Below are positions 1-35,614 of a stretch of DNA of 35,614 nt, one piece after another. The stretch spans positions 1-35,614 of the forward strand of contig CADBSM010000080.1 of assembly GCA_902797315.1 (NCBI GenBank), given 5' to 3'. The notes below the pieces were generated by a model. That model made no database searches. It saw nothing but the letters and a program-made list of their open reading frames with translations, and was not told where the DNA came from. Origin of the DNA: an uncultured Pseudomonadota bacterium. Its GTDB lineage: Bacteria > Pseudomonadota > Alphaproteobacteria > RF32 > CAG-239. Made by a program: the position numbers and the translations under genes. Within the stretch, counting starts at the first letter, position 1. Every line of letters begins with the position of its first letter.

Positions 1-399
1 AAAGCATTATTTGCCGATGACTTCAAAGGCATGGAAGATGCTATCAAAAAAGGGGCATCATTAAATACGCCATACGACAATGAAGGCGGATACACGCCTT
101 TTCTAAAAATATGCAAGGAACATATTTCGCCCGATGTTATTGAATGGGCAATCAAGCATGGTGGCAGTGTGACACAAACAACAATCAATAAAGAAACACC
201 GCTTCATATAATGGCAAACAGAAGAAGTTTTTTTGATGCTTTGGAAGTGTTGATTGCACACGGGGCAGATGTTAATGCTGTTGATATTAATGGCGACACG
301 CCTTTAATGCACCTGCTCGCTCAAACCGCTCTTTTGATACCAATAAAAAAACCACCCGTAAAGGGTGGCTTTTTTATTGGTGCCGACAGAGAGACTTGA
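1..399 (+). CDS. Ankyrin-repeat protein, 5'-truncated by the window edge
   Basis: The frame is open back to nt 1; the track ORF begins at an internal Met at 31. There are about three ANK-like units (YTPFLKICKEH..IKHGGSV; ETPLHIMANRR..LIAHGADVNAVD; INGDTPLMHLL). The last ~18 codons read through a terminator hairpin and into tRNA-Thr on the opposite strand, so the C-terminus looks non-native. Confidence 0.7.
   Translation, partial: KALFADDFKGMEDAIKKGASLNTPYDNEGGYTPFLKICKEHISPDVIEWAIKHGGSVTQTTINKETPLHIMANRRSFFDALEVLIAHGADVNAVDINGDTPLMHLLAQTALLIPIKKPPVKGGFFIGADRET
345..376. terminator. Bidirectional rho-independent terminator
   Basis: A GC stem ccaccc (352-357) / gggtgg (363-368) with a 5-nt loop, flanked by an A-run on the left and a T-run on the right. 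On the minus strand it directly follows the CCA end of tRNA-Thr. Confidence 0.75.
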
Positions 400-453
400 A
401 CTCCCGACCCACTGATTACAAATCAGTTGCTCTACCAACTGAGCTATGTCGGC
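378..453 (-). tRNA. tRNA-Thr (anticodon UGU), CCA encoded
   Basis: The reverse complement folds by hand as GCCGACA-TA-GCTC-AGTTGGTA-GAGC-A-ACTGA-TTTGTAA-TCAGT-GGGTC-GGGAG-TTCAAGT-CTCTC-TGTCGGC-A-CCA. It is 76 nt with a 7-bp acceptor stem and TGT in the anticodon loop. Confidence 0.9.
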
Positions 454-468
454 TCAATTTCAAAACAG

Positions 469-497
469 TGTATATATGAAAGATTTTTGCTTGTCAA
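469..497 (-). promoter_or_regulatory. Candidate sigma70-type promoter for tRNA-Thr
   Basis: On the minus strand, TTGACA (497-492) is followed 15-17 nt later by TATATA/TATACA (476-469), about 15-20 nt upstream of the tRNA 5' end. The AT-rich background makes chance matches likely. Confidence 0.35.
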
Positions 498-529
498 TAA
501 AATATTTTATTTTTTTTAAAGTTTTTTTG

Positions 530-557
530 TTGACAAAATTTTAATGGTTTGTATATT
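530..557 (+). promoter_or_regulatory. Candidate sigma70-type promoter (TTGACA-N16-TATATT)
   Basis: TTGACA at 530-535 and TATATT at 552-557. Its position argues that the downstream gene starts at ATG 604, not at the track start 544. Confidence 0.4.
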
Positions 558-603
558 GGTCGCCAGAAAAGTCTTATTGTTTACCCTTAATACATATGTT
601 TTT

Positions 604-1371
604 ATGGAAAGAATTATTGAAAATCAAGAGGGTCTAGCCATTTGTAAGTTTGCGTTTGGCAAGACAGAATGTGAGCGAAAAGGAATATTTCGCTTTGTTG
701 GGAAAAATCTTTGCGGTTTGACCCAGGACGAAAAAAAGCACCCCTTGGTGGCCAAGTTTCTTCAAAGTTTTAGGCAGCCTTCTGCCAAAGAGCTTTCCGA
801 ACTGAATGCCAACTTCAAGGTGGCAATTGTCAACGGGGTCTGTCATCTTTTTGCCGACGATGATGCCGGCATTGAAGAAGTTGCCGATAATTTGGGTACA
901 GTGTTGACGCCGGCTTTTGCCTATCAAAAATTTCTTTTTGTCTTCAACAAGAAAAAGAAGGTTTTTGAGCCGGTTGAGGTAGATATCCTTTATCTCAATA
1001 ACAATTACCTGTTGCTTGTTGTCGGCGATTTGTTGCTCAGATTTGATAAGGACAGTTTGAGCAGAGTCGGCAATTTTGTCTCGCTTACTCAAGTTCCTGA
1101 AGGAGTCGTCGTTGTGGCACTGAATGAAAAATCTACGGAAAGCGTTTTTGCTTTTTGTGAAAACATTCACTTACTCTTCAGAACAAAGCCGGATTCGCGC
1201 TATGAAATCGACCATGAAAGCGGCAAGGTGACTCACGAGTACGCGCTCAAAGTCCTTCGCATGGCACCTCGTGAGGATTTGCAAAGAGATGAGCCTGCCT
1301 TCAGAAATATGAAGGACATTTATGCCATTAAAGGCAAAGGTTATGTTTTGATCAGTCAAACATTCTGCTAA
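604..1371 (+). CDS. Hypothetical protein (255 aa from Met 604; track ORF starts at 544)
   Basis: A long ORF followed by a clean terminator. I recognise no motif. The start is uncertain because no obvious SD precedes 604. Confidence 0.55.
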   Translation: MERIIENQEGLAICKFAFGKTECERKGIFRFVGKNLCGLTQDEKKHPLVAKFLQSFRQPSAKELSELNANFKVAIVNGVCHLFADDDAGIEEVADNLGTVLTPAFAYQKFLFVFNKKKKVFEPVEVDILYLNNNYLLLVVGDLLLRFDKDSLSRVGNFVSLTQVPEGVVVVALNEKSTESVFAFCENIHLLFRTKPDSRYEIDHESGKVTHEYALKVLRMAPREDLQRDEPAFRNMKDIYAIKGKGYVLISQTFC

Positions 1372-1380
1372 GCATGAAAA

Positions 1381-1415
1381 AACAACCCCTTTAAAAGTCG
1401 GGGTTGTTTTTTTTT
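1381..1415 (+). terminator. Rho-independent terminator
   Basis: Stem aacaacccc (1381-1389) / ggggttgtt (1400-1408) followed by a run of T. Confidence 0.7.
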
Positions 1416-1448
1416 ATGTTGACAATATATCTCTCAAAGGAGAAAAAA

Positions 1449-2378
1449 ATGGCACAGTATATTGCGAAAATCATTATTCTTGGTTCAGGGCCTGCAGGAT
1501 ATACGGCGGCAATTTATGCTGCACGTGCTGGCCTCAATCCTTGTCTGATCTCAGGCTTTGATGTTGGTGGTCAGCTTACAATGACAGCAAGTATCGAAAA
1601 CTTTCCGGGTTTTCCTTTAAGTATTTCCGGTTCAGAATTGATGGAAAAAATGCACCAACAAGCACTCAATGTTGGTGTGACAATCGTTAACGATAAAATC
1701 AATGAAGTCGATCTGTCGGAGCGCCCATTTGTCTTAAGTTCTGAAAATGGTAACTGCTTTAAAACAGAAAGTTTGATTATAGCAACAGGAGCAAGCGCCA
1801 AATGGTTGAATTATGATTTGCATAAAAAATATATAGGTTATGGACTTTCAACTTGTGCGACATGTGACGGATTTTTGTATAAAAACAAAGTTGTTGCTGT
1901 GGTCGGAGGTGGTAATGCTGCGGCAGAAGAAGCTCTCTATTTAACTAATTTTGCTTCTAAGGTTGTTATTGTTCATCGGCGAGATACTTTGCGTGCTGAT
2001 CAAATATTACAAGACAGACTTTTAAAAAATCCCAAAATAGAAATTCAGTGGAACAGTGTGATTGCTGAAATATTGGGTGAAAAATCAATTACATCTCTTG
2101 TGCTTAAAAATGTTTTAACTGATGAGAAAAAGAAGCTGGAAGTTTCCGGTGTTTTTTTGGCTATCGGGCATCAACCTAATACAGATATTTTCAAAAAATA
2201 TCTGACACTAGATCAAGATGGTTTTATTGTGACACAGCCTAACAGTTCACAAACAAATATTGAAGGTGTCTTTGCTGCAGGTGATGTAAAAGACAATGCT
2301 TATCAACAAGCGGTTATCGCAGCTGGTTCGGGAGCAATGGCCGCGATGGAAGCCCAAAGATATTTATCAAATTTGTGA
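1449..2378 (+). CDS. trxB: Thioredoxin-disulfide reductase
   Basis: FAD-binding GSGPAGYTAA, redox-active CATCDG and NADPH-binding GGGNAAAEEA..HRRD motifs. AAGGAG lies upstream of ATG 1449; the track start 1404 is a spurious extension. Confidence 0.9.
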   Translation: MAQYIAKIIILGSGPAGYTAAIYAARAGLNPCLISGFDVGGQLTMTASIENFPGFPLSISGSELMEKMHQQALNVGVTIVNDKINEVDLSERPFVLSSENGNCFKTESLIIATGASAKWLNYDLHKKYIGYGLSTCATCDGFLYKNKVVAVVGGGNAAAEEALYLTNFASKVVIVHRRDTLRADQILQDRLLKNPKIEIQWNSVIAEILGEKSITSLVLKNVLTDEKKKLEVSGVFLAIGHQPNTDIFKKYLTLDQDGFIVTQPNSSQTNIEGVFAAGDVKDNAYQQAVIAAGSGAMAAMEAQRYLSNL

Positions 2379-2396
2379 AAATAGGTTTCTTCGGCT

Positions 2397-3002
2397 TTAG
2401 TCTTCCTCATAACCAATGGCTTGTGAAACAATGACTTGTTCGTTTTCAGGAAGCTTTAAGGTTTTAGCTACAACATTTTTATCAAACAAAGCACGGACAA
2501 CAGATCCTAAATTATTTGTGGCAGCATAAAGCTCGACATTTTGATAAGCAGACCCTGCGTGCATAATCGAATAGTGTTTTTCATCAGTGCTACCGGTATA
2601 AATTAAAACAGCGGGGACATTTTCCATAAAAGGCTGGGTAGCAAACAAGTCTAAAATGTTTTGATCAAGAACTTTTGTTAAAGTATTTGCCTCGCCGTCA
2701 TATAAAAACACACCATCTTTTTGGGCAACATAAACAGACAAGTCTTTTTCGTTGCGCGCTGTCGGAATTGTGCGTCGCCCATCTGCTCTGTTTGCGCCAT
2801 AAGCTACCCACAAAACATTGCTCATCATTTGCGGCTCTATTTTTTTGTTTTCAAAACGGCGTACAGATTTTCGAGTTTTGAGGGCTTGATATAAGCTTGC
2901 TTGAGTGTCAATTTTAGGCTCTGGCAATTGGATCGGTTCAAAGGCTCCAGCAACAGAGCTGATAAGACCAAATGCTGCTGAAAGTATTGTTGTTTTCTTC
3001 AT
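2397..3002 (-). CDS. Nitroreductase-family flavoprotein with an N-terminal signal peptide
   Basis: The R-K-S-V-R-R-F motif is typical of the nitroreductase fold. The N-terminus MKKTTILSAAFGLISSVAGA looks like a Sec signal. It is the last gene of the murF-nrdR-nusB-def string. Confidence 0.65.
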   Translation of the reverse strand: MKKTTILSAAFGLISSVAGAFEPIQLPEPKIDTQASLYQALKTRKSVRRFENKKIEPQMMSNVLWVAYGANRADGRRTIPTARNEKDLSVYVAQKDGVFLYDGEANTLTKVLDQNILDLFATQPFMENVPAVLIYTGSTDEKHYSIMHAGSAYQNVELYAATNNLGSVVRALFDKNVVAKTLKLPENEQVIVSQAIGYEED

Positions 3003-3021
3003 GGTTAAAATCCTTTTATGT

Positions 3022-3558
3022 TCAAATGTTGTTTTTTTGTTCGCGTAATTTTTGAAGCTTTTTTAATAACATATTGCGTTTTAATCGGCTTAAATGATCA
3101 ATATATAAAATACCGTCAAGGTGGTCAATCTCATGTTGCAAAACAACGGCTAAATAGTCAGTGGCTTCAATCAAGTATTCTTTGCCATTTTCATCAAAAT
3201 AACGGACCTTGATTTTTTGATGTCTTTCCACTTCAGCTCTTTGCTCAGGAATAGATAAGCAACCTTCACAAAACAAAATCATTTCTTCGGAGCGATAAAT
3301 AATTTCGGGGTTAACTAAAAACATCGGCTGCCCTTTTTTTAAGTTTCCTTCTTCATCATCTTGCTGAAAAGCATCAATCACAATGATGCGCTTTAAAACA
3401 CCAACTTGAGGTGCAGCTAGCCCAACGCCATGATCGGTATACATGGTCTCTAGCATATCAGCTAAAAATCTTTTCAGCTCATTATCGAATTTTTCAACCG
3501 GCAAAGATTTTTGTGTTAAAATCGGATCAGGATATTCAAAAAGTTTTAAGATAGACAT
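3022..3558 (-). CDS. def: Peptide deformylase
   Basis: All three metal and catalytic motifs are present: GVGLAAPQ, EGCLS and QHEIDH. Confidence 0.93.
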   Translation of the reverse strand: MSILKLFEYPDPILTQKSLPVEKFDNELKRFLADMLETMYTDHGVGLAAPQVGVLKRIIVIDAFQQDDEEGNLKKGQPMFLVNPEIIYRSEEMILFCEGCLSIPEQRAEVERHQKIKVRYFDENGKEYLIEATDYLAVVLQHEIDHLDGILYIDHLSRLKRNMLLKKLQKLREQKNNI

Positions 3559-3560
3559 CT

Positions 3561-4052
3561 CTATGCCTCTCGAACAGAATGGGCAATTTGATCAAGTAAT
3601 GCGTTAACCATTTTGGGTTCGTTTTTTGCAAAAAAGGCATAAGCTAAATCAACATACTCCTGAATCAAAACTTTTGTGTCGATTTGTGTGTTAGTGGTGA
3701 GCTCAAAAACAGCACATAAAAGCAAGGATTGCATGGTGCCATCCATTTTCTCAAAGTCCCATTTTTCTTTCAAATAAAGAGCTAAAGATTTTTCGAGATG
3801 TTCTTTTTTTTGATGAACTCCCCTCACTAAATTTTCAAAATAAACCGTATCAATCGGCGAAATCTCCACGAGTTCTTCTGTATGGTTTAAACCATTTTCA
3901 TCAATAACAAAGCGTCCGATTTTGCCGTCTACAAAATCTTTAATAACCTCGTCTATAGGTAAATCTGAAAACGCAGCCATGTATGTGGCTTGAACAGCAG
4001 CCAAACGCGCGCCTGATTTTTTTCTAATTTTTTCAGAAACAAACTTTGGCAT
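3561..4052 (-). CDS. nusB: Transcription antitermination factor NusB
   Basis: NusB-like length and helical sequence (ARLAAVQATY...). It is tightly packed between nrdR and def, a common nrdR/ribD-nusB arrangement. Confidence 0.8.
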   Translation of the reverse strand: MPKFVSEKIRKKSGARLAAVQATYMAAFSDLPIDEVIKDFVDGKIGRFVIDENGLNHTEELVEISPIDTVYFENLVRGVHQKKEHLEKSLALYLKEKWDFEKMDGTMQSLLLCAVFELTTNTQIDTKVLIQEYVDLAYAFFAKNEPKMVNALLDQIAHSVREA

Positions 4053-4058
4053 ATTAGT

Positions 4059-4541
4059 CTAATCTCCTTTCTTTTCTGTGGAAGGTTTGACAAGCTCGTC
4101 AATTGTTTTGACGAAATCTTCAAAATCCTTGACTTCCTTAAAATCCTTATAAACTGAAGCAAAGCGAATGTAGGCAATGTGGTCAAGACGAGCCAAGCAA
4201 TCCATCACAGCTTGTCCAATAGCGGTTGTGGATATTTCTCCTTCTCCGCTGCTTTCAAAAGATCTGATAAGCGAATTGACAACTTTTTCCACTCTTTGTT
4301 GTGAAACAGGACGCTTTCTTAAAGCGATTTCAATTGAGCGATAGAGCTTTTCGCGTTCAAAAGGTGTGCGCTCGCCATTTTTTTTGACCACCATTAATTC
4401 TCTTAGTTGGACGCGTTCAAAGGTCGTAAAGCGAGAGCCGCATTCTGGACATTCTCTTCGGCGACGTATCGATGTGTTGTCATCACTGTTGCGCGAATCT
4501 TTGACAATTGTATCATCAAATCCGCAAAACGGGCACTTCAT
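4059..4541 (-). CDS. nrdR: Transcriptional repressor NrdR
   Basis: MKCPFCG...[12 protein letters not shown] zinc ribbon followed by an ATP-cone region ([16 protein letters not shown]...). Confidence 0.9.
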
Positions 4542-4546
4542 GTTTT

Positions 4547-5872
4547 TTAGTTTCCTTTTTTTATCAGTTCTTCTGCTACTTTGTAAAGTTTTGATGAATA
4601 TCTTGCCCCTTTTATAAGCAAAATATCTTCATTTTGCAAGAGTTGATTTAATAAAAAATCACAAACACCCTCATAAGTTTCAAAATAATACTGACGGATA
4701 TGTTTTGGTAAACAGGCGAGCATATCTTTCATTTCAGGACAAACGCCGATAACAATATCAATGTTTGTTTGAGATAAAATCTGGCCGATTTCAAGGTGTT
4801 TTTGTTTTGATAAATTACCAAGTTCAGCCATTTTACCTAAAAGAGCAATTTTGCGACCTTTAGAAGGCATCTTATTAAGAGATTCAATTGCAAGTTTCAT
4901 TGCTTCTGGCTGTCCAGAATAGCTGTCATCAATCAAAGTATATGTTTCCTTTGGGCTAAGGTTAAGGGTGTGTTTTTTTCCTCGGCCATCTAATGCGCCA
5001 AAATCTTTGATGTAGGAAGCTGCCTTTGAAGCATCTAGACCTAAAGCTTGAACAACCCTTAAAGTCGCCCAGGCGTTGTACAGATGATGTAAACCTGTAT
5101 CTTGTGTCTCAAAAAAGACATTGGGCTGATGCGTTTGACCAAACAAGAGAATATGGTTTGTTTTTTCTTTGGCTTTGTCTATTAAAATATCAGCAAAATT
5201 TGTGTCAGAATTGATAATGGCTGTGCCGTTTTTTTTGAGACCTTCGAAAATTTCTGCCTTTGCGCAAGCAATATCCTTCAGGCTTTCGAAAAATTCAATA
5301 TGCATTGGGTAAACATTTGTAATTAAGGCAATATCTGGTTTAACATAAGAGCTCAGGCGTAAAATTTCACCTTTGGCGCTCATTCCCATTTCAATAACAG
5401 CAAAATCGGCGCTCATATCAAGCTGGCACAAACTTTCTGGAACGCCGACAAAGTTGTTGTGATTGCCTTTTGTCGCATAAACTTTACCAAATTGCGATAA
5501 AATAAATTTAATTTCTTCTTTGGTTGTTGTTTTGCCGGCGCTACCGGTTAAGCCGATGACGGTGCCTTTAAATTGTTGGCGGATGTAAGAGCCTATTTTG
5601 CCATAGGCATCAAGGCTGTCTCGGACAACAATTTGTTTGTTTGGATCAGCATCTTCAATCAAATGCTCAACAATAGCTAAAACAGCGCCTTTTTCAAAAA
5701 CATCTTTCACATAGTGGTGACCGTCAAATAAATCGCCTTTAATAGCAATAAAAATATCTCCTTTATCAATTGTGCGGCTGTCTGTTGAAATGTTCTTAAT
5801 ATTTTGGTTGCTCAAATTTGTATGTGTGTTTAAAATTTGCGTGATTGTTTGTATGTCTATTTGCATGCTCAT
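4547..5872 (-). CDS. murF: UDP-N-acetylmuramoyl-tripeptide--D-alanyl-D-alanine ligase
   Basis: Mur ligase P-loop [13 protein letters not shown] and the TDSR..GD.F.A.KG N-terminal signature. I chose the start at ATG 5872 (MSMQIDIQ) because AAGGGA lies 5 nt upstream; the track ORF extends to 5908. Confidence 0.88.
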
Positions 5873-5936
5873 TTTTCCCTTTATTTCATAATCTAAAAGA
5901 TAGCTCAAATATTCTTGAAAATATGTTAAAATTTGC

Positions 5937-5964
5937 TTGCATATTCGCAGATAATTTTTATAAT
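5937..5964 (+). promoter_or_regulatory. Candidate promoter of the hydrogenase operon (TTGCAT-N16-TATAAT)
   Basis: Hexamers at 5937-5942 and 5959-5964, about 40 nt upstream of the first hydrogenase gene. The region is AT-rich, so this is only a candidate. Confidence 0.3.
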
Positions 5965-6001
5965 ATCGGCGGAGTTTATATCTATTTTTAAGGAGTATAA
6001 A

Positions 6002-6478
6002 ATGTCAGAAGAGACTTCTCAAGCCTGTCAGGTTGCCGATAAGTGGCGTAAAAAACGCGGCTCGCTGATTATGGCTTTACATGAAATTCAAGGAATTAAA
6101 GGTTATGTCGAATTTAAAGATGCTATGGATTTGTCTGAACGTATGAATATCCCTTTGGCGCGTATCTATGAAGTTTTGACATTTTATAACTTTTTTAAAC
6201 TTGTAGCCCCTGGAAAAGCTGTTATTTCAGTGTGTACGGGTACGGCTTGTTACTTAAAAGGCAATGATAAAGTACTCGATAAGTTCAAATCTGAGCTCAA
6301 AATTAAAGAGGGTGAAAGTACAGCAGATGGCTTATTCCATTTGCAATGTGTGCGTTGTGTCGGTTGCTGTGGTTTAGCGCCGGTTTGCGTTGTTAACGGT
6401 AAAACATACGGACGTATGACGCCAGAACAAGTGCCTGCAATTTTAGATGAATGGCGCGAAGCGTTTAAGGAGAACTAA
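6002..6478 (+). CDS. hydC: NuoE/HydC-type [2Fe-2S] thioredoxin-like ferredoxin subunit
   Basis: Cys pattern CTGTAC...CVRCVGCCGLAP is typical of the NuoE 24-kDa family. AAGGAG lies upstream of ATG 6002; the track ORF starts at 5933. Confidence 0.85.
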   Translation: MSEETSQACQVADKWRKKRGSLIMALHEIQGIKGYVEFKDAMDLSERMNIPLARIYEVLTFYNFFKLVAPGKAVISVCTGTACYLKGNDKVLDKFKSELKIKEGESTADGLFHLQCVRCVGCCGLAPVCVVNGKTYGRMTPEQVPAILDEWREAFKEN

Positions 6479-6479
6479 A

Positions 6480-8162
6480 ATGGTTGATATGGCTGAAATT
6501 AATAAAAGATTTGACATTCATGAAATTGCAAAAAACAAGCTTGCAGAAATTGAAAAATATATTTGTACGATTTATTGCTGTCATTCAACTGGCTGTAAAT
6601 CTTCAGGAAGCGATGAGATCATTGCTCTCATTTCTCAAATTGTTGAGGAGAACGGGTTAAACGAAAAAATTCGTGTCGTTGCTACAGGGTGTATGGGTCT
6701 TTGTGCTCAAGGACCTCTTATCAGAGTTGAAATCAAAGGGCAAAAAGATTTGCTTTTTAAACGTGTTGATTTGGATGCAACAGCAGATATTATGCGCCAA
6801 TATGTTGTTCCTGCCATTGAGGCAAAAGGGCAGGCTGTTCTTCCTGCTAATCTTGAACGCTATGTTTTGTCGCTTGATTTGCCTTTCTTTAAAAAACAAG
6901 AAAAAGTTGTGTTGCAAAATGCTGGGCATTTGGATCCAGAAGACATTACTGAATATATGGCTCATGGTGGTTATTTGGCTTTAGAAAAAGCATTGAAAAC
7001 GATGAGCCCCAAAGAAGTTGTTGATGAGATTAAAAAATCAGGCTTAAGAGGCCGAGGCGGTGGCGGTTTTTCGACAGGTATGAAATGGGAGCTAGCGGCA
7101 GCTGTGCCAACTGTTGATGAAAAATTTATTATCTGTAATGGTGATGAAGGAGACCCGGGGGCATATATGGACCGCTCTATTTTGGAAGGGGATCCTCATG
7201 CCGTGATTGAAGGTATGATGATTGCAGCCTATGCAATTGGGGCAACCTCTGGCTGGTTCTATGTTCGTGCCGAATATCCGCTTGCTGTTGAGAGGCTTGA
7301 AAAAGCGATTAAAGCTTGTAAAAAGAATAGGCTTCTTGGCAACAATATTATGGGCACAGATTTTTGTTTTAATGTTGATATTAGGCTTGGCGCAGGAGCT
7401 TTTGTTTGCGGTGAAGAAACGGCACTTATTCATTCAATTGAAGGTGCAAGAGGTACGCCTCGTCCACGACCGCCTTATCCAACTAACAAAGGTTTATGGG
7501 AAAAACCATCATGTGTTAACAATGTGGAAACCTTAGCAAATGTTTCTAAAATTCTTTTGAAAGGCGCTGATTGGTTTGCATCTTTTGGAACAGAAACATC
7601 TAAAGGAACAAAGGTGTTTGCCTTAACAGGTCAGGTTGAACACTCTGGCTTGATTGAAGTTCCGATGGGGACAACAATTAATGAAATTGTTAATGAAATC
7701 GGAGGCGGCGTACCAATGGGAAAAACCTTAAAGGCCGTGCAAACAGGTGGCCCATCAGGCGGTGTTATACCTGCAGAATATATGGATATGCCAGTCTGTT
7801 ATGAAGAACTTAAAAAGCTTGGCTCAATCATGGGTTCGGGTGGTATGATAGTGATTGATGACAGCTCGGACATGGTTTCACTGGCTAAATTCTACCTCGA
7901 TTTTACAGTTGATGAATCGTGCGGCAAATGTGCGCCATGCCGTATAGGCGGCAAACAAATGCTGACTTTGCTTGATAAAATTAATCGAGGCCGAGGCAAA
8001 AAGAAAGATTTGGAGCTTTTAAAGCAAATCGCATTTGCTATGCAAAAGGCTTCTCTGTGCGGACTTGGTCAGACGGCTCCGAATCCGGTGCTCTCAACCC
8101 TAAGGTTCTATGAAAAAGAATATACAAACAAATTGCTTGATACCCCAAAAGAGGAGAAATAG
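6480..8162 (+). CDS. hydB: NuoF/HydB-type NAD(P)H- and FMN-binding subunit with an N-terminal [2Fe-2S] domain
   Basis: N-terminal thioredoxin-like Cys set (CCHSTGC...GCMGLC), FMN site GRGGGGFSTGMKW, CNGDEGDPGAYMDR, and a [4Fe-4S] site CGKCAPCR...CGLGQ. The start at 6480 follows AAGGAG. No C-terminal 2x[4Fe-4S] ferredoxin module is present. Confidence 0.88.
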   Translation: MVDMAEINKRFDIHEIAKNKLAEIEKYICTIYCCHSTGCKSSGSDEIIALISQIVEENGLNEKIRVVATGCMGLCAQGPLIRVEIKGQKDLLFKRVDLDATADIMRQYVVPAIEAKGQAVLPANLERYVLSLDLPFFKKQEKVVLQNAGHLDPEDITEYMAHGGYLALEKALKTMSPKEVVDEIKKSGLRGRGGGGFSTGMKWELAAAVPTVDEKFIICNGDEGDPGAYMDRSILEGDPHAVIEGMMIAAYAIGATSGWFYVRAEYPLAVERLEKAIKACKKNRLLGNNIMGTDFCFNVDIRLGAGAFVCGEETALIHSIEGARGTPRPRPPYPTNKGLWEKPSCVNNVETLANVSKILLKGADWFASFGTETSKGTKVFALTGQVEHSGLIEVPMGTTINEIVNEIGGGVPMGKTLKAVQTGGPSGGVIPAEYMDMPVCYEELKKLGSIMGSGGMIVIDDSSDMVSLAKFYLDFTVDESCGKCAPCRIGGKQMLTLLDKINRGRGKKKDLELLKQIAFAMQKASLCGLGQTAPNPVLSTLRFYEKEYTNKLLDTPKEEK

Positions 8163-8165
8163 AAA

Positions 8166-9929
8166 ATGGTTAAAGTAACAATTAATGGTATAGAAGTTGA
8201 AGCAAAAGATGGGTCAAGCATTTTAGATGCTGCACGTCTGGCTGCAGTTCATATTCCAACACTGTGTAAACACCCAGATGTTGATCCTTCGGCAGGTTGC
8301 GGTCTGTGTATTGTCAAAGTCGGCGGACGTATTATGCGTTCTTGTTGTACACCCGTTTCTGATGGTATGCAAATTGTGACAGAAGACGAGGAATTGCAGC
8401 AAATTAGAAAAACCGTTTTAAAGCTGATTTTGAGCAACCACCCGAATGATTGCTTGAATTGTTCTCGAAGCGGTAGCTGTGAATTGCAAGATATGACAGC
8501 TCAAATGGGCATTGATCAAAATGAAATTATCAAAATGCTTTCGCAAGAACCTAAAGACGATACAACTAAAGCAATTGTTCTTGATCCTTCAAAATGTATT
8601 GTCTGCGGTAGATGTGTTAACATTTGCCAGAATGTTCAAAACGTTTGGGCTTTAAGCTATTTGAACAGGGGATTTGTGACCAAAGTAACAGGCGCTAACG
8701 ATACAAAACTTGGCGATTCTCCTTGCATTAAATGCGGTCAATGTGCGGCCCATTGCCCTGTCGGTGCAATTACTGATTATGATAACACAGATAAAGTGTT
8801 TGAACTTTTGGCAAACAAAGACTACATAACGGTTGTGCAAATTGCACCGGCTGTGCGTGTGGCTTTAGGTGAAGAGTTCGGTTTTGATTTTGGAAGCAAT
8901 TTAACGGGTAAAATTTATGCTGCTTTACGTAGACTTGGTTTTTCAAAAGTTTTCGATACCAATTTCGGTGCAGATTTGACTATCATTGAAGAGGCTTCAG
9001 AGTTTGTGAAACGTTTTACCCAAAACGATCATCTGCCAATGTTTACGTCTTGCTGCCCAGCGTGGGTTGACTATTTAGAAAAATATTATCCGGAGAATAT
9101 TCCAAACTTGTCATCTTGTAAATCGCCTCATGAAATGGTTGGTGCCATGGCAAAGACTTATTGGGCAGAAAAAGCAGGGGTAGATTCGTCTAAAGTCAAA
9201 GTTGTGTCTGTTATGCCCTGTACAGCTAAAAAATGGGAAATTTCCAGAGACGAGACAATGAGTTCTTCAGGATATCAAGATGTTGATGAGGTGATTACCA
9301 CTCGAGAGCTTGCTAAAATGATTAAACGTGCTGGTATTGATTTTAAGAACTTAAAAGAGGAAGAAGCAGACAATCCACTTGGAGAATATTCCGGTGCGGC
9401 AACAATTTTTGGTGTGACCGGCGGCGTGATGACCGCAGCTTTAAGAACAGCATACTTCTACATTACAGGCGAGGAATTAGGTGCGTTTAATTTTGAAGCC
9501 ATTGAAGGTTTGGAGGCTGTTAAAGTTGCAGAAATTGATATCAAAGGGACGAAAGTACGTATTGCAGTCGTCAATGGTGTCGGCAATGTCGAACCAGTGA
9601 TGGAGCAAATTAATCAAGCGATTTTAAATGGTTTAGAGCTTCCTTATCACTTTGTTGAAGTCATGGCTTGTCCAGGCGGCTGTATTGCGGGCGGCGGACA
9701 ACCGCGCGTTATGGGGCAACGTTTTGAAAAGCCTTGGGGTATTAATGATGAAATTAGAAAGCTCCGTTCATGCGGCTTGAATTGTGAAGATGCCTGCGCT
9801 CAAAACAGATTGTCTCATAAAAATGAATCAATTCAAAAGCTTTATGAGAATTATCTTGGTAAACCTGGCGATGAAAAAGCACATCATCTTTTACATACAA
9901 AATATACAAAACGTGCTTTGTATAAATAG
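8166..9929 (+). CDS. hydA: [FeFe]-hydrogenase catalytic subunit (M3-type architecture)
   Basis: H-cluster motifs L1 FTSCCPAW, L2 MPCTAKKWE and L3 EVMACPGGCIAGGGQP. The N-terminus carries a [2Fe-2S] ferredoxin-like domain, a His-ligated cluster HPNDCLNCSRSGSCELQ, and two CxxCxxCxxxCP motifs. Confidence 0.93.
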   Translation: MVKVTINGIEVEAKDGSSILDAARLAAVHIPTLCKHPDVDPSAGCGLCIVKVGGRIMRSCCTPVSDGMQIVTEDEELQQIRKTVLKLILSNHPNDCLNCSRSGSCELQDMTAQMGIDQNEIIKMLSQEPKDDTTKAIVLDPSKCIVCGRCVNICQNVQNVWALSYLNRGFVTKVTGANDTKLGDSPCIKCGQCAAHCPVGAITDYDNTDKVFELLANKDYITVVQIAPAVRVALGEEFGFDFGSNLTGKIYAALRRLGFSKVFDTNFGADLTIIEEASEFVKRFTQNDHLPMFTSCCPAWVDYLEKYYPENIPNLSSCKSPHEMVGAMAKTYWAEKAGVDSSKVKVVSVMPCTAKKWEISRDETMSSSGYQDVDEVITTRELAKMIKRAGIDFKNLKEEEADNPLGEYSGAATIFGVTGGVMTAALRTAYFYITGEELGAFNFEAIEGLEAVKVAEIDIKGTKVRIAVVNGVGNVEPVMEQINQAILNGLELPYHFVEVMACPGGCIAGGGQPRVMGQRFEKPWGINDEIRKLRSCGLNCEDACAQNRLSHKNESIQKLYENYLGKPGDEKAHHLLHTKYTKRALYK

Positions 9930-9945
9930 GCTATTTTGATAAAAT

Positions 9946-9979
9946 AAAGAACCGCTGAATTTTCATTCAGCGGTTCTTT
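9946..9979. terminator. Bidirectional terminator (15-bp perfect stem)
   Basis: aaagaaccgctgaat (9946-9960) / attcagcggttcttt (9965-9979) with loop tttc. It lies between convergent hydA and the ORF at 9981-10379. Confidence 0.85.
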
Positions 9980-9980
9980 A

Positions 9981-10379
9981 TTATTCATACCAAAGCCAAG
10001 AGATGATTCTTTTGAACAGTGTTGGAATCTTACGAAATGGATTTTGGATTTTAGTTGTCCGGATTTTTGAAATTCGGCGCACCAGAAAGTCTAGGCATAA
10101 TAGCACTAGTTGTACTGTAAACATCCAAAATACGCAGATTGACAAACAACCAAGGAATAATACGACATTTCCCCCAAAAGTTTCAGCGGGGCTTGTGATG
10201 ACTGCAATAAGCAACAATATCGGGCATAAAACTATACCGATACGGCAAATTCTTTGAAGCCAGATGTTTTGCATTTTCAATTCCAACGAACAGGCATAGG
10301 AATTTGTTGCAAAAAAAACTTGGCAACAGGCGACAAAGGTTAGGATGCTTGCTACGGTGATGAGTATAATATCTGCCAT
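9981..10379 (-). CDS. Small hydrophobic membrane protein (about 3 TM segments), unknown function
   Basis: A 132-aa ORF with three long hydrophobic stretches and a basic C-terminal tail. It abuts the terminator. Confidence 0.5.
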   Translation of the reverse strand: MADIILITVASILTFVACCQVFFATNSYACSLELKMQNIWLQRICRIGIVLCPILLLIAVITSPAETFGGNVVLFLGCLSICVFWMFTVQLVLLCLDFLVRRISKIRTTKIQNPFRKIPTLFKRIISWLWYE

Positions 10380-10393
10380 AATATGAATAAAAA

Positions 10394-10780
10394 TTAGTTG
10401 TGATAAAAACTGCTGTCTCCATGCAAAAGCCAGCCCAAAAAAGTTTTCATGAGGTCAGCAATTTTTGCGGCAAGCAATACGCAAAGCCAAAAAAAAGCAA
10501 CCCCACAGCATACAAGAACAGGTCCAAATATCAAATTGATCACAACCGACCAGCTTTTATTAGGTGGAATTTCACCAAAAAATGCAAATGGAGTCGGAAT
10601 GGCAATCAAAGAGGTGACAACCCATAATAAGATAAGGATAACGAACATAAGTCGCACCGCAAATTGAACAGTCTTGTTTCGATAGCAAAAAGTGCCAAAA
10701 GAGTCGACACTTTCCCGACCCTCCATATAGGAGAGAAACAGGGCAATGATAAACATTGCAAGTATTAAAAAGTGACACAT
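10394..10780 (-). CDS. Small hydrophobic membrane protein (about 3 TM segments), unknown function
   Basis: A 128-aa ORF in tandem with the previous one, with similar size and topology. Confidence 0.5.
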   Translation of the reverse strand: MCHFLILAMFIIALFLSYMEGRESVDSFGTFCYRNKTVQFAVRLMFVILILLWVVTSLIAIPTPFAFFGEIPPNKSWSVVINLIFGPVLVCCGVAFFWLCVLLAAKIADLMKTFLGWLLHGDSSFYHN

Positions 10781-10941
10781 AAATAATAAGATAAAAAATA
10801 TTAAAGCATTTGAATTTTAGACGAAAAGAAAAAAAAGTCAACACATATTTTGATAAAAAATCGGTACGGCTCTTGACAACAGATTTTTGAAACACTACCT
10901 AAACATTAGTTCAAAATTTTTAATAAAAAGGAATGATTGAA

Positions 10942-11229
10942 ATGAATATTAAACCATTACATGATCGTGTTTTGATCAAGCGTATTGAAGATATGCAAAA
11001 AACAGCCGGCGGAATTATTATTCCGGATACGGCAAAAGAAAAACCTTCTGAAGGTGTTGTTGAAGCCGTTGGACAAGGCCGCTTAACACCGGAGGGCAAA
11101 CTTGCTCCAATGACAGTGAAAGTCGGTGATAAAGTTCTTTTTGGTAAGTATGCCGGAACAGAGGTTAAACTTGATGGTGAACCGAGATTGATTATCAGAG
11201 AAGAAGATATTTTAGCAATTGTTGAATAA
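10942..11229 (+). CDS. groES: Co-chaperonin GroES
   Basis: [14 protein letters not shown]...[13 protein letters not shown]...[14 protein letters not shown]. The start at 10942 gives the canonical 95-aa length. Confidence 0.93.
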
Positions 11230-12894
<1,665 letters not shown>

Positions 12895-12909
12895 GTAGAT
12901 ACTGAGTAC

Positions 12910-12941
12910 AAAAGACCTGTTTGAAACAAAGCAGGTCTTTT
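12910..12941 (+). terminator. Rho-independent terminator after groEL
   Basis: aaaagacctg (12910-12919) / caggtctttt (12932-12941). Confidence 0.6.
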
Positions 12942-13043
12942 GAGGATATGTTTTTATCTTTTTTGCTTGCAAATAAAATAAAAATGTGTTCTAATAGGTA
13001 CTGATTTAGAATTTTTGTTCAACTATAAAAAAGAGAAAAGATT

Positions 13044-13442
13044 ATGGTAAAAGCAAGTGCACTCGAAAATGTCAACGCAATGGTTTTAACCGAAAAGCTC
13101 GGTGAATTTATCAAAGAGTCTAAAGTTAAAGCGCTTAGTGATAAGTGCCGTATTGTTCGAATGACTTTGTCGCAAAAAATTCATCACTTTCCGGTCAATA
13201 TACCTTTCATTGCGGCTGTTGTTGAATGTGAAGAAGGAAAACAGGCTGTCTTTTTCATCAAGCGCAAAAAATTCGCGCTCATTGAAGGAGGGGCTATCTC
13301 TTCTTCTAAAAGCGTCGGAGAAAGCTTTGAAATTGATAAAGTAAAGTACGTTCTCGAGGATACAATCAACGGAATGCCTCGCTATAAGCCGGTATTCCCG
13401 AAGTCAGACAAAGCGGCAAGAAAGGCCGTTGAAGTCGAATAG
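13044..13442 (+). CDS. Hypothetical protein (132 aa)
   Basis: An ORF preceded by AAGAGAAAAG. I recognise no motif. Confidence 0.5.
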   Translation: MVKASALENVNAMVLTEKLGEFIKESKVKALSDKCRIVRMTLSQKIHHFPVNIPFIAAVVECEEGKQAVFFIKRKKFALIEGGAISSSKSVGESFEIDKVKYVLEDTINGMPRYKPVFPKSDKAARKAVEVE

Positions 13443-13467
13443 TTTCACTACTTAAAATTATTGGGGT

Positions 13468-13668
13468 ATGGAAAGAGTTATTTTTTGTGTAGTAGCTGTT
13501 ATGGGGTTGTTTTTTGTTGCATCATCGAACAACTCAGGCAGTTCTCGCCGCCAGGTGCAAAACTTTCGAATGCCGCTGTATGCGGTTAAAGTTGAAGATG
13601 AAGCGCTGGAGGCCGTGAGAAAGTATGGAAAGTTGAATGCTCTCCGCGATGGTAAACGCATTTTCTAG
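13468..13668 (+). CDS. Possible small exported protein (66 aa)
   Basis: Hydrophobic N-terminus MERVIFCVVAVMGLFFVASS. A very strong terminator follows immediately. The RBS is weak. Confidence 0.35.
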   Translation: MERVIFCVVAVMGLFFVASSNNSGSSRRQVQNFRMPLYAVKVEDEALEAVRKYGKLNALRDGKRIF

Positions 13669-13673
13669 CAATT

Positions 13674-13713
13674 AACAAAACCCCTTCGAACATTTGTTCG
13701 AAGGGGTTTTGTT
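13674..13713. terminator. Bidirectional terminator (about 18-bp stem)
   Basis: aacaaaaccccttcgaac / gttcgaaggggttttgtt. It overlaps the stop codon of the convergent minus-strand ORF. Confidence 0.85.
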
Positions 13714-14269
13714 AACAGTCTTTAGTCTGGTCGTTTTTATCGACTTCCATGACCGAAACTTTATAATACCCATGGTGTTTAATGTAAATCACTTTTACTT
13801 TTAAGGTCAACCCTTTTGTAAATCGCCTTTCATCACCGACACAATCCAACTTGACTAAAAAGGTTCGGCATCCTTCTTTAATCTTTCCCACAGCAATATC
13901 CTGCACAAAGTACAAGCCGCGTCTTTGGGTTGTGAGATAACATGATTGCATCTCATAGATTTTATCCTTTTTTAGAGTATTGGGCCCCATTAAAAGCCAA
14001 GTACGATAAATGGTAAAATAAACAATACCATAAACCAAGATTCTTAAAATCCAGTCTTTCCCGGGCGGAAAAATCAGATTTATATGTACAATCAGACACC
14101 CTAAAATGATGGCCTCAGTGAGGCAAATTGCGTTTAAAAGGTTCGTGTTCACATAAAATCGCAAATTATGGGAGGCGAAATTAAAAAGCAGATGAACAAA
14201 AAAAACCATGCCTAAAATTAAGCAAAAAACATCATAACTCATAATCGTCAAATTTATAAAATGAAACAA
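13712..14269 (-). CDS. Membrane protein, unknown function
   Basis: The N-terminal half has 3-4 hydrophobic helices and the C-terminal ~70 aa are soluble. An alternative start is ATG 14242. Confidence 0.55.
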   Translation of the reverse strand: MFHFINLTIMSYDVFCLILGMVFFVHLLFNFASHNLRFYVNTNLLNAICLTEAIILGCLIVHINLIFPPGKDWILRILVYGIVYFTIYRTWLLMGPNTLKKDKIYEMQSCYLTTQRRGLYFVQDIAVGKIKEGCRTFLVKLDCVGDERRFTKGLTLKVKVIYIKHHGYYKVSVMEVDKNDQTKDC

Positions 14270-14334
14270 AAATACAAATAAGAGTTCATATTATAAATCT
14301 GAAAAGCTGTTTTGTCAAGAAAAATAAAGAAGAG

Positions 14335-14913
14335 TTATAAACTCTTCTTAAATTTTTGAACGGTGTTATAAAATTCTTGAAAGAGTTTGTTGTTTTCATC
14401 TCGGCTTAAAATAGCTTCAGCCATTTGTTCATAATACCAAAGTTGTTTATCTTTGCCGCGATGAAATTTTTTCCATAAATCTTCACCTAAAATGGCATAG
14501 TCATCAATAATGGTCTTAAAATTGTGGAGTTTGTCGGCACAAATCACATAAAGAGTGTCCATATTGGCATTTGTTTGAACGTCTTTGATTGTATGTTCTT
14601 TTCTTGATTGCCAATCAAGAGTTTCATGTTCAGGTTCTGAAGCGCCGATAACAAGGTTTTTAACGCGCAGCCCAAAGGTGTCTTCAAGTTCTTGAGCGGT
14701 GCCTTGTGTATCTTCTAAAATATCGTGCAAAATTCCAGCCTGAATAATTTCAACATCATCAGTGTAACGCATCAGAATTTCCATGACGCCGACAGGATGA
14801 ATGATGTAAGGAATTTTGCTTGATTTTCGAGTTTGATTAACCTTGCCGTGATGATGAAGCGCAAAAGAAAGCGCTTTATATAACTTTTCAACAAACACTA
14901 CATCTTCTGTCAT
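14335..14913 (-). CDS. Stand-alone HD-domain (p)ppGpp hydrolase (small alarmone hydrolase, RelA/SpoT hydrolase-domain only)
   Basis: HHGKVNQTRK..PYIIHPVGV...GILHDILEDT is the RelA/SpoT HD hydrolase signature. At 192 aa there is no synthetase, TGS or ACT region. Confidence 0.8.
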   Translation of the reverse strand: MTEDVVFVEKLYKALSFALHHHGKVNQTRKSSKIPYIIHPVGVMEILMRYTDDVEIIQAGILHDILEDTQGTAQELEDTFGLRVKNLVIGASEPEHETLDWQSRKEHTIKDVQTNANMDTLYVICADKLHNFKTIIDDYAILGEDLWKKFHRGKDKQLWYYEQMAEAILSRDENNKLFQEFYNTVQKFKKSL

Positions 14914-14925
14914 GAAATTCTTTCC

Positions 14926-15303
14926 TTATTTAAATTTTTGAACATACATGTCAAACTTTTTGGCATCACGTTCTGACCAGCCCATAATATAGTGGTCGCC
15001 CATGCAAAACAGGGGTGTCCCAAGCGAATTCTGATTTAGGTTGAATTTTTTGACGCAAGCCATAAATAATTGATAATTTTGCTTTTGGCGAACATCTAAA
15101 TAACGCATATCTAGATAAGGATATTTACCTTTAACGTATGCGGCGGCGTGGTGACAATGAGTGCAACCATGTTGATAAAAAAAGTAAATTTGATGTGCAT
15201 CAAGTTCATGTAATACAACTTGGTCTTGTTCGTTCTTTTCAGCGCAGGCGGACAAGCTTAAAGCAAAGCTCAAAATAAATACTCTGAAAAATTGCAAAAA
15301 CAT
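14926..15303 (-). CDS. Thioredoxin/glutaredoxin-fold CxxC lipoprotein (periplasmic thiol:disulfide oxidoreductase-like)
   Basis: With the start at ATG 15303 the N-terminus is MFLQFFRVFILSFALSLSAC, a lipobox L-S-A-C. The redox motif is CTHC. The longer track ORF (to 15354) would overlap the upstream gene by 35 nt. Confidence 0.65.
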   Translation of the reverse strand: MFLQFFRVFILSFALSLSACAEKNEQDQVVLHELDAHQIYFFYQHGCTHCHHAAAYVKGKYPYLDMRYLDVRQKQNYQLFMACVKKFNLNQNSLGTPLFCMGDHYIMGWSERDAKKFDMYVQKFK

Positions 15304-15319
15304 CGTTGTTAAAGAGCCC

Positions 15320-15898
15320 TTATTCAATGCAACAATCCACTGCTTTTCTGACAAAAGCTTTCATTTTTGAGAGAGCGCCTTGTGGCTTATCTTTATTGGC
15401 ATCTTCTTTCATGCTAACAGAATCGTTGATTTTTTCAGCAATTTTTTTGACATCTTCAACGCTGTCTTCAACCCATTTGGCGTTTTCAATAGAAAGCATA
15501 TTCATGTTTAAGCCCCAAAACAAGCAATACATATCATATGCCTTGTTGAACAAATCATATGCTTGTTCTTTGTTGCCAAGACTTTGTTGCTTAGTTCCCA
15601 CTTCCATCAAACGCATCGAGGTTGCAAGCAAATGTTTTGAAATGCACCAAACTTCACCTTCATAAGAGGGAATAATTTTTTGCATTAAACGTTTTCTTGT
15701 TTCTCTGACTTCTTCAATTAAATCGTAAAATGATGTTTTGCCCGTTTTCGCACCTGAAAAAACCAAGTGTTCTTCAATGGAAATAAGGTTCATAATTGCA
15801 ATAGTCAAATCCTGATCTGAAGATAAATCCTTTGGGTTGACCTTTTTAGAGGCATCAATTCGTTCAACGAATTCTTTAAGGTTTTGAGCTTTTTTCAT
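15320..15898 (-). CDS. Hypothetical protein (192 aa), first gene of a three-gene minus-strand operon
   Basis: A clean ORF that is helical and charged, ending in DCCIE. I recognise no family. Confidence 0.6.
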   Translation of the reverse strand: MKKAQNLKEFVERIDASKKVNPKDLSSDQDLTIAIMNLISIEEHLVFSGAKTGKTSFYDLIEEVRETRKRLMQKIIPSYEGEVWCISKHLLATSMRLMEVGTKQQSLGNKEQAYDLFNKAYDMYCLFWGLNMNMLSIENAKWVEDSVEDVKKIAEKINDSVSMKEDANKDKPQGALSKMKAFVRKAVDCCIE

Positions 15899-15974
15899 TG
15901 TATTTTTCTCCCTAGATTCCTGTTACTCAAGTATGGGGTTTATTTTTAAAAATACAATATCTTTTTTGGTTTGT

Positions 15975-16022
15975 TCAATAAAAAAAATCCGTTTGTAAAG
16001 AAAACGGATAATGGGGCGGACG
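15975..16022. repeat. Direct repeat copy 1: duplicate of the tRNA-His 3' end plus its terminator
   Basis: tcaataaaaaaaatccgtttgtaaagaaaacggataatggggcggacg is identical to 16183-16229 except for one extra A in the A-run. Confidence 0.9.
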
Positions 16023-16182
16023 GCCGTAGGAGCAAAAACAATTTGGGGAATTGTTTTTGCCATAGGGCATCAGTTGTCGTTAATTTGCTTTTTGAGAGAA
16101 GCAAAAAGCAAATGTTACGATAACTTGACCGAAGCGAATAAGAAAATCTTATGAGCAAGACCGGGCTCGAAGAGACCGATCG

Positions 16183-16229
16183 TCAATAAAAAAATCCGTT
16201 TGTAAAGAAAACGGATAATGGGGCGGACG
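16183..16229. repeat. Direct repeat copy 2: authentic tRNA-His 3' end (11 nt) plus terminator
   Basis: The same 47-nt string, overlapping the last 11 nt of tRNA-His. Confidence 0.9.
16188..16216 (-). terminator. Rho-independent terminator of tRNA-His
   Basis: On the minus strand: TCCGTTT-TCTTTAC-AAACGGA followed by seven T. Confidence 0.75.
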
Positions 16230-16295
16230 ATCGGGCTCGAACCGACGACAACCGGTACCACAAACCGGGGCTCTACCAACTGAGCTACGTCCGCC
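16219..16295 (-). tRNA. tRNA-His (anticodon GUG) with encoded G-1 and CCA
   Basis: The reverse complement is G(-1)-GCGGACG-TA-GCTC-AGTTGGTA-GAGC-C-CCGGT-TTGTGGT-ACCGG-TTGTC-GTCGG-TTCGAGC-CCGAT-CGTCCGC-C-CCA. G-1 opposite C73 is the bacterial tRNA-His hallmark. Confidence 0.92.
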
Positions 16296-16441
16296 ATCTG
16301 TGAATGTCTTTTAACGTTAATCTTTTTAAAAGTCAACATAAAAATTTTTTTAATTTAAATTATTTTTCAAAATTAACTCTTTGTTTGATTTTTATCCTTA
16401 ATCTGTCATCACAATTTGTCATAAAAAGTTAGGAAAAATCA

Positions 16442-17632
16442 ATGAAAAGAATTGTTTGTCTGCTCTCAGTTTTAATCCTTTTTGCTCACATTACAAAAGC
16501 AAACGCTTCAATTTCTTCTATTATGGTTGACGCAAGTTCAGGAGATGTGCTTTATGCATTGAATGCTGATGAACAAAAATATCCAGCTTCACTTGCGAAA
16601 TTGATGACGCTTTATATTACGTTTAACGCTATTGAAAATGGTAAGCTTTCAATGGATGACAAGTTAAAAGTTTCACATACGGCTGCCGGTCGTTCGCCTT
16701 CAAGATTGGGACTGAATGCCGGTCAAACAGTTGATGTTAAAACTTGCATTTTGGCTTCAATTGTTAAATCAGCAAATGATTGTGCAACAGTTTTGGGTGA
16801 GGCTTTGGGCGGAGGCAGTGAGCGAGAATTTGCAAAAATGATGACGAAAACAGCCCAAGAGCTTGGCATGAAAAACACGGTTTTCAAAAATGCTTCCGGT
16901 TTGAACCATTCTGAACAAAAATCAACAGCTCGCGATATGGCGATTTTAGGTTTGGCAATCTATCATCATTTTCCCAAATACTATCATCTTTTTTCTTTGA
17001 CTGAATTTGAATATGAAGGGAAAATCATTAAAGGCCACAACAATATTCTGTCGTCATTTGAAGGGGCCGATGGTCTGAAAACAGGATATACTGCAACAGC
17101 TGGCTTTAATATCGTGACTTCAGCCAAAAGAAATGGTCATCGAATTTTTGCTGTGACAATGGGACATAAAAAAGTCGAAGATCGCGATCAGACAGTGGCT
17201 CTGATGATGGACAAGGTTTTTCAAAATCTTGAAAAAAAATCAAAGATTGATATCGAGATACTCAAGGCTGAAATTGAAAAGCCTCATGGCGGACAGAAAA
17301 AAACAGATTACGCGTATCAAATGATAGCTAGTCAAACGATAAGCCATAAACCGACTGCTGATTTCGGAATACAAATTGGCGCTTTTTCAAGCTACGATAA
17401 AGCGATGAGCCATGCTAAAAATGTTCAAAAACAGTTTTCAGCTAAACTCAATGAGCAAAACATTTATATCGAAAAACTAAACAGAAACGGCAAAACGATG
17501 TACCGTGCACAATTTGCCGGGCTTAATAAATTAGATGCTTCTAAACTTTGTCAGGCGATGAAAAATAAAAGACAAGATTGCGTTGCAACAAATATTAAAC
17601 CAAAAACAATGTTTGCCGAGGGCTCTTTATGA
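16442..17632 (+). CDS. D-alanyl-D-alanine carboxypeptidase (PBP5/6-type, S11) with a C-terminal SPOR domain
   Basis: Signal peptide, SxxK (ASLAKLMT), SxN (KSAND) and KTG (LKTGYT) motifs. The C-terminus FGIQIGAFSSYDKA...YRAQFAGL is SPOR-like. Confidence 0.88.
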   Translation: MKRIVCLLSVLILFAHITKANASISSIMVDASSGDVLYALNADEQKYPASLAKLMTLYITFNAIENGKLSMDDKLKVSHTAAGRSPSRLGLNAGQTVDVKTCILASIVKSANDCATVLGEALGGGSEREFAKMMTKTAQELGMKNTVFKNASGLNHSEQKSTARDMAILGLAIYHHFPKYYHLFSLTEFEYEGKIIKGHNNILSSFEGADGLKTGYTATAGFNIVTSAKRNGHRIFAVTMGHKKVEDRDQTVALMMDKVFQNLEKKSKIDIEILKAEIEKPHGGQKKTDYAYQMIASQTISHKPTADFGIQIGAFSSYDKAMSHAKNVQKQFSAKLNEQNIYIEKLNRNGKTMYRAQFAGLNKLDASKLCQAMKNKRQDCVATNIKPKTMFAEGSL

Positions 17633-18300
17633 CACAAACGATTTTGATCTCGGAATTAGGGTCAAAAAAAGGTCAAACACTTTTTGCAGCACATTTGGCC
17701 ATCATTTTAGCTGAAAAATATCGAACAGCGCTTGTTGATGGCAAAATGCAGAACCAGGTTTTGCAAGATTTTGTGGCTAAACGCTATCTTTTGAATATGG
17801 AAAAAAACATCGGACTAAACATTCCTCAGTATCTGAGCTATCGCAAGAATCTTTTTGAGGAAATTTCGACTCAATTTGATTTTATTGTTGTGGATACGTT
17901 TCAATTACAAGCTCTTGATCAAGCTGATTTGTTTGTTTTGTTGCTCTCGAATGATGCTGTTGGGGAGCTTATCCATAGAAACAGCGCTTTTTTAAATGAA
18001 ATTTGGAATGTCAAAAAAAAGCGAGCATCAAAAGGCAAAAGTACCTTTAAATTTGTTGTAGTACCGTCTGAGAACTTAAATGATGACAATAATGTACTGC
18101 TCAAAAAAAATGCTCAATTTGTGGGTTTTCGTGTTGCACCCGAACTTCAGTCTAATGAAGCATACCTTCAGGGGATTAGAACAGGAGTGACGATTGTGGA
18201 TAAAAATTTGCCGTTTCTAGAGAAATCTTTTGGTATTGAGGATTTTTTTGCTCGAAGGAATTTGAAAAAGGTTGTTGAATTTATCTTGTCTGATAAATAA
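17629..18300 (+). CDS. MipZ/ParA-like protein with a degenerate Walker A
   Basis: From my memory of Caulobacter MipZ, the sequences look collinear (ILIS..G..KG..T...HLA..LA...ALVD; FDFIVVDT; VGFRVAPELQ...GVTIVD). However, the deviant P-loop KGGxGKS/T is replaced by GSKKGQT. The ATGA overlap with the upstream gene suggests translational coupling. Confidence 0.5.
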   Translation: MTQTILISELGSKKGQTLFAAHLAIILAEKYRTALVDGKMQNQVLQDFVAKRYLLNMEKNIGLNIPQYLSYRKNLFEEISTQFDFIVVDTFQLQALDQADLFVLLLSNDAVGELIHRNSAFLNEIWNVKKKRASKGKSTFKFVVVPSENLNDDNNVLLKKNAQFVGFRVAPELQSNEAYLQGIRTGVTIVDKNLPFLEKSFGIEDFFARRNLKKVVEFILSDK

Positions 18301-18365
18301 TTTTTTTCTTTACCTTGGTGGTAAAATAAGGCAAACTAAAAAAGTGATGATAAAGGAGAAAATTA

Positions 18366-19985
18366 ATGATTGTATCTATTCCTACAACCCCTTATGAAAA
18401 CCAAAAAATGGGCACAGCCGGCATTAGGCAAAAAGTTCATGTTGTTGAACAAAAAAATTATCTCGAGAATTTTGTTCAAAGTTTGTTTAATGCAATCGGT
18501 GGCGTTAAAGATCAAGTTTTTGTTTTAGGGGGGGATGGACGCTACTATAATGATATCGCATTGCAAAAAATTATTAAAATGGCAGCTGCAAATGGTATGA
18601 AAAAATTAATTATCGGACAAAACGGAATGCTTTCGACACCGGCATCTTCACACATTTTACTCAAAAATCATGCCGATGGTGGTTTGGTGCTTTCGGCTTC
18701 ACATAACCCCGGTGGACCTCATGGTGATTTTGGTATTAAATATGCAACAAAATCAGGAGGACAGTGTTCATCAGTTATTAGTGCACGGATTTATGAACAA
18801 ACAAAAATGATATCCTCTTATCAGATGATGCAAACACCAGATATCGACTTGTCAAAACTTGGACGACAAATGCTTGGGAATATGGAAATAGAGGTTATTG
18901 ATCCAATCAAAGATTATGAAAAATTAATGGCTCAAATTTTTGATTTTGATGCGATTAAAAAGCTTTTTGCAAGCGGTTTTCGCTTTGTTTTTGATGCGAT
19001 GAACGCAGTAACAGGACCTTATGCTGTGAGAATTTTTGAAGAGGTTTTAGGTGCCCCAAAAGGCTCTGTTCTGCAAGCTGTTCCAATGCCAGATTTTGGG
19101 GGATTGCACCCAGATCCAAACCTCGTTTATGCAAAGCATTTGGTTGATTTAATGGCTTCAGACGAGGCGCCTGATTTTGCTGCGGCTAACGATGGTGATG
19201 GTGACCGAAATATGATTTTAGGACGTAAGTTTTTCGTAAGTCCAAGTGACAGTTTGGCTATTTTGACGGATCATTATCACGATATTCCAGGCTATCAGAA
19301 CGGTATTTTCGGCGTAGCTAAATCAGCAGCAACTTCAACCGCAGTGTGTCGTGTTGCACAAAAGCTTAAAATTGATTGCTATGAAGTGCCAACAGGTTGG
19401 AAAAATTTTTGCAATTTGATGGATTCAAACAGAATTACGTTTTGTGGTGAGGAAAGTTTTGGAACAGGCTCGTCGCATATTCGTGAGAAAGACGGCATAT
19501 GGGCTGTCCTTTTCTGGCTTAATATTATTGCAAAAACAGGCCAATCTGTTGAACAAATTACACGCGAATTTTGGGCGAAATATGGTCGAACGTATTATCT
19601 TAGATTTGATTTTGATGCGATAGATCCTTCGACAGCTGATTTGTTAATGTCTGATTTAGAAAAAAAATTGAGTTCATTTGTAGGACAAAGCTATGAAGGG
19701 TATAATGTTTGTTCGGCATATCCTTTCATTTATAAAGATCCGGTTGATGGGTTGCAGACAAAAAACGGACTTCTAGTTTATTTTGACGGTGGTGCACGCA
19801 TTTGTTATAGGTTGTCCGGGACGGGTACAAACGGTGCTACATTGCGTGTTTATATTGAGGCATATGAAAAAGAAAATTTCGATGAAGATCCTGTCCAAAA
19901 ATTAAAAACTTTGTTGCTTGTCGCAAGTCAATTGGCTCAAATTAAAGAGCGCACGGGAAAAGACAAACCAGATTTGACAACCTGA
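18366..19985 (+). CDS. pgm: Phosphoglucomutase (alpha-D-glucose-phosphate specific)
   Basis: Active-site SASHNPGG, metal loop DGDGDRN and sugar loop GEESFG. Confidence 0.92.
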   Translation: MIVSIPTTPYENQKMGTAGIRQKVHVVEQKNYLENFVQSLFNAIGGVKDQVFVLGGDGRYYNDIALQKIIKMAAANGMKKLIIGQNGMLSTPASSHILLKNHADGGLVLSASHNPGGPHGDFGIKYATKSGGQCSSVISARIYEQTKMISSYQMMQTPDIDLSKLGRQMLGNMEIEVIDPIKDYEKLMAQIFDFDAIKKLFASGFRFVFDAMNAVTGPYAVRIFEEVLGAPKGSVLQAVPMPDFGGLHPDPNLVYAKHLVDLMASDEAPDFAAANDGDGDRNMILGRKFFVSPSDSLAILTDHYHDIPGYQNGIFGVAKSAATSTAVCRVAQKLKIDCYEVPTGWKNFCNLMDSNRITFCGEESFGTGSSHIREKDGIWAVLFWLNIIAKTGQSVEQITREFWAKYGRTYYLRFDFDAIDPSTADLLMSDLEKKLSSFVGQSYEGYNVCSAYPFIYKDPVDGLQTKNGLLVYFDGGARICYRLSGTGTNGATLRVYIEAYEKENFDEDPVQKLKTLLLVASQLAQIKERTGKDKPDLTT

Positions 19986-20009
19986 TAAGATACAATAAAG
20001 GGATTTTTA

Positions 20010-22589
20010 ATGCTTAAAGGAAAATCATATGCAAGACCGGACAAACAGCTTGAAACAATGCTGATTGGTCTTGTTTATGCTTTAATTTCTATGGCTTTGA
20101 GCATTCTGATGTTGTTTGTTTTTCCTCAATATTCGTTGGTGTTTTTAGGGCTAACTCTTTTTATGACAGTATTTGCAATTTTAATTGCTATTATGCTGAT
20201 TTCTGAGAGCGAAACAGCATTAACATATGGTGAATTTGCAAATGTTATTTTGGAAGATAAAGAGTTGATTGCACGCATAGATAATGCCAATTTTGAACCT
20301 GTTATTGAAAACCAAAAGGCTTTTAAGCTCTTTCAAGAGCATCAGATTTTAAATTACTTTCGGAAGCGTTTAGTTGACGAACAGTCGAATCTTTTAAATC
20401 TTGACCGTTTGAGTAAGGCTTTGCAAACTCTAAAAGAAGAAAATGTTCTGATTGAAACGGTAGAAGAAGGATCTTGTAGGTGGTATCAAGTGGCGCTTAA
20501 ACCGATTTATTTGAAAAAAAATGACATTTTTCAATCAGATTTTTCCATCGAAAAAATTCAGAAAGAAACGTATTTTCTGTGGAAAATTAAAGATGTCACA
20601 GCGTTGCAAAATATGGATCGAATTTTAGAGCAAGAACGGCAAAAAATGCACCGCTTTATTGAAGATATGCCTCTTGGTCTTTATGTACTTGATTCAAAGA
20701 ATCATTTTGAATATGTTAATGCTACTTTTGCTAAACAACTACAAACTTCGAAAGAAAACTTAATAGGAAAAAATTTTGAAGATTATCTTCAAGGTCAAGA
20801 AAGCGAAATTCTTAATATTGACAAAGTAGATTATACTGCACAAGTATTTTTTGAAAATGAAAATAAAAATAATTTTCAACTTTTTGTATCACAAAATCGC
20901 TATAATGAAGGAGAACTCTTAAAAACAAGAGGTTTAACATTAAAAGATTTACCCACGGATAAATTGCTAAATGAAAAATTAAACCAATCTGTTTCATATT
21001 GTAATCTTTTGTTTGAAACTATGCCGATAGGAATATTGTCAGTTGCTGCAAACGGTACAATTCAGACTTTTAATCAACGCAGTGTCGATATTTTTCAATC
21101 CGATTTAACATTAAAACAATTTCCTGATTTTTTGAATGATGAAGATCGAGTTCGTTTTAAGAAAATATATGCAAAATATGAGCAAGGTTCGCCAATAGAT
21201 GCTCCTGTTAAGCTTGAGACGACTTTAAAATCAGGAAAAGCTGTTTTATTGACAATAACGCCTTATTGGAAAAAGTATTTAACTCAAGCCGGTTTCGGTG
21301 GTGTTTTTGTATACGTATTAGATACAACTGAGCGGAAAAATTTGGAGGAGCAATTTGCTCAGGCTCAAAAAATGCAGGCAATGGGACAGTTTGCTGGCGG
21401 AATTGCCCATGATTTTAACAACCTTTTAACAGCAATGATTGGTTTTTGTGATTTGCTTTTGCAACGACATAGAATAGGAGATCCTTCATTTGCTGATTTA
21501 AATGAAATTAAACAAAATGCTATTCGGGCAGCCGCTCTTGTGAGGCAATTGCTGGTTTATTCTAAACAACAACCAACCCACCCGAAATATATCGATGTTG
21601 TTGAAAGTTTGACTGATTTAAGTCAATTTTTAAAACGTATTATGGGAGAACAAATTGCCTTAAGTTTTCATCACGATTCGGATTTAGGGTTTATCAGAAT
21701 AGATCCCGTTCATTTTACGCAGGTTATTATGAATTTGTGTGTTAATGCTAAAGATGCAATGAATGGTAAAGGAAAACTTGAGATTTCGACACGTGTCGAA
21801 ACACTGCTTAAACCTGAAAATTTTGGCGCAGATGTTGTCGCCGCAGGTGATTATGTCGTTTTGAATGTAGCAGATACGGGTTGTGGTATCAAGAAAGAAA
21901 ACTTATCTCGAATTTTTGATCCGTTCTTTTCAACAAAACAAAATGCTGCGGGAACAGGATCAGGGACAGGTCTTGGGCTAGCAACTGTTTATGGTATTGT
22001 CAGCCAAAGCAAAGGTCTAATTAAAGTTGACAGTGTAGAGGGTAGGGGAACAATCTTTAAAATTTATCTACCTCGTTTTGATAGGGAAGACAGTGAAAAG
22101 ACTGTCAGTAAGGTCATGGATAGCATTCCCATTACACCGGTTTTAAATGGAGCTGCTCAAAATTCTACAAAGCTCATCTTTGGTTTAAATGTTACCAAAA
22201 CAGATCATCAGGTTAAAAGTTTTTCAAATCTTTCAGAGGTTAAAATTTTGTTTGTTGAAGATGAAGATTCTGTGAGAGCGTTTGGTGTAAGAGCATTGTC
22301 AAAAAAAGGTTTTCAAGTAACAGCCTGCAGTTCAGCTGAAAGTGCGTTGGAGCAAGAGGGAACGTTTGATTTGATGATTACCGACATGGTCATGCCTGGT
22401 ATGTCAGGAGCAGAGCTTGCTAAAGAAATCAAAAAACGCCAGCCAGAAATTAAGATTATTTTGGCCTCGGGTTATTCAGAAGAAATGGCTCGAAAAGAGC
22501 TGGGCGATAAACAGGATTTTACATTTATTTCAAAACCCTATAGCTTAGGCGATTTAACAAAAAAAGTTTTTGAAGTATTGAATGGATAA
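20010..22589 (+). CDS. cckA: Hybrid sensor histidine kinase/response regulator, CckA-like
   Basis: Two N-terminal TM helices and PAS-like regions. H-box FAGGIAHDFNNLLTAMIGF, N box NLCVNAKDAM, G boxes DTGCGI / GTGLGLATVYG, and a C-terminal receiver (DLMITDMVMPGMSG). Confidence 0.72.
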   Translation: MLKGKSYARPDKQLETMLIGLVYALISMALSILMLFVFPQYSLVFLGLTLFMTVFAILIAIMLISESETALTYGEFANVILEDKELIARIDNANFEPVIENQKAFKLFQEHQILNYFRKRLVDEQSNLLNLDRLSKALQTLKEENVLIETVEEGSCRWYQVALKPIYLKKNDIFQSDFSIEKIQKETYFLWKIKDVTALQNMDRILEQERQKMHRFIEDMPLGLYVLDSKNHFEYVNATFAKQLQTSKENLIGKNFEDYLQGQESEILNIDKVDYTAQVFFENENKNNFQLFVSQNRYNEGELLKTRGLTLKDLPTDKLLNEKLNQSVSYCNLLFETMPIGILSVAANGTIQTFNQRSVDIFQSDLTLKQFPDFLNDEDRVRFKKIYAKYEQGSPIDAPVKLETTLKSGKAVLLTITPYWKKYLTQAGFGGVFVYVLDTTERKNLEEQFAQAQKMQAMGQFAGGIAHDFNNLLTAMIGFCDLLLQRHRIGDPSFADLNEIKQNAIRAAALVRQLLVYSKQQPTHPKYIDVVESLTDLSQFLKRIMGEQIALSFHHDSDLGFIRIDPVHFTQVIMNLCVNAKDAMNGKGKLEISTRVETLLKPENFGADVVAAGDYVVLNVADTGCGIKKENLSRIFDPFFSTKQNAAGTGSGTGLGLATVYGIVSQSKGLIKVDSVEGRGTIFKIYLPRFDREDSEKTVSKVMDSIPITPVLNGAAQNSTKLIFGLNVTKTDHQVKSFSNLSEVKILFVEDEDSVRAFGVRALSKKGFQVTACSSAESALEQEGTFDLMITDMVMPGMSGAELAKEIKKRQPEIKIILASGYSEEMARKELGDKQDFTFISKPYSLGDLTKKVFEVLNG

Positions 22590-22592
22590 AAA

Positions 22593-23315
22593 ATGAAACA
22601 GCAAAACAAACAAATTCCGCTTGAGTTTATGCCTCAAAATCAGTATAGCCGTCAAGATTTTATGGTTTCAAAATGCAATTTTCAAGCGTTGAAGGCTATT
22701 GAGCTTTGGCCTCAGTGGCCATTCTTTGCTCTGCTGATTTTTGGTCCGCACGGTTGTGGGAAAACACATTTGGCGCACATTTTTGCCAATCATGTTTGTA
22801 AGGTTTCTAGAAAAGTATTTCCGATTAGGTTTATTGAAGCTAAAGAAATTAAGACCGAAAAAGTGGCATTAATTCATAAAGATAATCCTTGCTTGGTTGT
22901 TGAAAATGTCAGTGCACAGATTGATGAAAAGGCGATGTTTCATCTATTTAATATGTATCAAAATGAAGGAGGTTTTATTTTAATGACTTCGCAATTTCCA
23001 TTTGCACGCATTAATTTTAAACTGCAAGATCTAAGTTCAAGGCTTAATATTGTACCGCGCGTACCTATCAGCGAACCTGATGACGAAATGCTTGAGGCCT
23101 TAATTATTAAACTTTTTTCAGATAGACAAATTACAATCACAACAGATGTTTTAAATTATATTCTTCAAAATATGGAACGCTCATTTACTTATGCGCAAAA
23201 GCTTGTTGCCGTAGCAGATGCTATCTCTCTTTCGTACAAACGCGCTGTTTCTGTGCCAATAGTTAAAGAAGCGATGTATCAGCTCAATCATAATATGCAA
23301 CAGGAATTGTTTTGA
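22593..23315 (+). CDS. hda: DnaA-related regulatory inactivator Hda (HdaA-like)
   Basis: DnaA-type AAA+ domain of 240 aa with GPHGCGKTHLAHIF. The N-terminal QIPLEF resembles the beta-clamp-binding motif QL(S/P)L(P/F)(L/F). Confidence 0.7.
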   Translation: MKQQNKQIPLEFMPQNQYSRQDFMVSKCNFQALKAIELWPQWPFFALLIFGPHGCGKTHLAHIFANHVCKVSRKVFPIRFIEAKEIKTEKVALIHKDNPCLVVENVSAQIDEKAMFHLFNMYQNEGGFILMTSQFPFARINFKLQDLSSRLNIVPRVPISEPDDEMLEALIIKLFSDRQITITTDVLNYILQNMERSFTYAQKLVAVADAISLSYKRAVSVPIVKEAMYQLNHNMQQELF

Positions 23316-23397
23316 ATTTTTTTAAGGGTGTAACCGAATTTAAATAAATAAAACCTATATTATATCCAATCATCCATTTTCTTAAAGGATTAACGAA

Positions 23398-25863
23398 GTG
23401 AAAAATCAAGATAAAACAGAGATTAATGAAATTGATAAAGCTCGATTGAAACTGTCAATAGAGCATTATATTAAATATTTTATTGGCAAGCGCCCTATGG
23501 AGCTCACAAAAGAAGAGGCTTTGCAAGCAATTTCGCTTGCAGTCAGAGAATTTGCTCTTGATAAAATGTATGCTACTATTTCACGCTATAATGCCGTCGG
23601 CTCTAAGCGAGTATATTATCTTTCAATTGAATATTTAATAGGTAGATCTCTTGAAAATAATCTACATAATTTGGATTTGTTCAAACTTATTAAAGACATT
23701 CATATTGAAGGAATGCCGAATTTGTCGATGAGTGATATTTATGATGCAGAGTATGATCCTGCTTTAGGTAATGGTGGTTTGGGCAGATTAGCGGCGTGTT
23801 ATCTTGATTCTATGGCTTCGCTTGGATTGGCAGGGTTTGGTTATGGTATCAATTATCAATTTGGGTTATTTAAACAAAAGTTTGATCATGGTTGGCAGCT
23901 AGAACAGGCTGATACGTGGCTCTGTGAAGAATCTCCATGGCAATTTCCAAGGCATGACAGAACAATCGTTATTCCGATAAATGGTAGGGTTGAAAGCTAT
24001 ACAGCAGCGAATGGAAGAACATATTTTTCATGGGTTGACACACATACAATCTATGGCGTTCCTTATGATTTTCCTATTGTGGGGTATGCTGGGAAATCGG
24101 TCAACTATCTAAGGTTGTTTTCAGCCAAAACAGATGATGAGCTTAATATCAAAATTTTTAATGAAGGTGGCTACATGGAGGCTGTTAAAGATAAGATTCA
24201 AACAGAAACAGTGTCCAAGGTTTTATACCCATCAGATAATTTAGAATCAGGCAAGACATTACGCTTGCTTCAACAATATTTCTTTGTGTCTTGCGCTATC
24301 CAAGATATTATTCGTCGCTTTTTGGAAAAAAGTAATGATTTTCACAAAATGCCTGATTACGTTTGTATTCAACTTAATGACACACATCCAGCGCTTGCAA
24401 TTGCTGAAATGATGCGCCTTTTGATGGATGAATATGGGCAAGAATGGGACGATGCGTGGAAAATTACAACACAAATTTTTGCTTATACAAACCATACATT
24501 GCTGCCAGAAGCTTTAGAAAAATGGCCGAGTCGTATTTTTAATAAGCTCTTGCCAAGACACTTGCAAATTATTTATGAAATCAATCGTCGTTTTATGGAA
24601 TTTGCCCGTGAACGATTTAATGGCAATGAAGAAAAACTTTCTAAAGTTTCAATTGTTGCGGGAGATGGAGATCATCAGGTTATTAGAATGGCCAATCTCT
24701 CAATTGTCGGTTCGTTTTCAGTTAATGGTGTCGCAAAATTGCACTCAGAGCTGATTAAAACATCTTTGGTGCCTGAGTTTTATGAATTGTGGCCTGAAAA
24801 GTTTATCAATATTACAAATGGCATTACGCCTCGTCGCTGGCTTTTACATGCTAATACAGCGCTTTCAGAGTTGATTGAAAATAAAATAGGAACATCTTGG
24901 ATTACTCAATTAGATGAACTTTCAAAACTTGAACCATATGCCACAGATGAAGAATTTGTGCATCAATTTGCGAATATCAAACAACTTAATAAAGAACGTT
25001 TGGCTTTCCAGATTTTTAAGCTGACAGGTGTTGTTGTTGATCCGCAAAGTGTTTACATTATTCACGCCAAGCGCATACATGAATACAAACGTCAATTGCT
25101 CACTATTCTTCAGGTTATTGGTGAATATTTTGCGATTATTAAAGACAATATCCGTCCAAAAAACAAAAAAACATATATTTTTGCTGGTAAAGCGGCGCCT
25201 TCGTATAGCTATGCTAAACTGGTGATTAAGCTGATTAATAATGTGGCAGATGTTGTCAATAATGACTCAAGAGTAAATGATGCGCTTAAGGTCATTTTTA
25301 TTCCGGATTATAAAGTTTCAATTGCCGAAAAAATGATGCCGGCCGCTGATATCAGTTTGCAAGTATCTACGGCAGGTTTCGAAGCTTCCGGAACGGGAAA
25401 TATGAAATTTGCGCTAAATGGGGCTTTGACAGTGGGTACATATGATGGTGCGAATATCGAAATTAGGGAAAAGGTTGGGACAGACAACTTTTATCTCTTT
25501 GGTTTAAGAGAAGAAGAAATAAGACAAGAAAGACCAAACTATAATCCACGGGATCTTTATGAAAAATCAGATTATATCAAGCGCATTTTAAATGCATTAA
25601 ATTCAAACATCTTTTGCGAAAAAGATCACGCGCTTTTATTCAAGCCAATTTATGAAGATTTGCTGCATCGAGATTATTATTTTGTGTTGGCTGATTTAGA
25701 AGATTTTGACAACACAATGCACCAAGCTGAACAAGATTATACAGACAGTAAACTTTGGTTTAAAAAAGCGATTTTGAATGTGGCTCGTATCGGCTATTTT
25801 TCATCAGACAGAGCTGTTATGGAGTATGCTCAAAAAATTTGGCATATCAAACCGGTTGATTAA
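23398..25863 (+). CDS. glgP: Glycogen/maltodextrin phosphorylase
   Basis: EASGTGNMKFALNGALT (the PLP lysine), LGNGGLGRLAACYLDS and NDTHPALAI motifs. The GTG start follows AAGGA. Confidence 0.93.
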   Translation: MKNQDKTEINEIDKARLKLSIEHYIKYFIGKRPMELTKEEALQAISLAVREFALDKMYATISRYNAVGSKRVYYLSIEYLIGRSLENNLHNLDLFKLIKDIHIEGMPNLSMSDIYDAEYDPALGNGGLGRLAACYLDSMASLGLAGFGYGINYQFGLFKQKFDHGWQLEQADTWLCEESPWQFPRHDRTIVIPINGRVESYTAANGRTYFSWVDTHTIYGVPYDFPIVGYAGKSVNYLRLFSAKTDDELNIKIFNEGGYMEAVKDKIQTETVSKVLYPSDNLESGKTLRLLQQYFFVSCAIQDIIRRFLEKSNDFHKMPDYVCIQLNDTHPALAIAEMMRLLMDEYGQEWDDAWKITTQIFAYTNHTLLPEALEKWPSRIFNKLLPRHLQIIYEINRRFMEFARERFNGNEEKLSKVSIVAGDGDHQVIRMANLSIVGSFSVNGVAKLHSELIKTSLVPEFYELWPEKFINITNGITPRRWLLHANTALSELIENKIGTSWITQLDELSKLEPYATDEEFVHQFANIKQLNKERLAFQIFKLTGVVVDPQSVYIIHAKRIHEYKRQLLTILQVIGEYFAIIKDNIRPKNKKTYIFAGKAAPSYSYAKLVIKLINNVADVVNNDSRVNDALKVIFIPDYKVSIAEKMMPAADISLQVSTAGFEASGTGNMKFALNGALTVGTYDGANIEIREKVGTDNFYLFGLREEEIRQERPNYNPRDLYEKSDYIKRILNALNSNIFCEKDHALLFKPIYEDLLHRDYYFVLADLEDFDNTMHQAEQDYTDSKLWFKKAILNVARIGYFSSDRAVMEYAQKIWHIKPVD

Positions 25864-25878
25864 AAAGGTCGTTGAAAA

Positions 25879-25903
25879 AAGGCAGAAAAATTTTTTCTGC
25901 CTT
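25879..25903. terminator. Terminator between convergent glgP and mltG
   Basis: ggcagaaa / tttctgcc stem, followed by T-rich sequence. Confidence 0.65.
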
Positions 25904-25941
25904 CTTCTTTACCAAGCGTAAGATGATAAAAAAGACATAAC

Positions 25942-26907
25942 CTAATTGCTTTTAGATTGATTAAGCCATAGTTTGATATTGTGTTGGTGTTCCGCTAGTG
26001 TTTTTGCAAAACGATGACCGCCCTTGCCATCAGCTACAAAATAAAAATAAGGTGTGACTGAAGGGTGGGCCGCTGCTTGAAGAGCTTCTTTGCCAGGATT
26101 GCATATTGGGGTTGGGGGCAATCCTTGATATCTGTACGTGTTATAAGGGCTGTCTATTTCCAAATCTTTTCGTCTTAATGTGCGGTCAAATTCTTTTTGC
26201 CCTAATGTTATTGCATAAATAACAGTCGGATCTGTTTGCAAAAGCATATTCTGATTTAAACGATTGATAAAAACAGATGACACCATGCCGCGCTCAGCAT
26301 TGATTCCTGTTTCTTTTTCGATAATTGAAGCTAAAATCAAAAGCTCATACGCATTTTTTAATGGCAAATCTTTTTGTCGTGATGACCAAATTTTATCAAG
26401 GGTTGAGGTCATAGCCTTTTTAGCCTGGTTAACAATTGCATCTCTGGTTTCGCCTTTGGCAAAAGTATATGTCTCCGGCAAAAGGTCGCCTTCGGTGACT
26501 GTTTGCGTTATTTTCCCGCTTAAAAATTTGTTGTCTTCAATCAAAGCAAGCATTTGCTTTGATGTTAAGCCCTCAGCCAACGTCAAACGATGCATTATGA
26601 CCTTGCCAGTTGTGAGTTTTTGCAAAATTTGAGCCAATGACATTTTGGGCTCTAAAAGATATTCACCGGCTCTCAATGATTTGTCATATTTGAAGGCTCG
26701 CATAACGATTTGTGTTATCAAATGTGAAGGTGCTAAATTTTGAGTGTGCAGTTGTTTTGCTACTTTTTGAGCTGAAGTTCCCCTTGCAACCTCAAAAACA
26801 ATAGGCATATCGTAAGGCAGCGGTTTAAAAAACTTTATATCCACATATGCGTAAAGTCCTAAAAGAAATATGAGGACAACACTGAACAATAACAAAAGTT
26901 TTTTCAT
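25942..26907 (-). CDS. mltG: Endolytic murein transglycosylase MltG (YceG family)
   Basis: N-terminal TM anchor and an ASIIEKETG catalytic Glu region. Its start codon abuts the fabF stop, in the conserved fabF-(pabC)-mltG order. Confidence 0.85.
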   Translation of the reverse strand: MKKLLLLFSVVLIFLLGLYAYVDIKFFKPLPYDMPIVFEVARGTSAQKVAKQLHTQNLAPSHLITQIVMRAFKYDKSLRAGEYLLEPKMSLAQILQKLTTGKVIMHRLTLAEGLTSKQMLALIEDNKFLSGKITQTVTEGDLLPETYTFAKGETRDAIVNQAKKAMTSTLDKIWSSRQKDLPLKNAYELLILASIIEKETGINAERGMVSSVFINRLNQNMLLQTDPTVIYAITLGQKEFDRTLRRKDLEIDSPYNTYRYQGLPPTPICNPGKEALQAAAHPSVTPYFYFVADGKGGHRFAKTLAEHQHNIKLWLNQSKSN

Positions 26908-28173
26908 CTATTCATATTTCTTCAAAATTAATGTCGCATTTGTGCCGCCAAAACCAAATGAATTTGACATAGCTGCTTTAATTTCACGTTTTTTAGGCTG
27001 TAAAGGCACTAAATCCATATCTTTCAGCTCATCTTCAACATCTTCTAAATTTAATGTTGGCGGGCATATTTGATCTTGAATGGCAAGGGTTGTATAAACG
27101 GCTTCGACAGAACCAGCGGCTCCAAGTAAATGCCCAATAGATGATTTTGTTGATGACATAGAGACATTTTTGATTTTTGAGGCAAAAACTTCTTTAACGG
27201 CTAAAGCTTCACCAACATCGCCAACAATTGTTGATGTGCCGTGAGCATTAATGTAACCAATATCATCTAAAGAAACGTTGTGCTCGGCAGCTTTTTTTAA
27301 GGCCATTTGCATAGAACGCTTTGCTCCTTCGCCAGAAGGTGATGTAATGTGATAAGCATCACCCGAAACACCATATCCGGCAACCTCTGCATAAATTTTT
27401 GCACCGCGGGCAAGAGCATGATTAAGTTCTTCCAAGACAAGGGCTCCTGCACCTTCACTCATTACAAAACCACTGCGCTTTTTGTCCCATGGACGAGAAG
27501 CTTTTTCAGGTGTATCATTAAAATCAGAAGCAAGCGCACGCATGCGTGAAAATCCGGCTAAACCTAAAACGTTAATAGGGGCTTCAGCTGAGCCTGCCAA
27601 CATAAAGTCAGCATCTCCGCGTTCGATCATGCAATAAGCTTCACCAATGGCATGAGCTCCTGTGGTGCAGGCTGAAACACAGGCTTCATTGGGTCCTTTT
27701 AATCCATATTTGATTGATAAGTTGCCTGAAATAAGATTAATCAAAACAGACGGAATGAAAAATGGCGATACACAACGCATACCAACCTCATTGAAAGAAA
27801 GGGAGCTTTCGTAAATTGTTTGCAGACCGCCAATGCCGGATCCCATCATGACGCCACAACGCTCTTGTTGTTCAGGTGTTTCAGGAACAAAACCGCAATC
27901 TTTCATAGCCTCGATGCCGGCGGCCATGCCATAAACAATGAACGTGTCATTCTTTTTTTGATCTTTTAGGGGCAAAACTTCATCAATATTAAATTCTCCT
28001 TTCTCTTTGCCCCAAGGAACACGTCCCGCAATTTTGACCGGTATGTCTTTTAAATCAATGTCTTCAATTTTAACGATGCCTGAATCGCCTTTAAGTAAAC
28101 GTTTCCAGTTGTGTTGAACGCCAACACCTAATGGCGAAACAATTCCAAGACCTGTGACGACAACTCTTCTCAT
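26908..28173 (-). CDS. fabF: 3-oxoacyl-ACP synthase II
   Basis: The catalytic triad context is present: ACTTGAHAIG (Cys), NAHGTST (His) and GHLLGAAG (His). ATG 28173 lies 7 nt after AAGAGG; the track starts at a TTG two codons upstream. Confidence 0.95.
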   Translation of the reverse strand: MRRVVVTGLGIVSPLGVGVQHNWKRLLKGDSGIVKIEDIDLKDIPVKIAGRVPWGKEKGEFNIDEVLPLKDQKKNDTFIVYGMAAGIEAMKDCGFVPETPEQQERCGVMMGSGIGGLQTIYESSLSFNEVGMRCVSPFFIPSVLINLISGNLSIKYGLKGPNEACVSACTTGAHAIGEAYCMIERGDADFMLAGSAEAPINVLGLAGFSRMRALASDFNDTPEKASRPWDKKRSGFVMSEGAGALVLEELNHALARGAKIYAEVAGYGVSGDAYHITSPSGEGAKRSMQMALKKAAEHNVSLDDIGYINAHGTSTIVGDVGEALAVKEVFASKIKNVSMSSTKSSIGHLLGAAGSVEAVYTTLAIQDQICPPTLNLEDVEDELKDMDLVPLQPKKREIKAAMSNSFGFGGTNATLILKKYE

Positions 28174-28203
28174 ATTCAACCTCTTGATTATATCTATAGT
28201 ACC

Positions 28204-28233
28204 AAAAAACTCGCTTGAATACAGCGAGTTTTT
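28204..28233 (-). terminator. Hairpin/terminator between acpP and fabF
   Basis: On the minus strand: AAAAACTCGCT-GTATTCA-AGCGAGTTTTTT. Confidence 0.65.
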
Positions 28234-28255
28234 ACGTTAACTTAAGCCACAAGAC

Positions 28256-28489
28256 TTACGCATTCTTTGAAAGATAATCAATCGCATCTTTCACTGTTAA
28301 GATTTTTTCAGCAGCGTCATCAGGAATTTCACAGCCGAATTCTTCTTCAAAAGCCATAACAAGCTCAACAGTGTCCAAGCTATCAGCGCCTAAATCATCA
28401 ATAAAGCTAGCACTTTCTGTAACTTTTGATTCTTCAACGCCAAGATGTTCTGCAACGATCTTTTTAACGCGATTTGCGGTATCAGTCAT
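28256..28489 (-). CDS. acpP: Acyl carrier protein
   Basis: [21 protein letters not shown] carries the phosphopantetheine Ser in DSLD. ATG 28489 lies 9 nt after GAGG; the track ORF begins at an upstream TTG. Confidence 0.95.
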
Positions 28490-28744
28490 GTATTTAAACC
28501 TCAAATAAAATTAAAACAAATTTTCAGACCTTTTCACCAGTCTTGTTTTTTTGTTATCAAATTTAGGCTCTTTTGACAAGCTTTTTTTTAAATGTTAATC
28601 CACAAAAAGATTCTTTTGGTTTTTAACTATTTGATTTTGTGGTGTTTTATTGAGTTTTCTTTTTCTTGGCTCACGTGCATAAATAAGTTGTTATCTTTTG
28701 ATCAATACTTATATATATCACAAAATTGTCAAAAAGGAGAAAAG

Positions 28745-29671
28745 ATGAAAGTTGCAATCGTGGGAGCAGGACAGGTCGGAAGCGCTACAGCTTTTGCGCT
28801 TATTTTAAGGGGTGTGGCAAGAGAGGTCGTTTTGGTTGATATAAACAAACAAAAAGCTACAGCTGAAGCACTTGATATTTCACACGCTACAACTTTTGCA
28901 TATGCCGGCAAAATTTATAGTGGAGATTATGCAGATATAAAGGGTTCTGACGTCGTTATTATTGCTGCCGGGGCTAATCAAAAGCCCAAAGAGACGCGGA
29001 TTTCTTTAATGCAGAGAAATGTTGCAATCTTAAAAAATATTGTTGACAATATCCTAAAATATGCGCCTAAAGCCTTTGTTTTGGTGGCTTCTAATCCCGT
29101 TGATATTATGACAAATCACACATTAAAGCTTTCAGGTCTTCCTCAAAATCAGGTTTTTGGAAGTGGTACAATCCTAGATACGTCAAGATTTCGTACGCTA
29201 ATTGGTGAATATTTCGGTGTTTCTTCAAAATCGGTACATGCTAATGTTTTGGGCGAACATGGGGATAGTGAGGTTTTGGTGTGGTCAAATGCTGATATTG
29301 GAACACTTTCCATTGAAGAGTTTGCTCAAGAACGCCACAAAAGTTTATCTGAAGAAGTGAAGGGTGAAATAGATAATCATGTGCGTTATGCCGCTTACAA
29401 AATTATTGAAGGCAAAGGCGCAACTTTTTATGGCATTGCAGGAGCTCTTGCGCGTATTTGTCAGGCAATATCTACTAATGAAAATGCTGTTTTAACAGTT
29501 TCTTCGTTTCATCAAAACATTGAAGGGGTCGAAGATGTTTGCTTGTCTTTACCTTCAATTGTTAATAAAACAGGAATTGAACAAGTTTTTATGCCTTCAC
29601 TTTCAGACAAAGAACGTGAACTGTTGGCTTTAAGTGCTTTGAAGCTCAAAAATTACATAAAAAACATTTAA
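28745..29671 (+). CDS. ldh: L-lactate dehydrogenase
   Basis: MKVAIVGAGQVGSATAFAL; AGANQKPKETR, where Gln at the specificity position is the LDH type rather than the MDH type; SNPVD; DTSRFR; LGEHGDSE. AAGGAG precedes ATG 28745. Confidence 0.87.
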   Translation: MKVAIVGAGQVGSATAFALILRGVAREVVLVDINKQKATAEALDISHATTFAYAGKIYSGDYADIKGSDVVIIAAGANQKPKETRISLMQRNVAILKNIVDNILKYAPKAFVLVASNPVDIMTNHTLKLSGLPQNQVFGSGTILDTSRFRTLIGEYFGVSSKSVHANVLGEHGDSEVLVWSNADIGTLSIEEFAQERHKSLSEEVKGEIDNHVRYAAYKIIEGKGATFYGIAGALARICQAISTNENAVLTVSSFHQNIEGVEDVCLSLPSIVNKTGIEQVFMPSLSDKERELLALSALKLKNYIKNI

Positions 29672-29702
29672 GCGGTTATATATAGACTTTTTTAACTTTT
29701 TA

Positions 29703-29711
29703 TGATATAAT
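29703..29711 (+). promoter_or_regulatory. Candidate extended -10 element (TGaTATAAT)
   Basis: tgatataat lies about 35 nt upstream of ATG 29746. Confidence 0.35.
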
Positions 29712-29745
29712 CTATCATAGAGTTAGTGTTTTTTGGGAGAAAACA

Positions 29746-30402
29746 ATGCGTAGAAGCCATGAAAAAGGTGCGTCCTTTGACGATGTTCTTAAAGCGTTGT
29801 TTTTATTTTTTTTGTTCGCCGGGGTCGTTTTTTATTGGGTGTCAACATTGCTCCATCGTCATTATATGGAACAAATTGCTGAGCAAGTCGGTACTTTCTT
29901 TACAAAATATGAGACTGAATTACCCGGTTTTATAAGACAAAAACTCAATCTCAATTCATCTAAGCAACTCATTAATTATGGCTTGGTACCTGAATGCAAA
30001 GAGAAAGTCAGTGTTTTTAACAAAAACAAACAGGTTTGTGCTTTGCCGCTTGGACAGATAGAGATAAATACCGAATATTTGGATCCGTTTTATTATACCT
30101 ACTTGTACATTCATTTTACGGATATATACAAAAGAGTTTCTTGTGAAAACTTTTTATCTGTTGGCTGGGAAAAACTTCTTCCTCAAGAATGGTGGGGTCC
30201 GAAGAGTTATATCGGTGTAATGAGTGAAAATACAACGGGAAAAATTTATTTTTCACTTAATCCGCAATATATTAAAAATGACGGAGCCGAGGCAAAGCCT
30301 ACGGAAGAACACATAAAACAAGTATGTGAAGTTTGCAGAGATAGTTTTTATTGCACAATCCTGTTTTTCTTTGATTTTGATAAAAACCTATACAAGTCAT
30401 AA
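29746..30402 (+). CDS. Hypothetical membrane-anchored protein (218 aa, one N-terminal TM segment, 7 Cys)
   Basis: An ORF with the N-terminal hydrophobic helix ALFLFFLFAGVVFYWVSTLL. I recognise no family. It occupies the position where lptB-rpoN usually precede hpf. Confidence 0.5.
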   Translation: MRRSHEKGASFDDVLKALFLFFLFAGVVFYWVSTLLHRHYMEQIAEQVGTFFTKYETELPGFIRQKLNLNSSKQLINYGLVPECKEKVSVFNKNKQVCALPLGQIEINTEYLDPFYYTYLYIHFTDIYKRVSCENFLSVGWEKLLPQEWWGPKSYIGVMSENTTGKIYFSLNPQYIKNDGAEAKPTEEHIKQVCEVCRDSFYCTILFFFDFDKNLYKS

Positions 30403-30411
30403 AAATTTAAG

Positions 30412-30440
30412 TTGATATCTGAAATAAAAAAACATATAAT
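30412..30440 (+). promoter_or_regulatory. Near-consensus sigma70 promoter TTGATA-N17-TATAAT upstream of hpf
   Basis: TTGATA at 30412-30417, a 17-nt spacer, and TATAAT at 30435-30440. Confidence 0.5.
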
Positions 30441-30475
30441 CCAATTCAATTTCGGTTTAATACTAAGGATAGAAA

Positions 30476-31036
30476 ATGAATATTACTTTGACCTCGAAAC
30501 AAGTCGACATTGGTGATAGATTAAAAAAACATGTTGAAGAGACAATTGAAAACACAGTAACAAAATATTTTAATGCCCCTTTGGGTTGCAGTGTGTCTTT
30601 TTCGAAAGAAGGTGAGGCGTTTTTAGCAGAAGCAACTGTTCGTCCAGCTAAAAACATTGTTTTAAAGGCAACAGGTGAAGCTTCAGATCCTTATTCGGCT
30701 TTCGATAATGCCAATGAACATATTGCAACTCGTTTGAGACGAAACAAAAACAAGCTGAACAGTCGAAAAAACAAGGTTAGCTTAGCTGAGCTTGCTTATC
30801 AGGCTGTTTTACCTGTTCATGAAACAGAAGAAGAAATGGATGTTGATGTTGACAGCCCAATTACAATTGCCGAAGTAGATGCCAATATCCCTGTTTGTAC
30901 AGTGAGTGAAGCCGTGATGTATATGGATCTTTCGGGTGAAAATGCTTTGATGTTTCGGAATGTTTCAAACAATCATATCAGCATGGTTTATAAACGCCAT
31001 GATGGACATATCGGTTGGGTTGAGCCAAAAGCTTAA
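30476..31036 (+). CDS. hpf: Ribosome hibernation promoting factor (long HPF / sigma54-modulation protein family)
   Basis: MNITLTSKQVDIGDRLKKHVEE...SDPYSAFDNA is the S30AE N-domain, followed by a C-terminal dimerisation domain (RNVSNNHISMVYKRHDGHIGWVEP). Confidence 0.88.
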   Translation: MNITLTSKQVDIGDRLKKHVEETIENTVTKYFNAPLGCSVSFSKEGEAFLAEATVRPAKNIVLKATGEASDPYSAFDNANEHIATRLRRNKNKLNSRKNKVSLAELAYQAVLPVHETEEEMDVDVDSPITIAEVDANIPVCTVSEAVMYMDLSGENALMFRNVSNNHISMVYKRHDGHIGWVEPKA

Positions 31037-31054
31037 AATTAAGGTTGGAACGTT

Positions 31055-31498
31055 ATGAAACTATCAGATATTCTTTCTCAAAACACAATAGTCATGTCTG
31101 TAAAGGCTTCCAATAAGTCACAGCTGATTAAGGAGATGGCCGCAAAAATTGCAAGACATGAGAATATAGACGTGCATATGGTTGAAGATGCTATGTTTGA
31201 GCGTGAAAACTTAGGTTCAACAGGTTATGGGGCAGGTATTGCTTTTCCGCATGGAAGAGTAGAGGGCGCAAAACGTGTTAAAGCTTATTTTACAAAACTT
31301 TCAGAGCCAATTGATTATGATTCAATAGACGGAAAGCCTGTTGATTTGTTTTTTGCTCTTGTCTCTCCTGAAAACAGTGGTGCCGACCATTTAGAGGCTT
31401 TATCCGTGTTGTCTAAAACAGCTCAAAACAAAACTTTGTGTGCAAAGCTCAGAAAAGCAACAACCAAAGACGATATTTATAAAATTTTAACACGTTGA
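31055..31498 (+). CDS. ptsN: PTS IIA-Ntr (nitrogen regulatory EIIA)
   Basis: EIIA type-2 fold with the phosphorylatable His in GIAFPHGR. It is in the canonical position after hpf. Confidence 0.85.
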   Translation: MKLSDILSQNTIVMSVKASNKSQLIKEMAAKIARHENIDVHMVEDAMFERENLGSTGYGAGIAFPHGRVEGAKRVKAYFTKLSEPIDYDSIDGKPVDLFFALVSPENSGADHLEALSVLSKTAQNKTLCAKLRKATTKDDIYKILTR

Positions 31499-31524
31499 TT
31501 TTTAAAAAAAATCAGGCATTTCTG

Positions 31525-31571
31525 CTTTGTTCTAAAGGTTTTTATCTCTTTTAGAACAAAGTATTTTTTTT
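31525..31571 (+). terminator. Rho-independent terminator after ptsN
   Basis: 12-bp stem ctttgttctaaa (31525-31536) / tttagaacaaag (31550-31561) followed by a T8 run. Confidence 0.8.
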
Positions 31572-31597
31572 GTTACAAATATTTCACAAAAAAACAA

Positions 31598-31626
31598 TTG
31601 ATAAGAGCAAAAATAAAATGTATAAT
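31598..31626 (+). promoter_or_regulatory. Near-consensus sigma70 promoter TTGATA-N17-TATAAT upstream of the giant ORF
   Basis: TTGATA at 31598-31603, a 17-nt spacer, and TATAAT at 31621-31626. GAGG at 31655-31658 lies 5 nt before ATG 31664. Confidence 0.55.
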
Positions 31627-31663
31627 CTTTCCAAGGTATTGCAATATTTTTTTAGAGGTCCTC

Positions 31664-34600
31664 ATGATCAAATTTTTTGTTTTTGCGTTTATTCTTTTTT
31701 CTTCAATAAAGCCGACTTTTGCGCAGACAGAAGATCCGCAGCATTTGGAAAGTCGTTGCGGCAAGGGTTGCGTTGATAAACTTCTTGATTGTGAAGAGCT
31801 TGGCTATCAAAAAAATCTTTATTGTCCTGAAGGATATGTGATTTGTCCGTTTGATCCAGAATATATCTGGTGCAAAACTTATACTTGTGACATGGGCGGT
31901 CTTTATACAGAGGATGAAGTTTCTGCTAAAAGGGCAGAGGGATATCTATGCCACAAGTACAGATATCACGGACACACTTGTTATGAGTGCGATGATGTAG
32001 ATGAAGAGCGCTGCCAGTGGACGGCTGCCAATGTTGGACAAGGCAAGCCATCAGGTCAGCTTTGTCCCAATGGTAAATACACAGAATGTGTCAAAGAGTG
32101 TTATTTGCAAGATAAATCATCTCAAATTCCTTCAGGAGAAGCAGTTGTGCCGGTGTATACAAAATGCTTCAACTGCGGGGTTGAAGAAAGAATCGTGACA
32201 GATTTTGAGTGTAAGGCGGGTTATATTAAAAAGAATGGAAAATGTGAACCCAATGGGTGTCCGTTACCTGTGACACATACTGATATTTTGTATGGAACAA
32301 ATGTGACAGATTGTGATACCAAAGCTCACCCTGAAGGTTGGTATTTTGAATCAAACGGCAGAAGCGGAGACAAAGCTTGCGGTCGCTGTATTCCTAAAGA
32401 ATGTCAGGCTGGATACACGCCAGGTGAGGTATGTCCTTCAGGTGCTGGATATCAGCATCACACGGCAGGCTATTCAGGTGATCAGCTTTGCGGTTATTGC
32501 GAAAACCTAACGTGTGTTGCGCCATATAGCGCAAACTATCAAAAAATAGAAGATTGTCCGAAGCTTTCTAATGAAAATTGGAGCATAAGCAAAGCATGGA
32601 CATATCAAAGGTCCACTCAGCAGTCGGGTGATTTGGCTTGCGGCAGGTGTGAGCCCAATCAGTGTAATGCAGGTTATACTGAGCAATATCAAAGTGTTGA
32701 AGATTGCCCGAATTCGACCGGATATGTGTGGGATTATGATAAAACAAAATTTTATGGCGATTTATATTGCGGTGTTTGTATCCCCAAAACTTGCGAAAAA
32801 GGTTCAATAGAACTGACGATTTCAGATTGTCCGTACGTTAGTTCGGTTGGTGCTTATATACAAGACACTGGTTTGTACATGGGAGAAAAACCATGCAAGG
32901 AATGCCAATGCGATGCGTCAAGCTGTCCATTTAAAACAACTCAGAGCAGCAGTTCGGCTGTCGTTGTCGGTGATGGTGGAGAGGGTGTCACACCATGTTG
33001 CGATGGTGTATCATACCAAGGTTGTAAGGTTAAAGCTTCGTGCTGCGGTTCTACGGTCAAGAACATTGAACATGCCACAGGTTATAAGGTCAATTGCACG
33101 GCTTGCGGCGAAACATATTGGGGTGCGACAGCGTGTGAAGGAAAATACAAGCCTAATGCTTGCGGTATTTGTGTAGAACAGCGTTGTGAAGATATCAGCA
33201 ATCAGCTCTTTTCAAAACCAGATTGCACCAATCCTTTTCCCAACCTGCCATTTACACGTTATGGCTATACTGCCGTTCCTTCAACAGAATATCCCGGTTG
33301 CTACAGCTGTGTTTGTGACGTGACAGCAAGCGAGTGTCCTTATACAGATGATTTTCGAGATACTTCGCGGGCATATATCGGTCTTGGACAAGGTCGAAAA
33401 GTGTGTTGCGACGGTTCTTATCGGGAATGTGTCAACGAAACTTGTCAAGGTTTGCAACAATGCCCTGAAAATGCTGATCTGTGCTCACAGTGTGATGCCT
33501 GCGGAAAAACATATTACAGAGTACACAACTGTAAAACAGGTTATGCCGGTGTAAGTTGTGAGGAGTGCGCAGCAAACTATGTTGAACAAAACGGAGTTTG
33601 TATTCCGGTTGTTGGTTGCGGAGACCATGGCTATCAGGTAGATGATGGGTGTGTGTGTGATGAAGGTTACAAAGGTAAGAATTGTGATGAATGTGATGAG
33701 GGTTATGTCAAAGACAAAAACAGCGGATTGTGTCGACCGGCTGAATGTTCGGATAATAAGTGGAAAACTGCATGCGATTCAGACTGTGAAAATTGTGTTT
33801 CAAAAACGATGAAATCCGGCAAAAGTACGATTCAATGCTTTGAAGTAACCCCTAAAAACTGTAATGAAATATGTGCTAATGCAGAAGGCGTTATTTCCGA
33901 CAGCAGTATGTGTGGTGAATCTAGCTTAGAACGCTGGAAACAAGGTAGGGGGCTTTACCAATATTTAAGTTCGGCTACGACGAGAAAGAGCGTTTCAGTT
34001 TGCGGCAAAACATGTTATGTGCCTGACGGATGCCCTGAAGGTGAGGCTTTAAGCAATGATCAACATCAGCAAAAAATTGAAGAAGGTTACGTTTGTCTGG
34101 AATCACATGAGAATGCAGTAGGTGAAATGTGCTATCTTTGTGTGCCTGATAGTTGTGAGGGCGACTTTGTCACAGAAAAACAAAAAAATGAGGCTGAAGC
34201 AAGCGGTGCAATATGTACACGTGTAGCTGCTTTTTCAACAACAGGTGGTTTTTGCTACAAATGTGTTTCAGATACTTGTGACGATGATTATGTGTGGTCA
34301 AAGGAAAAATTGTCTTTAGATTTGTATGCTTATGCAACGCAAGATATTTTCACTTACGGACCGCCACAGTCTTCTGAATTTGCAAGTTATATGAGTTTTC
34401 CTGAAGATATTTATGAAGGTCAAGGAAAAGAGTATTACATAGTTTATCCATATGCAGATTGTGATAACCATTCGGAACCGGGACAAGACGTATTGTGTTA
34501 CAAAAATGCTGCCGGACATTATTGTTATCAAAGATATGATACATATTTCGGGGCAACCGAAGAACCCATATGTTCTAGTTTAACGCACAATACTTTGTAT

Positions 34601-35614
34601 GAAACAGATACTGCTTGTAATGCAGCTATTTCTGGCTATACAGAGCCACTGTTTTCAAGCGAGGAAAGCCCTTATTACGGGGGTGTTCAACCAACAGCAT
34701 TATGTCACCAATGCCGAGATCAAAATCAAAATGGACAATGGGCGCTTTATTGGTATCCTGAATGCCGCCAGACGGCCAATCGTGATTTTGCTTTGAGAAG
34801 TGGTGCTGTCAGCCTATTTTATAACAATCAATCATCTTCATTAGGCTATTTTGACAATACTGATGAAGAAAATGTGTGTTGTGCAGAAGATTTCATTACG
34901 GGCGATTCTGATTCTGAGTTTTCGGGTTCTGGGTGTGATTTAGCTGATTATAAGAGACAATGCAACAATACTTCTGGCTGTTCTTATACAGGTGGAGATT
35001 GCAAGTGCCAAAACGGTCTCTCACTCGATCACCCATGTGCGCTAAATAGTGGCATTGGTTTCGCGCGCTATGTTTACAAAAATAAATTGATAAATATTAA
35101 AAGTTATCATCTAGGGTCAAATGCTCAAGTTTGTTATGCTTTAGATGGCAAATGCGTGTACAATCCGGAAGCTTCATCTCGTTGTGAGGATGAGGACTGT
35201 TCTGTTAAAACGTGTTCTGAAGAGGTTTATCCTTTTACAGCAATGAGTGTGATCACAGGCGGATATATTGATGAGACAAGTGAATCTTGTTCGCCTGTTG
35301 AGTGGATTAATGGCGTTTGCACCAATCTTCCGACACGCTACAGCTGTGTGGCATGTGCTTCTCTGGGACGCACACTTTCAGCAGATTGCCAATCTTGTCA
35401 ATGCGATATGGCGCAAGGATATTATGATTCTGAAGAAGATTGTTTACAAACTAACAATAGTTGTAAAAAAGATACGCTGAGCCAATGTTGGATTCAAAAC
35501 CTGACATGTGCGGATAGAAATTTGCTAGAAGCTTCAGAATGTGTAGAAGATGCTTTTTATAAGTGTGTTTCTGTCGATGCAAAATGTTCTCAAAAAGTTG
35601 CAAAATCGTGCGAA
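31664..35614 (+). CDS. Giant secreted cysteine-rich repeat protein, 3'-truncated by the window edge (at least 1,317 aa)
   Basis: I translated it by hand line by line and found no stop in this frame from 31535 to the last base. It is missing from the ORF track, which appears to list only ORFs that end in a stop codon. The N-terminus MIKFFVFAFILFSSIKPTFA/QTEDP is a Sec signal peptide. By hand count there are about 129 Cys (~10%). Cys modules recur, and a promoter and RBS lie upstream. Confidence 0.85.
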   Translation, partial: MIKFFVFAFILFSSIKPTFAQTEDPQHLESRCGKGCVDKLLDCEELGYQKNLYCPEGYVICPFDPEYIWCKTYTCDMGGLYTEDEVSAKRAEGYLCHKYRYHGHTCYECDDVDEERCQWTAANVGQGKPSGQLCPNGKYTECVKECYLQDKSSQIPSGEAVVPVYTKCFNCGVEERIVTDFECKAGYIKKNGKCEPNGCPLPVTHTDILYGTNVTDCDTKAHPEGWYFESNGRSGDKACGRCIPKECQAGYTPGEVCPSGAGYQHHTAGYSGDQLCGYCENLTCVAPYSANYQKIEDCPKLSNENWSISKAWTYQRSTQQSGDLACGRCEPNQCNAGYTEQYQSVEDCPNSTGYVWDYDKTKFYGDLYCGVCIPKTCEKGSIELTISDCPYVSSVGAYIQDTGLYMGEKPCKECQCDASSCPFKTTQSSSSAVVVGDGGEGVTPCCDGVSYQGCKVKASCCGSTVKNIEHATGYKVNCTACGETYWGATACEGKYKPNACGICVEQRCEDISNQLFSKPDCTNPFPNLPFTRYGYTAVPSTEYPGCYSCVCDVTASECPYTDDFRDTSRAYIGLGQGRKVCCDGSYRECVNETCQGLQQCPENADLCSQCDACGKTYYRVHNCKTGYAGVSCEECAANYVEQNGVCIPVVGCGDHGYQVDDGCVCDEGYKGKNCDECDEGYVKDKNSGLCRPAECSDNKWKTACDSDCENCVSKTMKSGKSTIQCFEVTPKNCNEICANAEGVISDSSMCGESSLERWKQGRGLYQYLSSATTRKSVSVCGKTCYVPDGCPEGEALSNDQHQQKIEEGYVCLESHENAVGEMCYLCVPDSCEGDFVTEKQKNEAEASGAICTRVAAFSTTGGFCYKCVSDTCDDDYVWSKEKLSLDLYAYATQDIFTYGPPQSSEFASYMSFPEDIYEGQGKEYYIVYPYADCDNHSEPGQDVLCYKNAAGHYCYQRYDTYFGATEEPICSSLTHNTLYETDTACNAAISGYTEPLFSSEESPYYGGVQPTALCHQCRDQNQNGQWALYWYPECRQTANRDFALRSGAVSLFYNNQSSSLGYFDNTDEENVCCAEDFITGDSDSEFSGSGCDLADYKRQCNNTSGCSYTGGDCKCQNGLSLDHPCALNSGIGFARYVYKNKLINIKSYHLGSNAQVCYALDGKCVYNPEASSRCEDEDCSVKTCSEEVYPFTAMSVITGGYIDETSESCSPVEWINGVCTNLPTRYSCVACASLGRTLSADCQSCQCDMAQGYYDSEEDCLQTNNSCKKDTLSQCWIQNLTCADRNLLEASECVEDAFYKCVSVDAKCSQKVAKSCE
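32210..32926 (+). repeat. Five tandem degenerate ~40-65-aa Cys modules inside the giant ORF
   Basis: Modules start at Cys183, 247, 284, 334 and 377. Each follows C-x-(A/K)-G-Y-(T/I)...(E/S/T)-D-C-(P/D)...G-(D/E)-x-x-C-G-x-C-x-P-x-x, for example GDKACGRCIPKE, GDQLCGYCENLT, GDLACGRCEPNQ and GDLYCGVCIPKT. Confidence 0.6.
32792..33607 (+). repeat. Duplicated ~130-140-aa super-module inside the giant ORF (32792-33184 and 33185-33607)
   Basis: The units align at CE..(x)DC.., PCKECQCDASSCPF vs GCYSCVCDVTASECPY, TPCCDGVSYQGC vs KVCCDGSYREC, and CTACGETYWGATAC vs CDACGKTYYRVHNC. Confidence 0.6.

What the first reader, a model, noticed from the sequence alone, without database searches (positions are those of the whole stretch)
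5937..9979. Complete NuoE/NuoF/HydA [FeFe]-hydrogenase operon in an alphaproteobacterium-like, host-associated genome
Three tightly packed genes lie between a candidate promoter and a 15-bp-stem terminator. They encode a NuoE-like [2Fe-2S] protein, a NuoF-like FMN/NAD(H) protein and an [FeFe]-hydrogenase with intact L1, L2 and L3 H-cluster motifs. That is the gene organisation of NAD(P)H-linked or electron-bifurcating (group A3) hydrogenases. The surrounding genes (CckA-type kinase, Hda, MipZ-like protein, hpf-ptsN) are typical of Alphaproteobacteria. The ankyrin protein and AT-richness suggest a symbiont lifestyle. [FeFe]-hydrogenases coupled to NuoE/NuoF homologues are the hydrogenosomal arrangement in anaerobic eukaryotes. 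An alphaproteobacterial symbiont carrying this cassette therefore bears on debates about the origin of organellar hydrogen metabolism, and on syntrophic H2 transfer within anaerobic protist hosts. No hydE, hydF or hydG maturase genes are in the window.
Basis: partly seen in the sequence, partly recalled or inferred. Interest (0 to 1): 0.75.

Follow-up and report, generated by a model that had tools for sequence, protein, structure and literature searches.

The report
Gut alphaproteobacterial hydrogenase lacking ferredoxin branch
The window carries an intact three-gene NAD(H)-linked [FeFe]-hydrogenase operon from an uncultured herbivore-gut alphaproteobacterium; such operons were described in 2016, but the flavoprotein subunit in this lineage has lost the whole domain that related enzymes use to exchange electrons with ferredoxin.

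Summary
hydC (6002-6478), hydB (6480-8162) and hydA (8166-9929) are translationally coupled genes, followed by an 18-bp-stem terminator. All cofactor motifs are intact and dN/dS is about 0.04-0.06.

The closest relatives (84-89% identical) are rumen and herbivore-gut MAGs labelled Alphaproteobacteria, probably order RF32. So "host-associated alphaproteobacterium" holds, but nothing indicates a protist endosymbiont.

The main idea is already published. Degli Esposti et al. (2016) reported NuoE-NuoF-HydA operons with HydEFG and PFO in gut-metagenome alphaproteobacteria and linked them to hydrogenosome origins. HydB and HydC here are of the bacterial HydBC/Bfu type, not the mitochondrial NuoE/F type found in hydrogenosomes. 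The nearest relatives outside the clade are Planctomycetes and Spirochaetes.

I found one feature not described in the papers searched. HydB keeps the flavin-pocket residues typical of bifurcating enzymes and the N-terminal [2Fe-2S] domain. It lacks the Cys3His (B2/Zn) site and the C-terminal 2x[4Fe-4S] (B3/B4) ferredoxin-docking domain. The loss is shared by a clade with 86% bootstrap support that includes human-gut and Planctomycete homologues.

The most likely function is a non-bifurcating NADH:H+ oxidoreductase (about 0.5). The rival is HoxEFU-like confurcation without that domain (about 0.3).

The parts
5909..6001 (.). Intergenic region of 93 bp between the divergently transcribed murF (starts at 5908, minus strand) and hydC. 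It contains weak sigma-70-like hexamers (5926-5955) and the hydC ribosome-binding site AGGAG.
   Evidence: The promoter match is 9 of 12 and such matches are only about twice the shuffle expectation, so a promoter here is inferred, not shown.
6002..6478 (+). hydC: a NuoE/HoxE-like thioredoxin-fold [2Fe-2S] subunit of 158 aa, carrying cluster C1.
   Evidence: PF01257 at 1e-45. The best NCBIfam hit is HoxE at 140 bits, below its cutoff. The motif C-x4-C...C-x3-C is present. It is 83-88% identical to homologues in the rumen MAG loci. dN/dS is 0.04-0.05.
6480..8162 (+). hydB: a NuoF-like FMN/NAD(H) subunit of 560 aa. It has an N-terminal [2Fe-2S] domain, an FMN/NADH pocket, SLBB and one [4Fe-4S] cluster (B1). 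It lacks the Cys3His (B2/Zn) site and the C-terminal 2x[4Fe-4S] (B3/B4) domain.
   Evidence: Pfam and NCBIfam domains. PDB alignments stop at about residue 530 of the roughly 600-residue bifurcating HydB chains. The C-terminus reads ...EYTNKLLDTPKEEK* and has no Cys. The conserved Cys3His ligands are replaced by Asp464 and Lys551. The bifurcating-type motifs PGAYMDR, GAGAFVCGE and GGPSG are retained. dN/dS is 0.04-0.05.
8166..9929 (+). hydA: the catalytic [FeFe]-hydrogenase subunit of 587 aa with M3 architecture ([2Fe-2S], a His-ligated [4Fe-4S], 2x[4Fe-4S] and the H-cluster domain with a fused small-subunit domain).
   Evidence: Fe_hyd_lg_C at 1e-98 and Fe_hyd_SSU. TIGR02512 scores 518 bits (cutoff 406) and NF040763 scores 779.6 bits (cutoff 765). 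The L1, L2 and L3 motifs and all FeS motifs are intact. The best PDB matches are HydA1 of bifurcating HydABC, 8a6t_A at 565 bits and 7q4v_A at 538 bits.
9943..9982 (.). Intrinsic-terminator-like hairpin (18-bp stem, 4-nt loop) shared by hydA and the convergent minus-strand ORF that ends at 9981.
   Evidence: Fold energy is -26 kcal/mol, z = -9.15, and 0 of 200 shuffles fold as well. Sequence shown.

Best explanation
The locus is the hydCBA operon of an uncultured herbivore-gut alphaproteobacterium, probably of the RF32 lineage. It encodes a cytoplasmic heterotrimeric [FeFe]-hydrogenase.

The proposed electron path is: NADH delivers a hydride to FMN in HydB; electrons pass through the HydB [4Fe-4S] cluster B1 into the four accessory FeS clusters of HydA; they reach the H-cluster, where protons are reduced to H2. 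The path can run in reverse.

This lineage's HydB has lost the Cys3His B2/Zn hinge site and the C-terminal B3/B4 ferredoxin-like domain. In characterised HydABC enzymes those elements carry the low-potential electrons and dock ferredoxin. The enzyme therefore most likely works as a simple, ferredoxin-independent NAD(H):H+ oxidoreductase, not as an electron-confurcating enzyme. H2 evolution from NADH alone is only favourable at low H2 partial pressure, which hydrogenotrophs may help maintain in the rumen.

Shown here: gene content, intact cofactor motifs, purifying selection, clade-wide loss of the ferredoxin branch, and presence of the maturase HydG in close relatives.

Inferred: NADH specificity, independence from ferredoxin, and the physiological direction of the reaction.
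For: - Operon structure and domain content.
- Intact H-cluster and FeS motifs, and dN/dS of 0.04-0.06 against two relatives.
- HydB ends immediately after the NADH_4Fe-4S domain in the window and in all 9 rumen-MAG loci that carry a complete hydB. In all 8 outgroup loci with a complete stand-alone hydB (Spirochaetia, Gastranaerophilales, Clostridia and others) the two CxxCxxCxxxCP motifs are kept. A ninth outgroup locus, L015, has a long oxidoreductase fusion there instead.
- The four Cys3His ligands, conserved in 97% of 30 canonical HydBs, are all substituted or absent.
- All 119 close homologues of the sister sequence P0121 lack the two ferredoxin-type motifs in the C-terminal tail; 116 of them keep all three bifurcating-type motifs with no Cys in the tail. 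They sit in hydCBA operons.
- No stand-alone 2x[4Fe-4S] ferredoxin gene lies in the window.
- Literature: the HydB C-terminal domain is present in all characterised bifurcating [FeFe]-hydrogenases and absent from non-bifurcating NADH-dependent ones (PMC9499530; PMC11406978). Ferredoxin docks on this domain, and a T. kivui HydB C-terminal deletion has low bifurcating activity (PMC10021017). B3 and B4 are described as essential (PMC11829005).
- A close relative (L011) encodes a separate monomeric group B [FeFe]-hydrogenase and AdhE next to the operon. Reduced ferredoxin could therefore be reoxidised independently.
- HydG lies 4-6 kb upstream of hydCBA in relatives L003 and L014.
Against: - HydB keeps every other marker of bifurcating enzymes: Ala and Met in PGAYMDR, Phe in GAGAFVCGE, GGPSG, and the N-terminal [2Fe-2S] domain. 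It therefore fails three of the four sequence criteria of Losey et al. for non-bifurcating beta subunits.
- The HydB clade is nested inside bifurcating-type HydBs, not among proven non-bifurcating ones.
- A 2026 preprint reports that cyanobacterial HoxEFUYH confurcates NADH and ferredoxin although HoxF lacks the same C-terminal domain.
- No biochemistry exists for any member of this clade.
- Rumen H2 levels may often be too high for H2 evolution from NADH alone.
Confidence: 0.5

Rival explanations
1. The enzyme is still an electron-confurcating or bifurcating hydrogenase. Ferredoxin would exchange electrons directly with the HydC [2Fe-2S] cluster and/or the N-terminal [2Fe-2S] cluster of HydB, as proposed for the E1 and F2 clusters of cyanobacterial HoxEFUYH. 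The C-terminal domain would then be dispensable.
For: - The core B1-FMN-C1 'flavobicluster', defined as the minimal bifurcation site (PMC11829005), is complete.
- The bifurcation-type flavin-pocket residues and GGPSG are conserved in 116 of 119 clade members, and the N-terminal [2Fe-2S] domain is kept.
- The domain architecture resembles that of HoxF, which is reported to confurcate without the C-terminal domain (bioRxiv 10.64898/2026.06.25.734504).
- HydB is as similar to a HoxF-annotated protein (P0128, 51% identity, 590 bits) as to a canonical HydB carrying the C-terminal domain (P0127, 51%, 591 bits).
- The best NCBIfam hit for HydC is HoxE.
Against: - An engineered C-terminal deletion in T. 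kivui HydB lowers or abolishes bifurcation.
- Unlike the HoxF-like P0128, this clade has also lost the Cys3His site.
- The Hox result is a preprint on a [NiFe] enzyme.
- The retained signature residues may simply reflect recent descent from bifurcating ancestors.
Confidence: 0.3
2. The cassette would be an anciently inherited alphaproteobacterial trait of a symbiont of anaerobic protists, and so would directly inform the origin of hydrogenosomal H2 metabolism.
For: - The operon occurs widely in gut Alphaproteobacteria.
- An alphaproteobacterial ancestry of eukaryotic [FeFe]-hydrogenases has been argued from exactly these organisms (PMC4967309).
- RF32 genomes from ruminants are reduced (about 1.6 Mb) and have lost amino-acid biosynthesis functions (PMC8199421).
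- An ankyrin-repeat ORF is present.
Against: - The closest homologues outside the clade are Planctomycetes (HydB 60%, HydA 55% identity; 65.6% G+C) and Spirochaetia (HydA 54%), not other Alphaproteobacteria.
- HydB and HydC are of the Bfu type, not the mitochondrial complex-I type.
- Eukaryotic hydrogenases are described as polyphyletic lateral acquisitions, and hydrogenosomal NuoF groups with mitochondrial complex I (PMC13556243).
- None of the RF32 papers opened mentions a protist association.
- No phylogeny that includes eukaryotic sequences could be built here.
Confidence: 0.1
3. The operon is decaying or non-functional, because no maturase genes lie in the window and hydB is truncated.
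For: No hydE, hydF or hydG is in the 35.6-kb window. HydB is about 40-70 residues shorter than the solved bifurcating HydB chains.
Against: - dN/dS is 0.04-0.06 on all three genes, with saturated dS.
- All metal-ligand motifs are intact.
- The same short HydB is conserved in every rumen-MAG locus with a complete hydB and in all 119 close homologues of P0121, across two phyla.
- HydG (898 bits) lies near the operon in relatives.
Confidence: 0.02

Closest known systems
NuoE-NuoF-HydA (M3) operons of gut-metagenome Alphaproteobacteria (Azospirillum sp. CAG:239, Acetobacter sp. CAG:977), Degli Esposti et al. 2016, PMC4967309
   Same: The gene order, the type of host lineage and the gut habitat are the same. 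The human-gut homologue P0370 (accession CCZ29750.1, from the same CCZ accession series as the paper's CAG:977 proteins) is 82% identical in HydB, 68% in HydA and 79% in HydC, and sits in the same hydCBA operon.
   Different: The window comes from a rumen or herbivore-gut sublineage; its best matches are 84-89% identical MAG proteins. The passages of the 2016 paper that were read do not mention that the NuoF-like subunit lacks the ferredoxin branch.
Electron-bifurcating HydABC (Bfu family): T. maritima 7P5H, A. woodii 7Q4V, T. kivui 8A6T
   Same: These are the best-scoring solved relatives of HydA (565 and 538 bits) and HydB (636 bits). The subunit set is the same. They share the B1-FMN-C1 core, the N-terminal [2Fe-2S] domain of HydB, and the flavin-pocket residues Ala/Met and Phe plus GGPSG.
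   Different: The Cys3His (B2/Zn) hinge site and the C-terminal B3/B4 ferredoxin-like domain are missing, that is, the proposed ferredoxin docking site. The locus is a natural equivalent of the engineered T. kivui HydB C-terminal deletion, which has low bifurcation activity.
[quoted passage not shown]
   Same: They are multimeric HydA/NuoF-like/NuoE-like enzymes whose beta subunit lacks the B3/B4 clusters. That is the functional model proposed here.
   Different: According to published descriptions, those beta subunits also lack the N-terminal [2Fe-2S] domain and the B2 site. They carry Thr/Ser and Lys/Ser/Ala in place of Ala and Met, Tyr in place of Phe, and no GGPSG. The window's HydB has the bifurcating-type residue at all of these positions and groups with bifurcating-type HydBs. 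No S. wolfei sequence was available for direct alignment.
HoxEFU diaphorase module of cyanobacterial bidirectional [NiFe]-hydrogenase (2026 preprint)
   Same: HoxF and the window's HydB share the layout N-terminal [2Fe-2S], FMN/NADH pocket, one [4Fe-4S] cluster and no C-terminal ferredoxin-like domain. HydC resembles HoxE.
   Different: The catalytic partner is a [NiFe] hydrogenase with HoxU, not an [FeFe] HydA. The HoxF-annotated homologue P0128 keeps the conserved Cys and His at the two core-aligned Cys3His positions and two Cys in its short tail, all of which this clade has lost. P0128 falls outside the clade in the NJ tree, although the deeper nodes are poorly supported.
Hydrogenosomal Hyd + NuoE + NuoF (Trichomonas; Caecomyces churrovis, PMC13556243)
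   Same: These are functionally analogous: an [FeFe]-hydrogenase working with 24-kDa-like and 51-kDa-like NADH-module proteins. The fungal system is shown to be NADH-dependent and ferredoxin-independent.
   Different: The eukaryotic NuoE and NuoF derive from mitochondrial complex I and are not monophyletic with HydB. The window's HydB scores about 275-290 bits against mitochondrial NDUFV1 and about 635 bits against HydB.

Membership tests
[FeFe]-hydrogenase, catalytic group A (HydA) | H-cluster motifs L1 (TSCCPxW), L2 (MPCxxKxxE) and L3 (ExMACxxGCxxGGGQP) | tested here: met
   All three motifs are present at residues 294, 350 and 498.
[FeFe]-hydrogenase, catalytic group A (HydA) | Curated family models matched above their cutoffs | tested here: met
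   TIGR02512 scores 518 bits (cutoff 406), NF040763 scores 779.6 (cutoff 765) and PF02906 matches at 1e-98. The name of NF040763, 'NADH-dependent, group A6', is not diagnostic. HydAs paired with HydBs that carry the C-terminal domain also pass it (L023 at 795 bits, L017 at 820 bits).
Multimeric group A3-type HydABC operon | An M3-type HydA encoded next to NuoF-like (HydB) and NuoE-like (HydC) genes | tested here: met
   The gene order is hydC-hydB-hydA, with 1-nt and 3-nt spacers and internal ribosome-binding sites. HydDB itself was not available.
Electron-bifurcating Bfu family (Schut et al. 2022) | BfuB core: FMN domain, SLBB and the [4Fe-4S] cluster B1, plus BfuC with the [2Fe-2S] cluster C1 | tested here: met
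   PF01512, PF10531/PF22461 and PF10589 match HydB. The motif C481-x2-C484-x2-C487...C527 is present. PF01257 matches HydC.
Electron-bifurcating Bfu family (Schut et al. 2022) | C-terminal ferredoxin-type 2x[4Fe-4S] domain in BfuB (IPR017896; clusters B3 and B4) | tested here: not met
   HydB ends 27 residues into and after the GQTAPNP motif with no Cys and no Fer4 Pfam hit. The same is true in all 9 rumen-MAG loci with a complete hydB and in all 119 close homologues of P0121.
Electron-bifurcating Bfu family (Schut et al. 2022) | Cys3His site (B2 cluster or Zn hinge) | tested here: not met
   The ligand positions are 97% conserved in 30 canonical HydBs. In the window they are Asp464 and Lys551, and the two tail Cys are absent.
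Electron-bifurcating Bfu family (Schut et al. 2022) | N-terminal thioredoxin-like [2Fe-2S] domain in BfuB (B5), and bifurcating-type flavin-pocket residues (Ala/Met; Phe; GGPSG) | tested here: met
   The PF01257-like N-terminus (residues 41-116 of the 571-aa ORF) has C-x4-C...C-x3-C. PGAYMDR, GAGAFVCGE and GGPSG are all present. The mapping of the Phe/Tyr criterion of Losey et al. onto GAGA[F/Y] is my inference, because the published T. maritima numbering (367) could not be reconciled.
Non-bifurcating NADH-dependent [FeFe]-hydrogenase (S. wolfei type, Losey 2020) | Beta subunit lacks the extra FeS domains of bifurcating enzymes | tested here: met
   The C-terminal B3/B4 domain is absent. The N-terminal [2Fe-2S] domain is, however, retained.
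Non-bifurcating NADH-dependent [FeFe]-hydrogenase (S. wolfei type, Losey 2020) | Thr/Ser and Lys/Ser/Ala at T. maritima positions 232 and 234; Tyr near FMN; no GGPSG | tested here: not met
   The window has Ala and Met, Phe, and GGPSG.
Non-bifurcating NADH-dependent [FeFe]-hydrogenase (S. wolfei type, Losey 2020) | H2 production from NADH without ferredoxin | not testable with these tools
   This needs enzyme assays.
Hydrogenosomal/mitochondrial NuoE-NuoF module | Complex-I-type 51-kDa sequence (PGTFKDR and GAGAYICGE, no N-terminal [2Fe-2S] domain) that groups with mitochondrial NDUFV1 | tested here: not met
   HydB scores 275-290 bits against NDUFV1 chains and 635 bits against HydB. The published phylogeny is cited.
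Alphaproteobacteria, gut order RF32 | Genome-level placement using marker genes (GTDB) | tested here: inconclusive
   The syntenic relatives are MAGs submitted as Alphaproteobacteria, Rhodospirillaceae or 'Azospirillum sp.' from rumen and faeces. A CckA-like kinase, HdaA and a MipZ-like protein are in the window. RF32/CAG-239 MAGs exist in the same ruminant dataset, but the specific MAG identifiers were not found in the stored supplement. No marker-gene tree was built.

The most novel reading that the evidence does not exclude
A large clade of gut HydABC enzymes, routinely counted as 'group A3 bifurcating', has lost the entire ferredoxin branch of HydB (the B2/Zn site plus B3/B4). The clade spans rumen and human-gut Alphaproteobacteria and some Planctomycetes. 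It keeps a bifurcation-type flavin pocket under strong purifying selection.

The most novel reading not excluded by the evidence is that these enzymes still confurcate NADH and ferredoxin through the HydC and N-terminal HydB [2Fe-2S] clusters, as proposed for HoxEFU. That would show that the B3/B4 domain, currently regarded as essential, is dispensable in an [FeFe] HydABC.
Probability: 0.3. Interest if true: 0.65.

Novelty: new variant of a known kind. Interest (0 to 1): 0.35.

Why it matters
The operon in gut Alphaproteobacteria and its bearing on hydrogenosome origins were published in 2016, and close homologues are already deposited and annotated.

The part that could matter is the HydB architecture:
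- Surveys of rumen and human-gut H2 metabolism commonly assign hydrogenase function from the class of HydA alone. This clade would be scored as an electron-bifurcating A3 enzyme, although it lacks the domain that structural and mutational work regards as necessary for ferredoxin coupling.
- If it is a plain NADH hydrogenase, it is an independent derivation of the S. wolfei-type solution from a bifurcating ancestor. It would tie the redox balance of these organisms to ambient H2.
- If it still confurcates, it is a natural minimal HydABC for dissecting the Bfu mechanism.
- In either case it is a ready-made natural counterpart to the engineered T. kivui C-terminal deletion.

Tried and rejected
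- Looking up the window's own HydA among encoding contigs found nothing, so the sample of origin remains unknown.
- The Rfam scan of the whole window found only two tRNAs and no riboswitch or leader near the operon.
- The promoter scan gave only weak matches, about twice the shuffle expectation. I do not count it as evidence.
- I considered using the NCBIfam name 'NADH-dependent [FeFe] hydrogenase, group A6' as functional evidence. I rejected this because HydAs whose partner HydB carries the C-terminal domain pass the same model.
- I looked for a separately encoded replacement for the missing domain. No ORF with a CxxCxxCxxxC motif occurs in the window apart from hydA.
- Literature searches for RF32 or CAG-239 together with hydrogenase, for RF32 with rumen protozoa, and for HydB lacking the C-terminal domain in gut organisms returned nothing specific.
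- A supplement search for the taxonomy of the specific RGIG MAGs failed because the stored file is cut.
- T. maritima position 367 (the Phe/Tyr criterion of Losey et al.) could not be mapped unambiguously, because no T. maritima sequence was available for alignment.
- The first bootstrap run timed out and was redone with a faster distance routine. Deep nodes in that NJ tree are poorly supported, so I cannot exclude that the clade is sister to HoxF-type proteins.
- No eukaryotic HydA sequences could be obtained, so the hydrogenosome-ancestry question was addressed only through the literature.

Full report

Yes. Three ORFs on the plus strand fill 5933-9929. Alignment to relatives and the positions of ribosome-binding sites refine the gene models:
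- hydC is 6002-6478, with AGGAG 8 nt before the ATG.
- hydB is 6480-8162, with AAGGAG inside the end of hydC and a 1-nt spacer.
- hydA is 8166-9929, with GAGGAG upstream and a 3-nt spacer.

Pfam and NCBIfam give the expected content:
- HydC is a thioredoxin-like [2Fe-2S] protein.
- HydB is a 51-kDa-type FMN/NADH protein with an N-terminal [2Fe-2S] domain, SLBB and the NADH_4Fe-4S domain.
- HydA is an M3-type [FeFe]-hydrogenase with a fused small-subunit domain.

The L1, L2 and L3 H-cluster motifs and all accessory FeS motifs are intact. The operon ends in an 18-bp-stem hairpin at 9943-9982, with -26 kcal/mol and z = -9.15. The hairpin is shared with a convergent ORF. The upstream 'promoter' is only a weak consensus match. 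No HydE, HydF or HydG model matches any ORF of 110 aa or more in the window.

**2. Whose genome is it?**

HydA has more than 100 database clusters at 74-89% identity. Where a source names them, the name is 'MAG: Alphaproteobacteria bacterium'.

A scan of one genome per GTDB species returned 14 loci at 83-88% identity. All come from rumen or herbivore-gut MAGs: yak, roe deer, cattle, reindeer and horse faeces. Their labels are Alphaproteobacteria, 'uncultured Rhodospirillaceae' or 'uncultured Azospirillum sp.'.

Three of these loci share the window's upstream gene order def-nusB-nrdR-murF-hydCBA, at 72-84% protein identity. The operon is therefore embedded in housekeeping context. The window also encodes a CckA-like kinase, HdaA, a MipZ-like protein and hpf-ptsN.

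The dataset that produced several of these MAGs describes ruminant RF32-order Alphaproteobacteria with reduced genomes of about 1.6 Mb (PMC8199421). RF32/CAG-239 entries appear in its supplement. RF32 is therefore likely, but I did not test it with marker genes.

L-lactate dehydrogenase, glycogen phosphorylase and phosphoglucomutase in the window point to a fermentative lifestyle. So do AdhE and a monomeric group B [FeFe]-hydrogenase beside the operon in relative L011. I found nothing that indicates an intracellular or protist-associated lifestyle.

**3. Is the operon functional?**

dN/dS against two relatives is 0.04-0.06 for all three genes, with saturated dS. HydG (TIGR03955, 898 bits) lies 4-6 kb upstream of hydCBA in relatives L003 and L014. 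Degli Esposti et al. list HydE, HydF, HydG, PFO and ferredoxin for the human-gut members. The 'decaying operon' scenario is effectively excluded for the lineage. The source genome itself could not be searched.

**4. The unexpected feature: HydB has no ferredoxin branch.**

Against solved structures, HydB aligns best to the beta subunits of bifurcating hydrogenases: the NiFe-hydrogenase subunit B of 7T2R and the HydB chains of 7Q4V/8A5E, 8A6T and 7P5H. The alignment covers only about residues 1-530 of those roughly 600-residue chains.

The protein ends ...GQTAPNPVLSTLRFYEKEYTNKLLDTPKEEK*, and hydA starts three bases later. All nine rumen-MAG loci with a complete hydB end in the same way. Among nine outgroup loci with a complete hydB, eight stand-alone genes (Spirochaetia, Gastranaerophilales, Clostridia and others) continue for about 75-90 residues and carry two CxxCxxCxxxCP motifs. 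The ninth, L015, carries a long oxidoreductase fusion at that position instead.

In an alignment of 30 canonical HydBs, four further ligand positions are 97% conserved: a Cys at window-HydB position 464, a His at 551, and two Cys just downstream. These form the Cys3His 'B2/Zn' site. The window's clade has Asp or Ser at the first, Lys or Asp at the second, and has lost the two downstream Cys (one member keeps a single Cys). This is a coherent evolutionary loss of the hinge site plus clusters B3 and B4. It is not an assembly truncation.

HydB nevertheless retains the residues proposed to distinguish bifurcating from non-bifurcating beta subunits (PMC7311640):
- Ala and Met in PGAYMDR.
- Phe in GAGAFVCGE.
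- GGPSG.
- The N-terminal [2Fe-2S] domain.

**5. How widespread is this form?**

I searched 1.8 billion representative proteins with HydB and built a bootstrapped NJ tree of the core domain. The tree puts the window's clade with two other sequences that lack the C-terminal domain (P0121, P0123) at 86% support. That group lies inside a 100%-supported group of 42 mostly C-terminal-domain-bearing, bifurcating-type HydBs.

All 119 close homologues of P0121 lack the two ferredoxin-type motifs in the C-terminal tail; 116 keep all three bifurcating-type motifs with no Cys in the tail, and one has a single Cys. They include:
- MAGs named by submitters as Planctomycetes bacterium (P0294) or with a name beginning 'Phy' (cut off in the output; P0292). 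P0294's locus L028 has a hydCBA operon and 65.6% G+C.
- Very prevalent gut Alphaproteobacteria. P0370 (CCZ29750.1) was seen on at least 1,000 contigs (counting is capped at 1,000), including one of 1.9 Mb. Its loci L029-L031 have the same operon.

The clade therefore crosses phyla, which fits lateral transfer.

**6. Mechanism.**

Structural and mutational work places ferredoxin docking on the HydB C-terminal domain. It reports low or abolished bifurcation when that domain is deleted in T. kivui (PMC10021017; PMC11829005). The domain is described as present in all characterised bifurcating [FeFe]-hydrogenases and absent from the non-bifurcating NADH-dependent ones (PMC9499530; PMC11406978).

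On that basis the best-supported model is a ferredoxin-independent, reversible NAD(H):H+ oxidoreductase. Reduced ferredoxin would be handled elsewhere, for example by the neighbouring group B hydrogenase in relatives.

The main rival is that the enzyme still confurcates. The minimal B1-FMN-C1 'flavobicluster' and the bifurcation-type pocket are intact. A 2026 preprint also reports NADH plus ferredoxin confurcation by HoxEFUYH, whose HoxF likewise lacks the C-terminal domain. A HoxF-annotated homologue does keep the conserved Cys and His at the two core-aligned ligand positions and two Cys in its tail, which this clade has lost.

I give these two models about 0.5 and 0.3. Only biochemistry can decide between them.

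**7. Comparison with what is known, and novelty.**

Degli Esposti et al. published this in 2016 for human-gut members of the same group (PMC4967309).

The 'hydrogenosomal arrangement' is a functional analogy. Hydrogenosomal NuoE and NuoF derive from mitochondrial complex I and are not monophyletic with HydB (PMC13556243). The window's HydB is clearly of the HydB/Bfu type.

The NCBIfam label 'NADH-dependent, group A6' is not informative about bifurcation.

I could not find, in the papers searched, any description of the clade-wide loss of the B2/B3/B4 branch combined with retained bifurcation-type residues. I therefore rate the locus as a new variant of a known kind.

Noticed in passing
window 31660-35614 (+), runs off the 3' end: A single open frame of at least 1,300 codons encodes a protein with a signal peptide (MIKFFVFAFILFSSIKPTFAQ). 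The protein is extremely cysteine-rich and repeat-like. The ORF listing does not list it because it runs off the end of the window.
   Followed up: no
window 9981-10379 (-) and 10394-10780 (-): Two adjacent small hydrophobic ORFs (132 and 128 aa) lie convergent to hydA and share its terminator hairpin. Neither has a Pfam or NCBIfam match. They are not found downstream of hydA in the related loci.
   Followed up: partly
window 31-399 (+) and 378-453 (-): An ankyrin-repeat ORF (Ank_2, 1.5e-14) has a 3' end that overlaps a tRNA-Thr gene on the opposite strand.
   Followed up: no
L011 11831-19044 (-); also L008-L010: In some rumen relatives hydCBA is followed by adhE (1389 bits), a monomeric group B [FeFe]-hydrogenase (TIGR04105 at 512 bits, cutoff 450) and a second, divergent hydrogenase-like ORF of 569 aa. 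The lineage therefore carries several [FeFe]-hydrogenases.
   Followed up: partly
L003 2130-3545 (-); L014 1856-3442 (-): The H-cluster maturase HydG (TIGR03955 at 898 bits) lies 4-6 kb upstream of hydCBA in L003. A clustered homologue lies in L014, in a different gene context. The syntenic position in the window holds trxB and a nitroreductase-like gene instead.
   Followed up: partly
L028 7502-11454 (Planctomycetes MAG, 65.6% G+C): A high-GC Planctomycete contig carries a hydCBA operon with the same ferredoxin-branch-less HydB. Identity to the window is 60% for HydB, 55% for HydA and 54% for HydC. This suggests inter-phylum transfer of this enzyme form.
   Followed up: partly
L015 about 6201-9237 (Lentisphaerae MAG); representatives P0124, P0149: Some HydB homologues of about 1,030-1,060 aa replace the B3/B4 domain with a long C-terminal extension that looks like a GltD-type NAD(P)H oxidoreductase. 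This is another variant at the same position.
   Followed up: no
window 28592-29671, 23398-25863, 18366-19985: L-lactate dehydrogenase, glycogen phosphorylase and phosphoglucomutase lie in the same window. They are consistent with a glycogen-using fermentative metabolism that needs outlets for NADH.
   Followed up: no

Follow-up and report, generated by a model that had tools for sequence, protein, structure and literature searches.

A giant cysteine-rich protein with a Sec signal peptide from a narrowly distributed family of uncultured ruminant-gut Alphaproteobacteria

Several known systems combine export with a high cysteine content, large size or modular repeats. The tandem laminin-type EGF (LE) and EGF modules of laminin, netrin, Tie2, Notch and teneurin are small, beta-hairpin, Cys-knotted units which form an elongated rod. 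Type Va autotransporters from gut MAGs (P0008-P0030, P0082, P0114) start with a Sec signal peptide, and carry a 4-Cys module in 7-9 copies or an EGF-like module in a Cys-rich passenger; their C-terminus is a PF03797 beta-barrel, and BigA-type domains are often present as well. Chlamydial OmcB and OmcA are Sec-exported, Cys-rich and thought to build a disulfide-cross-linked layer. Giardia VSPs and the immobilisation antigens of ciliates are large, extracellular and strain-variable, with about 10% Cys and frequent CxxC motifs. TpsA exoproteins are giant secreted proteins in which a conserved, obligatorily N-terminal domain is followed by a variable C-terminal part.

The window analysed here, a stretch of 35,614 nucleotides from an uncultured alphaproteobacterium, ends inside a gene for a giant Cys-rich protein.

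31664..35614, + strand: coding region for the Cys-rich giant, with 1,317 stop-free codons before the contig end cuts off its 3' end; called on the open frame, orthologues P0001-P0007, synteny and codon usage

A frame scan found the frame of ATG 31664 free of stops from 31535 to 35614, as the preliminary description had claimed, and open stop-to-stop from 31499. On a base-composition estimate, 1,360 open codons would occur by chance with a probability of about 8e-44. The smaller ORFs listed here had been read as shadows of this gene, and rightly so: the list shows short shadow ORFs alone because ORFs running off the sequence end were left out of it. GC3 is 0.308, against 0.313 +/- 0.044 in other genes, and RSCU correlates with that of the other genes of the window at r = 0.93. 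The gene is real, native and chromosomal. In full it would have roughly 1,350-1,650 codons, and the window copy would be without roughly the last 30-320 residues. Identification of the upstream neighbour as ptsN and of an ankyrin-repeat ORF (31-399) was confirmed.

The region between ptsN and the start codon contains the following elements.

31523..31573, + strand: intrinsic-terminator-like hairpin after ptsN, with a 16-bp AT-rich stem and a 9-nt loop, then UAUUUUUUUU
31570..31597, + strand: A-rich block TTGTTACAAATATTTCACAAAAAAAC directly 5' of the -35, kept across five orthologous loci
31598..31626, + strand: sigma-70-type promoter TTGATA-N17-TATAAT, 11/12 positions matching
31655..31658, + strand: GAGG ribosome-binding site, 5 nt 5' of ATG 31664, read from the sequence

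The hairpin was missed by a simple consensus terminator scan because of its 9-nt loop; by RNA folding it reaches -22.1 kcal/mol (z = -5.07), and 0/200 shuffles folded equally well. About one site like TTGATA-N17-TATAAT is expected by chance in the surrounding AT-rich stretch. Both hexamers and their spacing are kept in five orthologous loci, in which GAGG and ATG are invariant and the -35 and -10 nearly so. This conservation sustains the earlier claim of an own transcription unit. The A-rich block is almost unchanged in the five loci although the proteins are merely ~40-50% identical, and it is a candidate UP element or regulator site.

Orthologues of ~1,640-1,920 aa with 38-49% identity were found in other ruminant-gut alphaproteobacterial MAGs, in the locus order mltG-fabF-acpP, hpf-ptsN, giant gene, ATPase-tilS-cpoB-pal. 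At least five assemblies, made independently and from different animals, contain the junction of ptsN with the giant gene. In UBA1254 the gene is intact with ~1,700 codons, P0005 and P0061 are one orthologue split into two ORFs in one MAG, and three assemblies, counting this window, break within the gene. The P0002 locus has an extra gene downstream, which encodes a secreted Cys-rich paralogue. An exhaustive search of 1.84 billion representative proteins gave 97 matches. The gene is not unique: there are ~15 strongly related representatives, and besides them a wider superfamily sharing the head domain described below. The giant gene is restricted to a few uncultured ruminant-gut alphaproteobacteria. 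No Pfam or NCBIfam family matched the protein above threshold, so the statement that it fits no known bacterial family holds for curated families.

The protein is composed of a signal peptide, a head domain, four 4-Cys hairpins interspersed among three ~85-aa modules, one EGF-like module and a divergent C-terminal region.

31664..31723, + strand: signal peptide MIKFFVFAFILFSSIKPTFA, predicted cleavage before QTEDP, no lipobox
31757..32017, + strand: head domain whose 10 Cys are conserved, aa 32-118, recognised by an orthologue-built HMM
32018..32284, + strand: ~85-aa Cys module, copy 1, aa 119-207, HMM match at aa 109-196
32285..32794, + strand: tandem array of four 4-Cys beta-hairpins, at aa 208-247, 247-284, 284-334 and 334-377, by HMM
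32909..33586, + strand: ~85-aa module copies 2 and 3, aa 416-505 and 551-641, by HMM, with the intervening linker
33599..33733, + strand: EGF-like / laminin-type-EGF-like module, aa 646-690, with signature CVCDEGYKGKNC at aa 663-674
33734..35614, + strand: divergent Cys-rich C-terminal region, aa 691-1317, cut off by the contig end

The cleavage site before QTEDP was placed by rule rather than with a predictor. The Sec signal peptide that had been proposed is well founded, since orthologues have MKKILFLALVLLAPAASA / YDE at the matching position and a signal peptide is kept across the superfamily. It is the sole strongly hydrophobic segment; past the N-terminus of the 1,317-codon product, Kyte-Doolittle means over 19 residues never exceed 0.9, in agreement with the reported lack of a later long hydrophobic stretch. 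The count of 129 Cys (9.8%) equals the earlier figure. Of the CxxC, CC and CxC clusters described as numerous, CxxC is mildly enriched (20 observed, 12.8 expected, P = 0.02), whereas CC (4) and CxC (5) fall significantly short of the ~12.7 expected.

The head domain has the core motif LGY..CPEGYI.CPFD..Y.WCK.Y.C...YHG..CY.C. With the orthologue-built HMM it was found in 54 proteins, exclusively right after the signal peptide; 36 of these belong to the 97 representatives from the exhaustive search, and the 54 include proteins poor in Cys as well as secreted ones of ~155 aa in which the domain stands alone. Copies 2 and 3 of the ~85-aa module each contain a CCDG motif and their Cys are invariant across orthologues; in P0077 and P0078 the HMM detects this module 8-11 times. 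The 4-Cys modules follow the consensus C.xGY...[DE]C...GW/Y...SGD..CG.C.PK.C, each with four conserved Cys including one CxxC, and a profile HMM derived from the repeats of P0023 scores them at E = 3e-16 to 3e-10 per copy. By eye, a degenerate fifth copy is visible at ~aa 378-421. Conservation falls along the protein. In aa 1-400 all Cys (36/36) are kept in the orthologue comparison although identity is ~50%, while the C-terminal region shows ~17-31% identity and a Cys conservation of 0.5-0.7; in the C-terminal third identity drops to ~17% and length shifts by hundreds of residues. The C-terminal region changes through module gain and loss, and two helix-plus-hairpin units, G[YA].C...C[YF].C...C, were located in it by regular expression (aa 808-831 and 848-872).

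AlphaFold2 predicted recurring long beta-hairpins for the N-terminal half (pLDDT 77, pTM 0.32), one per 4-Cys module with pLDDT of ~80-88, and gave the C-terminal region a pLDDT of 49. In Foldseek searches, rods of laminin-type EGF modules in tandem, from netrin, laminin, nidogen and UNC-6, made up every one of the top 15 PDB matches, the best at E = 2.8e-3 (prob 0.98), and the EGF-like module locally matched EGF modules of laminin, perlecan and reelin. The family profile matches EGF regions of Tie2 and Notch at E = 2e-4 to 1e-2. The EGF-like module has the signature CxCxxGYxGxxC and the PROSITE-style EGF_2 pattern, both kept in orthologues, and scores 18.5 bits with EGF_Teneurin, below the Pfam cut-off of 24.3. 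All EGF and LE matches of the giant protein itself lie under curated or strict thresholds. The indications from structure and profile searches are weak, yet they agree on rods of the laminin-type EGF kind, and the likeness to eukaryotic extracellular Cys-rich modules noted earlier is supported by them. Eukaryotic LE/EGF proteins are its best structural and profile neighbours. Unlike those rods, the window copy has one true-EGF-looking module, under the Pfam cut-off, and its head domain, 4-Cys hairpin and ~85-aa module match no EGF model. It differs from them also in its bacterial host and native codon usage, and bacteria supply its nearest EGF-like relatives. Its EGF-like segment and the passenger of autotransporter P0082, in which EGF_laminin and EGF_Teneurin are above threshold, share 44% identity (E = 3e-22).

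These bacterial relatives, and an exhaustive search yielding no eukaryote-like family, speak against the suggested host-derived transfer, and a eukaryote-to-bacterium origin of the gene is not supported. Protist Cys-rich antigens did not appear as relatives in that search either; no Pfam VSP match was obtained, the orthologues have no C-terminal membrane anchor, and the gene, its synteny and its codon usage are bacterial. A chance frame, a pseudogene or a chimeric join to eukaryotic DNA, of a ciliate or of the host, might be suspected from the eukaryote-like composition, the contig end inside the ORF and the split P0005/P0061 orthologue. The join, a worry raised earlier, is contradicted by conserved synteny and native codon usage, and an artefact of any of these kinds is effectively refuted by the recurrent ptsN junction, the conserved promoter and ribosome-binding site, the invariant Cys, the intact UBA1254 gene and the negligible chance of such an open frame. 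A polymorphic effector or contact-dependent competition protein of the CdiA/Rhs manner, in which a conserved N-terminal region delivers a variable toxin located at the C-terminus, would account for the steep N-to-C gradient, for the unrelated C-terminal ends of orthologues and for the extra P0002 gene. We consider it very improbable, as the variable ends are similar modular sequence with 9-10% Cys rather than distinct toxin domains, the P0002 gene is a paralogue and not immunity-like, and TPS, Rhs, VENN and toxin families were all undetected. The TpsA layout is shared, but no TPS/Haemagg_act domain or predicted beta-helix was detected and no TpsB gene adjoins the giant gene in any locus examined.

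Two further readings keep the protein exported and differ in what the Cys do or where it resides. If oxidative folding is lacking in this anaerobe, Cys that stay reduced might bind Zn, Fe or other metals, or serve as a redox or metal buffer, with the 4-Cys modules as metal knuckles. Exactly four conserved Cys per hairpin with a CxxC, the mild CxxC enrichment, a Cys-count parity that is not clearly even (9 even and 4 odd totals among full-length relatives, not significant) and the anaerobic genome context fit such a role. It is nevertheless unlikely: all structural and sequence neighbours are disulfide-bonded extracellular EGF/LE modules, the EGF signature implies a classical three-disulfide knot, His is rare (1.4%) and no metal-binding family matched. 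Less doubtful, and a live rival though still rather unlikely, is the envelope lattice suggested earlier: a structural protein inside the outer membrane, forming a Cys-cross-linked layer or scaffold comparable in function to OmcA/OmcB, with no homology. Its size and Cys density favour this, as do the envelope genes pal, cpoB and mltG, which adjoin it in each of the loci, and the complete orthologues, in which no beta-barrel, no TPS domain, no lipobox and no other signal for export or anchoring appears. Against it, autotransporter passengers, exposed on the surface by definition, contain these modules too, and a lattice protein is expected to be conserved throughout, not to vary in sequence and length as the C-terminal third does. 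OmcB and OmcA are also much smaller, differ in architecture and have no such hypervariable part; they show no sequence-family match to the giant protein, and no Pfam chlamydial OMP match was reported even at E <= 10.

The reading we favour, with middling confidence, is that the native product is exported and serves as a fibre with an adhesin-like or spacer role. Once Sec has exported it, local disulfides would staple the modules together; the resulting rod, long and rigid, would be displayed at the cell surface or released from it and may touch feed particles, host material or other cells. Its constant end, with a role in function or attachment, would be the conserved head, and its exposed, fast-evolving end the variable C-terminal part. 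Unlike the Cys-rich autotransporters, which have no head domain, complete orthologues are barrel-free, and no outer-membrane translocator, anchor, lipobox or sorting signal was found in them, nor does the window product have a transmembrane segment; surface exposure is therefore argued by analogy, and the protein could remain in the periplasm. A further point against this reading is that the host genome encodes a HydABC-type [FeFe]-hydrogenase and LDH and looks like that of an anaerobe in a reducing habitat; oxidative protein folding is absent from many anaerobes. By analogy with the autotransporter passengers, the surface or host-interaction role proposed earlier is plausible, and the giant gene represents a family of narrow distribution, so far uncharacterised, whose domains are new.

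The reading frame of the ATG at 31664 was found to be free of stop codons across 31535-35614 (+), giving 1,360 codons upon translation, and from stop to stop it stays open from 31499 through the last base of the window. The chance of a 1,360-codon open stretch is about 8e-44 at the base composition of the window, which bears out the uninterrupted frame noticed in the preliminary description. The region shows merely short shadow ORFs because the ORF lister leaves out ORFs running off the sequence end. From ATG 31664 the giant protein comprises 1,317 residues, of which 129 are cysteines (9.8%), and glycine, serine, glutamic acid, tyrosine and aspartic acid are also abundant. The N-terminal MIKFFVFAFILFSSIKPTFA is its sole strongly hydrophobic segment and no transmembrane segment is present. 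Composition and hydrophobicity analysis agreed with the earlier reading of about 129 Cys, an N-terminal signal segment and no later long hydrophobic stretch. One point did not hold, the claimed abundance of cysteine clusters: enrichment is no more than mild for CxxC (20 observed versus 12.8 expected, P = 0.02), and CC and CxC are significantly depleted (4 and 5, respectively, versus about 12.7 expected for each).

The ribosome-binding site, promoter and ptsN terminator hairpin were as described before. They are listed here along with an A-rich block.

31523-31573, + strand, hairpin and U-run 3' of the ptsN stop (16-bp stem, folding z = -5.07)
31570-31597, + strand, A-rich block (TGTCA/TTACAAATATTTCACAAAAAAA) directly upstream of the -35 (alignment A6, five orthologous loci)
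31598-31626, + strand, promoter TTGATA-N17-TATAAT (11/12 positions match; one such site is expected by chance in the AT-rich stretch upstream of the giant gene)
31655-31658, + strand, ribosome-binding site GAGG, 5 nt upstream of ATG 31664

A simple terminator scan overlooked the ptsN hairpin because its loop is 9 nt. The -35, the -10, the A-rich block, the GAGG and the ATG are almost invariant among the five orthologous loci, and conservation in this upstream region exceeds that of the coding sequence and the protein. Judged from this alignment, the A-rich block could be an UP element or the binding site of a regulator.

The giant ORF is a genuine native gene. The genes ptsN, hpf, L-lactate dehydrogenase (LDH), fabF, mltG, glycogen phosphorylase, hdaA, cckA and pgm mark the window as alphaproteobacterial chromosome. 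A search of 5.8 billion proteins revealed seven clusters of orthologues (P0001-P0007) showing 38-49% identity and lengths of 1,081-1,920 aa, the shortest entry of 1,081 aa being a split copy, and all of them are "hypothetical proteins". According to the genome collection, their hosts are ruminant-gut alphaproteobacterial MAGs (roe deer rumen, reindeer, cattle RUG803, UBA1254). Every locus has the gene order mltG-fabF-acpP, hpf-ptsN, giant gene and a convergent ATPase-tilS-cpoB-pal block. GC3 of the giant ORF is 0.308 versus 0.313 +/- 0.044 in the remaining genes, and its synonymous codon usage correlates with that of the other genes (r = 0.93). The overall GC is raised (41.9% versus 37.6%) because of codon position 2, i.e. 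the amino-acid composition. That the ORF arose from a chimeric join, from eukaryotic contamination or by chance is practically excluded, because the ptsN-giant gene-pal synteny is shared with other MAGs, the codon usage is native and the upstream signals are nearly invariant; the mis-join to eukaryotic DNA considered earlier was therefore dismissed.

The window also encodes a HydABC-type [FeFe]-hydrogenase in three adjacent genes at 5933-9929 (+), and an LDH.

5933-6478, + strand, NuoE-like 2Fe-2S subunit of the HydABC-type hydrogenase
6447-8162, + strand, NuoF-like subunit of the HydABC-type hydrogenase
8166-9929, + strand, Fe-only hydrogenase large subunit of the HydABC-type hydrogenase
28592-29671, LDH

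Together with the glycogen phosphorylase, these enzymes suggest that the host is a fermentative anaerobe, a lifestyle which is unusual among alphaproteobacteria. The ankyrin-repeat protein reported earlier was recovered as a 122-aa ORF at the extreme start of the window (31-399, +; Ank_2 E = 1.5e-14). A link with ciliate symbionts was unsupported, as a preprint on rumen-ciliate symbionts makes no mention of proteobacteria, ankyrin or cysteine. Six ORFs of 128-275 aa (544-1371, 9981-10780, 13044-13442, 13712-14269, 14926-15898 and 29746-30402) had no Pfam match, and 544-1371 and 29746-30402 had none in NCBIfam either. The latter ORF, situated between the LDH gene and hpf, possesses a hydrophobic N-terminal segment. 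groEL (11245-12894) has a shadow ORF at 10920-11756 (-).

The convergent ATPase between the giant gene and tilS-cpoB-pal is a solitary PilT/GspE-like protein of 404-434 aa with a T2SSE domain. It was located in three loci from other assemblies.

L006 9438-10742, - strand, PilT/GspE-like ATPase, T2SSE domain
L002 15748-17052, - strand, PilT/GspE-like ATPase, T2SSE domain
L005 5960-7174, - strand, PilT/GspE-like ATPase, T2SSE domain

In L002 a Cys-rich paralogue separates it from the giant gene. The ATPase was set aside as a sign of type II secretion, since it scores under every NCBIfam equivalog cut-off and no other pilus or secretion genes were found near it in the orthologous loci.

The giant protein is composed of a signal peptide, a conserved head and a series of small cysteine-rich modules. 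Self-BLAST revealed no internal repeats, and the modules are detectable only with HMMs seeded on P0023, one of the Cys-rich autotransporters from gut MAGs.

aa 1-20, signal peptide
aa 32-118, head domain with 10 conserved Cys (core LGY..CPEGYI.CPFD..Y.WCK.Y.C...YHG..CY.C; HMM E = 2.6e-46)
about aa 109-207, 416-505 and 551-641, three copies of a module of ~85 aa (HMM)
aa 208-377, four tandem 4-Cys modules (HMM; consensus C.xGY...[DE]C...GW/Y...SGD..CG.C.PK.C)
aa 646-690, a single EGF-like unit carrying CVCDEGYKGKNC at aa 663-674
C-terminal part, divergent Cys-rich region including two helix-plus-hairpin units

Conservation declines along the protein. Identity to the orthologues is about 50% in aa 1-400 with all 36 Cys conserved (36/36), 31-42% in aa 401-811, and about 17% past aa 900 with about half of the Cys conserved. 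The structure prediction proposed earlier was fruitful for the N-terminal half. AlphaFold2 modelling of aa 21-680 from an eight-sequence alignment gave a mean pLDDT of 77 with a pTM of 0.32, the pattern expected of well-defined small modules whose mutual orientation is not fixed in the model, and every module was predicted as a long beta-hairpin. The C-terminal half reached a pLDDT of 49; this model was unusable and a fold search with it gave merely short EGF-like matches. The head domain and the 4-Cys hairpin module represent at least two domain types outside the curated libraries.

Membership of the EGF-like and laminin-type EGF (LE) families was judged by the Pfam gathering threshold (PF00053, PF23106). 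In the Pfam scan at E <= 10, EGF_Teneurin alone matched the giant protein, at aa 651-676 with 18.5 bits versus a cut-off of 24.3, and the NCBIfam scan gave no match, in agreement with the earlier statement that it fits no known bacterial family. Orthologue scores were likewise under the cut-off, with EGF_laminin or EGF_DL_JAG at 18.1-18.2 bits. The Pfam profiles of chlamydial cysteine-rich OMPs, Giardia VSP and the myxococcal Cys-rich repeat (DUF4215), some of them proposed earlier for profile searches, remained unmatched at E <= 10. The EGF signature CxCxx[GP][FYW]x(4,8)C is present as CVCDEGYKGKNC, a pattern for which one chance match has P = 0.06; all orthologues keep it at the equivalent site, and P0082 contains it 8 times. 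The passenger of this autotransporter exceeds the thresholds of EGF_laminin with 60.7 bits and of EGF_Teneurin with 57.4 bits, and aa 622-690 of the giant protein share 44% identity with it (E = 3e-22). Tie2 and Notch were also matched by the family profile, in their EGF regions (E = 2e-4 to 1e-2). When the N-terminal model was compared with the PDB by Foldseek, the first 15 matches were without exception tandem LE rods (netrin, laminin, nidogen, UNC-6), the best with E = 2.8e-3 and prob 0.98 at low TM-scores. Superposition of the EGF-like unit on EGF modules of laminin, perlecan and reelin covered 32-43 residues at an rmsd of 1.9-4.6 A and was not significant. A viral structure library gave generic elongated-fibre matches only (rmsd >30 A). 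Structure-based and profile-based comparisons, each weak, appear to be concordant on EGF/LE rods. Thus, the giant protein cannot be shown to belong to any curated family, and its putative EGF link consists of the signature and transitive homology. The suggested resemblance to eukaryotic extracellular Cys-rich proteins is retained in these weak EGF/LE matches; it falls short of the Pfam cut-offs and the EGF-like relatives are bacterial. Transfer from a eukaryotic host, also suggested, is not supported because codon usage is native and the closest EGF-like relatives are bacterial. On the whole, the observation made in the preliminary description was confirmed and its interpretation was partly supported.

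An HMMER scan of 1.84 billion representative proteins returned 97 matches at E <= 1e-3, 15 of them at E <= 1e-30, which divide into three groups: head-domain proteins, 4-Cys-module proteins and EGF-like-unit proteins. The head directly follows the signal peptide in 54 proteins, 36 of which are among the 97 representatives of this exhaustive search, and the giant protein shares this defining trait of the head-domain superfamily, a signal peptide and immediately the 10-Cys head. The head opens Cys-rich giants that reach 3,041 aa and also P0103, P0104 and P0106, Cys-poor proteins with beta-helix-like repeats and lengths of 500-590 aa, and it exists alone as secreted proteins of ~155 aa. One stand-alone head protein, P0174 (157 aa), is found on 31 contigs. 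In the locus L016, 6001-7559 (+) holds P0174 and the next gene, which encodes a secreted protein of 352 aa (9.6% Cys) starting with the abbreviated head motif NCNQIPSCAELGY...CPFNSAYKKC; two Cys-poor genes of no assigned function come next. A secreted Cys-rich paralogue of 476 aa (9.4% Cys) with a shorter head motif lies immediately downstream of the orthologue P0002 (L003 13818-15248, +), and L005 encodes a further secreted Cys-rich paralogue, at least 806 aa long with 8.9% Cys, at 10950-13367 (-). As such paralogues are close to the orthologous loci, the family has expanded within these genomes. A literature search found nothing on this giant Cys-rich protein family.

The 4-Cys module occurs in 7-9 copies in the passengers of autotransporters of 1,760-2,130 aa from human-gut metagenomes, which carry a C-terminal PF03797 barrel. 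In the human-gut MAG GCA_037246715.1, two autotransporters of 3,342 and 2,107 aa are adjacent (L014/L015 1-12324). Their passengers contain 6.4-6.9% Cys, and P0008 has 145 Cys. Immediately past its signal peptide, P0008 shows an ankyrin-like stretch by eye. With 298 member sequences in the cluster P0016, such Cys-rich autotransporters are common in human-gut metagenomes. Type V passengers are generally low in cysteine, and the 18 Cys of chlamydial Pmps were called remarkable (review, PMC8151025). The 57-145 Cys of the autotransporters related to the giant protein are an oddity in their own right, contrary to this rule.

The window copy is 3'-truncated. In the family alignment its 1,317 residues match a stretch of about 1,580-1,700 orthologue residues; the orthologues have an insert of ~270 aa and two additional EGF-like units, and extend 30-320 residues beyond the point of the contig end. 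Contig extension through the exact ptsN product yielded a 967-bp rumen contig alone, and the true 3' end was not recovered. The gene is intact in UBA1254 (~1,700 codons), and in one MAG the orthologue is divided into two adjacent ORFs, P0005 and P0061 (IKS23_02720, IKS23_02725). Three independent assemblies end inside the gene (the window at 35614, L011 and L013), which fits a repetitive or strain-variable region. The breaks and the split P0005/P0061 could reflect heterogeneity among strains, a frameshift, phase variation or, in the variable half, an assembly error.

Known export and anchoring devices were searched for. The C-terminal 12-strand beta-barrel translocator PF03797 was absent at E <= 0.1 from the complete orthologues P0001, P0002, P0003 and P0007, an absence which refers to the orthologues, the C-terminus of the window copy lying beyond the contig. 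Neither a conserved C-terminus nor a common C-terminal signal was found among the complete orthologues. A lipoprotein reading was rejected, as the giant protein has no lipobox [LVI][ASTVI][GAS]C and its first Cys, residue 32, comes 12 residues after the point where cleavage is predicted; the orthologues have their first Cys at position +5. A TPS domain in the giant protein gave no Pfam match at E <= 10, and the orthologous loci contain no POTRA or ShlB-type (TpsB) gene.

By analogy with its relatives, we give about an even chance to the giant protein being a disulfide-stapled surface rod, an adhesin-like or spacer fibre with a constant head and an exposed variable C-terminal end. The modules would be held together by local disulfides as a stiff, elongated rod. 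Its conserved head would provide the constant end, for function or attachment, and the C-terminal part, which evolves fast and varies in length, would be the exposed end. Action at or beyond the cell surface seems the most likely because the same modules occur in autotransporter passengers. Such a rod would be alike in working principle to eukaryotic LE/EGF rods and to the fibrous adhesins of bacteria. The main rival is a scaffold in the periplasm or envelope. The lack of any outer-membrane export device and the envelope genes neighbouring the giant gene speak for it; the hypervariable C-terminus and the modules common to autotransporter passengers speak against it, and we consider it rather unlikely. 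A role in thiol chemistry or metal binding would suit the anaerobic host, the design of the hairpin module, with four Cys including CxxC, and the Cys counts of distinct full-length relatives, in which even numbers do not clearly prevail (9 even versus 4 odd); this role appears improbable. Within the 35,614-nt window there is no Dsb gene. A polymorphic toxin was considered and rejected as very improbable, for the variable ends are further Cys-rich modules of the same kind and the extra gene downstream of P0002 is a paralogue, not an immunity gene.

Beyond the surface rod, it is conceivable, though doubtful, that the N-terminal 10-Cys head marks an unrecognised class of surface fibres, built from EGF/LE-like and 4-Cys hairpin modules and exported or attached without the known translocator domains of the outer membrane. 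In that case, the head would be a secretion or attachment handle in anaerobic gut alphaproteobacteria, analogous in logic to the TPS domain, and the same lineages would break the rule of Cys-poor type V passengers, implying an unusual periplasmic handling of cysteine.

The giant gene is a truncated copy of a conserved, lineage-restricted and uncharacterised gene for an exported, Cys-rich modular protein, of the same general kind as large secreted repeat proteins or adhesin-like proteins made of EGF-like modules. It is neither unique nor eukaryote-derived, and relatives of its modules exist in bacteria. The function of many 'giant repeat proteins' from metagenomes stays opaque, and new definitions for two or three domains (the head, the 4-Cys hairpin and the ~85-aa module) would better metagenome annotation. 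If this account is true, one small clade of uncultured alphaproteobacteria from the ruminant gut devotes resources to a protein of >1,600 residues with 10% Cys, whose modules belong to types missing from curated domain libraries. Two of these module types are common to autotransporters with ~145-Cys passengers, contrary to the view of type V passengers as Cys-poor. The family may then inform the origin and spread of bacterial EGF-like modules, the folding and export of disulfide-rich proteins by strict anaerobes, and the attachment of poorly known gut bacteria to partners or particles. The giant protein is worth pursuing for its head domain and for how anaerobic gut bacteria handle such a cysteine load.
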